Positions 1 through 64,000 of a stretch of 64,000 bases of DNA are shown here, piece by piece. The stretch comes from a bacterium. GTDB taxonomy: Bacteria; UBA8248. A program made the position numbers and the translations under genes. The notes beneath the pieces were generated by a model. It was not told where the DNA came from, did not search any database, and worked only from the letters and a program-made list of their open reading frames with translations. The stretch covers positions 2,048,001 through 2,112,000 of the forward strand of contig CBDCRP010000003.1 of assembly GCA_965221165.1 (NCBI GenBank). The letters run 5' to 3'. Positions within the stretch are counted from its first letter, which is position 1. Each line of letters starts with the position of its first letter.

Positions 1-1449
1 CGTCACGGTCGTGGTCTCGATGTATCCGATGGCCTCCGCCGCGCGTTTCGCCTTCATCTCAAAGGCGCGATAGGTATTTTCATCCAGAGAGCCGACCTTG
101 TGGCCCAACTCCATCAACCGGAAATCGGCATTGTCGTGGCGAAGCAGGAGCCTGTGCTCGGCCCGGCTGGTGAACATCCGGTAGGGCTCGGTCGTTCCCT
201 TGGTGATGAGATCATCGACCAAAACGCCGATATAGGCCTCTTCCCGGCTCAAAACGACGGGTTCCTCACCACGTAAATGCCGTACGGCGTTGATTCCCGC
301 CATGATTCCCTGGGCCGCGGCCTCCTCATAGCCGGTCGTCCCGTTAATCTGGCCGGCATGGAAGAGACCCGGCATCTTTTTCGTCATCAGGCCTGGGTCG
401 AGCTCGGTCGGCTCCACGTAGTCATACTCCACGGCGTAGCCCGGACGCATCATCTCGGCTCTTTCTAAGCCTTTGATTGTTCTTAACATACGGATTTGAA
501 CGTCCACCGGCAGGCTGGTGGAAAGACCGTTCACGTAGATTTCACAAGTCTCGCGTCCTTCGGGCTCCAGGAATATCTGGTGCTCCTGCTTGCCCTCGAA
601 CCGCATGATTTTATCCTCGATGCTCGGGCAATAACGCACGCCGACCGCGTCGATCTGGCCGTTGTACATCGGCGCGCGCTCGATGTTCTCCCGAATGACC
701 GCGTGCGTCTCGGGGTTCGTGTAGGTAATCCAGCAGGGTATCTGCTCCTGTTCGATGGCGGGGGTGCGGTAGGAGAACGGAAGCGGAGGGTCGTCCCCGG
801 GCTGGACGTCAAGTATTTGAAAATCAATGGATTTCGCGTCCAGCCGGGGAGGCGTTCCCGTTTTCATGCGCCCTAAGGCGAAGCCGAACGAAACGAGTTG
901 GTTCGTCAGTTCGTTCGCCGAACCCTCGCCCGCGCGCCCGCCTTCGACTTTTCTGTCGCCATAGTGCAGAAGGCCGCGCGTGAAGGTGCCCGGCGTCAGA
1001 ACGACGGCCCGGGCCTCATAGGTTTCACCGAAATGATCGCAAAGGCCGGCTATCGCGCCGTCGTTCACCAGCAGCCTTTGCACCATTCCCTGCTTGAGGT
1101 CGAGTCTCGCCTGGCTTTCCACCGCGTTTTTCATGTAGGCGCGGTATCGCTGCTTGTCCGCCTGGGCGCGCAAAGCCTGTACGGCCGGGCCTTTTTTCGT
1201 GTTCAGCATGCGAAACTGGATGCCCGTGGCGTCGATGGCGCGCGCCATCTCGCCTCCCAGCGCGTCCACCTCGCGCACCAGAACGCCCTTGGCCAGCCCG
1301 CCGATGGCCGGATTGCACGACATGAGGCCCACGGTGTCGAGGTTCATCGTGAGCATCATGGTTCGGGCACCCATGCGCGCAGCGGCCAGGGCCGCCTCGC
1401 AACCGGCGTGTCCGCCGCCCACGACGATGACGTCATACGAAAAATTCAA
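1..1449 (-). CDS. mnmG: tRNA uridine-5-carboxymethylaminomethyl modification enzyme MnmG (GidA), 3' end runs off the window
   Basis: Not in the ORF track (open at the edge). Minus strand reads [29 protein letters not shown] with a GGAGG RBS upstream, later [17 protein letters not shown]. Adjacent to mnmE. Confidence 0.95.
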
Positions 1450-1637
1450 GCGAAAACCTCCAAAAATTCACAAATTTATATCAAACAGCGCGTACTTATC
1501 TAAATTTATACAAATTCAACGTCGAAACATCGCTGTTCATTACAGAGAACTCAAGTTTTTGTCGATCACCTGTGTCAACCAACCAATATAGTGCAGCCCC
1601 CGAAGCGATCGGCACACATCGACGATTCGTAGGGTTT

Positions 1638-2300
1638 TCACTGTTTCCAAGCGTTCGTCATTCCTCGGTTAGGAACGTAGCGATAGATATGGTCAAGCCT
1701 ATGCCTGGTCCACCACTTGAACTTTATCTCATTCAAGTGGCCTTTATCATCCAAGCCAACGTGTATGATTTCCAATGAGGTATCTTCGCAATCCCTTCTT
1801 GAGCTAATTTTCCATCCCTTTCCAGCCGGGAATTTGCATCTGCCTGTATAGTAATACCTTGGCCCTCGGCTATCGTAGACCCTCCCGATGCCTTCACTAT
1901 GACATGTGAAATACTGGACTTTATGTCTATTCAACTTTTCCCGGACCCAGACCATTTCATTCTCGCCAGATTCGAGATTTGACCATTTCTTCGGGCCCCG
2001 TATCCTCGTCAGGCTCCTGCGATTGACACTGAAAGTGTTATCGGCCTTATGCATGCATGGCCCGTCCTTGCGGCCATCCCATTTTGCGCCGGTCCAGAGA
2101 TGATACGGCACGAACAACTCGCGAGTCCGGCAATCGTAGAGGTTTTTGACGTGCCATGGGGACGAACTTGGCGGGTAACTCGCGCATGCGAGCTTGTGGA
2201 AACTCTGGGCCGCCGTGTCTTCGGCCCATATTGGCGTAACGAAACAAAAAAACCATCCACCAGCAAGAAGGGCCAGCGCTGCCATGCGTAGGATCTTCAT
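1638..2300 (-). CDS. Hypothetical exported protein
   Basis: 220 aa ORF, signal-peptide-like N-terminus (MKILRMAALALLAGG), GAGGAG RBS, several Cys, lower GC than its neighbours. Confidence 0.7.
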   Translation of the reverse strand: MKILRMAALALLAGGWFFCFVTPIWAEDTAAQSFHKLACASYPPSSSPWHVKNLYDCRTRELFVPYHLWTGAKWDGRKDGPCMHKADNTFSVNRRSLTRIRGPKKWSNLESGENEMVWVREKLNRHKVQYFTCHSEGIGRVYDSRGPRYYYTGRCKFPAGKGWKISSRRDCEDTSLEIIHVGLDDKGHLNEIKFKWWTRHRLDHIYRYVPNRGMTNAWKQ

Positions 2301-2435
2301 TTCTATCTCCTCGTGATAGAGCCCTCATCCATAATAAAACGAGGTGATGGGATGAAATCGCCTTCACGATACCGACTGTGCGTCAAAGTTTTTCTCTTGC
2401 CGAGCTTGCAAAACTCAACTGTTCTTTCATTATTA

Positions 2436-3860
2436 TTATTTTCCGATGCAAAACGTGGAAAAAATCTTGTCCAGCAGCGCCTGCCCGTAATCTCTGCCCA
2501 GGAGTTCAGAGAGCGCGGTTTGCGCCTCGTTCAGGTGGACCGCCACCAGTTCGGGCGAAAGTTCTCCCTGCGCACCCGCCTTTGCGCTTCTCACGGCTTC
2601 CAGGCATTTCGCTATCTGGCCGTGGTGCCGCTCCCTCGTGAGCACCGATTCGCCGCCCGAAAGCCCTTCCTGGCCGATCAAAACACGCGCCACCTCTTCG
2701 CGCAACCGGGGGAGCCCCTCGCCAGTGAGGGCGGAAATAAAGAGCGCCTCCCCGGCCCCCGGCGCCGACTCGCCTAAAAAAGCGCGGGCGCGCGCTCTCT
2801 CCTCAGCAGACGCTTTGTCTATCTTGTTGAAAACAAACAAGTTTTGGAAATCCGCGCCCTGCGCCTCCTGTGCGGCCCACGCCACCTCTTCATCCCCCGC
2901 CGTGACGTCCACGACCATCAGGCTCAAATCAGCTTCTTCCGCTGCCTTGCGGGCGCGCCCGGTCCCTTCCAGTTCCACCGGATCTCCGGTATCGCGCAGC
3001 CCCGCCGTGTCGATGAGCCGCACCGGCGCGCCTCCCAAGTCGCAAACTTCTTCCACCGTATCCCGCGTGGTGCCCGGAATCTCGCTGGTGATGGCGCGAT
3101 CCGCCCCCAAAAGCGCGTTCAGGAGGGTGGATTTCCCCGCATTGGGCCTGCCGAGAATGGCCACCCGCGCGCCTTCTCTCAGGATTCTGCCGGAGCGATA
3201 GCTCTCGATGAGCCGCTCTAGCGCGGTCTCCATCTCCTCAAAAAGGCCCGCGAGTTCCGCGCTTCCCATGGGAGCGCCCGAAACAGAGGGGCCCGCGCCC
3301 GGCTCGAACTCGTCCGGGAAATCTATGACCGCTTCTATGTGCGCGCCCGCTTCCACCACCTTCTCCCATACTTTTTCCAGGGCCCTGGAAAGGCGTCCTT
3401 CCAGATGATGGAGTGCGGCTTTCGCCGCTTTTTCGGTTTGGGCGGTCACGAGGTCCGCCACGGCTTCGGCCTGGAGCAGGTCGATCTTTCCCTCCAAGAA
3501 GGCGCGCCGGGTGAATTCGCCCTCTACGGCCGGTCTGGCCCCCTGCTCCCGGGCGAGGCGCAGGATGCTCCCCACGATGGCCGGGCCGCCGTGGCAGTGC
3601 ATCTCGGCCACGTCCTCGCCGGTGACCGAACCGGGACCGGGATGAAAGAGCGCCACGCCCTCATCGAAGGCCTGGCCCCCGTCCATGAAACGCCCCAGCA
3701 CGGGCCTTCTCTCGGGAAAGGCGCTTCTTTCTTTCCTGGGCGTGAAGATCTCCGTGAGAATGGGGAGTGCTTTCGCTCCGCTCAGGCGGACGACCGCGAT
3801 GGCCCCGCGACCCGGAGCCGTCGACAGCGCGACGATGGTCTCCCTCTCAAAATCGCTCAT
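2436..3860 (-). CDS. mnmE: tRNA modification GTPase MnmE (TrmE)
   Basis: ETIVALSTAPGRGAIAVVRLSG, GRPNAGKS, DTAG, NKID and C-terminal FCIGK. Start trimmed to the ATG of MSDFERE. Confidence 0.97.
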   Translation of the reverse strand: MSDFERETIVALSTAPGRGAIAVVRLSGAKALPILTEIFTPRKERSAFPERRPVLGRFMDGGQAFDEGVALFHPGPGSVTGEDVAEMHCHGGPAIVGSILRLAREQGARPAVEGEFTRRAFLEGKIDLLQAEAVADLVTAQTEKAAKAALHHLEGRLSRALEKVWEKVVEAGAHIEAVIDFPDEFEPGAGPSVSGAPMGSAELAGLFEEMETALERLIESYRSGRILREGARVAILGRPNAGKSTLLNALLGADRAITSEIPGTTRDTVEEVCDLGGAPVRLIDTAGLRDTGDPVELEGTGRARKAAEEADLSLMVVDVTAGDEEVAWAAQEAQGADFQNLFVFNKIDKASAEERARARAFLGESAPGAGEALFISALTGEGLPRLREEVARVLIGQEGLSGGESVLTRERHHGQIAKCLEAVRSAKAGAQGELSPELVAVHLNEAQTALSELLGRDYGQALLDKIFSTFCIGK

Positions 3861-4009
3861 CCGCTTCGCCACTTTCCATCGCTTGAGAATGTGCGCGCGC
3901 ACATCCGAGCCGCGCACAGCGTGTTCGTCCGTAATGAAGCCGATTTACGCTTCGATTGCAAGGGGTTGCTTCTCTTTTGGGGGTCAATTCCGGCAATCAT
4001 GGAGAGGCT

Positions 4010-4344
4010 GTAGGGGCGGACCCGTGTGTCCGCCCGTTCTTATAGTGCTCGCATCCGCACGGGAGAACGCACGGGTGGCAGACATATATGTCTGACCCTA
4101 CGAAACTACCGCGTCTCCCGTAGGGATAACCCTTTTGGGTTGTCCTGCCCCCTGTGGTTGTCCTCTTTCAGGACAGGCGCGGGAGTGCCGGACAGGCGCG
4201 GGGGCCTGTCCCTACGCTCGATTCCTCTCTCGTAGGGGCCGTTCGCGAACGGCCCTTGCCGATGCAAGCGGGCGCTTCACGAAGCGCCCCTACGGAACCG
4301 TCGCCGTTCACGGTTTTGGTGTAGGGGCCGCATACATGCGGCCC
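4010..4344. repeat. Cluster of seven GTAG-type REP palindromes (three inverted REPIN-like pairs plus one single)
   Basis: GTAGGG+palindrome at about 4010, 4120, 4232 and 4321; palindrome+CCCTAC ending at about 4101, 4215 and 4293. Confidence 0.8.
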
Positions 4345-4516
4345 GCGAGGGAAGCCCGATTCTCAAGGGGGGAGTGATTTTGAAAACCACGCCGTCCGCT
4401 TGGTCGACCTATCGATCGCCGCTGTCATACGCAGGAATGACGAGACAAAACCAATCAGGGAAAATGGGTGTCCAATATAGGGATCGTGTATGTGTGGCAA
4501 GCCTGCGACGCCGCTC

Positions 4517-5545
4517 CTACGCTTTCCTGGAATGATCCGCCAGGCCGCGCAGGAGGGTTTCGCGGGAGACGGCGCCGACCACGGAGCCCGCGGCGTCCAC
4601 CACCAGCAGGGGCGCCTCGCTCTCCAGGCACCTGGGCAGCATGTCCTGAAGCACGGTGTCGCGCGAGACGGTCGGCCCGGTCGTCTCCCCGCCGGGCGGC
4701 GTCATGATCGAACCCGCCGTCACCACGCGACCTCGCTTCACGTCGCGCACGAACTCGCGCACGTAGTCGGTGGCCGGGTTCAGCAGAATCTCCTCGGGTT
4801 CGCCTATCTGGTCGACCACGCCGTCTTTCAGGATGGCGACGTGGTCGCCGAGTTTGAGCGCCTCGTCCAGATCGTGGGTGATGAACACGATGGTCTTTTT
4901 GAGGTCGCGCTGGAGCGCGATGAGGTGTTCCTGCATCTGCTTGCGGATCAAGGGGTCCAGGGCGCTGAAGGGCTCGTCCATGAGCAGGATGTCGGGGTCC
5001 GTGCACAGGGCGCGCGCCAGACCCACCCGCTGCTGCATGCCGCCCGAGAGCTGGGCCGGATAGGCGTTCTCATAGCCGATGAGGCCCACGTCCTCTATCC
5101 ACCCCATCGCGCGCCGGCGGCGCGCGCCGAGCGCCATTCCCTGCACCTCGAGGCCGTAGCCCACGTTCTCTATGACCGTCATGTGCGGGAAGAGCGCGAA
5201 TCGCTGGAAGACCATGCTCGCGGCGCCCCGGCGAAACGCGAGCAACTCTTCCTGGGAGAGCTTGAGAACGTCCCTTCCGTCCACAAGCACCTGGCCGGTG
5301 GTCGGGTCGATCAGCCGGTTGATGTGGCGGATGAGGGTCGATTTTCCCGAACCCGAAAGACCCATGACCACGAATGTCTCGCCTCGCTCGACGGAGAGGC
5401 TCACGTCCTTGAGTCCCAGCGTGCAACCGGTCTCGGCCAGTACGTCGTTCTTCTCGACTCCCGCGCGGGCCAGGTCGAGCGCGGTTTCCCCCGCGCGTCC
5501 CGTTCCGAATATCTTGTAGACGTTTCGTATCTCGATCAGCGCCAT
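4517..5545 (-). CDS. Glycine betaine/proline-type ABC transporter ATP-binding protein (ProV/OpuAA-like)
   Basis: GLSGSGKS, LSGGMQQRVGLARAL, DEPFSALDPLIR and a CBS-like C-terminus. Confidence 0.92.
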   Translation of the reverse strand: MALIEIRNVYKIFGTGRAGETALDLARAGVEKNDVLAETGCTLGLKDVSLSVERGETFVVMGLSGSGKSTLIRHINRLIDPTTGQVLVDGRDVLKLSQEELLAFRRGAASMVFQRFALFPHMTVIENVGYGLEVQGMALGARRRRAMGWIEDVGLIGYENAYPAQLSGGMQQRVGLARALCTDPDILLMDEPFSALDPLIRKQMQEHLIALQRDLKKTIVFITHDLDEALKLGDHVAILKDGVVDQIGEPEEILLNPATDYVREFVRDVKRGRVVTAGSIMTPPGGETTGPTVSRDTVLQDMLPRCLESEAPLLVVDAAGSVVGAVSRETLLRGLADHSRKA

Positions 5546-5549
5546 CGGC

Positions 5550-6458
5550 TCACTCCCTCCCGCTCGCGCGTATGAAGCGCCCGCCGTAGGCCTGGGTGAC
5601 GCGGTCCATCACGATGGCGAGCAGCACGATAGCCACGCCGGCCTCGAGGGCGCGGCCGACGTTGAGCTGCTGGAGGCCGATGAGCACCTCGATGCCGAGT
5701 CCGCGGGTTCCGATCATCGAGGCGATCACCACCATCGAGAGCGCCATCATCGTGGTCTGGTTGACTCCCTGCATGATGTTGGGCAGCGCCATCGGCATCT
5801 GCACGCGGAGGAGTTTCTGCCTCCTGCTCGCGCCCATGGCGTCTGAAGCCTCGACGATGTCCTCATCCACAAGGCGGATGCCCAAGTCGGTCAGGCGAAT
5901 CACCGGCGGGATGGCGTAGATCACCGTGGCGAAGACGGCGGGCACCGCGCCCAGGCCGAAGAGCATGATCGCCGGAATCAGATAGACGAAGCTCGGCATG
6001 GTCTGCATGAGGTCGAGTGCGGGCAGCACCATATCGCGCATCCGGTCGTTTCTCGAGATCGCGATCCCGACTGGAACGCCCAGGCCGATGCAGATGATGG
6101 TGGAGACCAGCATCACCGAAAGCGTCATCATCGAATAATCCCAGAGCCTGGGATCGACGAGACCGATCAGGAACATGCAAGCGGCCACAAGGGCGGTCAG
6201 CCCCCGCTTGCGCCCGCTCGAGAAATAGGTGAGCACGATTACGGCCGCGAACACGACGAGCCAGGGAAGATCCCGCAGGAAACGCTCCAGACCCACCAGC
6301 ACCACGAGAATGGCGTCGGAGGCGGTCTCGAAGATGACCCCGTACTCGGTGACCAGCCATTCCACGAAATCGTTGGTCCATTTGTTGAGCGGCAAATTCA
6401 GGCCCTTGGGCCACTCGACCGCCCACTCGGGGAACAGTCCGCGGATAAGCTTCATCAT
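5550..6458 (-). CDS. Glycine betaine/proline-type ABC transporter permease (ProW-like)
   Basis: LDLMQTMPSFVYLIP, GVNQTTMMALSMVVIASMIG; hydrophobic. Confidence 0.92.
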   Translation of the reverse strand: MMKLIRGLFPEWAVEWPKGLNLPLNKWTNDFVEWLVTEYGVIFETASDAILVVLVGLERFLRDLPWLVVFAAVIVLTYFSSGRKRGLTALVAACMFLIGLVDPRLWDYSMMTLSVMLVSTIICIGLGVPVGIAISRNDRMRDMVLPALDLMQTMPSFVYLIPAIMLFGLGAVPAVFATVIYAIPPVIRLTDLGIRLVDEDIVEASDAMGASRRQKLLRVQMPMALPNIMQGVNQTTMMALSMVVIASMIGTRGLGIEVLIGLQQLNVGRALEAGVAIVLLAIVMDRVTQAYGGRFIRASGRE

Positions 6459-6520
6459 GGGCGGGCCTCCCCGGAACTATGGCGCAACTTCACGAGAAAA
6501 AAGCGTCGCGCGTGCGCGGA

Positions 6521-7558
6521 TCAAGCCGATTTGAGCGCCTCCTCGACCTTTTTCGCGACGTCGGCCGGAACCCAACTCTTCCAGACCTTGTTGGTCTTGA
6601 GGAAATGGATTGCGGTGGCTTTAGCGTCGCCGCTGGCTTCTTTCTCGAGATAGGCCAGCATCTTCGAGACGTCTTTGGATGGAAGCGTGTATTTCTCGAT
6701 GAAGGCGACTATCTTCGGATGCTTGGCCGCGAACTTCGTGGTGACCGACTTCGGCAGCTCCGCCGTTCGGTAGGCGGTCGCCTTTTGGGGATTTCCCAAG
6801 GCCTCCATTCCGCCTTTCTTGAGCGCGTCCATGTGCTTCAGCACCTCGTCCCAGTCGGCCTTGTTCCATTTGGGTTCTTCGAGCTGGACGAGGTCGAGTT
6901 GTCCCAGGAGCGGCGTCGGCGCCCAGTAATAGGCGAGCACCGGCTTTTTCTTGAGATACGCGCCCTTGATGGCCGCCGCGAGCGCGCCGCCCGAACCCGG
7001 CCTGAAGTTGGTGAAGTGTTTTTCCAGCCCGTAGGCGCGCAGCTTCACCGTGTTGATGACTTCGCACGACCAGCCGGGAATGCAGTTCACGAACCGGCCC
7101 TTGGAGGGTTCTTCGGGGTCCTTGAAGAGGTGCTTGTACTTCGGCAGGTCGTAGACCGACTTGAGGCCCGGGTTCGCCTTCTGGACGAAACGCGGGATGA
7201 ACCAGCCCTGTATGCTGTCGGGCGTGTTGGCGCCCACCTGCTTGACCTTGCCGCTCTTCATGGCGGGGTCGTACTGCGCCTTCACGTTGTCGTACCAGAC
7301 CTCCATGACAATGTCGTTTTTCCCCTCGTAGTGGGCCGACATGATCGGCAGCGTGCCGCCGTAGATCAAAGTCACCCGGCAGCCGTAGCCGTGCTCCAGG
7401 ATGAAGGCCGTCACCTGATCGTGAAAATTGGCGCTGTCCCAGTTCAAATCGCCGATGCGGACCCTGCAGGCGGCTTCGGCCCTGGTGGGGATGGATACGA
7501 ACGCCGCCGCTCCGATAGCGATGGTCAAAATGAAGATAAGCAAAACTCTGGATTTCAT
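6521..7558 (-). CDS. Glycine betaine-type ABC transporter substrate-binding protein (ProX/OpuAC-like)
   Basis: Signal peptide MKSRVLLIFIL; motifs GDLNWDSA, CIPGWSC and YYWAPT. Start trimmed from 7792. Confidence 0.9.
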   Translation of the reverse strand: MKSRVLLIFILTIAIGAAAFVSIPTRAEAACRVRIGDLNWDSANFHDQVTAFILEHGYGCRVTLIYGGTLPIMSAHYEGKNDIVMEVWYDNVKAQYDPAMKSGKVKQVGANTPDSIQGWFIPRFVQKANPGLKSVYDLPKYKHLFKDPEEPSKGRFVNCIPGWSCEVINTVKLRAYGLEKHFTNFRPGSGGALAAAIKGAYLKKKPVLAYYWAPTPLLGQLDLVQLEEPKWNKADWDEVLKHMDALKKGGMEALGNPQKATAYRTAELPKSVTTKFAAKHPKIVAFIEKYTLPSKDVSKMLAYLEKEASGDAKATAIHFLKTNKVWKSWVPADVAKKVEEALKSA

Positions 7559-7601
7559 GGTTGGCCCCCTGTTCTCGTTGTGTGAGTCGGTCGATTCGAA
7601 G

Positions 7602-7654
7602 AAAAAATTGGAGCCTTCTTGCAAGAGAGAGTCCAACCCCTCTCCCAAGGCCCC
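7602..7654 (-). terminator. Terminator-like hairpin with U-tract in the 5' leader of the ABC operon (possible attenuator)
   Basis: Minus strand GGGGCCTT-GGGAGAGGG...CTCTCTCTT-AAGGCTCC-AA-TTTTTT, about 45 nt upstream of the start codon. Confidence 0.4.
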
Positions 7655-7852
7655 TGCGGATTCGCTTGCGGACTGACTTTGCGGCGCCCCTGAACCGCCT
7701 CTTTGACGAAAACAAGCGGCAAGCGGGATCAAAAACCACACCACACCGAACAAGTTTTCGCCTTTTTTGCGCTGACACTTCTTTTCTTTCAAAAATTACC
7801 AATCATGCTAACATTGTTTGAGTGTTCATATCCACTAAAAAGCGAGGCGCTC

Positions 7853-8929
7853 ATGCCCGAGTTGAGATACGACCCGCATCGCGGCGAATGGACGCTCATC
7901 GCACCCGGCAGGAGCGCGCGTCCGCATCCCGCACACTACGCAAGAGCCACGCCTGCGCAAGATGACCCGGCCTGTCCCTTCTGCCCGGGCAACGAGAGCG
8001 AAACGCCGCCCGAGGTCGCCGCCATCAGGGAAGAGAAAAGCGCGGAGAACGCGCTCGGCTGGCGCGCGCGCTGCGTGACGAACAAATACCCCGCAGTCGG
8101 GAGCGGAGAGCTCACCCGCACGGGAGAGGATGTTTTTTCATCTCTCAAGGGCGGGGGGCGTCACGAGGTGCTCATCGATTCGCCCCATCACACGAAGGGC
8201 CTGGCCGATTTGGGCGACGCGCATGCGGCCAGCGTCCTGCGCTTGCTGCAAGGCAGGGCGCGGGCGCTCATGGAGGACCCTTGCGTCCGCTACGTCTACG
8301 CCTTCAAGAATCATGGCGCGATGGCGGGCGCATCCATCCTCCACTCGCATTTCCAGATACTCGGCCTTCCGGTCCAGGCGGGCGGCGTCGAGAGAAAACG
8401 AGAACGTGAGGCCGCCTTCCACAACGAGCGAAAATCCGCGCTTTTGGATTACATGCTCGAGGCGGAGTTCGAGAACGAAGAAAGGATGGTGGAAACGGGG
8501 GAGGAGGGAGCCGCCGTCTTTTGTCCCTGGGGCTCGCGCTTTCCCTACCTTGCCTGCATCACCCCCTGGCCGACGGAGGCCGCCTTCACCGAGAGCGCGC
8601 CCGGGGCCATCGCCGCAGTGGGAGCCGCGCTGGCGCGGACCTTAAGACGCTATAAGGAGCTTCTACACGATCCCCCCGTCAACCTTTCTTTCCTGCTGGG
8701 GGCGAAAGAGCCGGACGAAAATACACGGGCGCATCGCTGGCACATCGAACTTTTTCCCCGTCTCACGCCCCTGGCGGGCCTCGAGACGGGCCTGGGCGCG
8801 CACATCAACGAGGTGACGCCGGAGCGCGCCGCCGATGAATTAAGAGGCGCCGGTTTCGGGAAGTGCGCCTTATCGTCTTCATCATCTTCTTCCTGTTTTC
8901 ACAGAGGACCCGCAAATGAACAAAAATAA
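7853..8929 (+). CDS. Galactose-1-phosphate uridylyltransferase family (GalT-like HIT nucleotidyltransferase)
   Basis: MPELRYDP..W..IAPGR..RP, CPFCPGNE, NKYP, FKNHG.MAGASILHSHFQ (HxHxQ). Confidence 0.88.
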   Translation: MPELRYDPHRGEWTLIAPGRSARPHPAHYARATPAQDDPACPFCPGNESETPPEVAAIREEKSAENALGWRARCVTNKYPAVGSGELTRTGEDVFSSLKGGGRHEVLIDSPHHTKGLADLGDAHAASVLRLLQGRARALMEDPCVRYVYAFKNHGAMAGASILHSHFQILGLPVQAGGVERKREREAAFHNERKSALLDYMLEAEFENEERMVETGEEGAAVFCPWGSRFPYLACITPWPTEAAFTESAPGAIAAVGAALARTLRRYKELLHDPPVNLSFLLGAKEPDENTRAHRWHIELFPRLTPLAGLETGLGAHINEVTPERAADELRGAGFGKCALSSSSSSSCFHRGPANEQK

Positions 8930-9971
8930 TCCGCAAAAATCCGCTTCTTTTCTGACGGGCGGCGACATCGCGCCCGACAGGGCTTCGGCCAAGGGCATGT
9001 TCGGCCGCCTGGGGAAACTGTTCCGGGACGCTGATTTTTCCTTCGCGAACCTGGAGAATGCGCTCTCCACGCGCGGCGAACTCATGAAGGGAAAGCCGAC
9101 CCGCCACCGGGGACACCCGGCGCTCGTGGCGGGTCTGGTGGATGCCGGTTTCGACGCGGTGGGAATCGCGAACAACCACATGCTCGACTTTGGCGTCCCT
9201 TCTCTCGAGCAGACGATGATGACGCTGCGCCGCGCCGCCATCCCCTTCACGGGCGCGGGCATGACTATCGAGGAGGCGGGAAAGCCTGCTATCCTGGAGC
9301 GCGGGGGACTGCGCGTCGGCCTGCTCGCCTACTCGTCCGTATTGCCGCAGGGCCATTCGGCGGGCCCGGAGGAGGCCGGCGTGAATCCGCTGCGCGTCAA
9401 AACCTCCTACACGCCGCTGAGAAACCTGGATGAATACCCGGCGTCCGAGCCCATCATCCACTCATGGGCGGTGACGGAAGACCTCGAGCGAATGAAGGAG
9501 GACATCGGGCGGCTCAAGAGCCGGGCCGACCTGGTTTTCGTCTACCAGCACTGGGGGGCGAGCATGCGCCACGAGGTGCACGAGCACCAGAGGGAGATCG
9601 GACACGCGGCGATCGACGCGGGCGCCGGCGCCGTTTTCGGCGGTCATCAGCACGTGCTCTCCGGCATCGAGTTCTATCATGGCCGCCCCATCGTCCACTG
9701 CACGGGGAATTTGATTTTCGACGAGATCGAGCCGTTCTTCACGGATGCGGCGAGCCAGACGTTTCTGCTGGGAGGACGGATGGATCAAGGAGGGGTGAGC
9801 GACCTCTACCTCATCCCCTGCCGCTGCGGCGTGGGCGGGGCGTCGCGGTTGCTCTCGCCGATGCGCGGAGAGGGCCGGAAGATCGTGAGCACGATGCAAA
9901 AACTCTCCACCCCCTACGGGACGGACGTCTCGATCAGGGACGGGGAGGTGGCCGTTTCGCCCCTCACCTAA
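8916..9971 (+). CDS. CapA/PGA_cap family metallophosphoesterase
   Basis: GGDI, ANLE, ANNHMLDFG, HWG and GGHQH motifs. Confidence 0.88.
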   Translation: MNKNNPQKSASFLTGGDIAPDRASAKGMFGRLGKLFRDADFSFANLENALSTRGELMKGKPTRHRGHPALVAGLVDAGFDAVGIANNHMLDFGVPSLEQTMMTLRRAAIPFTGAGMTIEEAGKPAILERGGLRVGLLAYSSVLPQGHSAGPEEAGVNPLRVKTSYTPLRNLDEYPASEPIIHSWAVTEDLERMKEDIGRLKSRADLVFVYQHWGASMRHEVHEHQREIGHAAIDAGAGAVFGGHQHVLSGIEFYHGRPIVHCTGNLIFDEIEPFFTDAASQTFLLGGRMDQGGVSDLYLIPCRCGVGGASRLLSPMRGEGRKIVSTMQKLSTPYGTDVSIRDGEVAVSPLT

Positions 9972-9978
9972 AACACGA

Positions 9979-10001
9979 AAGGCCCGCAAATAGCGGGCCT
10001 T
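9979..10001 (-). terminator. Intrinsic terminator between convergent genes
   Basis: AAGGCCCGC-AAATA-GCGGGCCTT perfect stem; T-rich tail on the minus strand. Confidence 0.65.
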
Positions 10002-10022
10002 GGTGCGCTGGATTCGCTCGCT

Positions 10023-10421
10023 CTAAAGCGCGCGCTCCATGAGGCTTCGTATGCTCGCCTTGTCCACGTCACCCGTCGAGCGGCCCTTTTCCTGCGCACC
10101 CTTGAAGACGAGTATCGTCGACTGCCAGCGAACTTTGTGCGCCTTGAGAAAATCGCGCTGGGTGTCGAATTGCACTTCGAACGTGGCGGCGTTTGCGAAC
10201 TTCTTCTCTTCCATCAGGGACTGTAGCAGCGGCACCTGCTGCCTGCAGGTCCCTCACCAGTCGGTGTGGACGGCCACGAAAATCGTTTTTCCGTCCTTTT
10301 GGGCGCTGGCGAACGCTTTGCCGTCGTAGGGCTTCCACAGGCCTCCGGCGAAAGCGGCCCGCGGGAGAACCAGGGCGGCGGCGAGCAGGAACAGGGCGAT
10401 CACAAGCATGGGGCGTCGCAT
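10023..10421 (-). CDS. Exported thioredoxin-family protein with in-frame UGA (putative selenoprotein, WUGTC)
   Basis: ORF-track pieces 10254..10463 and 10023..10235 are one frame: ...VAVHTDW-TGA(10254-10256)-GTCRQQVPLL...QSTILVFKG. AGAGGAG RBS before the ATG at 10421; signal peptide. Confidence 0.88.
10217..10253 (-). promoter_or_regulatory. Putative bacterial SECIS hairpin (thioredoxin)
   Basis: Directly after the UGA: GGGA-C-CUG-CAG-GCAGC[AGGUGCC]GCUGC-UA-CAG-UCCC. The loop starts 16 nt after the UGA with G at loop position 2. Confidence 0.7.
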
Positions 10422-10517
10422 TTGCTTGGCTCCTCTGATATTTAAGCGGCTTTTCATTCTCATTTCTTCGATATTGTAGCATGATTTTCGGGCGAGTCCC
10501 CGAAATTTCCCAAACCC

Positions 10518-11276
10518 CTAGTTCACGTACTGCCCGCCGTTCACGTCGATGGTGACGCCCGTGGCGTAGCCCGAACCCGGCGTGGAAAAATACCAGATCG
10601 CGTCGGCGATATCATCAGGCTCCCCGCCGAAGCCCACCGGCAGACTCGCCACCAGCGCGGGCACGCGCTCTCCGTGCACCAGGCGAAACCGCTTGGTGAG
10701 CGTGACGCCCGGGGCCACGGCGTTCACCGTGATGCCGTGGGGAGCGAGTTCCACCGAGAGTCTTCTCGTAAAGCCCTGCATCGCGGACTTCGCGGCGCTG
10801 TAGACCAGCGATATGCTCGGGAGGGCGTCGCGCGCGGAGATGGAGGATATGTTCACGATGCGGCCATAACCCCTCTCTTTCATCGGGGCCGCCGCCGCCC
10901 GGGAGGCGAGATAACAACTCGTCAGGTTCCAGTCCACGATCTTCGTCCACTCCGCCTCGTCGAGGTCCTCGATATTCGACACCTCCACGAAACCGCCCGC
11001 GCAGTTCACCAGAATGTCCAGGCGGCCCCAGGTGCCGAGCGTCCGGGCGAAAAGAAGGTCGATGTCTTCTTTCCGGGCGGCGTCACCCGAGACGTAGATG
11101 GCGTCGCCGTGCGCGCCGACGGTGGCGAGCGCTGCTGTTCCTCGCTCCGGGTCGCGCCCCATGATGGCCACCTTCGCGCCCTCGTCCGCGAAACGTATCG
11201 CCGTCGCGAGGCCGATGCCGTCCGTGGCGCCCGTGATGATGGCGACGTGATCTTTTATCGAGGATCGCTCGTGCAT
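10518..11276 (-). CDS. SDR family NAD(P)-dependent oxidoreductase (FabG-like)
   Basis: TGATDGIG, ILVNCAG, YSAAK, NAVAPG. Confidence 0.92.
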   Translation of the reverse strand: MHERSSIKDHVAIITGATDGIGLATAIRFADEGAKVAIMGRDPERGTAALATVGAHGDAIYVSGDAARKEDIDLLFARTLGTWGRLDILVNCAGGFVEVSNIEDLDEAEWTKIVDWNLTSCYLASRAAAAPMKERGYGRIVNISSISARDALPSISLVYSAAKSAMQGFTRRLSVELAPHGITVNAVAPGVTLTKRFRLVHGERVPALVASLPVGFGGEPDDIADAIWYFSTPGSGYATGVTIDVNGGQYVN

Positions 11277-11289
11277 GGGAAACCCCCTT

Positions 11290-12063
11290 CTAGTGGACGT
11301 ACCTTCCGCCGTTGACGTCGAGCGTCACGCCCGTCACGTAGCGCGCCTCGGGTCTGGCGAGATACCACACGGCGTCGGCGATGTCCGCGGCGTCCGCCAC
11401 GCGGCCCACCGGTATCTTGGAGAGTATCTCGGGCAGTCTGTCCTTGTGGAGGACGCCCGTCCTCGGAGTGAGCACGACGCCCGGAGCCACCGTGTTCACC
11501 GTGACGCCGTGGGGCGCCAACTCGACCGCCAGACGCCTGCAGAAACCGAACAAGCCCGCCTTGGCCGCGCTGTAGGCGAGGCCCGTCTCGATAACGGCGT
11601 CGCGGCCCGACTGGGAGGATATGTTCACGATGCGGCCATAGCCGGCTTTCTTCATGGCGGGCGCCGCCGCGCGCGCGCACAGGTAGGCGCTCTTCAGGTT
11701 CAGGTCCACGACCCGGCGCCAATGCGCCTCGTCCAGATCCTCGACCCCCGGGTTCTCCACGAAGCCGCCCGCGCAGTTCACCAGAATGTCGAGACGCCCC
11801 CAGTCGACGAGCGCCTCTTCCACGGCCGCCTTGACCTCGTTCGCCGAGGTGGCGTCCGTATTGATGAAGCGGACGTCGCCCCCTGCATCGCTTATCCGCC
11901 GCGCGGTCGCCTCGCCCACCGCCTCGTCGAGGTCCAGCAGCCCGACGCGCGCGCCCTCATGCGCCAGACGCTCGACTATCGCTTCGCCGATGCCCACCGC
12001 GCCCGCCGTCACGAGCGCCACATGCCCCTGAATCGAGGATTTGCCTTTCATCTCGTCCGTCAC
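11290..12063 (-). CDS. SDR family NAD(P)-dependent oxidoreductase (tandem paralog)
   Basis: TAGAVGIG, ILVNCAGG, YSAAK; clearly similar to the neighbouring SDR. Confidence 0.92.
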   Translation of the reverse strand: MTDEMKGKSSIQGHVALVTAGAVGIGEAIVERLAHEGARVGLLDLDEAVGEATARRISDAGGDVRFINTDATSANEVKAAVEEALVDWGRLDILVNCAGGFVENPGVEDLDEAHWRRVVDLNLKSAYLCARAAAPAMKKAGYGRIVNISSQSGRDAVIETGLAYSAAKAGLFGFCRRLAVELAPHGVTVNTVAPGVVLTPRTGVLHKDRLPEILSKIPVGRVADAADIADAVWYLARPEARYVTGVTLDVNGGRYVH

Positions 12064-12091
12064 CTCTCTTGCGCAAGCGGATTTCTTTGGG

Positions 12092-12343
12092 TTATGGCTC
12101 CCGCTCCGACGCGCGAATCAGCAAAAAGCCCTCATAGGCGAGCAGAGAAACCGCAAACGGCACCATAACCAGCCACAGGGTCCCGCTCTCCAGTCCGCTG
12201 CCCGCCATCTTGGCCAGATAGTTATATGCGTACAAATGAACCAGCGCCCCGACCAGGACCGCCGCCATGAGCCGGGACCATACGGTTCCGCCTTTCACCG
12301 CATCAAGAATTTTGTCAACGAAAACGAGCGCCCGGGCGCCCAT
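12092..12343 (-). CDS. Small membrane protein (2 TM)
   Basis: 83 aa with two hydrophobic stretches; co-oriented with its neighbours. Confidence 0.55.
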   Translation of the reverse strand: MGARALVFVDKILDAVKGGTVWSRLMAAVLVGALVHLYAYNYLAKMAGSGLESGTLWLVMVPFAVSLLAYEGFLLIRASEREP

Positions 12344-12395
12344 GGCCCGCCGGTAAAAGCCGGATTATAGCGTATCGCTCAGGCTTTGAAAGCGG

Positions 12396-12992
12396 CTACC
12401 CCGCTTGCGCGGAGGCGAAATAGGTGTTGCCGTCGAAATCCCACCACCGGGCTCTTAGAAAGCCCGCCTCGCTCAATTCCGCCACGAGCTCTCCGGGCTC
12501 GATGCGTGCCTCCAGGGGCGGCCCCATGTCCATGGGTTTCCTGTGCCAGTCGATCAATGTGATGACGGCGTTTTTCCCCATCGTGCGCCTTGACTCGGCG
12601 AGCAGGGGCTGGACGTCGGCCATCCCGTGAAGCACGAACGCGACGAGGGCGAAGTCCGCACTCGCGTCCGGGAAAGGAACCCGGGGATTCTCGCACCGCT
12701 TCGCCGTCAGGTGGGCGTAGCCGCGCTCTTTCGCCTGCGCGCGGAGTTCGTCGATCATCACGGGGGAGGTGTCGCACGCGAGCACGCGTCCGTATTTTCC
12801 CACGACGCCGCAGGCGGGTATCGAGAAATACCCGGGGCCGCAGCCGACGTCCAGGAAACTCATGCCGCGCTTGAGGCCTAAGGCGCGCAGCGTCTTGGCC
12901 GGCGGCATGGCCCGTCGTCTTCCCCTGGTGAGCAGGAGGTGGCGGTTGCGGACGGGAAGCGACCACCGTGTCCGTGAGGCCGCCTCGCTCAA
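12396..12992 (-). CDS. Class I SAM-dependent methyltransferase
   Basis: FLDVGCGPG motif I, PFPDASADF, IDW...GPP; the TTG start overlaps the upstream stop. Confidence 0.85.
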   Translation of the reverse strand: MSEAASRTRWSLPVRNRHLLLTRGRRRAMPPAKTLRALGLKRGMSFLDVGCGPGYFSIPACGVVGKYGRVLACDTSPVMIDELRAQAKERGYAHLTAKRCENPRVPFPDASADFALVAFVLHGMADVQPLLAESRRTMGKNAVITLIDWHRKPMDMGPPLEARIEPGELVAELSEAGFLRARWWDFDGNTYFASAQAG

Positions 12993-14080
12993 GCCTCATC
13001 CTCGAGATAGCCGCCGAGCGCCTCGCGGATGAAGCCGTCGGGGTGTCCCTCCCGGATGAGCATGAAGCCCTCCGCCAGGCATTCGAGCTTTCTGCGCTCC
13101 CTGTCGAGGCGCGTCTGGCCCCTTCGGCTCAGGAGCCTCTCGACGTCCTCTATCGAGGCGCCCTCGAGCGCCCACTTGAGCCCCGTCTTGAGAAGGGGCT
13201 CCTGAATCCATTCGAGACGCTCCGCAATCGCGCCGCCTTCATCGCGGCCGGCGAGACCGGCGAGTTCCACGCACAGGCTGATGATGTCGACCGTCGTCTG
13301 GGCCGAGGGAGAAAACCGGACGCCGGGCAGACGCTCGTAATCCGCCTCGCCCTCCGGGAGGAAGGCGACGAGCCTCGCCCGCACGCGATCCTCGCCCACG
13401 CCCTCGAGTATCGCGAGCGCGCCCTCGATGGCGATTTCCCTGTTCCTCTCCACCGCGGCGAGGGAGGACTCGATTTGCCGCGAGAGGATCATCTCGGCCT
13501 CGTCCCAGCGCATCTGGTCCACCAGCATCCGAAGACCGATGGAGAAAATCCCGTCCGGGCTTCTCTCCAGGATGGGCTCGAGAGAGAGCAGGCCGTGCTG
13601 CTCCGCCCGGGAGGCCAGGGCGACGACCAGCGAAACCGCTTGTTCGGCCCTGCTCTCGGAGGAGTGAAACGCGGCGAGCAGTTCCTCGAGCTTCCGATCC
13701 AGCGGGGGAATGGCGTCGTCGGCAGGGCCTTCGAAGGTAATTTCGCCACGCTTTTTCATGGAGTAGGCGGTTTGCCTCAGGATTTGGCGCGCTTCGGCGC
13801 GGCGCTCGATTTCCTCGACGCCGGATCGCTCGATGTCCTCGCGAATGCGGACCGCGTTCTTCGAAGAAACGTTTCTGAGAAACCGCTCCACCTCGCGCGC
13901 CTCGGCATCGCGAAGCGCCAGGGCGAGGATTTCGGGGTCCATCCGCTCGATGATGCGCCGCAGCGCGCGGCCCGACATCTCCGCAAAGGGCAGCGTGTCG
14001 GGAATCTCTTCCGGGGGGGTGAAATGATAGCCCGGGCCTTCCGCCTCACTGTCCATCCAGCTATCTCCGTCCAGACTCAT
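12989..14080 (-). CDS. FliG C-terminal domain fused to two soluble MotA-like cytoplasmic repeats
   Basis: LALALRDAE..ERFLRNVSSKNAVRIREDIE..G matches FliG_C. GLLSLE..DGIFSIGLRMLVD and EIAIEGALAILEG..RVRARLVAFL match MotA. No TM segments; GGAGGTGAG RBS before the ATG at 14080. Confidence 0.75.
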   Translation of the reverse strand: MSLDGDSWMDSEAEGPGYHFTPPEEIPDTLPFAEMSGRALRRIIERMDPEILALALRDAEAREVERFLRNVSSKNAVRIREDIERSGVEEIERRAEARQILRQTAYSMKKRGEITFEGPADDAIPPLDRKLEELLAAFHSSESRAEQAVSLVVALASRAEQHGLLSLEPILERSPDGIFSIGLRMLVDQMRWDEAEMILSRQIESSLAAVERNREIAIEGALAILEGVGEDRVRARLVAFLPEGEADYERLPGVRFSPSAQTTVDIISLCVELAGLAGRDEGGAIAERLEWIQEPLLKTGLKWALEGASIEDVERLLSRRGQTRLDRERRKLECLAEGFMLIREGHPDGFIREALGGYLEDEA

Positions 14081-14164
14081 TTTCTCACCTCCGCGGCTTT
14101 TGGGGAGCGGACGCCGGTGGAGCCGGCGGGGTCGTTTCAAAGCATCGCCAGAGCATCTTTCGCG

Positions 14165-15805
14165 TCAATTCTCCTCGGCCAGCTTGGGCGGCTGTATGGA
14201 GCGGTTCACGTAAAACTGCTGCGCGATGGAGAGCAGGTTGTTCACCAGCCAGTAGATCACCAGACCCACGGGCACGGGATAGAAGATGAACATGCCCGTG
14301 AAGACGATGGGCATGAACATCATCATCTTCGCCTGGGTGGGGTCGCCCGCCGTGGGCGTCATCCTCTGCTGCAGGAACATCGACGCGCCCATGAGTATCG
14401 TATACACGTGGTAGGGATCCTGCACCGAGAGGTCCTGCACCCAGCCGAAAAAGGGCGCGTTGCGCAACTCTATCGACACCAGAAGCGCCTCGTAAAGACC
14501 GAAGAAGACGGGGATCTGTATGATCATGGGCAGGCAGCCCATCATCGGGTTGACCTTGTGCTCCTTATACAAGGCCATGGTCTGCTCGTTCAGCCTGTTC
14601 TTGTCGTCCTTGTAAATCTCACGCAGTTGCGTGATGCGCGGCTGGAGCTTCTGCATTTCCTTCATGTTGCGCATGCTGACGTGGGTGAGGGGATAGAAAA
14701 TGATCTTTACCAGAATCGTCAACAAGATGATGGCCACGCCCCAGTTGCCCGCGATCCCGTGAAAAAAGCGCAGAACCGACATGAGCGGCTTGGCGATGAA
14801 GGAGAATATCCCGTAATCGAGAGAATCCTCCAGGTTGACCTTGAGCTTTTCAAGGCTCTCCACCGCCTTCGGCCCCACGTAGACGTCGAAGACCGCCTCG
14901 ATGTCCTTTCCCTGTGAGAGGGGAACGATGGCGGCGTATTCGCTGAGCTTGTCCGTCTGGCTGAGCAGGCGAATCTCCGCGCCGCCCGCACCGCTTCGGG
15001 GGATGAGCGCCGCGATGAAGTGCTTCGACTGGAGCGAAGTCCACTTGAGGCCCTCGCCGTGGGTGATGACTTTTCCCTCCTCGGGATAGTCGTATTCGAG
15101 TTCCTCGCCCACGAAGCTCATCGGTCCTTCGATGACGCCCCCATAGGTGTTGCCGTCGCTTCCGCCCACGCGCGGGCCCCAGACGATTCCCATGGCTTCG
15201 TTGCCGGAAGGTCGGGTGACGCGAATTTTCGTCTGGATGTTGTAGTCGTTGTGGCGGAAGGTGAGCGCCTTATCCGCAGAGAGGCCATCCGCCCCCCGGT
15301 AGACGAACCGGACCGTCCCCTCGGGATTCGTCCTGGAAAGCGAGAGATCGCCGCCTTCGACCTGGTAGGCCGCCTCGTTGAGTCTCTGCGCCGTCTGGCC
15401 GCCCCAGAAGAAAAGAGGCCGCACGTCCGCGCGGCCCGCGGGCACGAGTTCGACGAATTTCTTCTTGCCCTCTTTGTACTTGAGAAGACGCGCGGACAAA
15501 AAACCGGCGCCCCGGTTGGTCAGTTCATACACGGCGTCGCCCACGTCCACCCGAACGCGCCGCTGCGGAGCGGTATCCGTGGGCGCGGAAACGAGGGGCG
15601 CGATCGGTTGTCCGGCGGCGGAGGCCGGCGCCTCGAGCGGCGCGCTGGCAGCGCTCGTTCGCCCTTTGTTGCGGGCCGCCGTGCGCGCCTTGGTCACCTT
15701 TTGCTTCTGGACCTGCTCGTCTTCCATCGGCTTCACGACGAGATATTGCCAGCCAATCAGTATCGCCATCGATAAGACGGCGGCGAGAATCGCGTTTTTT
15801 TCCAT
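14165..15805 (-). CDS. yidC: Membrane protein insertase YidC
   Basis: N-terminal TM plus periplasmic domain; GNWGVAIILLT, NPMMGCLP, GLVIYW. Confidence 0.97.
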   Translation of the reverse strand: MEKNAILAAVLSMAILIGWQYLVVKPMEDEQVQKQKVTKARTAARNKGRTSAASAPLEAPASAAGQPIAPLVSAPTDTAPQRRVRVDVGDAVYELTNRGAGFLSARLLKYKEGKKKFVELVPAGRADVRPLFFWGGQTAQRLNEAAYQVEGGDLSLSRTNPEGTVRFVYRGADGLSADKALTFRHNDYNIQTKIRVTRPSGNEAMGIVWGPRVGGSDGNTYGGVIEGPMSFVGEELEYDYPEEGKVITHGEGLKWTSLQSKHFIAALIPRSGAGGAEIRLLSQTDKLSEYAAIVPLSQGKDIEAVFDVYVGPKAVESLEKLKVNLEDSLDYGIFSFIAKPLMSVLRFFHGIAGNWGVAIILLTILVKIIFYPLTHVSMRNMKEMQKLQPRITQLREIYKDDKNRLNEQTMALYKEHKVNPMMGCLPMIIQIPVFFGLYEALLVSIELRNAPFFGWVQDLSVQDPYHVYTILMGASMFLQQRMTPTAGDPTQAKMMMFMPIVFTGMFIFYPVPVGLVIYWLVNNLLSIAQQFYVNRSIQPPKLAEEN

Positions 15806-15830
15806 TATGAAAGCGCCTCGGCCGGTTTCC

Positions 15831-16115
15831 CTAGGGAACCGGATCGTCTCCCCCTGGATGAAATGGATGGCAGCGCCCTATCCGGCGAACGGTGAGCCAT
15901 AAGGCCCGCATGGGCGCGTGGCGGCGAAATGCTTCGAGCGCGTAACGAGAACAAGAGGGAGAAAAACGACAACTCCCCGGCATCACGGGAGACAAAACGA
16001 GCTGATACCCCCGAACCAAAGTGATCGCCACGGCGCTCGTGGCCCCCGAGATGGGTCCGATCTCTTTTTTACGACTCTGTTTTTCCCTGGAAAGCGTTGC
16101 GGAACGCCCTTTCAA
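15831..16115 (-). CDS. yidD: Membrane protein insertion efficiency factor YidD
   Basis: CRFSPSCSRYA, RIGRCHPFHPGGDDPVP; start uncertain. Confidence 0.93.
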   Translation of the reverse strand: MKGRSATLSREKQSRKKEIGPISGATSAVAITLVRGYQLVLSPVMPGSCRFSPSCSRYALEAFRRHAPMRALWLTVRRIGRCHPFHPGGDDPVP

Positions 16116-16416
16116 TATCCTCTAGCCTCGCCTTCGCGATCGAGCTTCTCGCCACGGCTACAAGGTCCACCCCCACGGGAAGCTGAGAGCCGTGCCGACG
16201 AAACGCCTCGCGGAGAAGCCGCTTGGCGCGATTCCTGACGACGGCGCCGCCCACCCGGCGCGACGCGATGATGCCGAGGCGCGCGCGACCCCGCGATGGG
16301 GTGGACAAGATATGCAAAGAGAAATACGGGCAACTACGCCTGCGTCCTCGCTTAAGGACGGCGGCGAACTCGCCTCCCTTGCGGATTCTGCGCTCCGGCG
16401 GGAAGCCCTTGTTCAT
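16069..16416 (-). CDS. rnpA: Ribonuclease P protein component
   Basis: RLGIIASRRVGGAVVRNRAKRLLRE motif. Confidence 0.95.
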   Translation of the reverse strand: MNKGFPPERRIRKGGEFAAVLKRGRRRSCPYFSLHILSTPSRGRARLGIIASRRVGGAVVRNRAKRLLREAFRRHGSQLPVGVDLVAVARSSIAKARLEDIERAFRNAFQGKTES

Positions 16417-16459
16417 CTCCGCGCCCTCCCGGCCGGGGACGATGGGACCGGCTCGCCGC

Positions 16460-16600
16460 TTAGGCGGAAACGCCGATGCGTTTGCGGCCCTTGGCCCGGC
16501 GGCGCTTGACGATCGCGCGTCCCCCGGTGGTTTTCATCCGGCGACGAAACCCGTGCGTCTTTACCCGTTTTCTTCTGTTCGGCTGGTAAGTCCGTTTCAC
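16460..16600 (-). CDS. rpmH: 50S ribosomal protein L34
   Basis: Below the ORF-track cutoff: [51 protein letters not shown]. Confidence 0.97.
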
Positions 16601-16684
16601 CAAACGCTCCATCTGTCGGCATCAAAGCCGATCCTTCAACCCGCCACATAATAATGAAGGGAACTTCTTCAAGAAGCCGAGCGT

Positions 16685-16713
16685 AAAGTAGCCACCAAAG
16701 CCTTGATTGTCAA
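16685..16713 (-). promoter_or_regulatory. Sigma70-type promoter for the rpmH operon
   Basis: TTGACA-17 nt-TACTTT on the minus strand. Confidence 0.6.
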
Positions 16714-16850
16714 GAACCTTTTGCCGGACTTCGCTCGAATGAACTCCTCCTGAACGAGGAGGGCGCCGCCTTCGGCTCCCTTCGCTTTTCCCCCAGAGAG
16801 GCCGTCCTTTTGGTTTGTGAACGCCGAACGCCGAAAATTTTGCCGTTTTT

Positions 16851-16931
16851 TGTGGAAAATGCTTGCTTTTGCTGCCCTGTTTGTGGAAAAATACCCTCCT
16901 GGCTCAATCCTTTCTCTGGCCCTGTGGAAAA
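16851..16931. promoter_or_regulatory. DnaA-box cluster upstream of dnaA
   Basis: Three co-oriented TGTGGAAAA (=TTTTCCACA) at 16851, 16882 and 16923. Confidence 0.75.
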
Positions 16932-16999
16932 ACATTGCTTTTGCGCGACCAAAGAGCCCAAGCCGCGCAATGGCCATTGCAAATCGGTTAAAGCCTATA

Positions 17000-18349
17000 A
17001 TGAACCTTTGGCTGCGCTGCACGGAAAAAATCAAGGAAGAAGTCTCCCCCCAGACGTTCGCTCGCTGGTTCGCCGGCGTCGAACAACTCGGCTCAAACGA
17101 ATCCTCCCTGGCGATCCAGGCGCCCGATTCGTTCACGGCGGACACCCTCCGCTCGCGGTATTGGGGAATCATCACGGACATACTACAACAAGAGGCCGGG
17201 CCGAACGTCGTGCTCACCCTCTCGGCGAACAACGGTTCGAGCAACAGCGCGGGCCCCGCGCAGACGCCCGTCGCGACGCACAAAGAGGCGGTGATTCAGG
17301 AGATGCCCCAGGCCCCCGCCGAGCGGCCGGAATTCCTGAATCCCAGGTACCATTTCGAGAACTTCGTGGTGGGCAGTTCGAACGAATTCGCCCACGCTTG
17401 CAGCCTTCGCCTGGCGGACGGCATGGGGGCCACGCTCAACCCGCTTTTCATCTACGGCGGGGTGGGCCTCGGGAAAACCCATCTGCTGCACGCCATCGCC
17501 CACCGCATCCTCGACCAGCGTCCGAGAGCGCGCATTGTCTACACCTCGTCCGAGAGCTTCATCAACGATCTCATCTCCTCGATTAGACAAAACCAGATGG
17601 CCGCGTTCAGAAGCAAATACAGAAAAGTGGACAGCCTGATGATAGACGACATCCAGTTCATCGCGGGCAAGGAGCGCACGCAGGAGGAGTTTTTCTTCAC
17701 CTTCAACGCCTTGCACGAGGGAAAAAAACAGATCGTCATCACGAGTGACAAGATGCCTAAGGACACCCCGGGACTGGAAGAGCGCCTCAGGTCGCGCTTC
17801 GTCTCCGGGATGATAGCGGATATCGGCGCGCCCGACTTCGAGACCAAGGTGGCTATCCTGCAAAAAAAGGCGAGCGAACAGAACCTCTTTCTCGACCGCG
17901 ATGTCGCCCACTACATCGCCGAGAGGGTTCGCTCCAACATCCGGGAACTCGAGGGTTGCCTCATCAAACTCAGCATTCACGCCTCTTTACACAACATCGA
18001 TGTAGACCTCCCCGTCGCGCAAGAAGTGTTGCAAGGCATCATCCGCGACCCGGGGCGCAACTCCTCGGTGGACAACATCCAGAAGATCGTCGCCGAACAT
18101 TTCCAGGTCCGCGTGACCGACCTCAAATCGAAAAACCGCTCGCGCTGTTTCGCCCTTCCCCGCCAGATCGCCATGTTCCTCGCGAGGAAACTCACCCGTG
18201 CCTCGACCACGGAAATCGGCCGTCGCTTCGGCGGCAAGGATCACTCCACGGTGATTCACTCCACCAACAAAATCGAAGGCCTGCTCAAGACGGATCAGTC
18301 CCTCTCCGCCACGATTCATACAATCCAGCAAAAAATAGACATCTCCTAA
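17000..18349 (+). CDS. dnaA: Chromosomal replication initiator DnaA
   Basis: LNPRYHFENFVVG, NPLFIYGGVGLGKTH, IDDIQF, FGGKDHSTV; start trimmed to MNLW. Confidence 0.98.
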   Translation: MNLWLRCTEKIKEEVSPQTFARWFAGVEQLGSNESSLAIQAPDSFTADTLRSRYWGIITDILQQEAGPNVVLTLSANNGSSNSAGPAQTPVATHKEAVIQEMPQAPAERPEFLNPRYHFENFVVGSSNEFAHACSLRLADGMGATLNPLFIYGGVGLGKTHLLHAIAHRILDQRPRARIVYTSSESFINDLISSIRQNQMAAFRSKYRKVDSLMIDDIQFIAGKERTQEEFFFTFNALHEGKKQIVITSDKMPKDTPGLEERLRSRFVSGMIADIGAPDFETKVAILQKKASEQNLFLDRDVAHYIAERVRSNIRELEGCLIKLSIHASLHNIDVDLPVAQEVLQGIIRDPGRNSSVDNIQKIVAEHFQVRVTDLKSKNRSRCFALPRQIAMFLARKLTRASTTEIGRRFGGKDHSTVIHSTNKIEGLLKTDQSLSATIHTIQQKIDIS

Positions 18350-18570
18350 AAAAGTGGAAAGAGTTGTGGAAAATCCTGTTGATTTCTCTGTTTCCGGCGA
18401 TTCTCATGAAAAAACAACCATTCATTCGCCTTTGCCCACACGAAAATCCACACCCTTTCCGTGGAGCAAGAGATTTCTTTTCAACGCTTTAAGCTGTTTT
18501 TCACAATTTCAACGCCTCTACTACTACTACCTTTTAGATGTTATATTAGGTCTTAGAAGAACCAGTGCCT
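18350..18570. other. oriC unwinding region (DnaA boxes, DnaA-trios, AT-rich stretch)
   Basis: Boxes TGTGGAAAA 18365, TTGCCCACA 18432, AAATCCACA 18444, tandem TTTTTCACA/ATTTCAACG 18497-18514, then (CTA)4C at 18518-18530 and an AT-rich stretch. Gene orientation diverges around this region. Confidence 0.85.
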
Positions 18571-18581
18571 GAGAATAACTC

Positions 18582-22203
<3,622 letters not shown>

Positions 22204-22238
22204 CTTGGGCGCAAAGGATCGCGCCGCCCGGAATTTCC

Positions 22239-22673
22239 CTAGAAGCGCGCTTCCTCGTGGCAGCGCACGCACACGCCGTGCAGTCCCAAAAGCCCCTTGG
22301 CGGTCGCGTCTATTTTTTGCGTCTTCGCCGCCTTGGCGAGACTTGTGGCGGCGCCTTCGAGTTGGCGCGAGAAGACGAGCATCGAATTATCCCCCCGGAA
22401 TTCCTCCGCGCGCGGCAGCATTTTCGCCGTCGCGGCGATGGACTTTGCGTGTTTTTCGATGATCCCGTACGGCGTCTCGTTCACCAGTTCCTGGACCGAG
22501 GCGATCAGGGCGGCCTGCACCAGCGCGACGAAGTCCGCATCCATCTTCTCCATCAAATCCCCCGCCTCGGGCGCCTGGGCGTCGCCTTTCATCGGGGAGA
22601 CGAGAAGCGCCGGAAGAATGGCGACGAGCGCGACGAGACGAACGAAGCGGCCGGACACAAGAGGGAATCGCAT
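22239..22673 (-). CDS. Exported class II (cytochrome c'-like) c-type cytochrome
   Basis: Signal peptide, helical composition and a C-terminal CVRCH heme-binding motif. Confidence 0.75.
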   Translation of the reverse strand: MRFPLVSGRFVRLVALVAILPALLVSPMKGDAQAPEAGDLMEKMDADFVALVQAALIASVQELVNETPYGIIEKHAKSIAATAKMLPRAEEFRGDNSMLVFSRQLEGAATSLAKAAKTQKIDATAKGLLGLHGVCVRCHEEARF

Positions 22674-22982
22674 GGGGGACCTCGCTCGAAAGGAGATGAG
22701 GGCTTGAATTTCACACCGGTTTCGGACGCGCTTATTGTCCACGAAGGAAGCGCCCGGGGCAATCGGGCGAACGGAGGAAAACTCAAGCCCCCAACCCATT
22801 GAAACAAGGGCGCTTACAGTCTCTGAAAATCGCAGCGTTCGCGCGATTCCATTTTGCCATTACAACCTTTTTCATGGTATAAATGGAGGAGTTTATTTTT
22901 CCCGCCTGAGTCGCCCCTGTCCGGCATTTTGAGCGTCGTTGCGGCTTTTGTTTCATGCCGTCGCCAGGAGAGTTTCGAGAGC

Positions 22983-25412
<2,430 letters not shown>

Positions 25413-25427
25413 ACGAATGGGTGGGTA

Positions 25428-27002
25428 ATGCAAGCCAAAAATAAAGCGGCGGCGTGTCCGCCTCTCCTCTGTGTGTCGGCGCGTTTCCTCGCGCTGGCCT
25501 TCCTGGGTTTCGGATGCGTCCCCATAGGACTGACCGCCCGGGAACCGATATCGCCCGAGCGAAAAACGGTTCGGGCCGCCGCTCTCCCCTCCGGGACGCT
25601 CAAGCGAACGCCTCCACCGCAGCGCAAGCCGCCTTCTCCCGTGCGGCCTGCGCCCTCGCCGGAGTCTGCGCCTTCAGTGGAATTCGAGCCTCCCCCGTCG
25701 AGCCGCGCCGAGACTTTGAGCGCAACAGGAGAATCTGCTTATCGGCAGGAAGATTATAAATTCGCCGAGAAGAGTTTTCGTGAGGCGCTCATTCATGAGC
25801 CGGAGCTTCTCCATGCCCTCACTGGCCTTGGCTGGACCCTGTATGACGCGAATCGTCCTGATGAGGCCTTTTTCTTTTTCCGGCGGGCGAACGCACGCTA
25901 CCCCGAAAGCGGGAGCGCACGCCGCGGGTTCGCCTATTTGCTGTATCGATACGGGCGGCTGAAGGAGGCGGAGGCGCTCCTCGGAACGCTCGATAAGACG
26001 AGATGGCCCGAACTCACCAACATCGAGCATGAACTCAAGGCGCGGGCCATCAAGGGCCTGCCCGCTCCTCGGGTTCCCGGCGAAAAGAGCGAAGACAAGA
26101 GCGAGGGGCCGTCGCCCGGACCCGCCTCCCCTCTGCCGGAGCCAGGACCAGAACCAGAGCCACAACGGGAACAAGAACGAAAATCCGAAACCGCGAGGCT
26201 CACGCTCCCAAAGCTTGCGCCTTACGAGGCAAAACCACCTGCCCCGTCGGTCAAGGATGCCGCACCGCCGCCTCCCGTCCGAAAGCCCTCTCTCGAAGGG
26301 ATGGTGAAAATTCCCGGCGGGCGTTTCATGATGGGAGCCAGGTTCACCTACCCGAAAAGGTCGCGTCGCAGATGGCGCCGTAGAAGAAGGCCTCCAAGGG
26401 CGTCGGGTGGACGGCCGGTCGAGGTCGGGCCTTTTCGTCTGGACAAGCTGGAGGTGACGAATTCTCTTTACGCGGATTTCGTACGGGTGACGAATGGGCC
26501 CGAGCCTCCTTTTTGGCGCAAGGTCCACTTCACCGGCCCGCATCTGCCCGTGGTCGGGGTGACGTGGGAGGAGGCGCGCGCTTATTGCGCATGGGCCGGA
26601 AAGAGGCTGCCCACGGAGGCCGAATGGGAATACGCCGCCCAGGGCGCGGGGAAGGCGAGGCGTTATCCGTGGGGGAATACGCAGCGCGACAGGAACGCCG
26701 TTTTTGGCTTGAGTCCCGACGCCGGAGGCCCCAAGGCCGTGGGAAGACGCCCGGAGGGCGCCAGCATTCACGGGGTGGAGGATTTGGCCGGAAACGTCTG
26801 GGAATGGGTGGAGGATGTGTTCAGGGCAGATCCCGAAGACGCGCAGCCGATCGCCCGAAACGGCCGGGCGCTCCGAACGCTCAAGGGCGGCTCCTGGGTG
26901 AACGGTTGGTGGGCGCTGGCCTCATCACGAAGAACGGGCGACCTCCCCGAACGCCGATTGCCCGCATACGGGTTTCGCTGCGCTGCGGATGCGGCGAAAT
27001 GA
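25428..27002 (+). CDS. Putative lipoprotein: TPR repeats, Pro-rich linker and FGE-sulfatase (SUMF1/EgtB/PvdO-type) domain
   Basis: Lipobox-like LGFGC; TPR-like helices; EVTN, RLPTEAEWEYAA, DLAGNVWEW, GFRC. Confidence 0.85.
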   Translation: MQAKNKAAACPPLLCVSARFLALAFLGFGCVPIGLTAREPISPERKTVRAAALPSGTLKRTPPPQRKPPSPVRPAPSPESAPSVEFEPPPSSRAETLSATGESAYRQEDYKFAEKSFREALIHEPELLHALTGLGWTLYDANRPDEAFFFFRRANARYPESGSARRGFAYLLYRYGRLKEAEALLGTLDKTRWPELTNIEHELKARAIKGLPAPRVPGEKSEDKSEGPSPGPASPLPEPGPEPEPQREQERKSETARLTLPKLAPYEAKPPAPSVKDAAPPPPVRKPSLEGMVKIPGGRFMMGARFTYPKRSRRRWRRRRRPPRASGGRPVEVGPFRLDKLEVTNSLYADFVRVTNGPEPPFWRKVHFTGPHLPVVGVTWEEARAYCAWAGKRLPTEAEWEYAAQGAGKARRYPWGNTQRDRNAVFGLSPDAGGPKAVGRRPEGASIHGVEDLAGNVWEWVEDVFRADPEDAQPIARNGRALRTLKGGSWVNGWWALASSRRTGDLPERRLPAYGFRCAADAAK

Positions 27003-27065
27003 GGTATAATGCGCGGACATCTTGCGAACACATACAGAACTCGACTCCCTGAAAAAGGAGAGAAC

Positions 27066-27611
27066 ATGTTTTTGATAAGAAAATTATTTCTACGATTGCT
27101 GCTCGCAACGCTTGGGGTCGTCCTTTTGGCGGCGAGCGCCGAGGCGCAGAGCTTGACGCCGCCGCCGCTGACCCCGCCCGAAACGCAGCCCGCTCTGCCC
27201 GGAACCGTTCCGGGCCAGCCGCCTTCGGCGGCCCCGGCTCTGGCGCCGCCCGCGCCCGCGATGCCGCTGCAAGCTCCCCTGACGCCGGCGGAGCCGCAGC
27301 GCCCCCTGGACCTCATCGTCACCATCACGCTGGCGACGGGAAAAGCCGAAACCTTCGCCCGCGAGATCGATCGGCTGGAGATCATCACCCGCTCCGGCGG
27401 GGACGTCGCGATGATCCATCTGCTTCTGGTCACCGGCGGGGAGCGGAACACGCACGTCTGGTACAACTATGCCCGGGTCGCCAAGCTGAGCTATCGCTTC
27501 GTCTCTCCCGAGGGGAAGGCGAAAGTATATGTGCGCCCGATGCTGGCATCGCCCACGACGAGGGAGCTCACGGACAGGCTGGAGCCGCTCAGCCCCCGCG
27601 AGTTCCGGTAA
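27066..27611 (+). CDS. Hypothetical exported Pro-rich protein
   Basis: AGGAG RBS, signal peptide ending AEA, Pro-rich segment and a small beta domain. Confidence 0.7.
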   Translation: MFLIRKLFLRLLLATLGVVLLAASAEAQSLTPPPLTPPETQPALPGTVPGQPPSAAPALAPPAPAMPLQAPLTPAEPQRPLDLIVTITLATGKAETFAREIDRLEIITRSGGDVAMIHLLLVTGGERNTHVWYNYARVAKLSYRFVSPEGKAKVYVRPMLASPTTRELTDRLEPLSPREFR

Positions 27612-27623
27612 GGCGCTCGGCCG

Positions 27624-28523
27624 ATGGGCGATAAGGGCTACGCGAATCCAGGTATCGCCCTTACGCCGGCGCAACTCGCAAAGCGCATCGGCGAGCGCAA
27701 GGGAGATGACCTCGTCATCATCGACACCCGCCAGGCGCCGGAGTTTTGCGCGGGCCACATCGAGGGCGCCGCGCACCTTGATTTGTACGGAATCTCGCTC
27801 AACGACACCCGGCCCCAGGCCTTGGCCGCCTTCACCTGGATGCTCGCCTATCTCATGGAGATACGGGGCGTCGATTACGACACGACGGTGGTCTTCTACC
27901 AGGAGAACTCAGGGTTTCGCGCAGCGCGCGGGTTCTGGTTCCTGGAATATCTGGGCCACGAGGACGCGCACGTTTTGGACGGCGGGGTCGACGCTTGGAA
28001 GGCCGGGGGCCTGCCCGTCACGCGCGAGGCCTGGCCGATGGCGGGCGGACCATACGAAGCGGGGGTCGAGGGCCACAGGCGCATCTTGAGAACCTCGTTC
28101 GCGAGCCGGCTGAAGTCGTATGAGGAAGGCCGCATCGCCACGGCGGACTACATCTTGAACCATCTGGGCGATCCGGGCGTCGAGATTCACGACACGCGCT
28201 CCGAGGGCGAATATTTCGCCGAGAACGTTCGGGCCGCGCGCGGCGGCGCCGTTCCGGGTTCGGTCCACCTGGAATGGACGGAGGCCATCGCGGAGGACGG
28301 CTCGCTCAGGCCCGCCTCCGAACTGGTGGAACTGCTCGAACCGAGGGGACTGACGCCCGACAAGGAAATGGTGCCGCTCTGCCAGGGCGGCTACCGCTCG
28401 GCGCACGCCTATCTCGTCTACCGGCTGCTCGGCTATCCGAGGATCAGGAACTATCTCGGCTCCTGGAAAGAGTGGGGCGACAGGGAAGATCTGCCCATCG
28501 AAGTCCCCAAGCGAAGCGCGTAG
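27624..28523 (+). CDS. Sulfurtransferase (tandem rhodanese, SseA-like)
   Basis: GHIEGA, LDGG..AW, catalytic LCQGGYRS, YLGSWKEW. Confidence 0.93.
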   Translation: MGDKGYANPGIALTPAQLAKRIGERKGDDLVIIDTRQAPEFCAGHIEGAAHLDLYGISLNDTRPQALAAFTWMLAYLMEIRGVDYDTTVVFYQENSGFRAARGFWFLEYLGHEDAHVLDGGVDAWKAGGLPVTREAWPMAGGPYEAGVEGHRRILRTSFASRLKSYEEGRIATADYILNHLGDPGVEIHDTRSEGEYFAENVRAARGGAVPGSVHLEWTEAIAEDGSLRPASELVELLEPRGLTPDKEMVPLCQGGYRSAHAYLVYRLLGYPRIRNYLGSWKEWGDREDLPIEVPKRSA

Positions 28524-28600
28524 AACCAGGCGAGAGCGATTCACGCGCGCCTGGGGCCGGTTTCCCCACCCCCGGATTGCGCTTTTAGACGGTGCGCGGC

Positions 28601-29119
28601 TCAGCCGCCTCTCAGCACCCGCACGACAATCTGCGAGAGCATTCCCGCCACGGGCGGAATCCAGAAGATGGAAATGACGCGGAACATGAAAAATTCCGTT
28701 CCGAGGACGGGAATTTCAAACACGAAAGTGCGCACCGGACCGATGAGGGCCGATGCGGTGAGCAAGGTGATCATCGGCCCGAAGCCCGCGCCCCCCTTCA
28801 GCAGCCCGGCCACTATCGGGTACAGGACGAAGGGCGCGCCCATGGGAAACATGAACCCCGCCACCCAGCCGATGAGAATGCCGCGCCAGCCCGAGCGATC
28901 GGAGAGCCAGTTTTGCAGGATTTCCTTCGGCAGTACTTCGGCCATGAGCGCGCCGATGAACATGCCGATCATGAGTTTGGGAAAAATATCCAGGATGAGG
29001 CTTCCCGCGCGGCCCACGGAACCCCAGGGGAGTTCTCCGGTTTTCTGATAGGCCAAAAACGCCAGGACCACCGCTATGGTCGAAAGAAAAAGAGAGGTCT
29101 TGTCGAAAATGCCGGACAT
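28601..29119 (-). CDS. Permease (DUF318/ArsP-like membrane protein)
   Basis: Multi-TM, PMGAPFVLYPIVAGLLKGGAG motif. Confidence 0.7.
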   Translation of the reverse strand: MSGIFDKTSLFLSTIAVVLAFLAYQKTGELPWGSVGRAGSLILDIFPKLMIGMFIGALMAEVLPKEILQNWLSDRSGWRGILIGWVAGFMFPMGAPFVLYPIVAGLLKGGAGFGPMITLLTASALIGPVRTFVFEIPVLGTEFFMFRVISIFWIPPVAGMLSQIVVRVLRGG

Positions 29120-29290
29120 GTTTTTTCCTCATAAGAAAGAGAGCCGCAAAACGACATGAGGTGGAGCTGCTCAGCAGGAACCGCGAGTATAGCCCCAATC
29201 GGGTGAATGGATGTAGCGCACTCGGCCCATGAGGACTTAAGTTAGGTGGAGAGAAGAGGGGTCGTTGCGCCGCGTTCGATGGGAGAGAAA

Positions 29291-30562
29291 ATGGCGGGAG
29301 CGTATTTCACCGATTCCGTACTTGGCACGGGCGGGCGTCTGCGGGCCAAGCCTGAGGATTTCTGTGTGGAGGAAATTCCGCTCGCGCGCCCGAGCGGCGA
29401 CGGGGAATATCTGCACCTATGGGTGGAGAAGCGGGGAATCTCGACCATCGAGGCGCTGCGCGCCTTGTGCCGCGCGCTGAACGTGGCCGAGGAGGATGGG
29501 GGGTATGCGGGCTTAAAAGACGCAAGCGCGGTGACGAGGCAGTGGTTTTCCTTCCGGACGAGAGCGCAAAAAACTCCGGACGACGTTTCGAGGCTGGAGG
29601 AGAAAAGGGGCATCCGGGTTCTGGAGGCGGCGCGGTCTCGGACCAGGATCAGGCGGGGCGCGCTTTCGGGCAATCGCTTCGATATATTGGTCCGGGACGT
29701 CGGCCCCGACGCGGAGAAAAGAGCGCGCGAGGTTTTGGACCGCCTCGGCGCGCGGGGGTTGCCCAATGCGTTCGGCGATCAGAGGTTCGGCGTTCATGGC
29801 CATACGGCGCGAGTCGGCTTTGCGCTCGCCAAGGGAGACTGGCGGGGCGTTCTGGATGCGCTCGTGGGCGCCGCGAGATTCACATTTAAGCGAAACGATG
29901 CGGATGAGCGCCTCTTGGAAGCCGCCCGAAGGTATGAGGCGGGGGAATTCAAGCGGGCGAGGGAGTTGTATCCGATCTCCTGGAAAGCGGAGAGGCGCGT
30001 GCTCTCCCGTCTGGAGAAAGGCGCCTCGGTCCGGCGGGCGGCGACTTCGGTTCCCGCCAGAGAGCGGGCTTTGTATGGCGGCGCGTTTCAGGCGGCCGTT
30101 TTCAACCTGTGCCTGAGAGCGAGGCTCGAGGCGCGCGCCCATGACCGCGTTTGGCCGGGCGACGTGCTTTTTCACCATCAAACGGGCAAGACCAGAAGGG
30201 TGGGCGCGCCCGGGAAAGAAGAGCGCGCGCTGGCGTGCTTCGAGGCGAGCCCGGCGGGACCTTTGATTGGCCGGAAACTCATTGAAGCCCGAGGGGAGGC
30301 GGGAAAACTCGAGCAGAGCGTGCTAGAATCCCTCGGCGCCGAGGGCCCGGGAATTCTCGATGGGCTGGAGGGGCTGAAACTTTATGGCTCCAGGCGTCCA
30401 TATCGTGTACAAATAAAAGGGGTGAGCTTGAGGCCGGAAAACACGAGCCTGCGCCTCGGGTTCACCCTGCCGCCGGGGGCGTATGCGAGTGAGGTGTTGC
30501 GGGAATTGACGAAAAACGAACCTCCGGTGGGCGGCGTCGCGCGCATCGGGGGCGAGCGCTAA
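29291..30562 (+). CDS. truD: tRNA pseudouridine(13) synthase TruD
   Basis: PEDFCVEE, GYAGLKDASAVTRQW, PNAFGDQRFG, FTLPPGAYA; start uncertain. Confidence 0.92.
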   Translation: MAGAYFTDSVLGTGGRLRAKPEDFCVEEIPLARPSGDGEYLHLWVEKRGISTIEALRALCRALNVAEEDGGYAGLKDASAVTRQWFSFRTRAQKTPDDVSRLEEKRGIRVLEAARSRTRIRRGALSGNRFDILVRDVGPDAEKRAREVLDRLGARGLPNAFGDQRFGVHGHTARVGFALAKGDWRGVLDALVGAARFTFKRNDADERLLEAARRYEAGEFKRARELYPISWKAERRVLSRLEKGASVRRAATSVPARERALYGGAFQAAVFNLCLRARLEARAHDRVWPGDVLFHHQTGKTRRVGAPGKEERALACFEASPAGPLIGRKLIEARGEAGKLEQSVLESLGAEGPGILDGLEGLKLYGSRRPYRVQIKGVSLRPENTSLRLGFTLPPGAYASEVLRELTKNEPPVGGVARIGGER

Positions 30563-30596
30563 ACAGATTCATCCCGCTTCGCGGGGGAGGTGGAAC

Positions 30597-31505
30597 ATGA
30601 AAGTTTTTCTGACGGGCGGAACAGGATATGTCGGCGGCACCCTTCTTTCCCTTCTATCGTTGGCGGGCCACGAGATAAGGACGCTCTCGCGCGACCCCGA
30701 ACCCGCGAGGCAGCGGCTCACCGCGATGAGCGGCGTCTATCCCGTGCGGGGCGACGTCACGACGTATTCGGTCGACCAGCTCGCCGAACTGATGAAGAAA
30801 CAAGACGCCGTCGTCCATCTGGTGGGCATCATCATCGAGAAGGGAACGTCCGGCTTCGAGGCGGTTCATACCGAGGGTACGCGCCGCATGGTCGCCGCCG
30901 CCGAGCAGGCGGGGGTGAAGCGCTTCGTGCACATGAGCGCTCTGGGCACGAGGGAGAACGCCGTCGCCCGGTACCACAAAACGAAATTCGCCGCCGAGCA
31001 GTTCGTTCGCGAGAGCGATTTGGACTGGACGATATTCAGGCCCTCCATCATCTTCGGCGAGAACGATGAGTTCCTGAACACGTTCGCCGGCATTGCGCGC
31101 ATGGCGCCCGCACTTCCCGTCATCGGCTCGGGAAAGGGGAAGCTCCAGCCCATCTGGGTGGAGGACGTGTGCCGCTGTTTCGCGCAATGCCTCGCCATGC
31201 CCGAGACCATCGGACAAACCTACGACATGGGCGGAGACGCCGCATATTCGATTAGAGAGGTTCTCTCCATGCTGGTGAAGGCGATGGGCAAGAAAAGACT
31301 GCTCGTAAGCCTGCCGACGCCCATCGCGCGCTTACAGGCCAAGCTGTTCAATCTGCTTCCGGTGAAGCCGCCCTTCACCGAGGATCAGGTAACGATGCTG
31401 GGCGAGGACAACGTATGCGATCCCTCGCCCATGAAAGAGACCTTCGGCCTTAATCCCAGAACGCTCGAGGATTATCTGAAGGATCGGTTCGGCAGGCAGG
31501 CCTGA
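30597..31505 (+). CDS. NAD(P)-dependent atypical SDR (complex I NDUFA9-like)
   Basis: TGGTGYVG, HMSALG, YHKTK, FRPSIIFG, QPIWVED. Confidence 0.88.
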   Translation: MKVFLTGGTGYVGGTLLSLLSLAGHEIRTLSRDPEPARQRLTAMSGVYPVRGDVTTYSVDQLAELMKKQDAVVHLVGIIIEKGTSGFEAVHTEGTRRMVAAAEQAGVKRFVHMSALGTRENAVARYHKTKFAAEQFVRESDLDWTIFRPSIIFGENDEFLNTFAGIARMAPALPVIGSGKGKLQPIWVEDVCRCFAQCLAMPETIGQTYDMGGDAAYSIREVLSMLVKAMGKKRLLVSLPTPIARLQAKLFNLLPVKPPFTEDQVTMLGEDNVCDPSPMKETFGLNPRTLEDYLKDRFGRQA

Positions 31506-31526
31506 GGGGAAGGCGCGAAGGGGGCC

Positions 31527-32678
31527 TCATTTTCTCTCCGGGCTTTCCTCGGCAGCGTCTAATGCGCCTTTGGCCGCGCGCCATGCGGCCCGCTGGGCGC
31601 TGGAGACGGCCAGGGTTTCGACCTCCCCCTCCGTTGCCCAGAGGAGGCCGTCCTGGTTTGCTTGCAGTGGTTTCCTCTCCGGGTTTTCCGCCAGATACAC
31701 CACGAACAAAATTTTTCTGTGGGTGAGCGTTCTTATGGTTCTGGCGAGTTCGCGTCCCGGACGCCAGCCCCGGCCGAGAAGTTTTGCGCACTGCGCCTGC
31801 AAGCGATGCGGGTCTGATTTCTCGTGGTGGCCATCTTCCGTGAAGCCGGGCAACTCCCACATGCCGCCGAAAAGGCCGGTTTTTTCTCTTTGCATCAAGG
31901 CAACCAATCCGTTTCGCTCCGCCCGGAACTGAAAGATGGTGACCGGAGCGGGCGGTTTTTTCGCGGTTTTCACCGGCAGGGCGTTCTGCGTTCCGGCCTC
32001 GTGCCCCGCGCACATATCGCGGGCGGGACAGCCTGCGCAATCGGGCTTGTTGGGAAGGCAGATTCGGGACCCTAAGTCCATCAGCGCCTGGTTGAAGTCG
32101 CCGGGCCTCGAGCGCGGAATCAGCGCCTGGGCTTCGGCGCGGATGGTTGTTTGGGCAGGCGGGGAATCGACGGGGAGAGAGAGGTTGAGGATACGGCTCA
32201 TGACCCGAAGCGCGTTCGCGTCGATAGCCGCGCAGCGCTCCCCGAAGGCGATGCTGGCGATTGCCCCCGCCATGTAGGGGCCGACCCCCGGCAGGGCCTG
32301 CAGCGCATCGCGCGTTTGGGGAATCGCGCCCCCGTCGTTGCTCACCACCTGCTGCGCAGCGCGGTGTAAGTTTCTCGCGCGGCCGTAATAGCCGAGTCCT
32401 TGCCATTCGGCCAATACGGCGTCTAAAGGCGCGTCGGCCAGGGCGGCCAGGGCGGGAAACCGCTCGATGAAGGCGGGGTAGCGACGCCGGACGGTGTCCG
32501 CCCGGGTTTGCTGGAGCATGGCTTCGGACACCCAGATTCGGTACGGGTCTTTCTCTCCGCGCCAGGGAAGCTCTCTTTTCTCCCGATCGTACCACCTCAG
32601 GATGCGTCCCCGGAATCGTCTCCGCTCGGGGGGAGTGAACCTGAGGGTTGCCGGTTTGTTTTTCGGTTTGTTTGACAT
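31527..32678 (-). CDS. mutY: A/G-specific adenine glycosylase MutY
   Basis: PYRIWVSEAMLQQT, WQGLGYY.RA, LPGVGPY and an FCL Cys cluster. Confidence 0.95.
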   Translation of the reverse strand: MSNKPKNKPATLRFTPPERRRFRGRILRWYDREKRELPWRGEKDPYRIWVSEAMLQQTRADTVRRRYPAFIERFPALAALADAPLDAVLAEWQGLGYYGRARNLHRAAQQVVSNDGGAIPQTRDALQALPGVGPYMAGAIASIAFGERCAAIDANALRVMSRILNLSLPVDSPPAQTTIRAEAQALIPRSRPGDFNQALMDLGSRICLPNKPDCAGCPARDMCAGHEAGTQNALPVKTAKKPPAPVTIFQFRAERNGLVALMQREKTGLFGGMWELPGFTEDGHHEKSDPHRLQAQCAKLLGRGWRPGRELARTIRTLTHRKILFVVYLAENPERKPLQANQDGLLWATEGEVETLAVSSAQRAAWRAAKGALDAAEESPERK

Positions 32679-32756
32679 GCGTCGGGCCAGCCGTTATCAA
32701 GCGGGTATAGGGAGTTTCAGAGACGGCGCTCTTTGTTTCGGGGTGAATGATAGAAC

Positions 32757-33929
32757 ATGAGCGTGGCGATCAAAAACGGATGGCGCATAAAGTGGATGGC
32801 GGCGCTGGTGGTTTTTTGTTGCGCCGGCGCAGGGGTCGCGGAAGCGGCCTCGCCAAGCAGAATCGTCATCGGCCTGGTGTTGAATTTATCGGGAGCGGCC
32901 AGGGCCGAGGGCCGGGAGGCGCGAGGCGCGGTTTTGCTCGAAATGGCGCGAATCAACCGGCGGGGCGTCGCAGGCGGTCGCGTGTTTCTCCTCACCTTCG
33001 ACACCAAGGGAAACCCCGAGACGGCCGCCGCCGCCGTTCGCAAGCTTGCGCGCGGGCATAAAGCCGTCGCCGTGATAGGCCCAGCCGAGCATCACGCCGC
33101 CATCTCCGCCGCGCGCGCGGCGCAAGAGGAGGAGGTGCCGCTTTTCTCCTTGTCCGCGCCCGAGGAAATTCTCGTCCCGGCGCGCAAATGGGTTTTTTCC
33201 ACCGCAAGACCGGCGGCGCTGTCCGTTCGGGTGATACTGGGCCACTTGAAGAGCAGGGGAATCAGGCGCGCGGCGGTGCTGGGTTCGTCCCTGGGCTACG
33301 GCTCGGAGGGACGCGAGCAAATCACCGCGCTCGCGCCCGATTTCGGCGTGTCCATTCTCCTGAACCAATCCTTCAAGCGGGCCGAGCATAATTTCTTGCC
33401 TTATCTGAAACGCGCCTCCCTGCGCGGCGTCGAGGCTTTCCTGCACTGGGCCGGCGGGGGGTCGCGCGTGGATCTGGTGCGCGCCCGCATGGCGCTCGAC
33501 TTAAGGATGCCGCTCTACGTTTCTTCCGCGTCTCCCGGGTTGTTCGGCCCCAAGAACGGGGGCCGGGCCGCCGAGGGCGTGGTGTTTCCCGCCTCGTGGA
33601 TAACGGCGGCCCATCTTCTGGATAAGACGCACCCCGCCAGGGAGGACCTCATGGCGTTTCGGGCTGAATACCGAAAGAAATACAAGAGCGCGCCGGGCGA
33701 GACGGCCGCCGCCGCCGCCGACGCGATGCGCCTTCTGGCGTGGGCGGTGCGGGGCGTGGGCGCGAACCGGGGGAGAATACCCGTAGGCGTGGAGGAAACG
33801 CAGTATTTTACGGGGCTGAACGGAACCTACAATTTTTCCCAAAGCGACCACAGCGGTCTCGGCGCCGACTCGCTGGTGCTGGTCCGCGTGAAAAAAAGCA
33901 AGTGGGAGTTGGTTGGAGGGGGGAGGTAG
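32757..33929 (+). CDS. ABC transporter substrate-binding protein (branched-chain amino acid/type 1 PBP family)
   Basis: Signal peptide; IN..GV.G, VAVIGP, GLNGTYNFS..DHSGL. Confidence 0.85.
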   Translation: MSVAIKNGWRIKWMAALVVFCCAGAGVAEAASPSRIVIGLVLNLSGAARAEGREARGAVLLEMARINRRGVAGGRVFLLTFDTKGNPETAAAAVRKLARGHKAVAVIGPAEHHAAISAARAAQEEEVPLFSLSAPEEILVPARKWVFSTARPAALSVRVILGHLKSRGIRRAAVLGSSLGYGSEGREQITALAPDFGVSILLNQSFKRAEHNFLPYLKRASLRGVEAFLHWAGGGSRVDLVRARMALDLRMPLYVSSASPGLFGPKNGGRAAEGVVFPASWITAAHLLDKTHPAREDLMAFRAEYRKKYKSAPGETAAAAADAMRLLAWAVRGVGANRGRIPVGVEETQYFTGLNGTYNFSQSDHSGLGADSLVLVRVKKSKWELVGGGR

Positions 33930-33983
33930 GGGGCAGGGCGTAGGCTCTCCCCCTGCGCGCGCGGAAAATTCCCCTCAAAACCC

Positions 33984-34050
33984 TTGACAGAAACCCGTTT
34001 GGGGCTTATATATACGACAAGATAAATCGGCGACCATTTCGGTCGCATTT
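33984..34050 (+). promoter_or_regulatory. isc operon promoter with Rrf2/IscR-type operator
   Basis: TTGACA at 33984 with an AT-rich, imperfect -10 region near 34007; inverted repeat AAAT-CG-GCGACC-ATTTC-GGTCGC-ATTT at 34024-34050. Confidence 0.55.
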
Positions 34051-34127
34051 AGCGGTGAAAAGACGCCGTCATCTACCAAAGGGTCGGTTTGGCCGATAAC
34101 CCGGCATAATTCAAGGCGGTAAGTGGG

Positions 34128-34553
34128 ATGTTCACGATTGCCAAGCGCACGGATTACGGCTTGATGGCGCTCTCCTACCTTGCGGAGCAGGAAGAGGACG
34201 AGGCCATTACCTCGCGGGCCATCGCGTGCAGGTTCCACATTCCCGCCGAACTGCTTGCGAAGACGATGCAGCTACTGGCCAAAAACGGACTCGTGGAGTC
34301 GCGAAACGGGCCCAAGGGCGGCTATGTTCTCTCTCGCCGGCCGGAGACGATTTCTGTGGCGGAGGTCATTCGGGCCATCGAGGGGCCCATCGCCATGGCG
34401 ACGTGCCAGGCAGACGGCGTCTCGGGGTGTGAACAATACGAGAAATGTACGATTTTTTATCCCATGGAAAGGATCCAGAAAAAGGTGACCGACGTGCTTG
34501 AGGGAATGACCCTTCAGGACATGGTGGGTACGCCTGCAGGAGAGATCAGATGA
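34128..34553 (+). CDS. Rrf2-family Fe-S cluster assembly regulator (IscR-like position)
   Basis: Winged HTH with GPKGGY and three C-terminal Cys; first gene of the isc operon. Confidence 0.88.
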
Positions 34554-35770
34554 GCTTGAAGTTCCCCATTTACATGGATTACCAGGCGACGACGCCCATG
34601 GACCCCCGGGTCCTCGATGCGATGAATCCCTACTTCGGCGATAAGTTCGGCAACGCCGCGAGCCGCAACCACAGCTTCGGCTGGGAGGCGGAGAAGGCCG
34701 TGGACGACGCGCGGGAGCAACTCGCCGCCGTCATCGGCGCGGACCCGCGCGAGATCATCTTCACGAGCGGCGCCACGGAGTCGGACAACATGGCGCTCAA
34801 GGGCGTCGCCGAGATGTACAAGAAAAAAGGCAACCACGTCATCACCTCGGCGATCGAGCACAAGGCCATCATCGATTCCGCCAAGCGGCTCGAGACGTGG
34901 GGCTTCGACGTCACCTACATCGAGCCTCCCGAGAACGGCATCACGACGACGGAGATGGTCGAGAACGCCATGCGCGAGGACACCATTCTGGTCTCCATCA
35001 TGGCGGCGAACAACGAGGTCGGCGTGCTGAACCCCATCGCCGAGATCGGGGCGCTGTGCCGCGGGCGGGGCGTTCTTTTCCACACGGACGCCACGCAGGG
35101 CTACGGCAAGATTCCCATCGACGTGGACGAGATGAACATCGACCTGCTCTCGGCCACGGCCCACAAAATCTACGGGCCCAAGGGCGTGGGAATGATTTAC
35201 GTGCGCAGGCGCAGGCCGCGCGTTCGCCTTTCGGCCATCATCGACGGCGGCGGCCATGAGCGGGGAATGCGCTCGGGCACGCTGAACGTCTCGGGCATCG
35301 TCGGTTTCGGCAAGGCGGCCGAGTTGTGCATGGAGGAGATGGAAGAAGAGAACATCCGCTTGACGAACCTGCGGGACAAGTTCAAGTCCATCATGTTCGA
35401 GAGCCTGGAGGAGGTGTACGTGAACGGCCATGAAACAGAGCGCCTCTCGGGCAACCTCAACCTGAGCTTCCCCTACGTGGAGGGAGAATCGCTCATCATG
35501 GGGCTGAGCGACGTGGCCGTATCCTCCGGCTCCGCCTGCACTTCGGCAAGCCTGGAGCCGAGCTACGTGCTCAAGGCCATGGGCCGGGGCGATGAGTTGG
35601 CGCATTCGTCGATTCGCTTCGGGTTCGGGCGTTTTTCCACCGAAGAGGAGATGGAATACGTGGCCGAGAAGACGACGGACATCGTGATCCGGCTTCGCGA
35701 GATGAGCCCGCTCTATGAGATGGTGAAAGAGGGCGTCGATCTCTCCAAGGTGGAATGGCAGTCGCATTAA
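34550..35770 (+). CDS. iscS: Cysteine desulfurase IscS
   Basis: [31 protein letters not shown]. Confidence 0.96.
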
Positions 35771-35854
35771 ATGAGTGCTTTGAGCATATTATGATATAGG
35801 GGCTGCGGCTCACGGAAACCTGGAATCGCAGCGACCGGGAAAAGGAGAACAAAA

Positions 35855-36265
35855 ATGGCTTACAGCGAAAAGGTGGTCGATCACTACAACAACCCCCGCA
35901 ACGTCGGCTCGCTCGACAAGAGCGATCAGACGGTGGGCACGGGCATCGTCGGCGCGCCCGAGTGCGGCGACGTGATGAAGCTGCAGATCAAGGTGGACGA
36001 AGGAGGCCTCATCGAGGACGCGAAGTTCAAGACGTTCGGCTGCGGAAGCGCCATCGCCTCGAGTTCTCTGGCCACCGAGTGGCTCAAGGGCAAGACGGTG
36101 GACGAGGCCGAGGAAATCAAGAACACGCAGATCGTCGAGGAGCTCAACCTCCCGCCCGTGAAGATTCACTGTTCCGTGCTGGCGGAAGACGCCATCAAAA
36201 CCGCGCTGAACGATTTTCGCGAGAAGAACGGGGTGCCGGTCGTCGAGCGCAAGGGCCACCACTAG
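35855..36265 (+). CDS. iscU: Fe-S scaffold IscU
   Basis: GAPECGD, FGCGSAIA, LPPVKIHC. Confidence 0.97.
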   Translation: MAYSEKVVDHYNNPRNVGSLDKSDQTVGTGIVGAPECGDVMKLQIKVDEGGLIEDAKFKTFGCGSAIASSSLATEWLKGKTVDEAEEIKNTQIVEELNLPPVKIHCSVLAEDAIKTALNDFREKNGVPVVERKGHH

Positions 36266-36296
36266 GAGCGGGCGACTCGCCGGCAGGGAGTAGGAA

Positions 36297-36653
36297 ATGG
36301 AAACCGCTGCGAAAAAACTGAGCCTCGAAGTGACCGACAAGGCGGTGGACAACATGCGCCGCTTCATGGAGAAAGAGGGCAAGCAAGGCCATGTCCTCCG
36401 CGTCGGCGTGAAGGGCGGGGGCTGCTCCGGTCTTTCTTACGTCCTTCAGTTCGAGGGCGAGGAGCGCATCAACCCGCTGATGGACGAGGTGTTCGAAAAA
36501 AACGGCATCCGGGTGGTCGTGGACAAGAAAAGCCTTTTTTTCCTGGCAGGCACCACGCTGGAGTATGAAGACGGGCTGACGGGCAAGGGTTTTACGTTCA
36601 AAAACCCCAACGCACGTCAGTCCTGTGGTTGCGGGGAAAGCTTTTCCGCGTAA
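36297..36653 (+). CDS. iscA: Fe-S assembly A-type carrier IscA
   Basis: GGGCSGLSY, NPNA..SCGCGESF. Confidence 0.93.
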   Translation: METAAKKLSLEVTDKAVDNMRRFMEKEGKQGHVLRVGVKGGGCSGLSYVLQFEGEERINPLMDEVFEKNGIRVVVDKKSLFFLAGTTLEYEDGLTGKGFTFKNPNARQSCGCGESFSA

Positions 36654-36758
36654 CGCAACCGGGATGAAACGCGCCGCGCCCATGCACCGTGGGATAGCGA
36701 CGCGTTTTTCTTTTGAGTTCATGGCGCCCGGCGGTTCATGCGGGCCTGGAATCGCGCG

Positions 36759-37400
36759 ATGAGCGAAGCGACGAAAGAAGAAGTCTTTTCCATTTTCGAT
36801 GAAGAGGGCGGAATAGCGCCCATCCCCGCCCAGGTCGATCATTTCGCCTTGTTGGGGTTTCAGCGGAAATTCAGGGTCGACGCCGAAGCGCTGGAAGCCA
36901 GGTTCTACGAACTGAACCGGAAACTCCACCCCGATTTTTTCATGGATGCGCCCGTCGCGGTCCGAATCCGGAGCCTGGATGCGACCGCCCGCATCAACGA
37001 GGCCTATCAGACGCTCAAGGATCCGATAGCGCGCGTGGTGTATCTGGTGGAACTCGAAACCGGAAAGCTCGAGGAGAACGAGAGGACGCCCCCGCCCGAG
37101 TTGTTCGAGGAGATATTCGAAGCCCAGGAGGCGGCGGCGGAGTTTCAGTGCTGTGCGGACCAGGAGGAAGCCGAGAGTTTGCGGGAGCGTCTCCATGCGG
37201 CCATGGGGTGTTTTTCGGTGCTTCGCCACGGCCAGCGCACGGCGCTCGACAGGCTGGGCGCCGCCTGGGACGGAGCGATGGACAAAAACGAACCCGCCCC
37301 GCCCGAGGTCGTGAAGAAGATGCGCTCCATTCTCGGGCAGAGAAACTACATCGAGAACACCCTCACGAGCCTCAAGCGCGCCTTGGAGGAGAGTGAATGA
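36759..37400 (+). CDS. hscB: Fe-S co-chaperone HscB
   Basis: J-domain HPD, INEAYQTLKDP..R..YL; operon context. Confidence 0.9.
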   Translation: MSEATKEEVFSIFDEEGGIAPIPAQVDHFALLGFQRKFRVDAEALEARFYELNRKLHPDFFMDAPVAVRIRSLDATARINEAYQTLKDPIARVVYLVELETGKLEENERTPPPELFEEIFEAQEAAAEFQCCADQEEAESLRERLHAAMGCFSVLRHGQRTALDRLGAAWDGAMDKNEPAPPEVVKKMRSILGQRNYIENTLTSLKRALEESE

Positions 37401-39232
37401 GCCAAATCGTCGGGATCGACCTGGGCACCACGAACAGCCTGGTCGCCTCCGTTTCGGAAGGTGAGCCGACGATCCTCGCGCCCGAGGACGAGCGTGGCAT
37501 CGTGCCCTCCGTGGTGAGCTTTCGCGCCGATCGTGTTCTCGTTGGCGAGGAGGCGCAGGATGAGCGCGTCTCCAACAGCCGAAACACCATCTTTTCCATC
37601 AAGCGATTCATGGGCAGAGGCTATGAGGACGTGAAAGACGAGATGCGCCGCCTGCCCTTCGATGCGGACCCCGGGGAGAAGGAAGTCGTTCACGTGCTGG
37701 CCCGGGGGCGATCCTACAGCGCACCCGAAGTAAGCGCCCTGGTGCTCAGGCGCCTGAAGGCGAGGGCCGAGAAGGCGCTGGGGCGGCCCGTGCTCAGGGC
37801 GGTGGTCACGGTTCCTGCGTATTTCAACGACGCGCAGCGCCAGGCCACGAAAGACGCGGGCAAGCTCGCGGGCCTGGAAGTGCTCCGCATCATCAACGAA
37901 CCCACGGCGGCTTCCCTGGCCTATGGCCTTCATGAGCGAAACCGAGGCGTCATCGCGGTGTACGACTTGGGGGGAGGCACGTTCGACATCTCGCTCCTTA
38001 GAATCAAGGACGGCGTGTTCGAGGTGCTCTCCACCGGGGGGGACACCCATCTGGGCGGAGATGATTTCGATCAGGCGATTTCCCTCAACATACAGCAGGA
38101 AATCCTTGGGGCGCATGGCGTTGATTTGGGCGAAACGCCCGAGGCTCTGGCCGAACTCACGGTTTTGGCCGAACGGGTCAAGAAAACGCTGTCAGAGCGC
38201 GATTCGGCGGAATATGGGCTGGAAAATCCGGGCGGCATCCCGCTCGCCCACAAGAGCAGCCTCACGCGTGAGGAGATGGAGGCGCTTCTCGCGCCGATCG
38301 CCGAGCGGACGCTGGCGCCTTGTAGGCGCGCGCTCGCAGACGCGGGCCTCACGCCCGATGAGGTGCATGAGATCGTTCTGGTGGGCGGGTCCACCCGCAT
38401 GCCCCTCATCCGCCGCATGGTGGAGGATTTGTTCCAAAAACGCCCGCATGTGGACCTGGACCCCGACGAGGTGGTGGCCCTGGGCGCCGCGGTGCAGGCG
38501 GACATCCTCGCGGGCGGCAGAAAGGACATGCTGCTCCTGGACGTGACGCCGCTTTCTCTGGGCATCGAGACCATGGGCGGCGTCATGGGCTGGATAATTC
38601 CCCGCAACACCACCATCCCCACGAGCGCCAAGGAAACGTACACCACCTTCAAGGACAACCAGACGGGGGTGGACGTTCACGTGCTCCAGGGAGAGCGCGA
38701 ACTGGTGAAGGACAACCGCTCGCTCGCGCGTTTTCGCCTGGCGGTCGACCCCGCGCCGGCCGGTCTCGCCCGTGTGGAGGTGACGTTTCTGCTCGACGCC
38801 AACGGCATTCTAAACGTGACGGCCCGGGATCTCAGGAGCGGCAAGGCGTCCTCGGTGGAAGTCCAGCCCTCCTACGGGCTGACGGACGAGCAGGTCGAGC
38901 GCATGCTGATCGAATCTTTCGAACACGCGGAACAGGATATCCGCTCCCGCCAGGTTCTGGACGCGAGAACCGAGGCGGAAACCATTCTCATGGCGACGGC
39001 CCGCGCGATGAACGACTACGCGGAGGATGCGGTCTCTCCCTCGGAGCGCGCCAAGATTCATGAAGCGGTGAGCGCACTCGAGGAGTCCTGCCGGGGGGAA
39101 GACCCGGGACGGATTCGGGATATGGTCGACGCGCTGAATGAAGTCACGATGCCGCTCGCGGAGCGGATGATGGATAACGTTTTGAAATCGGCCTTGGAAA
39201 ACAAGAGGGTGAGCGAAGCCCTCAAAGACTAA
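37397..39232 (+). CDS. hscA: Fe-S chaperone HscA (Hsp70)
   Basis: [28 protein letters not shown]; isc context. Confidence 0.92.
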
Positions 39233-39271
39233 AAGCCGCAAGCAGTTTGCGCGGGGCGCAGGGGAAGAAAA

Positions 39272-39628
39272 ATGGCGAAACTTTATTTTACGGAAGAGAA
39301 GCAGACGATTGACATTCATGTGGGCGAGAACATTCTCGAAACGGCCCTCGAAAACGGCGTCGACCTGGATCATGCCTGCGGCGGCGTGTGCGCTTGCTCG
39401 ACGTGTCACGTGAAAATCAGGAACGGCGCGGATCTCTTCAACGAATCCACCGAAGATGAGGAAGATCAGCTCGACGACGCGCGCGACGTGAACCTCGACA
39501 GCCGGCTGGCCTGCCAGGCGACGCTGGAGAGAGAAACCGACGAGGTCATCGAAGTGGAGGTGCCGTTCTGGAACGTGAACCTGGTGCAGGAGGGTCCGGA
39601 TGCCGCCAGGGAGCAAAGCGCTCATTAG
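39272..39628 (+). CDS. fdx: ISC [2Fe-2S] ferredoxin
   Basis: HACGGVCACSTCH ... SRLACQ. Confidence 0.93.
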   Translation: MAKLYFTEEKQTIDIHVGENILETALENGVDLDHACGGVCACSTCHVKIRNGADLFNESTEDEEDQLDDARDVNLDSRLACQATLERETDEVIEVEVPFWNVNLVQEGPDAAREQSAH

Positions 39629-39653
39629 GAATTTCGAGCCGGGAGAGGAAGCG

Positions 39654-39872
39654 GTGGAAACATTTGGCTGGGAGGACGCCGAGGACATCGGCATCGTGTT
39701 GTACGAAAAATTTCCGAAGATCGACCCGCTCACCGTTCGTTTCACCGATCTGCACGACTGGGTGTGCGAACTGGAGGAGTTCGAGGACGACCCGATGACC
39801 TCGACGGAGGGCAAGCTCGAGGCCATCCAGATGGCGTGGCTCGAGGAATACAAGGATGCGCAGGAGGCTTGA
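39654..39872 (+). CDS. iscX: Fe-S assembly protein IscX
   Basis: W.D.EDI, DPLTVRFTDLH.WV, LEAIQMAWLEE; GTG start after GGAGAGG. Confidence 0.93.
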   Translation: METFGWEDAEDIGIVLYEKFPKIDPLTVRFTDLHDWVCELEEFEDDPMTSTEGKLEAIQMAWLEEYKDAQEA

Positions 39873-40060
39873 GCTTTTCCCTCCTTTATGAAAAAGAGGG
39901 CGCGTGTCGCGACCGATTCAGGCTTACACTCCGGGCAGTATTCCAAAGATGCTCGAAGATTATGATTCAGAAAACTTTTGGTTCTTGAATGAAGACGGCG
40001 CACCGGAAGGCCGTGGCCTCCCGGGCGATGCGTTCTTGTCCATATTTCGAGGCGATTGAT

Positions 40061-40870
40061 GTGAGCGAACAAAGGCGAGCGGACGGAAAAATACGGCTCT
40101 CCCGAAAGGGCGCGGTGGCGACGATTACGTTTCACGCGCCCGAGAGGTTGAACGCCATCGAATACGAGATGTGGGTGGAAATCGGAAGCCTCATGCCCGA
40201 ACTCGACGCGGATGATTCTGTGCGCGTCGTCGTTTTCAGGGGCGCGGGCGAGCGCGCTTTTTCGGCCGGGGCGGACATCTCGCGCTTCAAGGAGGAGCGC
40301 TACAGCTCGGAGCAGGCGAAGCATTTCTCGGAAACCGGGTTCTTGCGCGGCCTCGATGCGGTGGATGCGTTCTCAAAGCCCGTCTTGTGCCTCATCCGGG
40401 GCGCTTGTGTGGGAGGGGGCGTGGAACTCGCCGCCGCCACGGATTTGCGTGTCGCGGGCGAGAGCTCGCGCTTCGGGGTGCCGGTGGCCAAGCTCGGCCT
40501 GGTGGCGGGCTATTCCGAACTCAGGCGGTTCGTGCAGTCCATCGGCCCTGCGCGCACGCTGGACATGCTGCTCACGGCCAAACTCTTCACGGCGCAGGAA
40601 ATGCTGGACGCGGGCTTTTTGGCGCGCGTCGTGCCGGATGAGGAAGTGGAGAAGACAACCTATGAGATGGCGGAGCGCATCGTCTCCCTGGCGCCCCTCG
40701 TTCACAAGTGGCACAAGGGCTTCGTGAAGAAGGTATTACTGGACCCGGGCCTTTCTTCTCTTACGGAGGAGGAGAAAATGCGCGAGGTCGCCTGTTTCGA
40801 CACCGAAGATTTCAGAGAGGGCGTGGAGGCATTTCTGAACAAGCGCAACCCTGAGTTTCGAGGGAAATAA
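40061..40870 (+). CDS. Enoyl-CoA hydratase/isomerase family
   Basis: RAFSAGADIS, GACVGGGVELA, EDFREGVEAF. Confidence 0.9.
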   Translation: MSEQRRADGKIRLSRKGAVATITFHAPERLNAIEYEMWVEIGSLMPELDADDSVRVVVFRGAGERAFSAGADISRFKEERYSSEQAKHFSETGFLRGLDAVDAFSKPVLCLIRGACVGGGVELAAATDLRVAGESSRFGVPVAKLGLVAGYSELRRFVQSIGPARTLDMLLTAKLFTAQEMLDAGFLARVVPDEEVEKTTYEMAERIVSLAPLVHKWHKGFVKKVLLDPGLSSLTEEEKMREVACFDTEDFREGVEAFLNKRNPEFRGK

Positions 40871-40875
40871 AACCG

Positions 40876-42078
40876 ATGAACCGAAAAACAGGCGGCCCCC
40901 TCGAGGGCGTCCGGGTGCTGGAGGTCTGCCAGGTCATGGCCGGGCCGTTCTGCGGAAGCCTGCTGGCGGATATGGGCGCGGACGTCATCAAGGTGGAAAA
41001 CCCCGACGGCGGCGACAGCGCGCGCCATCTGGGGCGGTACTTCGACGGCGGCGAGGCGCACGGCTTCATGAACCTGAATCGCAACAAGCGCAGCGTGGTG
41101 GTGAACATAAAGGCGCCAGAAGGCGTCGCGCTCATGAAGGAGTTCGCGAAACAAGTCGACGTTTTCGTGGAGAACATACGGCCCGGAATCATGGCCAGGC
41201 TGGGTCTGGGATATGAGGATCTGAAAAAGATAAACCCAGGCCTCGTCTACGCCTCCATTTCCGGCTATGGCGACTCAGGCCCTTTCGCCGGCAAGGGCGG
41301 CTTCGATTTGGTCTCACAGGGCCTCTCCAGCCTCATGAGTTTCACGGGCGAACCCGGCGGCGCGCCCGCGAAGATACCCGTGCCGATATGCGATTTGAAT
41401 GCGGGGATGTATACGGCGTTATCGATTCTCTCCGCCTATATCCACAAGCAGCGCACAGGCGAAGGCCAGCGCATCGACGTGGCGCTGACGGACTCCGGCC
41501 TCGGCTACACCTTCTGGCAGGCGTCGCAGTTTTTCCCCTCCGGCGAACCGCCCGAACCCTTAGGCTCAGCTCACGAGATGACGGCTCCCTACCAGGCCTT
41601 TCAGTGCAAGGACGGCTATCTGGCATTGGGAGCCGCCAACCAGAGGAACTGGGAGTTGTTCTGCGGTGCGATCGAGCGAGGAGACCTCTTAAGCCGTGAG
41701 GAATACGCCACCGACGGCCTAAGGCGCGAGAACTATCTGAAGCTTGCGGGTGAGCTGGAAGAAGTATTCGCCCAGAAAACGCGAGACGAATGGGTGGCGC
41801 TTTTGGATTCGGGCGGAATCCCCTGCGGGCCCATTCTGAACATGGCGGAAACTTTCGCGCATCCCCAAATCCAGGCGCGGGAGATGAGCGTGGAGATTGA
41901 GCATCCCGCAGCGGGCCGGATGCGGGTTCTGGGCTTCCCGCCCAAGTTGTCTGCGACGCCGGCCGGCGTGCGGTCGCCTGCGCCCTTGCTCGGGCAGCAC
42001 ACCGACGAGGTGCTCCGTGAGTTCGGAACGAGTGAGGATGAAATAAAAAGCCTGCGGGACTCTGGAGCCGTGGCCTGA
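40876..42078 (+). CDS. CaiB/BaiF family III CoA-transferase
   Basis: AGPFC..LADMGADVIKVE, NRNKRS, APLLGQHT. Confidence 0.92.
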   Translation: MNRKTGGPLEGVRVLEVCQVMAGPFCGSLLADMGADVIKVENPDGGDSARHLGRYFDGGEAHGFMNLNRNKRSVVVNIKAPEGVALMKEFAKQVDVFVENIRPGIMARLGLGYEDLKKINPGLVYASISGYGDSGPFAGKGGFDLVSQGLSSLMSFTGEPGGAPAKIPVPICDLNAGMYTALSILSAYIHKQRTGEGQRIDVALTDSGLGYTFWQASQFFPSGEPPEPLGSAHEMTAPYQAFQCKDGYLALGAANQRNWELFCGAIERGDLLSREEYATDGLRRENYLKLAGELEEVFAQKTRDEWVALLDSGGIPCGPILNMAETFAHPQIQAREMSVEIEHPAAGRMRVLGFPPKLSATPAGVRSPAPLLGQHTDEVLREFGTSEDEIKSLRDSGAVA

Positions 42079-42082
42079 GCGA

Positions 42083-42796
42083 ATGGCCAAACCGCCGCCA
42101 CCCCTCTCCCCCGGCGTCTATCTCGTCGCCACCCCGATTGGAAACCTCGAAGACGTCACCGAGCGCGCGCGCAGGGTGCTCGGCGAGTGCGACCTCATCG
42201 CGTGCGAGGACACCCGCCATACGGGCAGGCTGCTCTCACGCCTCGGGATAAAAAAACCGCTCGTAAGCTATCATGAACACAACGAGACGAAGCGGGCCGG
42301 CGAACTGGCCGAGCGCGCGCTTAAGGGCGAGCGGGTGGCCGTGGTGTCGGATGCGGGTACGCCTGGGGTCTCCGATCCCGCCTACCGGGTGGTGCGCGCC
42401 GCCATAGAGGCGGGTGTCGCCGTCGTTCCCGTGCCCGGCCCGTCTTCGGTTCTGGCCGCTTTGGTCGCCTCGGGCCTTCCCACCGACAGATTCGTTTTCG
42501 AGGGCTTTCTCCCGCCCAAGGGACAAAAAAGACTTAAAAAAATTAAAACGCTGCTTGATGAGGAGCGCACGGTCGTCCTGTTCGAATCGCCGCACCGAAT
42601 CGCGCGGCTCATCAGTGAAATCGCCGACTTGGCGCCCGCGCGGCCACTCGCCCTTGCGCGCGAGATCACGAAACTGCACGAGGAAATTTCAAGAGATACG
42701 GCGCGCGAGTTACACGAGAAACTCAAAGACAAAAAAATCAGGGGCGAGTGCGTTTTGCTCATCGGTCCCAAGCGGATGAAGGAGACGGAGGATTAA
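42083..42796 (+). CDS. rsmI: 16S rRNA (cytidine1402-2'-O)-methyltransferase RsmI
   Basis: VATPIGNLED, CEDTR, SDAGTPGVSDP, FESPHR. Confidence 0.95.
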   Translation: MAKPPPPLSPGVYLVATPIGNLEDVTERARRVLGECDLIACEDTRHTGRLLSRLGIKKPLVSYHEHNETKRAGELAERALKGERVAVVSDAGTPGVSDPAYRVVRAAIEAGVAVVPVPGPSSVLAALVASGLPTDRFVFEGFLPPKGQKRLKKIKTLLDEERTVVLFESPHRIARLISEIADLAPARPLALAREITKLHEEISRDTARELHEKLKDKKIRGECVLLIGPKRMKETED

Positions 42797-42869
42797 AGCG
42801 GGCGAGGCGGTGCCGGGTGGTTTGTTGTATGATCGGCGTTTTCCCGCCACGCCTTCAGGAGATCATCTC

Positions 42870-43739
42870 ATGACGCGCCCAACCATCACCGGAATCGCAG
42901 CGCTCGCCCTCGCGGCATTTCTCGTTTTCGCCGCCGGCGCATCCGCCGCGCCCAAGAGCGATTCGTCTTCGTCCGAGAAGGCCGTCGTCGCATCCATTGG
43001 AGAGGAGCCGATAACGCTGGAATCATTTTACGCCTTCATCAAGCAGTTGCCGGAAAACATGCAGATGCAGGCGCGGGCGGGAAAAGAAATGTTCCTGGAA
43101 GCATTGATCCAGCGCAGGCTCATACTTCGCTATGCGATCGACAATGATTTTCTCGCCGACGCGCGGGTGAAAATGGAGATGGAGCGCGCGCGGCGCGAGA
43201 TTCTCATCGGCGAGGCCGTTCGCAGGGTCAAGGAGGGCGCAAAGCCCAAGGCGTCCGAGGTTCGCGCGGAGTATGAGGAGAACAAATCGAAATTCACCGA
43301 GGGCGATAAAGTCACCGCGTCCCACATTATGGTGGCGTCTGAAAAAGAGGCGAAGGATTTGCTTGCCAAACTCGTGAAGGGAGAGGATTTCGCCGAACTG
43401 GCCAAAAAGTATTCCCTTGCGCCCGAGCGTCCGCGCGGCGGGAGCCTGGGCGCGATGAGCCGGGGCTACAGCCGGAGGACGGGCCTGCCCGAGATAATCG
43501 AGCAAACGGCGTTTTCGCTCAAAGCGGGCGCGCACAGCGGGGTGGTGAAGAGCATTTACGGCTGGCACGTCGTGAAAACGTCTAAAATGGAAAAAGGCAG
43601 ACAACTCGGTTTCGATGACGTGAAGGAGAAAATCACCGAGGAGATGGGCGCGCGCAACAGAAGAGAGGCGATGCGAAAAATACTCTTAGATCTCTCCGCG
43701 CGATACGAGGTGAAAAGGTACCTGGAAAACCTGAAATAG
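42870..43739 (+). CDS. Exported parvulin-type peptidyl-prolyl isomerase (PrsA-like)
   Basis: Signal peptide; ASHIMV, FAELAKKYS, GGSLG, YGWHVV. Confidence 0.88.
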   Translation: MTRPTITGIAALALAAFLVFAAGASAAPKSDSSSSEKAVVASIGEEPITLESFYAFIKQLPENMQMQARAGKEMFLEALIQRRLILRYAIDNDFLADARVKMEMERARREILIGEAVRRVKEGAKPKASEVRAEYEENKSKFTEGDKVTASHIMVASEKEAKDLLAKLVKGEDFAELAKKYSLAPERPRGGSLGAMSRGYSRRTGLPEIIEQTAFSLKAGAHSGVVKSIYGWHVVKTSKMEKGRQLGFDDVKEKITEEMGARNRREAMRKILLDLSARYEVKRYLENLK

Positions 43740-43751
43740 TGCGCCTGCCCG

Positions 43752-45056
43752 TTACGGCGTGAGGCCGTGTCTGGTCATGTATCCGTGCAGCCAGAGCGCC
43801 AGGGCTATCGAGAGGAACATGAAGCCGATGATGGTGGTGAACGGGATGAAGTAGCTTTTCGTGTAGTCGTACATGAAGCCAGCGAACGCAGGGCCGACGA
43901 CGCCTCCCAGTCCGTAGCAGATCTCCATGAAGCCGATGATGACGCCGTAGGTGCGCCCCCCGAAACAATCCCCCGCCAGAGCGGAATAACACGCGCTCAT
44001 GGCGCCGATGCCGACGCCGTACACCAGCGCGAAGGTGTAGCCCGGCAGGATGCCCCCGCCGAAGTAGGGGATGAGGATCAGGAGCGTCAGGCCCGCCGCC
44101 GCCACTACTCCGGAGAGCGCCACCCCGCGCCCTCGCCCGATGATGTCCCCCACCCATCCGCCGGCGATGCTGCCCAGCGTCCTGATGAAGCCGACGATGC
44201 CGAGGATGATCGCCGCAAGGGCGGTGCCGTATCCCACGTCGACGAGATAAAGCTGCAGCTGGCTCATGATGGTGTTGTTGTTGAGCCCGATGGCGAAGGT
44301 TATCAGGATGAGGCACCAAAAGCGCACGTCGTGCCTCACGACAGAGAAGACCTCCCGCACGCCCTTGCCCTCGCCTCCGTGGCCGACGCCCGATTGCGCC
44401 ATCTCCTCGGGCGTGCGCGGCGGGCCGCCGTCCGGCCCCTGGCCCACGTCCTCGGGTATGTCGCGCAGGAGCAGAAAGGCCGAGGGCGCGACGACGCATA
44501 AAACCACCAGGCCGTAGATCATGTACGTGTAGCGCCAGCCCACCGAGGCGATGAGCCGCTCGATCAAGGGCGCGAGGATGAGGATGCCGATTCCGATGCC
44601 CGAGAGCGCGATACCCGTGGCGCGGCCACGTTTTCTGATGAACCAGCGCGGCATGATGGCGCTGTGCGTGGAGAAACCGCTCAGCGCGAGGCCGAAGCCG
44701 GCGAAAAGGCCGAACAGGACGTAGAGATGCCAGAGCGAGGACACGAAAAAGCACGCGATGAACGTCAGACCCAGTATCACCGACCCCCAGGGCATCAGGG
44801 CGCGCGGGCCTTTTTTCTCAAGAAGCGAGCCGGCAAACGGCGCGCCGAAGGCGTACGTGGCCATGGAAAGAGAGAACGCCCCGCTCAGAAGGCCCCGGCT
44901 CCAGCCGAATTCCTCGAGCAGGGGAACCTGGAAGATGCCGAAGGAAAACCGCGTGACGACGTGAAACGCCAGCGTGCCGAAAGACAGCCAGACGATGAGC
45001 CAGCCGTAGTAGAATTTCGGCTTGCTTGTGGGGCTGCTTTCTGAAAACCTGGGCAT
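43752..45056 (-). CDS. MFS transporter
   Basis: About 12 TM; YYGW, RWF..KRGRATG. Confidence 0.9.
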   Translation of the reverse strand: MPRFSESSPTSKPKFYYGWLIVWLSFGTLAFHVVTRFSFGIFQVPLLEEFGWSRGLLSGAFSLSMATYAFGAPFAGSLLEKKGPRALMPWGSVILGLTFIACFFVSSLWHLYVLFGLFAGFGLALSGFSTHSAIMPRWFIRKRGRATGIALSGIGIGILILAPLIERLIASVGWRYTYMIYGLVVLCVVAPSAFLLLRDIPEDVGQGPDGGPPRTPEEMAQSGVGHGGEGKGVREVFSVVRHDVRFWCLILITFAIGLNNNTIMSQLQLYLVDVGYGTALAAIILGIVGFIRTLGSIAGGWVGDIIGRGRGVALSGVVAAAGLTLLILIPYFGGGILPGYTFALVYGVGIGAMSACYSALAGDCFGGRTYGVIIGFMEICYGLGGVVGPAFAGFMYDYTKSYFIPFTTIIGFMFLSIALALWLHGYMTRHGLTP

Positions 45057-45150
45057 TCGCTTCCTTAGTTCTGATGAATCATGGGCAAGAGCAAATCACG
45101 GAAAACGGGGAGAGTATACACACCGCCCGCGCTTCGGGCGAAGCGATATC

Positions 45151-46053
45151 TCAAACCTCCCAAAAGCAAAGCGCCGTCTGAAAGTGGACCTCCACCGTGT
45201 CCGCAGGGTTCAGGGCGTACCCGCCTCCGAGAGTGCCTGCAACGGGAATCCCGCGCGCGCGGCACTCTCCGAGAATATACGCATCGCGCCTTTTCAGGCC
45301 CTCTTCCGAGAGTTTGAGCGTTCCGAGCTGGTCTCCTGAATAAGGGTCCGCCCCCGCCTGGTACACCACCAGATCGGGCTTGTGCTCATCGAGTATCTTC
45401 GGGATGTGTTTTTCCAGATGAGGGAGGTATTCATCCTCGGTGGCGAGATCATACAAGCCGACATCGATGTCGCTCCTTTTCTTTTGGGGGTAGATGTTCT
45501 CCTGGTGGATGGAAAACGTGAACACGGTCTCGTCGCGCCGGAAGATGACGGCGGTGCCGTTTCCCTGGTGTAGGTCGCAGTCGATGACCGCAGCTTTTTT
45601 GATTGCGCCCTCTTTTTGGAGAACGCGGACTGCGACCGCCAAATCGTTCACGTAGCAAAACCCCTCTGCCTGATCGGCGAAGGCATGGTGGAAGCCTCCC
45701 GTGAGGTTCAGTGCGCGGCCCCTTTTGAGCGCCTCGCGCGCGGCGAGAACCGTGCCGCCGGTCGCCAGAAAGCCCGCGTCTACGATCTCCTTGCTGATGG
45801 GAAGCTCGCTCGGTATCGTGCGCGCGGTGTGACGGCCCGAGCGCAAGTCCGCCAGATATTCGGCCGTGTGGACGAGGCCGAGTTCTTCTTCCTCCGCCAT
45901 GCGGGGCTCGAGAAAAGCACTCTCGGGCAATCCGGCTTCGCGCAGTCTGGCGTGGGTCTTCTGGTATTTTTCGGCTTGCAGCACATGCTGGCCGATGTCG
46001 GCGTAGTAGTTCTTGTGAAACACGAAAACGCAGTGCTCGGGAGGTTCTCTCAT
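45151..46053 (-). CDS. Histone deacetylase family amidohydrolase
   Basis: GGFHHA, GFC, DCDLHQGNG, AGADP, GGGY. Confidence 0.93.
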   Translation of the reverse strand: MREPPEHCVFVFHKNYYADIGQHVLQAEKYQKTHARLREAGLPESAFLEPRMAEEEELGLVHTAEYLADLRSGRHTARTIPSELPISKEIVDAGFLATGGTVLAAREALKRGRALNLTGGFHHAFADQAEGFCYVNDLAVAVRVLQKEGAIKKAAVIDCDLHQGNGTAVIFRRDETVFTFSIHQENIYPQKKRSDIDVGLYDLATEDEYLPHLEKHIPKILDEHKPDLVVYQAGADPYSGDQLGTLKLSEEGLKRRDAYILGECRARGIPVAGTLGGGYALNPADTVEVHFQTALCFWEV

Positions 46054-46061
46054 CGCGGAGG

Positions 46062-47261
46062 CTAGATGACGCCCTTGTCTCTTAAACCCGATATGGCCGA
46101 GGGGTCGTAACCGATTCCTTCCAAAACCTCGTCGGTGTGCTTGCCTTTGGGAGGGCCCGCCCAGCGGATTGCGCCCGGTGAGCCGTTCAGCCTCGGGATC
46201 ACGTTTTGCATCTGGATGGGGCCGAGTTCCTCATCCTCCACCGTGGTGATGGTCTCGCGCGCCTGCACGTGGGGGTCCGCCATCAGTTGGCCCACGTCGT
46301 AGATGGGACCCAGGGCGCCCTCGTATTTCTCGAAATGGGCTATCGTCTCCTCGAGCGTGTGCGCGCCCACCCAGCTTTGGATGGCGTCGTCGAGCTCGGC
46401 CATGTTCTCCACCCGGCCCGCCTGGGTGATCAGCCTGGGGTCCTCGCCCAAGTCCTCGCGGCCCACGGCGCGCATGACGCGCTTGAAGATGTTCTCCGCA
46501 CTCGCTGAGAGCACGACGTAGCGGCCGTCCTTGCAGCGGTAGGCGTTTCTGGGCGCGGCGAAGGGAATGGCGTTTCCCGTGCGCATCTGGACGTAGCCCA
46601 ACTGATCGTATTCGAGCGGCTGCGGGCCCAGCACAGTGGTGATGGGCTCATAGATCGCGATGTCGATCTCTTGGCCGGGCGCGTCGTGAACGTCGCGGTG
46701 GTAGAGCGCCATCATCACGGCGTAGGTGCCGCAAAGCGCGCTGATGCCGTCGGCCAGCGCGAAGGGCGGCAGCGTGGGCGGCCCGTCGGGAAAGCCCGTG
46801 ATGTGCGCGAAGCCGCTCATCGCCTCGGCCAGCGTGCCGAAGCCGGGCCTTTGCGCATAAGGACCTTTTTGCCCGAAGCCGCTCGTTCGCGCGAGGATGA
46901 GCTTGGGGTTCAGGGCGTGGAGGCTCTCCCAGGAGAAGCCCCATCTCTCCATCGTGCCGGGGCGGAAGTTCTCCACCAGCACGTCCGCGTTCTCACACAG
47001 CTTGCGGACGATCTCCTGCCCTTCGGGCGAGGAGATGTTGCAGGTGATGGATTTCTTGTTCCGGCTCGCCAGCTTCCACCACAGCGAGACGCCGTCCTTC
47101 TGGGAGGCGAAGTTTCTCAAGGAATCGCCGCGCGGGTGTTCGACCTTGATGACGTCCGCCCCGAAATCCGCCATGTAGGTGGCTATCCAGGGGCCGGCGA
47201 ACAGGGTTCCTATGTCGATGACCCGCACGCCTTCGAGCGGCATTTTTTTGTGTTCGTTCAT
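46062..47261 (-). CDS. CaiB/BaiF family III CoA-transferase
   Basis: FAGP..DFGADVIKVEHP, ENFRPG, GPP.GKHT. Confidence 0.92.
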   Translation of the reverse strand: MNEHKKMPLEGVRVIDIGTLFAGPWIATYMADFGADVIKVEHPRGDSLRNFASQKDGVSLWWKLASRNKKSITCNISSPEGQEIVRKLCENADVLVENFRPGTMERWGFSWESLHALNPKLILARTSGFGQKGPYAQRPGFGTLAEAMSGFAHITGFPDGPPTLPPFALADGISALCGTYAVMMALYHRDVHDAPGQEIDIAIYEPITTVLGPQPLEYDQLGYVQMRTGNAIPFAAPRNAYRCKDGRYVVLSASAENIFKRVMRAVGREDLGEDPRLITQAGRVENMAELDDAIQSWVGAHTLEETIAHFEKYEGALGPIYDVGQLMADPHVQARETITTVEDEELGPIQMQNVIPRLNGSPGAIRWAGPPKGKHTDEVLEGIGYDPSAISGLRDKGVI

Positions 47262-47508
47262 GGAATCGGCGCTTCCTCGGTTTTTGGGACCGGACGCCCT
47301 ATGGCTCCCTGGGGATTCACGAAATACGTTTCGCGGGACGCCCCGATGGTAGCAGAGGGCGGATGCGCCATCAACGATTCGGGCGGATTCTTCTCACCGA
47401 AGCCCATGCGCTTTTCGCGATGGACTCAGGCTTCCAACCTTGGGATAATCCCGATTGTAGAAAAGCCCGCCTTTCTTTTTCGGGCCTGGCCGCTTTCGGA
47501 GGTTTCGC

Positions 47509-48624
47509 ATGAAGATTTTTCTCAGTCTTGGATTGTTCGCGTTGTTCTTTCTGGCCCCTGCGCACCTGGGCGCGCCGACGCGCACGCCGGAGGGCTTAAG
47601 CCTGGTGATGGAGCAAGCCGAGGCGAGGCGCTTCGGCGGCTTTCGCTCCTTCGGCTTTCGCGGCTCGCGGGGGTTCGGTGGTTTCGGGCGCAGAAGTTTT
47701 TCGAGGCGCTCGAACTTCGGCTCGCGCTCCCGCGCGCGAGGCTTTACGCGCAGGCCGTTTCAAAGACGCTCCTTCATGGGCGGCGGTTTGGGATCCGGCC
47801 TGTTCGCCGGCATCGGCGGGTTTTTGCTGGGCGGTATGCTCGGGCGCATGATGTTCGGCGGCATGGGCGGCATGGGAATGGGCGGCGGTTTCGGGCTTCT
47901 GGAAATTCTCCTGATAGGCGGGGTCATCTTCTTCATCTTCCGGATGATGCGCAACCGCGCCGCCGCCTCCCGCCAGGAACCCCGTTATTCGGGGAACCGC
48001 TACGCCGAGGCGGACCCCTACGGCGTGGGGGGATATGAGGAGGAGCCGCGCGAGAGGGATGAAGCGCCCGGCAGACACGAGAGGTCGGGCGGCGTGTATC
48101 GCGGCCCGGATATCGGTTCGGCGGGCGGCGCGACCCGTTCGGCGGGAACAACGGGCGGCGGCCCGCGCCGTGATTCCGCGAGCGACGCGGCGCTGCGCAA
48201 AATGGCCGAGAATGACGCTTCTTTCTCGGAACAGGCCTTCCTGGGTTTGGTGAAAGAAAACTTCATTCGCTTCCAGAACGCCTGGACGGCGCGCGACTTA
48301 GGCCCCGTCCGCGACCTGATGGACAAGGAGATATTCACCGAGGTCGAGCGCGACATCGAGGGTCTCAGGAGCGAGGGCAAGATCAACAGGCTTGATGACG
48401 TGGATATCAAAGGGGCGGAGATCGTCGAGGTCTGGAACGAGGAGGGCTACGATTTCATCACCGTGCGTTATGAGGCGAGCCTTTGCGATTACGTGGTGGA
48501 CGAGAGAAGCGGGGATATAGTCGAAGGCAGTCGCACGGAGCGGGTGAATTTCTCGGAGCACTGGACGTGGGTGCGGCCCGAGGGGCCGAATCAGTGGTTC
48601 CTATCCGCCATCGAGCAGGCGTGA
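47509..48624 (+). CDS. Tim44-like domain protein
   Basis: R/F/G-rich N-terminus, Gly-rich TM and a C-terminal domain F..FQ.AW...EHWTWVR....W.LSAIEQ. Confidence 0.85.
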   Translation: MKIFLSLGLFALFFLAPAHLGAPTRTPEGLSLVMEQAEARRFGGFRSFGFRGSRGFGGFGRRSFSRRSNFGSRSRARGFTRRPFQRRSFMGGGLGSGLFAGIGGFLLGGMLGRMMFGGMGGMGMGGGFGLLEILLIGGVIFFIFRMMRNRAAASRQEPRYSGNRYAEADPYGVGGYEEEPRERDEAPGRHERSGGVYRGPDIGSAGGATRSAGTTGGGPRRDSASDAALRKMAENDASFSEQAFLGLVKENFIRFQNAWTARDLGPVRDLMDKEIFTEVERDIEGLRSEGKINRLDDVDIKGAEIVEVWNEEGYDFITVRYEASLCDYVVDERSGDIVEGSRTERVNFSEHWTWVRPEGPNQWFLSAIEQA

Positions 48625-48637
48625 AGCTCAAGGGATT

Positions 48638-49009
48638 TTACGGAGCCGAAACTCTATCCGAATCGGGAGTCGGGGCGTTCTCATCCTCCTCCTCGCCGTA
48701 GCGCCTCCCGCCTTCGAGATCCTTGAGTGACCACCAGAAGTAGATGATGCTGCCCAGAATGGCCGTCATGACGAGGGCGAAACCCACCAGAAAATACAAG
48801 GGCAATGCGGACCGGTAGGCGACGGGCCGGGTCCCCGCAACTGTTGCCGCGCCCCCCGCCTTTTGCGCGGGCGCGGTAATGGTGGCCCGCGTCATCGTTT
48901 GCTCGGCTTGGAACGCGGTGTAGCCCCAATAGATCATTCCGCCCAGGAGCGCGAGAATGAGGACGGTGCAGACGGGCCATTTGATGCTCGTTTTTTTCGC
49001 CTCGCTCAA
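48638..49009 (-). CDS. Hypothetical membrane protein (2 TM)
   Basis: Two hydrophobic helices; overlaps the LLM stop codon (translational coupling). Confidence 0.65.
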   Translation of the reverse strand: MSEAKKTSIKWPVCTVLILALLGGMIYWGYTAFQAEQTMTRATITAPAQKAGGAATVAGTRPVAYRSALPLYFLVGFALVMTAILGSIIYFWWSLKDLEGGRRYGEEEDENAPTPDSDRVSAP

Positions 49010-49983
49010 TTGCTCACCTCCGGGATCACCTCTTCTGCGAGCAGCGCCATCTGATCCGTCTCCTCATCCGCCGGTCCTGCGTGCTTGAAGATGAAGTGCG
49101 TTGCGCCCGCCTCCTGGAACTCCGCTATCTGCTCCAGGCAGCGCTCGCGCGGCCCATAGAATAAATACTTTTGGGCGATGCCGTCAAAATCCATGTTGTA
49201 GCGCTTGGAGAGATTCTTTATCCCTTCGCGCAGGGCGTGTTCGGGATCCTCGTGAACGTAGATGAACGCATGGTGCGCGGGCGTCCACGCGCCACCTTCT
49301 GTGTCCAAGGGGCTTCCCGCTTCTTCCGCCCACCTCCTCATGTCCTCAAGGCCCCTGGCGAAGCGTGGTGCCGAGAACATGTAGGAGACGTAACCTTGGC
49401 AACGGAGCGCCGCTCTCTTGCGGGCGGCGTCGCTGCGTCCTCCCACCCAGATGGGCGGTCCGCCCGGAGTGGGTGGAGCGGGCGTCTGGCGCGCGTCGGT
49501 AAAACGCCAGAAACGCCCCTCGTGGCTCACCTTCTCGCCGCTCCAGAGTTTCCGCGCGATGTCGATGGATTCATCCGTACGCGCGCCCCTTTCCTTGACG
49601 GGCACGCCGCAGAGCTCGAACTCCGTTTTTCCCTCGCCGCCCACACCGACGCCGAAGACGAAGCGCCCCCCGCCCGTCAGGTAGTCCACCGTGGCCGCTG
49701 TCTTGGCGGCGATGGCGGGCCTTCTGAGCGGCAGGAGATACACGCCCGTGCCCAGCGTGATGCGGCTGGTCCTGGCCGCGAAGGCGGCCAGCGTGGTGAG
49801 GCTCTCGGTGTAATGGCCGTGAAAGGAAACGTGATCGCCGATCCACAGAGAGTCATAGCCCAGGTCTTCGGCGGATTCTGCGAACGCATACGATTCCTCC
49901 GGCGTATATATGCGCTCGGGGTGCATGCCGAAGCTGATGCCGAATTTCGTTTTCATCCGCAGGCCCTTTTCTGCGAGCTTCAT
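49006..49983 (-). CDS. LLM-class flavin-dependent oxidoreductase
   Basis: GYDSLWIGDH, RITLGTGV, GVGVGG, PPIWVGG. Confidence 0.9.
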   Translation of the reverse strand: MKLAEKGLRMKTKFGISFGMHPERIYTPEESYAFAESAEDLGYDSLWIGDHVSFHGHYTESLTTLAAFAARTSRITLGTGVYLLPLRRPAIAAKTAATVDYLTGGGRFVFGVGVGGEGKTEFELCGVPVKERGARTDESIDIARKLWSGEKVSHEGRFWRFTDARQTPAPPTPGGPPIWVGGRSDAARKRAALRCQGYVSYMFSAPRFARGLEDMRRWAEEAGSPLDTEGGAWTPAHHAFIYVHEDPEHALREGIKNLSKRYNMDFDGIAQKYLFYGPRERCLEQIAEFQEAGATHFIFKHAGPADEETDQMALLAEEVIPEVSN

Positions 49984-50117
49984 TATCGTGATTTGCCTGG
50001 TTCCCCCATCTCAGTGGGGAAACTAGAGCACGTAACCGCCCGGGTCAACTCATGAGCCTGGAATCTCGAAGTAGACGTGGGGTCTTTTCAAAATGGACGC
50101 ATCGTCGCGATCGTGTT

Positions 50118-50146
50118 TTGACAGCCCCCCCGCTCGACCTTAATAT
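50118..50146 (+). promoter_or_regulatory. Sigma70-type promoter
   Basis: TTGACA-17 nt-TAATAT upstream of the DUF1015 gene. Confidence 0.6.
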
Positions 50147-50191
50147 CCCCTCGCCACTGGTTCTGATCGTTTACTCGAAAGGGGGGTTTTC

Positions 50192-51505
50192 GTGGTTCAA
50201 GTTCGGGCGTTTCGTGCGTTGATGTATTCGAATGTCGCACCGGATGAAATGGGAGAGGTCTCCTCCCCGCCCTATGACGTTTTTACGCCCGCGATAAGGC
50301 GTTCGTTTTATGAGCGCCACCCCCTGAACATCGTGCGGCTGATCCAGGGCGAAACCTTAGACGGCGAAGATGGAGACGCGGGCCGCGTGGGGCGCGCGGT
50401 CGAATATCTGAAAAACTGGCGCGAGAGCGGGGAGATGACCTTGGACGATACGCCCGCATTGTATCCCTACCGCCAGCGCTTCACGTTGCCCGATGGAACG
50501 CGCCTGGAGAGAAATGCGTTTTTTGCGGCGATGAAGCTCGAACCCTACGGCGCAGGCGAAATTCACCCCCACGAGCAGACCTTCCCCAAGCCCAAGGGTT
50601 ATCTGTTCGACCTGTGGGGGAGAAGCGGCGCGCATCTGGGACCTATTTTCAGCTTTTACGACGACCCTCGGGAAACGGCGAACCACGCCCTCAAGAGTGT
50701 GGACAAAGGAGCGCCCATCGCTGATTTCGAAGACGACGGCGTGCGCCATACCATGTGGCGGTGTGTTGACCCGGACGTCATCGCAATCGCGCAGGAATCG
50801 CTCCTGGATAGGGAGGCGTTCATCGCCGACGGCCACCATCGCTATGAAACATCCTTGGACTTGAAAGACGCCGCCCGCGCGGAAGGCGCTCCCGAGGGAG
50901 GCGAGGCGGACTACACGCTCATGTGTCTGGCCAACGTCTCGGACCCGGGCATGGTGATTCTGCCCACGTACAGGCTGCTCAAGAAAGTATCCGCGGCGAC
51001 CGAAGATGCGCTTGCCGTCCTGGCGGAGAAGTACGAGGTCTTGGAAGAAACAGCGCCGGAAGTCGGCGCCGGAGGCCGCGTAGCGGGGCGTCTGGCCGCC
51101 TTGTCCCGAGAAAACGGCGGAGCCGGTGTGTTTTGTCTCTACGATGGCGGCGAGAGCGTGAAGTATCTGATCGGCAGGCGCGGCGCCGAGGTCGCCTCGG
51201 TGGAGGAGGCCGTCGCCGCCCTCGACGTGAGCCGCCTGCATACGGACATCGTGGACGGCGCGTACGGCGCGTCTCATGAGGAAGGGAACATCGCCTTCAC
51301 GCCCGACCCGGAACTGGCGCTGGCCTCCGCAAGAGGCGGTGAGTGCGCGGTGGCCCTTTTGCTGAACCCCACGCCCCTCGAATCGGTATGCGAGATAGCC
51401 AAGGCTGGCGGAAAGATGCCGCACAAGTCCACCTATTTCTACCCCAAAGTGCGCACCGGCCTGGTCGTTCACGCATTCGCTCCCCCGGCGGGGGATTCCT
51501 CCTGA
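50192..51505 (+). CDS. DUF1015 family protein (ParB-like fold)
   Basis: SPPYDV, PHEQT, IADGHHRY, MPHKSTYFYPK. Confidence 0.9.
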   Translation: MVQVRAFRALMYSNVAPDEMGEVSSPPYDVFTPAIRRSFYERHPLNIVRLIQGETLDGEDGDAGRVGRAVEYLKNWRESGEMTLDDTPALYPYRQRFTLPDGTRLERNAFFAAMKLEPYGAGEIHPHEQTFPKPKGYLFDLWGRSGAHLGPIFSFYDDPRETANHALKSVDKGAPIADFEDDGVRHTMWRCVDPDVIAIAQESLLDREAFIADGHHRYETSLDLKDAARAEGAPEGGEADYTLMCLANVSDPGMVILPTYRLLKKVSAATEDALAVLAEKYEVLEETAPEVGAGGRVAGRLAALSRENGGAGVFCLYDGGESVKYLIGRRGAEVASVEEAVAALDVSRLHTDIVDGAYGASHEEGNIAFTPDPELALASARGGECAVALLLNPTPLESVCEIAKAGGKMPHKSTYFYPKVRTGLVVHAFAPPAGDSS

Positions 51506-51515
51506 AGCCCCGGCC

Positions 51516-52142
51516 ATGAGAATCCAAAGCGCCCGGTTCATCAAAAGCGCCGCCGAGCGTTCGGGCTGGCCGGGGGCCGCGCTGCCCGAGGTCGCCTTCG
51601 CGGGCAGGAGCAACGTCGGCAAATCCTCGCTCATCAATTTCCTGACCAACCGGAAGAATCTGGCCAAGACCAGCGCGACGCCGGGCAAGACGCAGCTCGT
51701 CAATTTTTTCGGCGTGGACGGGAAGTTCGTGCTCGTGGATTTACCGGGCTACGGCTACGCGCAGGTGCCTCTTGCCGAAAGGGCCCGCTGGCGGCCCATG
51801 ATCGAGACCTATCTCGAGCATCGTGAAACGCTCCAGGGCGTGGTGGTGCTCATCGATTCGCGCCGGGGAGCGCGGGAGATGGATTTGCACCTGCTCGAAT
51901 GGCTCGCGGCGGTGAATCTGCCCGCGTGTCTGGTGCTCACCAAGGCGGACAAGCTGAAGCAAAACGAGCGGCGAAGCGTTCTGGACGCGCTCGTGAAGAC
52001 CATGGTGGCCGGCGGCGGGCTGTACGGGCGGTGGTCCGGGCCGATCCTTTGCAGCGCGAACACCGGGCTGGGCAAAAGAGAGATTCTCGCCCAGATGGCC
52101 GAGTGGCTGAGCGAGCCGCCCCGGGATGCGCCCGCCGCCTGA
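51516..52142 (+). CDS. engB: Ribosome biogenesis GTPase YihA/YsxC
   Basis: GRSNVGKSSLIN, TPGKT, DLPGYG, TKADK. Confidence 0.95.
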   Translation: MRIQSARFIKSAAERSGWPGAALPEVAFAGRSNVGKSSLINFLTNRKNLAKTSATPGKTQLVNFFGVDGKFVLVDLPGYGYAQVPLAERARWRPMIETYLEHRETLQGVVVLIDSRRGAREMDLHLLEWLAAVNLPACLVLTKADKLKQNERRSVLDALVKTMVAGGGLYGRWSGPILCSANTGLGKREILAQMAEWLSEPPRDAPAA

Positions 52143-52262
52143 ATTTCGGGGAGGTTTCTCGCAGCATGCGCGCATATCTGCTAGAGTGGGCCATCGACCG
52201 CTTGAAAGAGCGATCCGACAAAAAAACAGCGCATTTGCACGATACATCTTCTGAGGACGAAC

Positions 52263-53282
52263 GTGCCGGAAAAGAAAGGGGCGGCTCCGAAGAGCGCCGC
52301 GAAAAAAACGACAACGAAAAAAAGAACGGCTAGCCCCAAGGCTGACGTTCGCGGCTGGGCGCCGGGGGTTCCCAAGGAAAAACCGAAGGGCAGAACCTAT
52401 GACGGCCCCTTGGAGGTGAACGCGAAGCCCAAACGGGCGGACAGGATTTTCTTCGGCACGGGCGGGGTTCCGCATTCGGCCAAGCCCCAGACCCACCCGG
52501 CGGCGGTGCGCAGGCTGCACGAACTGGGTCTGGGCGTTTACGAGATGGAGTTCGTCCACGGCGTGCGCATCAGGGAGCAGACCTGCGAGGAGGTGAGAGC
52601 CGCCCAGGCAGAAACGGGCGTTCACATCACCGCGCACGGGCCCTATTACGTGAACCTCTATTCGCTGGAAGAGGAAAAAGTGGCGGCGAGCCGAAAGCGC
52701 GTTCTGGACACGGCGCGCGCCCTGGCGAAGTGCGGTGGTGACGGTGCGTGTTTTCACCCCGGGTTTTATCAGAAACGAGACCCCAAAGAGGTGTACGACT
52801 TCATCCAGAACCAGATAGGAGAGCTCGCCGACATCCTGGTGGATGAGGGCTGTCCGGTTCGTCTCGATCCCGAGACGACGGGCAAGGGCACCCAGTTCGG
52901 CTCACTCGAGGAAATCGCCGATATGGGCGGCGCGCTTAAAGATAAGAACGTCGGCTTCACGATAGACTTCGCGCACATCCACGCGCGCTCGGCGGGGGCG
53001 CACAACACCTATGAGGAGTTCGGCGCCCAGCTCGAACTGCTGAAGAACAAGATGGGTGATGAGATTTTGAAAACCCTGCACATTCACCTCTCGGGCATCG
53101 CGTATTCCGACAAGGGCGAGGCGCATCACCTGGAGCTCGACGAGTCGGACATGAATTACAGGGACTTGTTCCGCGCGCTCATCGATTTCGGCGCCGAAGG
53201 CCGGGTGGTGTGCGAGAGTCCCGCGCTCGAATACGACGCGCTCATCATGCAGAAAGCATACAGAAAGCTGAACGGCGGCTAG
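52263..53282 (+). CDS. Endonuclease IV-like TIM-barrel protein (archaeal-type Nfo)
   Basis: FGTGGVP, HGPYYVNL, FHPG, ETTGK.TQFG, IDFAH, H.SG, CESP.LE.DA. Confidence 0.82.
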   Translation: MPEKKGAAPKSAAKKTTTKKRTASPKADVRGWAPGVPKEKPKGRTYDGPLEVNAKPKRADRIFFGTGGVPHSAKPQTHPAAVRRLHELGLGVYEMEFVHGVRIREQTCEEVRAAQAETGVHITAHGPYYVNLYSLEEEKVAASRKRVLDTARALAKCGGDGACFHPGFYQKRDPKEVYDFIQNQIGELADILVDEGCPVRLDPETTGKGTQFGSLEEIADMGGALKDKNVGFTIDFAHIHARSAGAHNTYEEFGAQLELLKNKMGDEILKTLHIHLSGIAYSDKGEAHHLELDESDMNYRDLFRALIDFGAEGRVVCESPALEYDALIMQKAYRKLNGG

Positions 53283-53370
53283 CCCGCGCCCGTTTCTCTT
53301 CGAAGGGACGGCGCGACGGGCCGGGCGATAAGACTTCCCCTAAAATCCGGTTCAACGAAGGAGCAAGTTC

Positions 53371-54741
53371 ATGACGATTGTGGAACAGATTGCGGCGTTC
53401 GCCGCGAACAGCAGTTTCGATGATCTCACCGAAGATATGCGCGGACAGATAAAAACCCTCATGGTCGACACCATCGGCTGCGCCATCGGTTCGCTGGGCG
53501 AGGGGCCCGTTCGCTACCTGCGCGAGCAGGCGGATGATTTCGGCGGCGCGGCGCATTGCACGCTCATCGGCGGCGGCAAGAGCGCGCCCGACAGCGCTGC
53601 GTTCTACAACACCTCGCTGATCCGCTATCTCGATTTCAACGACGGCTTCATGGGGAAACTCGCCACCTCGCACCCGAGCGACAACGCGGGCGCCGTGATG
53701 GCGGCGGCCGAATACGCCGACGCGAGCGGGGCGGAGTTCATGACGGCCCTCGCCCTGGCCTATGAGGTGCAGTGCCGCCTGTGCGACAGCGCGCCCTATG
53801 AGAAAAGAGGGTTCGACCAGCCCATGGCGGGCGCCTACGCCGTGGCGGCGGGCGCCTCGCGCGCCTTGGGATTGGACGCGGAGAAGACGGCCAACGCCGT
53901 CGCGCTCAGCGGCGTGCGCCAGAATCCCCTGCTCATCACGCGCACGGGCGAGCTTTCCCACTGGAAGGGCTTCGCCTATGCGGCCGGCGGACACAGCGGG
54001 GTGCACTCGACGTTTCTGGCCATGCGCGGGGTGACGGGCCCGCTTTTGTTGATGGAAGGCCCCCTGGGCGTTTTCGAGTCCGTGACGGGAGAGTTCGAGG
54101 TCGACTGGTCGGATACTTCCTTAAGCAAGATGCTCGAGATCAGCGTGAAGCGCTACAACGCAGGGCTTCACTCCCAGACGGCCATCGAGGGCGTCATCGA
54201 CATGAAGCGCGAACACGGCTTCGGCCCCGAGGACATCGAGGAGGTCGAGATCGGGATTTATGAGCGCGCCTATTTCATCATGGGCGAGGGCAAGGCGGGG
54301 GCGCGCGAGCATGTGCTCAACAAGGAGACGGCGGACCACAGCCTGCCTTATGTGCTATCGGCGGCCATCATCGACGAGCAGGTTCTGCCCGCCCAGTACG
54401 AAGAAGAGAGAATCCGCGCGGACGACGTGCAGACGCTCTTAAAGAAAGTGCGCACCACCAATTCCGATGAGATGACGGCCAGGTATCCCGCGCAATCACC
54501 CGTGCTGATTACCATCACGCTCAAGGACGGCACGGCCCACAAGCTGGACAAGCCCACCTGGGAGGGGCATTTCTCCACCCCGATGGGTTGGGGCACGGTG
54601 AACGAGAAGTTCGAGGCCTTGAGCGAAGCGCACACGGACGCCTCCTTGCGGGCGGAGATTGTGGACGCCGTCTCGAGGCTCGATTCGATCCGGATAAAAG
54701 AACTGACGGCCCTGCTGGAGAGGGTGAACACGCCCGGGTAG
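53371..54741 (+). CDS. MmgE/PrpD family protein
   Basis: RYLDFND, HPSDN, GELSHWKG, ETADHSLPY. Confidence 0.92.
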   Translation: MTIVEQIAAFAANSSFDDLTEDMRGQIKTLMVDTIGCAIGSLGEGPVRYLREQADDFGGAAHCTLIGGGKSAPDSAAFYNTSLIRYLDFNDGFMGKLATSHPSDNAGAVMAAAEYADASGAEFMTALALAYEVQCRLCDSAPYEKRGFDQPMAGAYAVAAGASRALGLDAEKTANAVALSGVRQNPLLITRTGELSHWKGFAYAAGGHSGVHSTFLAMRGVTGPLLLMEGPLGVFESVTGEFEVDWSDTSLSKMLEISVKRYNAGLHSQTAIEGVIDMKREHGFGPEDIEEVEIGIYERAYFIMGEGKAGAREHVLNKETADHSLPYVLSAAIIDEQVLPAQYEEERIRADDVQTLLKKVRTTNSDEMTARYPAQSPVLITITLKDGTAHKLDKPTWEGHFSTPMGWGTVNEKFEALSEAHTDASLRAEIVDAVSRLDSIRIKELTALLERVNTPG

Positions 54742-54834
54742 CGGAGATTTCCGCTTGGGGAAAAGCCGCCATATCCCGCGCCGCCTGAGCCGTGGCGCGG
54801 CGTCGATGGACGCTGGCTTTAAGGGAGATTGTCG

Positions 54835-55080
54835 ATGTCGGACTTGGAAGTGACGGTGTATTCATCATCCACGTGAGCGCCCTGTAAGGCGGTGAGAGAG
54901 TTTCTCTCCCATCATGGCGTGGCGTATACGGAAAAACTCGTCGATCAGGATGAACAGGCCCTGGAGGAATTATTCCAGAGGGCGGACATGCGGGCCACGC
55001 CCGTGATTTTCGTGGACGATGAGAAGGTGGTCGGCTTCGATCGGGCGAAGCTCGAAAAGCTGCTGGGGCTCGCCGCATGA
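54835..55080 (+). CDS. Glutaredoxin/NrdH-like redoxin with in-frame UGA (putative selenoprotein, UAPC)
   Basis: GGGAG RBS, ATG 54835 MSDLEVTVYSSST-TGA(54874-54876)-APCKAVREFL...ATPVIFV....VGFD. The ORF track shows only the part after the UGA. Confidence 0.9.
54877..54920 (+). promoter_or_regulatory. Putative SECIS hairpin (glutaredoxin)
   Basis: GCGCC...GAGAG[AGUUU]CUCUC...GGCGU; the apical loop is 22 nt after the UGA with G at position 2. Confidence 0.6.
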
Positions 55081-55376
55081 GCGAAAACCGCAGGACCCTC
55101 GCCTGTCCCGGCTGAGGGCAACGCATACCCGTCCCGTGGGATGCGAAAACGCGCGATCTGGTCGATTGCGAGAATTGTGCGGGGGTGAGATTCCGCTTGG
55201 GCCGAGCGGAGGGGGCGGAGGTTCTCACTATCGTGCAGATGGTTTCATGCCCCCTTTGTGGTGAATACATACCGGTGGATGAGGACACCCCCGCAGGTTC
55301 CGTTTTCGAGCACGACGGAAAAAAACTGCGCCTCGATAAGGAATTCGGCGCATTCGTCCTGGCGCCCGAGGAGTAG
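55077..55376 (+). CDS. Tandem zinc-ribbon (LysW-like) protein with in-frame UGA (putative selenoprotein, CPGU)
   Basis: ATGA overlap with the Grx stop; MSENRRTLACPG-TGA(55113-55115)-GQRIPV...DLVDCENCAG...SCPLCGEYIPV...VLAPEE. Confidence 0.8.
55116..55145 (+). promoter_or_regulatory. Putative SECIS hairpin (zinc-ribbon gene)
   Basis: CGCAU-A-CCC[GUCCCGU]GGG-AUGCG; the loop begins with G, 15 nt after the UGA. Confidence 0.55.
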
Positions 55377-55498
55377 GGGCGCGATTGGATTCAGGGAAGA
55401 AATTCCGAGGTCTGTTTCCTTCGCGGTGAGTTGTTGATAGAGTATCGGTGCGTTCAGCGAGAGCGCATCTGCAAGAAAGGATTGCACGGGAGCATGTG

Positions 55499-55891
55499 AT
55501 GGCTTCTCGACCACAGGCCACTATACCGCTGGATCACGCCGACAAATTGAATCGGGACTTGCTCGCGCAATTGGAGGAGCTTGAAAAAACTCCCGAGGAG
55601 GATCGTTGGCCCGAAGCGGTGTGGCCTACCGCTCAAGCGTTTAAGGATGCGGAAATTTTCGTTCGGAAGCTGCCGCTGGGCTCGATTCCCATGCCCTATA
55701 TAGGGCTGGCCGATGACGGGGAAGTCAATTTTCTATGGAAAAAAGATGGTGTTCATGTTGATCTTGGGTTCTATGGAACGCGTACTTATACTTACTTTGC
55801 GCACGGTAAAGATGGACACCCAATCGACGGCGAAGATATTCCGGCATCCGAAGGATTGCCTTCCGAAATCGTAGAACTGTTCACGGTCTGA
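55499..55891 (+). CDS. Hypothetical acidic protein (possible antitoxin-like partner)
   Basis: Lower GC; W...A..A..F...L....P.I....DGEV.F.W pattern. Confidence 0.65.
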   Translation: MASRPQATIPLDHADKLNRDLLAQLEELEKTPEEDRWPEAVWPTAQAFKDAEIFVRKLPLGSIPMPYIGLADDGEVNFLWKKDGVHVDLGFYGTRTYTYFAHGKDGHPIDGEDIPASEGLPSEIVELFTV

Positions 55892-55898
55892 TACAACC

Positions 55899-56417
55899 TT
55901 GCAAGCTCCTTCTCCACATCTTGACGAGGAAAAATGCGCCGCGCCGGGAATCTCTCCCGGGGTTGTCGAGGACGAGGAGTTTCTTCTTCGAGAGATGTTC
56001 AACCCACAGCATGTCCAGGATGGGGAAGTGCTTGAGACTGCGATACCAGCAAAGGACCTTTGGAAGAAAGGATTTTCTGTTCATCGGATGAAGTACGTTT
56101 CAGTTGAGTTCATAAAAAATGCGGTCGAAGTACGCCTGTCTCGTCCCAGAAAAGGCGAACCCTGGAAAGACGAGGGTGTGGCGAAGCTACAAACGCTATC
56201 TGTACGACAGCTTCTTACAGATGACGACAAAAAGGCGTTTGTTGTTATTGATACGGCCACGGAAGACAACCCCGGACATGCCAGCATATATATGGCCGAG
56301 TATATTGCAGAGCCTAAAAAAGGCGAAAGACATGCAAGGAGATTCAGGCATTTGCTTCTGGATATTCTTCAAAACAGAATGACCATAGATGAGGCGTATG
56401 CCGGTGCGATCGGTTAG
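55899..56417 (+). CDS. Hypothetical protein (possible ART/RES-like toxin fold)
   Basis: Lower GC; LLR...GFSVHR...D...DNPGHASI pattern. Confidence 0.65.
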   Translation: MQAPSPHLDEEKCAAPGISPGVVEDEEFLLREMFNPQHVQDGEVLETAIPAKDLWKKGFSVHRMKYVSVEFIKNAVEVRLSRPRKGEPWKDEGVAKLQTLSVRQLLTDDDKKAFVVIDTATEDNPGHASIYMAEYIAEPKKGERHARRFRHLLLDILQNRMTIDEAYAGAIG

Positions 56418-56471
56418 TCATTTGGAGCAACATTGTATATAATCCCTTTTCCTTAGTTCTGGAGATTCGTT

Positions 56472-57428
56472 TTGGCAGAACGTGATTTCGAAATCATCAT
56501 CATCGGGGCCGGGCCTGCGGGGCTGACGGCGGGGCTTTATACGGCGCGTTCCAAGCTGAACGTGGTCTGCTATGAAAAACTCGCGCCCGGCGGCGAGATT
56601 CTCAACACCGAGCACGTGGAAGACTACCCGGGCTTCGAACTGGTCGGCGGGCAGGAACTGGCGGCCAAGTTCACCGATCACGCCATGAAGTTCGGCTTGC
56701 GGATCGAGATGGAAGAAGTCTCCGAAGTGAGAAAGGACGGGGATGATTTCCTCGTCGTCACCGACATGGGCGAGCGCCGCTGCGGGGCGGTGATTTATAC
56801 GCCCGGCGGCTATCCGAGAAAGCTCGCGATTCCGGGCGAGGAGAAATACGCGGGCAAGGGCGTCAGCTACTGCGCGCTTTGCGACGGCGCGTTTTTTCAG
56901 GATGAGGTGATCACCGTCGTGGGCGGCGGGAACAGCGCCGTGGAAGAGGGGCAGTTCCTCACGAAATACGGCACGAAGGTCTACCTCATTCACCGCCGCG
57001 ATCAGTTCCGCGCCCATGCGGTCTTGATGGACAGGATTCGCGAGAATCCCAAGATGGAGATCATCACCGACCACGTGGCGGAAGAGGTGGTGGGCGATGA
57101 CAGGGAGATGAAGAAGCTGCGCATCAAGAATGTGAAGACAGGTGAGACGCAGGAACTCGACGCCACGGGCCTGTTCGTTTTCATCGGTTTTATTCCGAAC
57201 ACGGATTTGATAAAAGATCACGTAGAAAAGGACGATGCCGGCTTTATCCTCACGGATCAGAACATGGAGACGAATGTTCCGGGCCTGTTCGTGGCCGGTG
57301 ATTGCAGAAGCCAGTTGATTCGCCAGATCACCAACGCATCGGGCGATGCGACGACGGCGGCGGTGGCGGCCGAGAAATATCTCGAAGCCCAGGTGGAGGC
57401 CAGGAAACAGGCCGCGGCGGCTTCCTAG
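56472..57428 (+). CDS. trxB: Thioredoxin-disulfide reductase
   Basis: GAGPAG, GVSYCALCDG, GGGNSAVEE, HRRD, FVAGD. Confidence 0.95.
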   Translation: MAERDFEIIIIGAGPAGLTAGLYTARSKLNVVCYEKLAPGGEILNTEHVEDYPGFELVGGQELAAKFTDHAMKFGLRIEMEEVSEVRKDGDDFLVVTDMGERRCGAVIYTPGGYPRKLAIPGEEKYAGKGVSYCALCDGAFFQDEVITVVGGGNSAVEEGQFLTKYGTKVYLIHRRDQFRAHAVLMDRIRENPKMEIITDHVAEEVVGDDREMKKLRIKNVKTGETQELDATGLFVFIGFIPNTDLIKDHVEKDDAGFILTDQNMETNVPGLFVAGDCRSQLIRQITNASGDATTAAVAAEKYLEAQVEARKQAAAAS

Positions 57429-57450
57429 GGTTCAAGGCGAGGAGAGGGAA

Positions 57451-57999
57451 ATGGAGTTCACCAGGGGGCTTCGGAAGTTTTTTCTCTGGGATATCGTGAA
57501 GGGCATGTCCGCCACACTGCGGCACATGTTCAAAAAACCCGTCACGCTTCAATACCCGACGGAGCGCTGGGAGCCGCCCGAGCGTTATCGGGGCTTTTTG
57601 GGCTTGACGCGCGATTTCAAGACGGGCGAGGAGCTTTGCATCGGCTGTCTGAACTGCGAGAAGGCCTGTCCGGTCGACTGCATCACCATCGTCACGGCGG
57701 GCAAGGGCCGCGAGATGTACGCCAAGGAGTTCTACATCGACTACATGCGGTGCATGTACTGCGGGCTTTGCGTGGAGGCGTGCCCCACGACGCCTAAATC
57801 CATCGTCCACACCCACCAGTACGAGACGACCGGCTATTTCCGCGAAGATCTCGTCTACGAGAAAGAGCGCCTCTACGACGTCTGGGAAAAAGAGATGAAC
57901 TACACCGGCCCCCGTCCCTGGGGCAAGCTGTTCGGCCTAAGGAACCAGGAGGCGGACACACGGCCCGAAACCCCTGCCGAGACGGCGCCCGCCGAATAG
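57451..57999 (+). CDS. NuoI-like 2x[4Fe-4S] protein (stand-alone)
   Basis: KPVTLQYP, RYRG, CIGCLNCEKACP, CMYCGLCVEACP. Confidence 0.85.
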   Translation: MEFTRGLRKFFLWDIVKGMSATLRHMFKKPVTLQYPTERWEPPERYRGFLGLTRDFKTGEELCIGCLNCEKACPVDCITIVTAGKGREMYAKEFYIDYMRCMYCGLCVEACPTTPKSIVHTHQYETTGYFREDLVYEKERLYDVWEKEMNYTGPRPWGKLFGLRNQEADTRPETPAETAPAE

Positions 58000-58024
58000 C
58001 GGGTTTCCCTGGCGGAATCCTCTT

Positions 58025-59197
58025 TTGAGTCTTTTTACCGCCGATTTCGACGACATCCGCTCAGGCAAGGTGACGGACGTCTATTTCGAGCGCACCCTCC
58101 AGATTCTGGAAGCCAGGGGAATCAAGAAAAACGTGCGTGCGGAATTCGCGGCCAAATCGCTTCCGGGCGGCTGGGGCGTATTCACGGGTTTAGAGGAGGT
58201 TCTGCGCCTTCTCGACGGCCTCCCGGTAAGCGTTCGCGCGGTGCCCGAGGGCACGGTTTTCAGGCCCTCCCAACCCGTTCTGGAAATTGCGGGAACCTAC
58301 AACGATTTTTGCAGGCTGGAGACCCCCGCCCTGGGGCTGATGTGCCAGGCGAGCGGCATCGCCACGAAAGCGGCGCGCTGCCGCATCGCGGCGGAGGGCA
58401 GAGGGCTCGTGAGTTTCGGCGCGCGGAGAATTCACCCCGCCATCGCGCCGATGGTCGAGCGCGCGGCCTATATAGGCGGCTGCGACGGCGTCGCTCTCGT
58501 CAAGGGAGCCGAGCTTCTGGAGATTCCGGCGGTGGGCACGATGCCCCACGCGCTGGTGATTCTCATGGACGGCCTCGTGCCTGCGGTCAAAGCCTTCGAT
58601 GAGGTGATTGCGCCGGAGGTGGGCCGCGTCGCGCTGGTGGACACGTTCGCGGACGAGAGATTCGAAGCCCTGGAAGTCGCGCGCGTGCTGACCGATCGCC
58701 TCTCGGCCGTGCGGGTGGATACACCGGCGTCGCGGCGGGGGAATCTGTTCCAGATCCTGGAGGAAATCCGCTGGGAACTCGACCGCGCGGGATTCCCGCA
58801 CGTGAAGCTCTTCGTGAGCGGGGGCCTGGATGAGGAGAAGATTCTCGAGCTGAACCCCGTGGTGGACGGCGGCTACGGCGTAGGCACGTCTATAAGCTCC
58901 GCGTCTACGATCGATTTTTCGATGGACATCGTCGAGGTGGAGGGCGAGGCGGTGGCCAAGCGCGGCAAGCGTCCGGGTGCGAAGCATCTGCTGCGCTGCC
59001 GCGATTGCGGGGAGGAGCGCGTCATCCCGATAGAGGAGCCTTACGGAGATTGCGCGTCCTGCGGCGGCGTGGTGGAGCAACTGCTCGCCGGCGTGATGGA
59101 AAACGGTGAACGGGAGGATTCAGGGTCTTCCGCGAAAGAGATCAGAAACTACGTTTTGCGCCAGATTCATCGTGTAAACCTCGAATCGTCCTCATGA
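58025..59197 (+). CDS. Nicotinate phosphoribosyltransferase (archaeal-type, C-terminal Cys4)
   Basis: TDVYF, SFGARR, GTMPHA, VDTF, VRVDTP, VSGG, AKRGK. Confidence 0.88.
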   Translation: MSLFTADFDDIRSGKVTDVYFERTLQILEARGIKKNVRAEFAAKSLPGGWGVFTGLEEVLRLLDGLPVSVRAVPEGTVFRPSQPVLEIAGTYNDFCRLETPALGLMCQASGIATKAARCRIAAEGRGLVSFGARRIHPAIAPMVERAAYIGGCDGVALVKGAELLEIPAVGTMPHALVILMDGLVPAVKAFDEVIAPEVGRVALVDTFADERFEALEVARVLTDRLSAVRVDTPASRRGNLFQILEEIRWELDRAGFPHVKLFVSGGLDEEKILELNPVVDGGYGVGTSISSASTIDFSMDIVEVEGEAVAKRGKRPGAKHLLRCRDCGEERVIPIEEPYGDCASCGGVVEQLLAGVMENGEREDSGSSAKEIRNYVLRQIHRVNLESSS

Positions 59198-60228
59198 GTA
59201 CGGAGAAAAAAGAAAGCCGGGGCCGTTTTCAACCCTTGAGAGATTTCCTCGCACGCCACGAGCGCCTGTTGTTTCTCACCCACGTGGGGCCCGACGGAGA
59301 CGGCCTGCTCGCGAGCATTGCGCTCAGCCGCTACCTCAAGCTTACCGGCAAGCAGGCCACGGTCGTCACCGAAGACAAGACGCCCGTCTTCACGGCACCC
59401 TTTGACCCTGAGGGTCTCGTGCGCTCGAGAGAGGAGCTTCTCGCGCAAGAGGACTGGGCGGCGCGCTTCGATGCGTGCCTCATTCTCGACACGGGGAAGA
59501 TCAACCGGCTGGGCAGGCTCGAGGAGCCGGTGAAAGCCAGCGGCCTTCCCCTGGCGGTGGTCGATCACCACATCAGAGAAGAAGACAATATCGATTGTCC
59601 CTCCATCATCGACCCCGAGGCCGCCGCGGTCGGCGAGATGGTAGCCGATTACCTGAACGAGGAAGGCTACCCGTTCGACGACCCGCTCATCACCCGCGCG
59701 CTGATGGCGTGCCTCGTCTACGACACGGGCCAGTTCCGCTTCACGAACACCTCGAGGCGCACCCTGAACTGGGCGGCGCGCCTGGTCGAACTCGGCGCGA
59801 GTGCCGGGGAGGCCTACTCGATTTTCTGGGAATCAAACGGCGCGGGCTCCGTGAAGCTGCTGGGTACGCTGATGAGCCGGATGAAGCTCGATTGCGGGGG
59901 ACGCCTCGCCTGGTTCACCCTGAGCGCGATGGAACTCGAGCGCTTCGGGGTCTCGCGCTCCGAGACGGAGGAATACATTTCGGTTCCCCGCTCGATCGAA
60001 TCCGTCGAGGTCATCGCTTTTTTGTCCGAACTCGAAAACGGGCGAATCCGCGTGAGCCTGCGCTCGAAGGGCCGGGTGGAGATTCACGACGTTGCCCGCA
60101 TGTTCGGCGGCGGCGGCCACGCGTTCGCCGCAGGCGCGCGCATGCGGCCCCCGCTCGAGGAGGCGGCGAGGCTCATCACCGCCGCGCTCGCCGAAAAGAT
60201 CAGAACCGTTCTGGGGCCTGATGAATAA
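59194..60228 (+). CDS. DHH/DHHA1 phosphoesterase (NrnA-like)
   Basis: H..PDGD, VDHH, DTG.F, SLRS, GGGGH..AAG. Confidence 0.9.
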   Translation: MSTEKKESRGRFQPLRDFLARHERLLFLTHVGPDGDGLLASIALSRYLKLTGKQATVVTEDKTPVFTAPFDPEGLVRSREELLAQEDWAARFDACLILDTGKINRLGRLEEPVKASGLPLAVVDHHIREEDNIDCPSIIDPEAAAVGEMVADYLNEEGYPFDDPLITRALMACLVYDTGQFRFTNTSRRTLNWAARLVELGASAGEAYSIFWESNGAGSVKLLGTLMSRMKLDCGGRLAWFTLSAMELERFGVSRSETEEYISVPRSIESVEVIAFLSELENGRIRVSLRSKGRVEIHDVARMFGGGGHAFAAGARMRPPLEEAARLITAALAEKIRTVLGPDE

Positions 60229-60231
60229 CGC

Positions 60232-60609
60232 CTAGATTCCCAGTTCGTTGAACACGCGCAGCGACTCATCCGTCGCGCCCACGGCGTTGGGAGCGCCCGC
60301 GTAGATCGCGCACACCATGATGATCTCCTGAATATCCTCTTTCGTCATGCCGATGCGAAGCGCCGCCTTGGCGTGGTACCCGAACTCCCTGTCCCGGCCC
60401 ATGGCGCACAGGACGGAGAGGATCACCGTCTCGCGGGTCTTGTCGTCGATGCCGTCTCGCGCGTAGAGATCGCCGTACACGGCTTCGGTGACGAACTGCG
60501 CGAACGCGGGACTCGCCTTCGCGAAAGCCTGGCGCCTCTCCTCTCCTTCCTCGCCGAAGATCCTCGCGCGGGTTCTCAGTCCTCTCTCGAGACGTGTTTC
60601 TTCGCTCAT
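60232..60609 (-). CDS. Carboxymuconolactone decarboxylase family protein
   Basis: RLERGL..R, YGDLYAR.G.D.KTRE, H..AAL..G, IYAG.P. Confidence 0.85.
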   Translation of the reverse strand: MSEETRLERGLRTRARIFGEEGEERRQAFAKASPAFAQFVTEAVYGDLYARDGIDDKTRETVILSVLCAMGRDREFGYHAKAALRIGMTKEDIQEIIMVCAIYAGAPNAVGATDESLRVFNELGI

Positions 60610-60773
60610 CAGATCGACCTCCTTGTGCGTGGACGGGCGTAAAGGCCCGTCCCGGGATGAATGCGCGCGGCCCCCTCCGGGGGCTCGCGGGTGGTTTTGC
60701 CGGAATGTTTCCTGAGGCTTATATTGAATAGCGTATGTAAGAGCGCATTACCATGCCATCAGGGAGATTCAAC

Positions 60774-61034
60774 GTGAAACTCGACGCTGTGAAATTCGGC
60801 CTGGCCGCAGGCATCATCTACGGGGCCATGTTTTTCCTCTACGCCCTTTTGGGCGCGCTGTTCGGCGTGGGCGGGGAGATGCTGAGGATGATAGGCGATT
60901 TCTATCCGGGCGTTTCCCCCACCTACCCGGGCGCGATCATCGGAGCGGCCTGGGGGTTCGCGATAGGCTTTTTCTTCTTCACGCTCCTGGCGTGGATATA
61001 CAACCGTCTTCTGGGACGGGGGGAATCGCCCTAG
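60774..61034 (+). CDS. Small membrane protein (2 TM)
   Basis: KLD..KFGLA.G, YPG, G.IIG..WGF, AWIYNR; GGGAG RBS. Confidence 0.7.
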   Translation: MKLDAVKFGLAAGIIYGAMFFLYALLGALFGVGGEMLRMIGDFYPGVSPTYPGAIIGAAWGFAIGFFFFTLLAWIYNRLLGRGESP

Positions 61035-61483
61035 CCCAGGGACTTGGCGAGCGCCTCCCCCTGCGCGCGCATCTCGGGCGTCATGGATTCGTTATGCGGC
61101 AAAAACGCCATGGCGACGTATATGTTCTCCACCCCGTCTCCCTTCGAGAGATTGCGGTATAAGGGCTGGGGGTAGAAGTCGTTCATGGGCTCCGCGTGGC
61201 CGATTCGCTCGTCGTTTCTCGCGAAGTGATATGCGACCACCGCCCTCGGGGGAACCCAGCGCTCCCGCTCCTCGCCTTCCGCGTCTACGTCGCGCACCAC
61301 GCCGCCGAAGCCGTTGGTGAACGCGTCGCCGAACACGAAATGCGCGACAGTCGCCTCATCGCAGGTGTCCGTTTCCGCGAGCTGGATGTAGAGGGCTTCG
61401 TTCGGGTCGCCCGGATCCTCGAAGGGCAGTTCATTTTTTCCGCACGCGGGGCAGATGAAGGTGACGTTTTGGTTTTCGGCCAT
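61031..61483 (-). CDS. Hypothetical protein with N-terminal CxxC
   Basis: 150 aa, CPACG, AGGA RBS. Confidence 0.65.
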   Translation of the reverse strand: MAENQNVTFICPACGKNELPFEDPGDPNEALYIQLAETDTCDEATVAHFVFGDAFTNGFGGVVRDVDAEGEERERWVPPRAVVAYHFARNDERIGHAEPMNDFYPQPLYRNLSKGDGVENIYVAMAFLPHNESMTPEMRAQGEALAKSLG

Positions 61484-61712
61484 GTCGGTGTTCCTGTGCT
61501 GGCGCGCCGGGGAGAGTCTCCGGGCCGGCGCGTTGTCATGTAATTTGTGTGTCCCGCCGAAATCGAATCGTGCCAGAGGTCACCCTCCGGCGCAAGGATG
61601 AAAGCGGGTTTGAACTCATCCTGCAAGAGGCGCAGAGACAGCCGGAGAAGACGGGTTTCGTCGCGAGTCCGGTTTCGGTCCGAGAGGTTCGATGGCCTGA
61701 GCGGCGGGGCTG

Positions 61713-62585
61713 TTACCCCCGCGCCCGTGGGTCCAGTGCGTCGCGCAGCCCGTCGCCCACGTAGTTGATGCTCAGCACGGTGAGCGAAATCGCGAGGCCG
61801 GGCCACAGGACGCGCTCGGGGTATTGCTGGAGGTAATCGGTCGAATCGTAGAGCAGCCTTCCCCAGGTGGGGAAATCCGGGGGAAAACCCAGCCCCAGGA
61901 ACGAGAGCGCCGATTCGGTGATGATGGCGTCGCCCACCCCGAGGGCCGCGGAGATCATGATGGGCGAGACGACGCCCGGCAGGACGTGGCGGATGATGAT
62001 GCGCCGCGTGGGCGCTCCGAGCGCGTTCGAGGCGACCACGAATTCGCGCTCTTTGAGAGCGAGTACCTCTCCGCGCACGATGCGGGCGGTCTTCATCCAG
62101 GAGGTCGCGCCGATGACCGAGGCGATGAGGATGAAGATGCCGGTCTCCGGACCGAAGGCGCTTCTGAGAGCGTCGCGGAACAGCGCGATGATGACGAGCA
62201 AAAGGGGCAGGAGCGGCAGCGCCAGGAAGAGATCCGTCAGCCGCATGAGCGGGCCGTCCAGCCGCCTGAAGTAGCCCGACGCCACGCCGACCACCGCGCC
62301 CAGGGAGAGGGCGAGGCCCATGGCGGCGCCCGCCACCGCGAGCGAGACCCGCCCGCCCGCGAGCATGCGGGCCAGGGTGTCCCGGCCCAGGCGGTCGGCG
62401 CCGAGCGGGTGGGCGAGGCCTGCGCCCTGATTGCGCGCGCGGATGTCGATGAGGTGCGGGTCGATGCTCCACAGATGGGGGCCGAAGACCACGGCGAGCG
62501 CTGCGATGAGCAGAATCCCCGCCCCTATCATCGCCCCCCGGTGGGTGCGGAACTGCGCCCATACCCCGCGCCGCGCGCTAGTCAT
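61713..62585 (-). CDS. Peptide/nickel ABC transporter permease (DppC/OppC-like)
   Basis: HPLGAD.LGRD, ARIVRG, ESALSFLGLG. Confidence 0.93.
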   Translation of the reverse strand: MTSARRGVWAQFRTHRGAMIGAGILLIAALAVVFGPHLWSIDPHLIDIRARNQGAGLAHPLGADRLGRDTLARMLAGGRVSLAVAGAAMGLALSLGAVVGVASGYFRRLDGPLMRLTDLFLALPLLPLLLVIIALFRDALRSAFGPETGIFILIASVIGATSWMKTARIVRGEVLALKEREFVVASNALGAPTRRIIIRHVLPGVVSPIMISAALGVGDAIITESALSFLGLGFPPDFPTWGRLLYDSTDYLQQYPERVLWPGLAISLTVLSINYVGDGLRDALDPRARG

Positions 62586-63585
62586 AGCGGATGGTGGGGT
62601 CCAGAACCCCGTAGAGGATGTCGGCGAGGAGGTTGAACGCCACGATCAGCCCCGCGAAGATGAAGGTCAGCGTCTGTACGGTCGGCAGATCGCCGCCCTG
62701 AATGGCGACGATGAGCAGTTGTCCCAGCCCGTTCACCTTGAATATCTGCTCGGTGATGATCGCACCTCCGAACACCTGCGGCACGCCCAGCGCGATGATG
62801 GTGACGACGGGAATCATCGAATTGCGCAGGACGTGGATGAAGAGAATCCGCCGCTCGTGAAAGCCCTTGCCCCGGGCGGTGCGCACGTAGTCCTGGCCGA
62901 GATTATCGAGCATGGAGGCGCGCATGAAGCGGCTGATTTGTGCTGCGTTGTACAGGGCGAGCACGAAGACCGGCATGGCCATTTGCCGCACCTGGACGAG
63001 AAAACTGCTCCAGTCCGTCACGCGGTGCGTGGTGTCATAGATGGAGGGGAACCAACCGAGTCCCACCGAGAAGACCACGATCAGCAGCACGCCGGTGAAA
63101 AACGTCGGCACCGAGAACCCCACGGTGGAGACGAAGGTCCCGATCTGGTCGAACCAGCTGTATTGGCGATAGGCCGAGAAGATGCCGATGGGGATCGCGA
63201 TCAAGACGCCGATGACGTAGGAGAGCCCTACGACCCAAAGGGTCTGCGGCAGGCGCTCGACGATGAGGTCGACGACCGGGGAGCGCGTCTGCCAGCTCAG
63301 CACGCGGAGCCGCTCCCCGCTGTCGGGGCGGCCGAGCAGGGCGTCGAGCACGTTCAGCGGTTCGTTGATGAAAAACTGCTTGCACCACAACAGATAGCGG
63401 ATGTGGATGGGCTCGCCCAGTCCTAGGGACTCGCGGATTTTCTGGCGCACCTCGGGCGGAATCGTGAGGGGCAGGTTCGCCGTCGGGTCGCTGGGCGCCA
63501 GGTCTAAAAGCAGGAAGATGACGAGGCTGATGAAGATGAGCGTGGGAACGGCGATGAGCAGCCGCCTCACGGTGTAGGTCGTCAT
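62578..63585 (-). CDS. Peptide/nickel ABC transporter permease (DppB/OppB-like)
   Basis: RRLL..PTL, DYVRTARGKG, LRNS.IP, DILYG.LDP.IR. Confidence 0.93.
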   Translation of the reverse strand: MTTYTVRRLLIAVPTLIFISLVIFLLLDLAPSDPTANLPLTIPPEVRQKIRESLGLGEPIHIRYLLWCKQFFINEPLNVLDALLGRPDSGERLRVLSWQTRSPVVDLIVERLPQTLWVVGLSYVIGVLIAIPIGIFSAYRQYSWFDQIGTFVSTVGFSVPTFFTGVLLIVVFSVGLGWFPSIYDTTHRVTDWSSFLVQVRQMAMPVFVLALYNAAQISRFMRASMLDNLGQDYVRTARGKGFHERRILFIHVLRNSMIPVVTIIALGVPQVFGGAIITEQIFKVNGLGQLLIVAIQGGDLPTVQTLTFIFAGLIVAFNLLADILYGVLDPTIRYD

Positions 63586-63623
63586 CGCCGGCAAGCCTCG
63601 GTGGCCCTAAGCGGAGCGCGGGC

Positions 63624-64000
63624 CTATTTGACGCGGCGCCAGTCGGCGATGTTCCACAATTCCGAATCCCAGGTGTTGAGAACCACGCCGCCCAGCGTTT
63701 TGGCATGGGCCGATACGCGGCCTCGGTCGACAAGCGGAATGAGGGCGTAGGCCTGCATCAGCATGTCGTTCATGGCCTTGGCGAGGCGGGCCCGCTCGCT
63801 GAGCGCGCCGGCCTTCGCCATCTTGGCGACGAGCGCGTCGTAGGCGGCGTCGCAGTAGCGCGGCACGTTGTTGCCCTGCCACTGTGTGGCGGGCCGCGGC
63901 GCTTCCTTGCACGCCCAGTTCGCCATGTAGGATTCGGGGTCCGTGCCGTCGAAGTTGTTGGCGTACATCTGCGCGTCGGCGCGGAATTTCTGAAACGTGT
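63624..64000 (-). CDS. Peptide ABC transporter substrate-binding protein (C-terminal part; 5' end outside the window)
   Basis: SBP family 5-like C-terminus (N..RYC...YD.L, WN..DW) directly upstream of the permeases. Confidence 0.85.
   Translation of the reverse strand, partial: TFQKFRADAQMYANNFDGTDPESYMANWACKEAPRPATQWQGNNVPRYCDAAYDALVAKMAKAGALSERARLAKAMNDMLMQAYALIPLVDRGRVSAHAKTLGGVVLNTWDSELWNIADWRRVK

Follow-up and report, generated by a model that had tools for sequence, protein, structure and literature searches.

Overlapping redoxin and zinc-ribbon genes with stop codons apparently read as selenocysteine in an uncultured Nitrospinota-like bacterium

Described relatives of the two proteins

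Glutaredoxins containing selenocysteine (Sec; PF00462, UxxC site) are a kind of protein already known. For them, Table 1 of PMC13188914 refers to Kim et al. 2011, 'Tandem use of selenocysteine', and gives as experimentally verified a Sec-glutaredoxin specialised for a Sec-containing substrate. The locus described here, from an uncultured Nitrospinota-like bacterium, holds two overlapping genes, each with a stop codon apparently read as Sec. The product of the first, a glutaredoxin-like redoxin, resembles the known proteins in having Sec at the first position of CxxC, with Cys homologues at the same column, and both cases share the notion that a Sec-redoxin may be matched to a partner which itself contains Sec. 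However, the known partner is MsrA, whereas here it would be a zinc-ribbon protein; the site reads U-A-P-C, the genes overlap, and the best sub-family is YruB/Cp9 instead of classical glutaredoxin.

Comparable redoxins, glutaredoxin-like and of about 75-80 residues, are found in the Clostridium pasteurianum Cp34/Cp9/Cp20 (YruB) system and in the NrdH-redoxin/TrxB system. According to PMC3720550, Cp9-type and NrdH redoxins take electrons from a TrxR-type flavoprotein encoded nearby to a dedicated target, the Cp9/YruB redoxins standing between TrxR and target as carriers. The redoxin described here differs in falling below both cut-offs (78.4 bits against 88.55 for YruB/Cp9, TIGR02196, its best NCBIfam model, and 50.7 against 85.75 for NrdH, TIGR02194), in using Sec for Cys, and in having no adjoining peroxiredoxin or nrdIEF genes. 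A further difference concerns the TrxB encoded here, whose translation carries, in the NADPH-binding region, H-R-R-D-Q-F-R, an H-R-R-x-x-x-R motif that we take to be of the NADPH type. The earlier note on this DNA had called the redoxin NrdH-type, which proved imprecise: its U-A-P-C departs from the motif C-[VMI]-Q-C given for NrdH in PMC3720550, and no nrd gene is a neighbour.

For the second protein, each ribbon half shares fold and ligands (C-P-x-C-G...C-x-x-C-G) with the LysW/ArgW carriers (3vpb_E, 5k2m_E, 3wwn_B), although the protein described here is a tandem, contains Sec, lies outside any lysine or arginine biosynthesis context and has no carrier tail. Predicted Sec forms of a zinc ribbon have been reported for the FmdB-family putative regulatory protein (TIGR02605/COG2331; PMC2398784, Table 4 and discussion; PMC13188914, Table 1). 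These forms too are small zinc ribbons with Sec in place of Cys within a CxxC knuckle, and with at most two Sec per protein, but in the table the two Sec form one UxxU knuckle, whereas here they occupy separate knuckles, each at its second position, and no redoxin partner is reported for the FmdB forms. The ribbon protein is not itself an FmdB protein, giving no TIGR02605 match at E<=0.01, while its relatives P0092-P0094 reach 17-19 bits against 31.3.

The Mer-type Hg(II) relay (MerT with the HMA domains of MerP/NmerA) and the MerT/CopZ fusion-like heavy-metal transport selenoprotein (NF045683) offer a last comparison, as they share a small Cys/Sec-rich metal-binding domain attached to, or beside, a MerT-like membrane protein. 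The binding domain is here a tandem LysW ribbon and not HMA, the similarity to MerT is sub-threshold, the window (the whole 64-kb stretch of DNA analysed) has no mer gene, and there is no MerA. A list of 119 families published in 2026 does not include a Sec-containing LysW-like ribbon, and we found no description of the selenium form.

The gene pair and its in-frame TGA codons

The window was compared with 13 related loci from Nitrospinota metagenome-assembled genomes (MAGs), which makes 14 sequences in all. Nitrospinota-labelled MAGs (GTDB UBA8248) have been reported to hold 48-54 selenoprotein genes (PMC13326102, Table 2). The 13 loci belong to one lineage; the block from an AP-endonuclease-like gene to nrnA is syntenic throughout, and neighbouring proteins are mostly 85-98% identical (63-82% in the most divergent locus, L013). 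The pairing of the two genes and their closeness to trxB therefore amount to about a single observation. The features of the locus are collected in Table 1.

Table 1. Features of the redoxin/zinc-ribbon locus, in window coordinates
Feature	Position	Strand	Description
Shine-Dalgarno-like AAGGGAGA	54821..54828	+	6 nt upstream of redoxin ATG; read directly
Sec-glutaredoxin-like redoxin gene	54835..55080	+	81 aa; active site T-U-A-P-C; ATG at 54835
TGA read as Sec, codon 14	54874..54876	+	first Cys position of redoxin CxxC; TGA in window and 13/13 loci
SECIS-like stem-loop	54877..54925	+	starts 3 nt 3' of redoxin UGA; 18 predicted pairs, one compensatory G-C/A-U; folding z-score only -1.7
ATGA overlap	55077..55080	+	ribbon start codon over redoxin stop; (A/G)TGA in 14/14 sequences
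Sec-containing tandem LysW-like zinc-ribbon gene	55077..55376	+	99 aa
TGA read as Sec, codon 13	55113..55115	+	ligand 2 of ribbon 1, C-P-G-U; TGA in window and 11/13 loci
Small hairpin, weak SECIS candidate	55122..55145	+	9 nt 3' of ribbon site 1 UGA; G-U in apical loop
TGT (Cys34)	55176..55178	+	ligand 4 of ribbon 1; TGA in 9/13 related loci
Insert gene 1	55448..55891	+	147 aa, no family
Insert gene 2	55899..56417	+	172 aa, no family
Sigma-70-like promoter match TAGTCA-17-TATAAT	56415..56443	+	ahead of trxB; 10/12 positions match
trxB, low-Mr thioredoxin reductase	56472..57428	+	TIGR01292 361.5 bits, cut-off 343.45; C-A-L-C redox motif read in translation
Stand-alone NuoI-like 2x[4Fe-4S] protein	57451..57999	+	TIGR01971 122.6 bits, cut-off 113.05; two Fer4 motifs

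The redoxin matches the Pfam Glutaredoxin model over residues 6-63 (58.1 bits, cut-off 22.9) and has a V-T-V-Y-S N-terminal strand, a cis-Pro and a G-F motif. All 11 full-length distant homologues have Cys at the Sec column (CxxC), and columns 14 and 17 are invariant for Cys in the alignment that includes these forms. Database gene calls are shorter, the 14 closest matches spanning only 60-77% of the query. The UXX-star glutaredoxin-like selenoproteins, whose class has Sec three residues before the stop, were also considered and rejected (NF041212, NF041211, NF041114 and NF047338: 44.8, 30.6, 24.1 and 27.6 bits, cut-offs 66-100); the sequence past the terminal TGA of the redoxin is unconserved among the loci.

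The claim that each of the two consecutive genes has an in-frame TGA at a motif Cys was borne out at redoxin codon 14, kept in all 14 sequences, and at ribbon codon 13. In the ribbon gene, Sec and Cys interchange at the ligand columns: site 1 (ligand 2) is TGA in 12 of the 14 sequences and TGT in two (L001 and L013), and site 2 (ligand 4) is TGA in nine and TGT or TGC in five. Two Sec thus occur within one four-ligand site in eight loci, one in five sequences, and none in L013, which is all-Cys. On either side of the TGAs, variable sites cluster at third codon positions; over ribbon codons +1 to +23 they number 10, 6 and 18 at positions 1, 2 and 3, a pattern that follows the frame when this is shifted.

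The hairpins 3' of these codons are less distinctive. Canonical bacterial SECIS apical loops contain G. The stem-loop after the redoxin UGA is conserved, but its apical loop is U-U-U; the hairpin of ribbon site 1 retains no consensus structure across the loci, and those with TGA at site 2 have a 9-bp hairpin 15 nt downstream. Compared with shuffled sequences, hairpin energies are not significant (z = -0.9 to -1.75). Since the same TGAs recur in relatives and distant homologues have Cys at the same columns, the pattern is more than chance, and sequence comparison supports the view that both genes behave as genuine selenoprotein genes.

The redoxin and ribbon genes and their 4-base overlap are retained in all 13 related loci, which supports a conserved, translationally coupled pair and agrees with the coupling asserted before.

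The product of the second gene is a tandem, about 100 residues long, of two LysW-type zinc ribbons. It matches Pfam Zn_ribbon_LysW (PF21344; 28.8 bits, cut-off 27), as do all 27 members of the ribbon family; both halves match LysW in PDB profile searches (3vpb_E at 4.4e-5, 5k2m_E at 0.0036); and AF2 models (pLDDT 86.5 and 88.9) have LysW 3vpb_E as top Foldseek match (target TM 0.81, rmsd 2.1). The C-P-G-U knuckle is followed by C31-x-x-C34 and then by C58-x-x-C61, and in this clade the last Cys of the second ribbon is gone (E-H-D-G). An exhaustive search gave 43 relatives at E<=1e-3; in 26 aligned distant ones, C13, C31 and C34 never vary, and at least 90% retain C10. For close relatives, the gene calls in databases begin 3' of the first TGA in 12 of 12 cases.

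The insert, trxB and the NuoI-like gene

A lower-GC two-gene insert had been noted between the pair and trxB, and the comparison confirms it. GC in this stretch is 0.43-0.54, against 0.59-0.63 in the flanks, and the two genes have GC3 values of 0.50 and 0.47, whereas those of neighbouring genes are 0.77-0.85. The low-GC genes are present in seven of the 13 loci, absent from four and replaced in two; they are a variable insert, and the gap between ribbon gene and trxB serves as a site for variable islands. Comparison of neighbourhoods, suggested by the earlier note as a check on whether pair and trxB occur together without the insert, found this arrangement in the four insert-less loci, where trxB starts about 121-130 nt past the ribbon gene. 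The same note would have given up its reading had the pair been non-syntenic and never near trxB; instead, synteny of the pair holds in 13/13 loci, and 12/13 have trxB at most 2.2 kb downstream.

In the insert-less loci, TTGGCA-17-TAGAAT is found between ribbon gene and trxB. Because promoter-like elements precede trxB both there and in the window, trxB probably starts its own transcript. The trxB gene and the orphan NuoI-like gene exist as had been claimed, on the + strand and with scores above the model cut-offs. The latter follows trxB directly in all 11 loci that reach past trxB and, in these and in the window, lies between trxB and a nicotinate phosphoribosyltransferase gene, with no other nuo gene adjoining and no complex I operon. 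A functional link of the NuoI-like gene to the pair had also been suggested, but nothing ties them.

Possible functions of the pair

Three traits of the ribbon family had been missed in the earlier note: the second Sec in the relatives' ribbon, the tandem LysW-like fold, and apparent links of all-Cys relatives to mercury-type transport genes. As regards the last, two of the three longer relatives, P0092 and P0094, have the ribbon N-terminal to a membrane domain bearing S-L-C-C-L-L-P-L and C-x-A-L-A-C motifs, which aligns to positions 12-111 of the 116 of the MerT model (E=2e-5) and also matches the MerT/CopZ-fusion selenoprotein (NF045683) and MerTP models. Their MerT scores (24.7 and 15.4 bits) are far under the curated cut-off of 150. 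Both are single-member clusters on contigs of 2840 and 1997 nt, and P0094 also matches a chromate-transporter domain, so that assembly or gene-call artefacts may be involved. Directly after the all-Cys ribbon gene of L013 come a MerE-like gene (41.7 bits on the Pfam model, cut-off 22.8), a MerT-like fragment and a regulator of MerR type (TIGR02051, 138 bits, below 150.85). No mer-like gene was found beside the pair in the window or in the other 12 loci.

Our leading interpretation, held tentatively and at somewhat less than even confidence, is that of a ribbon with selenium ligands, serving a soft metal or redox chemistry, and of a Sec-redoxin dedicated to servicing it, which would probably be fed by TrxB. 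The site of ribbon 1, C-x-x-(C/U)...C-x-x-(C/U), with Sec at ligand 2 in the window and also, or instead, at ligand 4 in relatives, would be a Se/S centre for a soft metal, putatively Zn or Hg/Cd/Cu-type ions. Its selenolates would make this centre prone to oxidation, giving a selenenylsulfide or diselenide. The redoxin, a Cp9/YruB/NrdH-like protein presumably made from the same message and coupled through ATGA, would react with the ribbon protein, its U-A-P-C site attacking the oxidised or metal-loaded Se/S site and returning it to the reduced state. NADPH-dependent TrxB, encoded slightly downstream, would then act as electron donor and re-reduce the redoxin.

Several other explanations have to be weighed. 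If the TGAs were ordinary stops, the real genes would be the shorter called ORFs (62 aa and 63 aa), or the locus would be decaying. This would agree with gene callers annotating truncated forms only, with the unremarkable hairpin energies and with the window being without Sec machinery (selA, selB, selD and tRNA-Sec were not found within its 64 kb), but it seems very improbable, as truncation would remove the entire active site of the redoxin and all of ribbon 1 from the ribbon protein, third-position bias and conservation extend over the sequence 5' of the TGAs and that between them, homologues have Cys at the same columns, TGA and TGY interchange inside the clade, and a Shine-Dalgarno-like sequence precedes the long redoxin form. 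A functional pair with trxB and the NuoI-like gene as mere neighbours, the redoxin being reduced by glutathione, another TrxR or a ferredoxin-dependent enzyme, is unlikely, yet it touches the link to trxB that had been proposed from proximity. What stands of that link is the synteny, with trxB close in 12 of the 13 loci and nearly adjacent in the four insert-less ones; it is weakened by the promoter-like site ahead of trxB, by the variable island that splits the pair from it, by L012, where no trxB was found within 10 kb downstream, and by the confinement of the synteny to one lineage, so that proximity carries little independent weight. Classical glutaredoxins bind glutathione through a G-G-x-D-D motif, where the redoxin reads G-F-D, which argues against glutathione. 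Moreover, YruB/Cp9 and NrdH redoxins depend on TrxR (PMC3720550), which also speaks against the trxB gene being a bystander.

As regards the ribbon protein, a pure redox relay would have structural zinc or no metal, its Se/S pair serving as end point or as shuttle from TrxB and the Sec-redoxin to a target, without metal handling. This is somewhat unlikely, although the CxxU and UxxC motifs of uncharacterised selenoproteins are usually taken as redox motifs (PMC13188914, section 7), the FmdB zinc-ribbon family has been read likewise (PMC2398784, discussion), the gene is translationally coupled to that of a redoxin, and metal genes are not nearby in 12 of the 13 loci or in the window. Against it, the LysW zinc site has its ligands at the same four Cys/Sec columns, Sec shifts between ligands 2 and 4 as expected of equivalent ligands in one centre, MerT-like fusions and the mer-like neighbours in L013 hint at metal, and no downstream target is visible. 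An amino-group carrier of LysW type, using a C-terminal glutamate and unrelated to the redoxin, is highly improbable. Its fold and sequence similarity to LysW and the terminal Glu in the window and 11 of the 13 loci are set against a sub-threshold NF041070 score (41.1 bits, below 75) with no TIGR01206 match, a tandem of 99 aa against a single domain of about 54 aa, no LysX/Z/Y/J/K-like gene among the 58 window ORFs scanned, and the loss of the Glu in L012 and L013, it being internal or absent in distant homologues. The tail motif of LysW is E-D-W-G-E, and the ribbon protein is without it.

Returning to the ribbon serviced by a Sec-redoxin, a more specific and fairly unlikely form of it may be proposed, in which the tandem ribbon, with up to two Sec among four ligands, would act as a cytosolic Hg(II)-type acceptor or buffer replacing the HMA domains of mer systems, and TrxB, with NADPH, would drive the coupled and dedicated Sec-redoxin to unload or re-reduce it. 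If true, the two genes would encode a pair for metal handling based on selenium, a kind as yet undescribed.

Two overlapping genes with in-frame TGA codons

In this part of the window, several genes of the + strand lie one after another in the same direction, and two consecutive ones form a conserved bicistronic unit. The first codes for a Sec-redoxin and the second for a tandem zinc ribbon in which Sec stands at ligand 2 and/or ligand 4 of a single Cys4-type site. When one genome per species was scanned, 13 related loci of one lineage were found, in MAGs labelled Nitrospinota, Nitrospinaceae or 'bacterium'. The two genes lie side by side in 13/13 of these loci (L001-L013), and the (A/G)TGA start/stop overlap of the pair is kept in all 14 sequences, that is, the window and the 13 loci. 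The earlier note had described two consecutive, translationally coupled genes, each with an in-frame TGA at a motif Cys, then a lower-GC two-gene insert, a co-oriented trxB and an orphan NuoI-like gene. Both TGA codons were found, the insert has a lower GC content than its surroundings and is absent in 4/13 loci, and the two downstream genes score above the cut-offs of TIGR01292 and TIGR01971; therefore, this observation is correct in every element.

Features of the pair, its surroundings and other parts of the window
Feature	Position	Strand	Remarks
Gene 1, Sec-redoxin	54835-55080	+	ATG start preceded by AAGGGAGA; 81 residues with TGA = Sec
Redoxin Sec codon 14	54874-54876	+	TGA within T-U-A-P-C
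Redoxin hairpin	54877-54925		kept in 14/14 sequences; one compensatory G-C/A-U pair
Gene 2, ribbon gene	55077-55376	+	99 residues; its ATG and the gene 1 stop TGA share bases (ATGA)
Ribbon Sec codon 13 (ligand 2)	55113-55115	+	TGA within C-P-G-U
Insert spot	55377-56471
Insert genes	55448-55891 and 55899-56417		no family match; GC 0.43-0.54 vs ~0.6 around
Promoter-like element	56415-56443		TAGTCA-17-TATAAT
trxB	56472-57428		TIGR01292, 361.5 bits vs 343.45
Stand-alone NuoI-like 2x[4Fe-4S] gene	57451-57999		TIGR01971, 122.6 bits vs 113.05
Origin neighbourhood and ISC operon	14168-25409 and 34128-39869
Region of the SenA/EgtB-like and rhodanese-type genes	25428-28520		SenA/EgtB-like product of 524 aa
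CMD/PcaC-like gene	60232-60609
Holin-like ORF	60753-61031		NF037947, 58.5 bits, under cut-off 70

Taken alone, gene 1 belongs to the already known Sec-glutaredoxin kind, listed as experimentally verified in Table 1 of PMC13188914. It matches the Pfam Glutaredoxin model with 58.1 bits (cut-off 22.9); its best NCBIfam model is YruB/Cp9 (78.4 bits, under the cut-off of 88.55), followed by Grx3, NrdH and UXX-star selenoprotein models, every one of them under its cut-off. Codon 14 is TGA in 14/14 sequences, and C-x-x-C occupies the active-site columns in 11/11 aligned full-length homologues (38-46% identical). The 14 closest database matches are truncated forms of only 55-72 residues.

In the ribbon gene, ligand 2 (codon 13) is encoded by TGA in 12/14 sequences and by TGT in L001 and L013, and ligand 4 (codon 34) by TGA in 9/14 (L001, L002 and L004-L010) and by TGT/TGC in the window, L003, L011, L012 and L013. 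Thus, two Sec residues fall within one four-ligand site in 8 loci, five of the 14 sequences have one, and L013 is all-Cys; the lone ribbon Sec of L001 stands at ligand 4 instead of ligand 2. Beyond C-P-G-U, the window protein shows the motifs C31-E-N-C34, C58-P-L-C61 and E-H-D-G. A word-indexed database search with this protein gave 12 close relatives, all of them gene calls starting 3' of the first TGA position (nine of the 12 after position 34), and when 1.84 billion representatives were searched exhaustively with HMMER, 43 relatives reached E<=1e-3. Of these, 26 full-length ones (~84-129 residues) were aligned with the window protein; the other 17 were set aside as truncated, far longer or matching only in part. 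All 26 aligned relatives have C13, C31 and C34, and C10 is found in at least 90%; in the second ribbon, this clade has H-D-G whereas many relatives have (C/H)-C-G. No match was obtained by tblastn of the ribbon protein against plasmids.

Judging from the Sec/Cys pairs and from the coding signal, recoding of TGA to Sec is very likely. On either side of the TGAs and between them, the sites that vary among the 14 sequences cluster at third codon positions (for instance 3/1/8, 10/6/18 and 25/24/51 at codon positions 1/2/3), a pattern that moves along with a shift of the frame. The SECIS evidence, taken alone, is moderate: besides the redoxin hairpin, a 9-bp hairpin lies 15 nt downstream of the ligand 4 UGA site in the relatives, and the hairpin at the ligand 2 UGA site is small and poorly conserved; folding energies compared with shuffles were not significant. 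Rfam gave 0 matches for the whole window at gathering thresholds and only noise for the pair region at E<=10, the tRNA scan of the whole window returned 0 genes, and there is no selA/B/D in the window. MAGs labelled Nitrospinota, of GTDB phylum UBA8248, are reported to contain 48-54 selenoprotein genes (PMC13326102, 'Content of BSepDB', Table 2). The CMD/PcaC-like gene of the window was considered as a candidate for an upstream Sec extension, and none is there.

Fold and family of the ribbon protein

The product of gene 2 matches Pfam Zn_ribbon_LysW with 28.8 bits (cut-off 27), a model matched by all 27 aligned family members, and NCBIfam LysW/ArgW with 41.1 bits, under the cut-off of 75. A profile made from the 26 natural all-Cys members matches solved LysW chains with both halves, the second reaching 3vpb_E (E=4.4e-5) and the first 5k2m_E (E=0.0036). 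AlphaFold predicts an all-beta, nine-stranded protein for the window sequence (pLDDT 86.5), and the same nine strands for its all-Cys homologue P0016 (pLDDT 88.9). When the P0016 model was compared with the PDB using Foldseek, LysW chains were the only meaningful matches (3vpb_E with probability 1.00, target TM 0.81 and rmsd 2.1), and no two-domain solved counterpart was found.

Taking these matches into account, it could be thought that the ribbon protein is LysW itself, an identity that is rejected since it scores under the curated cut-offs and is tandem, not single-domain; it is also contradicted by the lack of lysine-pathway neighbours in the window and by the loss of the clade's terminal Glu in L012, L013 and distant homologues. 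The knuckle motifs suggested a rubredoxin-like iron centre, and no rubredoxin family match was obtained. Regarding fusions, no redoxin was found joined to the ribbon in the longer relatives P0040, P0046, P0054, P0055, P0051, P0023, P0047 and P0053, which are transposase, multi-ribbon or beta-propeller proteins. In P0093 (346 aa) the tandem ribbon stands at the C-terminus of a low-complexity Arg/Pro/Gly-rich ORF with no domain; this is probably no real fusion, but a gene call that extends too far on high-GC DNA.

We rate the ribbon protein as representing a new family of selenoproteins, whose partner belongs to a known family, the Sec-glutaredoxins. No LysW-like or PF21344 entry stands among the 119 prokaryotic families in Table 1 of a 2026 review (PMC13188914), no selenoprotein model of NCBIfam release 20 matches the protein, and full-text searches gave nothing on a Sec LysW-like ribbon or on the Nitrospinota form; a prior description in the BSepDB family list is possible. 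For Sec in a zinc-ribbon CxxC knuckle there is one predicted precedent, the FmdB family (PMC2398784, Table 4; PMC13188914, Table 1), and the window ribbon protein does not match FmdB.

Surroundings of the pair and other regions of the window

Synteny was established by searching the 13 loci with ten window proteins (tblastn). Both insert genes are present in 7/13 (L001, L003, L004, L007, L008, L009 and L011), and trxB directly follows the ribbon gene, at ~121-130 nt, in 4/13 (L002, L005, L006 and L010). At the insert spot of L013, trxB is preceded by 2.1 kb with MerE-like, MerT-like, MerR-type and SHOCT genes (L013:10352-12390), and L012, with no trxB within 10 kb downstream, carries a type I restriction HsdR, a DUF4411/PIN protein and an IrrE/M78-type peptidase (L012:10300-15205). 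From this differing content (the two-gene module, the L012 set, the L013 set and nothing in four loci) it follows that a hotspot of variable gene cargo lies just 3' of the ribbon gene. Among loci, the insert proteins are only 59-88% identical and TrxB is 93-98% identical, but 82% in L013. PADLOC on the two insert proteins and the pair gave only noise (E of at least 0.018), and the nearest ESM Atlas clusters of the insert proteins are unnamed hypothetical proteins, with recognition under the tool's guide value.

The link with trxB, for which the earlier note had relied on proximity, finds weak support in the neighbourhood comparison: the pair is never separated and trxB can follow it without the insert, but all loci belong to a single lineage and L012 is without a nearby trxB. 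Closeness to trxB within this lineage is weak evidence of function, because the whole block, from an AP-endonuclease-like gene to nrnA, is syntenic, with proteins mostly 85-98% identical (63-82% in L013). Moreover, TTGGCA-17-TAGAAT is found in the short ribbon-trxB spacer of insert-less loci, and this element and its counterpart in the window suggest that trxB probably has its own promoter.

The NuoI-like gene lies directly 3' of trxB (with a 23 nt gap in the window) in all 11 loci reaching past trxB (L001-L008, L010, L011 and L013); no other complex I genes are near these two, and a nicotinate phosphoribosyltransferase gene and then nrnA follow. In L004, ~2.1 kb separate the PrpD-like gene from the redoxin gene (L004:7646-9758), a distance of ~90-450 nt in other loci.

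Elsewhere, the window comprises the chromosomal origin neighbourhood (mnmE, yidC, dnaA, gyrB and gyrA) and an entire ISC operon for iron-sulfur assembly (iscR-like, iscS, iscU, iscA, hscB, hscA, fdx and iscX). The C-terminal part of one protein resembles the sulfoxide-synthase domain of SenA (selenoneine synthase)/EgtB, with matches of 84 and 80 bits, far under the cut-offs, and two genes beyond lies a rhodanese-type sulfurtransferase-like gene; these may constitute a sulfur or selenium small-molecule pathway. No other phage genes were seen near the small bacteriophage holin-like ORF.

Proposed function of the pair

A Se/S site binds soft metals tightly and is readily oxidised to a selenenylsulfide or a diselenide, and the site of the ribbon protein would behave in this way. 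It is proposed that the redoxin services the ribbon protein, by reduction or by catalysed ligand exchange, because the two genes overlap and because a Sec-glutaredoxin suited to a substrate that itself contains Sec is already listed (in Table 1 of PMC13188914). Electrons would pass from NADPH to TrxB and then to the redoxin, by analogy with NrdH and with Cp9/YruB redoxins, whose genes stand between those of a TrxR and of the redoxin's target (PMC3720550); the conserved closeness of trxB adds weak support for TrxB as donor. The identity of the metal, the electron donor and Sec insertion are points that we infer. Nothing connects the NuoI-like protein to the pair other than its constant place after trxB.

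A lead towards metal transport comes from longer forms sought with the all-Cys profile, a search that gave three proteins. In P0092 (247 aa) and P0094 (296 aa), an N-terminal tandem ribbon is followed by a membrane domain with the motif S-L-C-C-L-L-P-L and, later, a C-x-A-L-A-C pair. That of P0092 matches positions 12-111 of 116 of the MerT model (E=2e-5; 24.7 bits, far under the 150-bit cut-off), the MerT/CopZ-fusion selenoprotein, MerTP and RC607-MerT models, and Pfam MerT (E=0.0047); P0094 also matches a chromate-transporter domain. Both are single-member clusters on short contigs, and the fusions are provisional. In L013, the sole all-Cys clade member, a MerE-like gene comes directly after the ribbon gene (Pfam, 41.7 bits vs 22.8), and the best model of the MerR-type regulator is MerR (138 bits vs 150.85). 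There are no mer-like neighbours in the window nor in the other 12 loci, and a full-text search gave nothing relevant on MerT with a zinc ribbon. The MerT fusions and the L013 neighbours are two separate, weak pointers to a possible handling of Hg-type soft metals, and the fusions are the first functional lead for the all-Cys family of ~100 residues.

If Sec ligates the metal, the ribbon protein would join the few proteins, other than hydrogenases and Mo/W enzymes, in which a selenolate coordinates a metal, and would provide a natural system with Sec moving between equivalent ligand positions. The overlap of the pair, in turn, offers a second case, open to direct testing, in which one selenoprotein would be devoted to the upkeep of another.

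Follow-up and report, generated by a model that had tools for sequence, protein, structure and literature searches.

A short reading frame that begins within the stop codon region of a selenocysteine (Sec)-containing glutaredoxin gene very probably encodes a genuine selenoprotein with Sec at codon 13, and the family to which this protein belongs is apparently undescribed. It was found in a stretch of bacterial DNA of 64,000 nucleotides (the window). Two DNA sequencing runs from a single study, which may be the source sample, contain this stretch, and no RNA run was listed for it. The predicted product is a tandem of two LysW-like ribbons, hereafter the double-ribbon protein. The obligate pairing with a glutaredoxin and the setting of its relatives among mer-type genes point to an undescribed way of handling mercury. 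Our best reading of the comparative sequence data, with a probability of about 0.6, is that the protein, using selenolate ligands, would bind a soft metal (Hg) as the partner of the Sec-glutaredoxin. The positions of all features are compiled in Table 1.

Table 1. Gene pair, functional sites, hairpins, and downstream genes, in coordinates of the window.
Feature	Position	Strand	Remarks
Glutaredoxin-like selenoprotein, 81 aa	54835..55080	+	UAPC motif; directly upstream of double-ribbon gene
Double-ribbon gene	55077..55376	+	99 codons plus TAG stop (55374-55376); probable tandem LysW-like zinc-ribbon selenoprotein
Ribbon domain 1, residues 9-50	55101..55226	+	four invariant ligand positions C10, U13, C31, C34
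Sec codon TGA (codon 13)	55113..55115	+	motif C10-P-G-U13; aligned to C61 of repeat 2
Hairpin 1, candidate SECIS	55122..55145	+	9 pairs, one bulge, loop UCCCG; inner stem ~15 nt past TGA
Codon 34	55176..55178	+	TGT (Cys) in the window; TGA (Sec) in 10/26 relatives
Hairpin 2, after codon 34	55191..55211	+	counterpart of the hairpin 3' of TGA-34 in relatives; kept though the window codon is TGT
Ribbon domain 2, residues 54-99	55236..55373	+	C58, C61, H79; fourth ligand position is Asp
Two ORFs (55499-55891, 55899-56417)	55499..56417	+	between double-ribbon gene and trxB
TrxB, low-molecular-weight thioredoxin-reductase-type flavoprotein	56472..57428	+	Pfam Pyr_redox_2, 164.9 bits

A preliminary description of this DNA had proposed a frame of 99 residues with an in-frame TGA at codon 13, opened by an ATG that overlaps the preceding stop codon. 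The gene is organized as described: the ATG at 55077 shares bases with the TGA stop of the glutaredoxin gene at 55078-55080 (ATGA). The description had also claimed an internal duplication that places the TGA opposite a Cys codon. BLASTP aligned residues 1-50 with residues 51-99 at an E-value of 4e-07 (15/45 identical), CPG-U-G being paired with CPL-C-G and U13 being located opposite C61. Six positions are invariant across the orthologs (C10, U/C13, C31, C/U34, C58, and C61) and H79 is nearly so; the ligand columns of domain 1 were invariant in both ortholog alignments inspected. As distant relatives have a Cys directly after H79 (or C79), at the fourth ligand position of domain 2, both ribbons were four-ligand sites ancestrally, with domain 2 one ligand short in this lineage. 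Judged only from the fact that no signal peptide was seen, the protein is predicted to be cytoplasmic.

The genome holds the machinery for Sec insertion that the preliminary description had proposed to look for. selA (507 bits), the SelB wing domain (73.9 bits, in a gene adjoining selA), selD (329.8 bits, with a single in-frame TGA of its own), and tRNA-Sec (75.9 bits) were all found above their curated cut-offs. Since the glutaredoxin gene terminates with TGA, this codon is otherwise a stop in the organism.

A six-frame search of 61 related genomes recovered the gene in 26. Leaving the window's genome aside, it was present in 20/36 genomes of the window's family and in 5/7 genomes of one other family of the class, and it was found in none of the 17 genomes sampled from other families. 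Among the 26 genomes, which are kin, so that Sec and Cys counts do not represent independent events, codon 13 is TGA in 15 and a Cys codon (TGT or TGC) in 11; codon 34, which specifies the second Cys of the second knuckle of domain 1, is TGA in 10 and Cys in 16. The 18 named contigs are largely duplicates of these genomes. In the window's genus, Sec-13 occurs in 12 of 13 members and Sec-34 in 9 of 13, one member combining Cys-13 with Sec-34. Sec-13 was also found in two further genera, beside Cys-bearing sister species, so that Sec forms span three genera. One locus outside the window's genus, L142, has Sec at both codons. The alternation of TGA and Cys at codon 13, together with the machinery, bears out the earlier proposal of a candidate selenoprotein.

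The hairpin that had been reported after the TGA is there, with its inner stem at the distance given, and it is not statistical evidence by itself: its energy of -13.1 kcal/mol compares with a shuffle mean of -12.77 kcal/mol (z -0.12; 86/200 shuffles at least as stable). Most Sec-13 forms have in common just a hairpin core of 4-5 bp, which is encoded by conserved residues also present in the Cys forms. The divergent Sec form L037 has a different hairpin of 7 bp at the same distance, in another register. Mean energies after codon 13 were -10.5 kcal/mol for Sec-13 forms versus -12.6 kcal/mol for Cys-13 forms; the Sec forms are thus not more structured. After codon 34, all ten Sec-34 forms have a hairpin of 7-9 bp at +16 to +36, and the mean energy was -16.1 kcal/mol for Sec-34 forms versus -10.7 kcal/mol for Cys-34 forms outside the genus. 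Similarly, L142, an independent Sec-34 form, has hairpin 2, and its Cys-34 sister L143 is without it. In the 13 sequences of the genus, 97.6% of the cells of hairpin 2 are paired, with weak covariation (78/500 shuffles equal); the window's copy has one compensatory change from C-G to U-A. Altogether, hairpins are present at +10 to +36 after both sites, hairpin 1 equals its shuffles in energy, and the hairpins are not statistically distinguishable from chance. Rfam and ARAGORN gave no match in the window. As the hairpins are statistically weak, the assignment of Sec rests on comparative evidence and not on RNA structure; it is by conservation, not by folding energy, that the feature stands beyond chance.

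The resemblance to LysW-type ribbons noted earlier was recovered by three approaches. Pfam PF21344 (Zn_ribbon_LysW) matched residues 9-34 with 28.8 bits (cut-off 27), and a profile of 20 orthologs searched against the PDB matched the LysW chain 3vpb_E over residues 55-98 (E 2.6e-4). An AlphaFold2 model was all-beta with a mean pLDDT of 84.4, and its best Foldseek match was again LysW 3vpb_E (target TM 0.81, rmsd 1.6), with 3wwn_B at 0.72. The model and the profile matches confirm a fold of two LysW-like zinc ribbons. Additionally, a natural all-Cys relative used as query in the ESM Atlas retrieved only LysW-ribbon clusters, from Methylomirabilota/Rokubacteria-labelled bacteria. Clusters that contain family members are named 'hypothetical protein', and two bear the name 'uncharacterized paraquat-inducible protein A'.

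The upstream gene encodes a glutaredoxin (Pfam Glutaredoxin, 58.1 bits) with its Sec codon, TGA, at 54874-54876 (codon 14). Its best NCBIfam match was the YruB family (TIGR02196) with 78.4 bits, below the cut-off of 88.55. The Sec-glutaredoxin was located directly upstream of the double-ribbon gene in 26/26 genomes, with TGA at the same position in all of them. In soil metagenomes, a glutaredoxin gene was found directly upstream in 76/80 loci, usually with a gap of 5 nt, and the remaining four loci have 109 nt or less of upstream sequence; the glutaredoxin TGA was present in 65 of the 66 soil loci that cover the site. The double-ribbon protein is an obligate, translationally coupled partner of the Sec-glutaredoxin.

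The family is of small size and extends well beyond the genomes with Sec forms. A profile search of 1.84 billion representative sequences gave 58 matches at E ≤0.001, 28 of them at E ≤1e-10, and many of these were full-length all-Cys proteins of 93-129 aa. A metagenome scan with the soil subgroup yielded at least 497 relatives. The first 80 were examined for their context, and none of them had a TGA in a knuckle.

Genes of the mer type surround the pair in most of its range. Pfam domains above cut-off near the pair were MerE (35.1 bits), MerF (71.4 and 43.6), MerT (40.3), MerB (65 and 44.8), and MerR domains. Specifically, in Nitrospinota-labelled genomes outside the window's genus, MerE (35.1 bits), MerF (71.4), MerT (40.3), and MerR come after the pair. 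Mer-like genes were found in 7/7 genome loci outside the genus and in 6/6 further genomes. Where enough upstream DNA was available, the soil loci contained a MerB-like gene in 38/39 and a MerR gene in 30/31 cases; MerT/F-like genes were found downstream in 59/71, and the encoded MerT/MerF-like membrane proteins carry Cys pairs. The best NCBIfam match of the regulators was Hg-MerR. As the mer-like neighbors score below the NCBIfam equivalog cut-offs, their metal specificity is uncertain. A MerA-like flavoprotein was found in 0/104 loci. Farther out in the soil loci, rhodanese and P-type ATPase genes were observed. The two-gene module is ancestrally part of MerA-less mer-type clusters, for mercury or organomercury, with MerR, MerB-like, and MerT/E/F-like genes. 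The preliminary description had suggested a Se/metal carrier as one role of the protein, and this guess gains support from the mer-type neighborhood of the relatives.

In the window's own genus, the surroundings of the pair are different. Mer genes were found in none of 11 loci, and tblastn detected no MerB, MerT, MerE, or MerF in the window's genome, which is 96% complete; the best MerA match there scored 368 bits against a cut-off of 454. As mer genes are missing from this genome and from the loci of the genus, the link to mercury is ancestral and may not hold in the window's genome. In the genus, 10 of 11 loci (all but L048) have a gene for TrxB downstream of the pair. It also occurs in L049, in L051 at its cut end, and in three of the six further genomes outside the genus (L142, L143, and L145), where the pair has mer-like genes as neighbors, too. 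TrxB is a possible reductant for the glutaredoxin. The two ORFs that separate it from the pair in the window had no Pfam match. Their segment has a G+C content of 0.49-0.52 compared to 0.62 for the window and is present in 7/11 loci of the genus; the two ORFs are probably an insertion foreign to the system.

In this lineage, Sec takes the place of the second Cys in one or both knuckles of domain 1. In the preferred reading, the thiolates and selenolates of domain 1 would coordinate a soft metal ion, Hg(II) being the likeliest candidate. As both Sec substitutions are at equivalent knuckle positions, a bis-selenolate pair would form. The metal might be handed over by the transporters in the membrane, via their Cys pairs, or by the MerB-like lyase, and the Sec-glutaredoxin would then exchange ligands on the domain 1 site or keep the site reduced. 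In the window's family, the neighboring TrxB would recharge the glutaredoxin. The metal-handling step itself, deduced from the homology to the LysW zinc site and from the neighbors, is given slightly better than even odds. Since the mer transporter and regulator genes have left the locus in the window's genus, the pair may now serve there in a more general soft-metal or selenol/thiol buffering.

A purely redox function is possible, though on balance unlikely. Here, the CxxU and CxxC knuckles would be redox-active and not ligands, electrons would pass from NAD(P)H via TrxB and the Sec-glutaredoxin to the double-ribbon protein, which, as the substrate or a dedicated electron carrier of this chain, would cycle via a selenenylsulfide or a diselenide, and the mer neighbors would reflect thiol stress caused by mercury. 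The obligate coupling to a UxxC glutaredoxin and the TrxB gene downstream in the window's family are consistent with such a chain; furthermore, Sec motifs of the CxxU type are mostly redox motifs (PMC13188914), and mer genes are gone from the very genus that holds most of the Sec forms. The four invariant ligand positions, however, are set in a ribbon that matches the zinc-binding LysW domain, and Sec replaces Cys at the equivalent second position of both knuckles, as would be the case for ligands that face one ion. Moreover, the wider all-Cys family resides in clusters with metal transporters and a metal-sensing type of regulator, and none of the 80 soil loci has TrxB. In Synechocystis, a glutaredoxin has been linked to a MerA-like enzyme (cited in PMC8261052).

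A more far-reaching proposal, which we regard as quite improbable, is that the Sec-glutaredoxin, the double-ribbon protein, and TrxB, where present, constitute a selenium-dependent and MerA-independent route of mercury disposal. In this scheme, Hg(II) from MerT/E/F or from the MerB-like lyase would be bound at a Cys2Sec2 or Cys4 site of the ribbon protein. The glutaredoxin selenol would then drive reduction with electrons from a flavoprotein, or channel the metal to an inert Hg-Se product or to efflux. If this is so, the proteins would together be a functional analogue of mercuric reductase, split into separate parts and widespread among soil bacteria of the Methylomirabilota/Rokubacteria type and in Nitrospinota.

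It is very improbable that the TGA is simply a stop codon that leaves a product of 63 aa, started from GTG at codon 37, or a decaying pseudogene. Such a short product would fit the database gene calls, 11 of 12 close matches being 63-75 aa long, and all four of the short proteins inspected begin after codon 13; the unremarkable statistics of hairpin 1 would fit as well. However, 15 genomes from three genera keep TGA at this one codon, which aligns with Cys, the frame is intact, and the genome has complete Sec machinery. The variation on both sides of the TGA resembles that under purifying selection, with 9, 5, and 17 variable sites at codon positions 1, 2, and 3 of codons 14-36. The start remains coupled to the glutaredoxin stop in relatives: the two overlap as ATGA or GTGA in the window's genus, and in the others the start overlaps the stop or is located within a few bases of it. 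Neither knuckle of domain 1 would be part of a product of 63 aa, and both are invariant in every Cys form. As 10/14 TGA-13 loci have no in-frame ATG, GTG, or TTG between the TGA and codon 37, the invariant knuckles need read-through. The preliminary description had named homologs starting downstream of the TGA, or close relatives with TGC or TGT throughout, as arguments against a selenoprotein. Instead, full-length Cys forms exist, TGA is kept alongside them, and codon 34 provides a second Sec/Cys site. Its statement that gene callers truncate the protein agrees with the short database entries.

In the LysW and ArgW carriers, the C-terminus is a conserved acidic arm whose final Glu is loaded. 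An amino-group carrier of this type, acting in lysine or arginine biosynthesis, retains next to no probability and was excluded: the Pfam LysW ribbon above cut-off, the LysW chains as best structural matches, and the acidic C-terminus speak for it, but the NCBIfam LysW/ArgW model NF041070 reached 41.1 bits (cut-off 75), there are two ribbons and not one, the protein ends a few residues past the globular ribbon with C-termini that vary in length and sequence across the family, so that the LysW terminus is absent as stated earlier, the best LysX match in the genome (TIGR02144; ~130 kb off on the same contig) scored 143.1 bits against a cut-off of 275.6, no LysX/ArgX ligase was found at any locus examined, and the neighbors are a glutaredoxin and mer-type genes.

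The double-ribbon protein adds a new selenoprotein family that is cut short by current gene-calling pipelines. Its Sec residues would occupy as many as two of the four ligand positions in a metal site of the ribbon type and would not belong to a thioredoxin-fold redox motif. Together with the Sec-glutaredoxin, it makes up a conserved two-gene module in MerA-less mer-type clusters. If this module handles mercury, it is relevant to the detoxification and transformation of mercury by uncultured bacteria of soils and the sea, as well as to the antagonism of selenium and mercury that has long been noted. Furthermore, the natural series of Cys and Sec at defined ligand positions offers a means to study why selenium is chosen.

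No LysW-like or PF21344 family appears in the selenoprotein tables of PMC9312934 (87 families, 2022) and PMC13188914 (119 families and subfamilies, May 2026), nor does the protein match an NCBIfam model, the hits to NF041070 and TIGR02605 remaining below cut-off. The nearest entries in these tables are an FmdB zinc ribbon (UxxU), a dual-CXXC small protein, metal-binding UxxU and CU proteins, MerT, and SaoL; of the NCBIfam models of these nearest families, only that of FmdB matched the double-ribbon protein at E ≤1, below threshold. The terms zinc, ribbon, and LysW do not occur in the accessible part of the preprint by Haft and Gwadz. A description of the module of Sec-glutaredoxin and double ribbon was not found in the literature; BSepDB (111 families) or the groundwater survey of selenoproteins mentioned in PMC13188914 may list the family.

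Compared to LysW and ArgW (PF21344; 3vpb_E, 3wwn_B), each half of the protein is the same small ribbon, in which one metal ion would sit between two knuckles of the CPxC type. Unlike these carriers, the protein is a tandem duplicate with Sec at ligand positions, it has neither a carrier tail nor a LysX/ArgX partner, and it is encoded next to a glutaredoxin and mer-type genes. The closest parallel for Sec in a ribbon is a zinc-ribbon selenoprotein of the FmdB family (TIGR02605, UxxU), which was predicted from ocean metagenomes and is the only precedent in the two tables for Sec replacing Cys in a CxxC knuckle (PMC9312934, PMC13188914). The preliminary description had called the protein an unusual selenoprotein type. 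As to Sec in a ribbon knuckle, this needs correction, FmdB UxxU being a predicted precedent. The double-ribbon protein scored 14.4 bits with TIGR02605 (cut-off 31.3), and its Sec is the second residue of two knuckles (CxxU...CxxU), whereas both residues of one knuckle are Sec in FmdB.

MerP and the N-terminal domain of MerA are mercury metallochaperones. With these, and with the selenoproteins tabulated as MerT, 'metal-binding protein UxxU', and the MerB-like SaoL (PMC9312934, PMC13188914), the double-ribbon protein shares small pairs of Cys/Sec residues as prospective Hg(II) ligands and an occurrence in clusters of the MerR/MerT/MerB type. The use of Sec where Hg or organometals are handled thus has precedent (PMC9312934, PMC13188914; also the accessible part of the Haft and Gwadz preprint). 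Unlike the mer metallochaperones, the protein is a ribbon and not a ferredoxin-like HMA domain, it is predicted to be cytoplasmic, and it is always accompanied by the Sec-glutaredoxin, with no MerA nearby. The NCBIfam models of the MerT, metal-binding UxxU, and SaoL families did not match it at E ≤1.

A related gene order is that of TIGR02196 (YruB/NrdH-type), in the rubredoxin operon of Clostridium pasteurianum, where a glutaredoxin-like gene is located by that of a small Cys4 metalloprotein. Both arrangements join a gene of the glutaredoxin type to one that encodes a small CxxC-knuckle protein, and TIGR02196 is the best-scoring model for the glutaredoxin partner studied here. In contrast to the C. 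pasteurianum operon, this partner contains Sec and remains below the family cut-off (78.4 vs 88.55 bits), and the ribbon coupled to it is LysW-like and not a rubredoxin.

The C-terminal ends of the second ribbon were compared in the ortholog alignment (A1) between the relatives' loci L031, L034, L035, and L036 and those of the window's genus. The aligned orthologs with H-G-G past the last strand of the second ribbon carry a C-terminal extension of 15–25 residues, and a conserved cysteine (RPGC-like) was found within this extension in four out of five. The H-D-G orthologs have no such extension. The fourth ligand missing from the second domain might be supplied by the tail cysteine or by the aspartate.

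A Tectomicrobia-labelled contig (L055:40-132) holds an additional, incomplete copy of the ribbon gene's first domain, approximately 600 nt upstream of its glutaredoxin–ribbon pair. At a single soil locus (L086:4001-4360), a TGA interrupts the ribbon gene at about residue 20, outside the knuckles, and may be due to a sequencing error, a pseudogene, or another cause.

In the glutaredoxin gene directly upstream, TGA has two roles: the triplet at 54874-54876 encodes Sec, and a second TGA ends the frame. None of the NCBIfam glutaredoxin and UXX-star models reached its cut-off on this gene; the top-scoring model was that of the YruB family (78.4 vs. 88.55). In P0049, a metagenome protein with a predicted length of 125 aa, the C-terminal part of the glutaredoxin continues into the ribbon protein, which sets in at roughly residue 19. 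A fusion, a frameshift, or an error in gene calling may account for this protein.

Features adjacent to the ribbon gene in the window
Feature	Position	Strand	Remark
Glutaredoxin selenoprotein, motif UAPC	54835-55080	+	own in-frame TGA
Two ORFs without Pfam family	55499-56417	+	between ribbon gene and trxB

The two ORFs preceding trxB look like an insertion. Their G+C content is 0.49–0.52 vs. 0.62, and the block occurs at 7 of the 11 genus loci. At several soil loci (L079, L087, and L127), genes for a heavy-metal P-type ATPase, HMA-domain, rhodanese, YtkA-like, and thioredoxin-like proteins were found within 4 kb of the module.

The selD gene of the window's genome (L012, contig C2:975065-976027) contains a single in-frame TGA, and SelD itself is therefore a selenoprotein. 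The ten most selenoprotein-rich bacteria in Table 2 of PMC13326102 include Nitrospinota/Nitrospinaceae-labelled MAGs (GTDB UBA8248) with 48–54 selenoprotein genes, numbers that, for a lineage to which the window's genome may belong, fit a frequent replacement of Cys by Sec.
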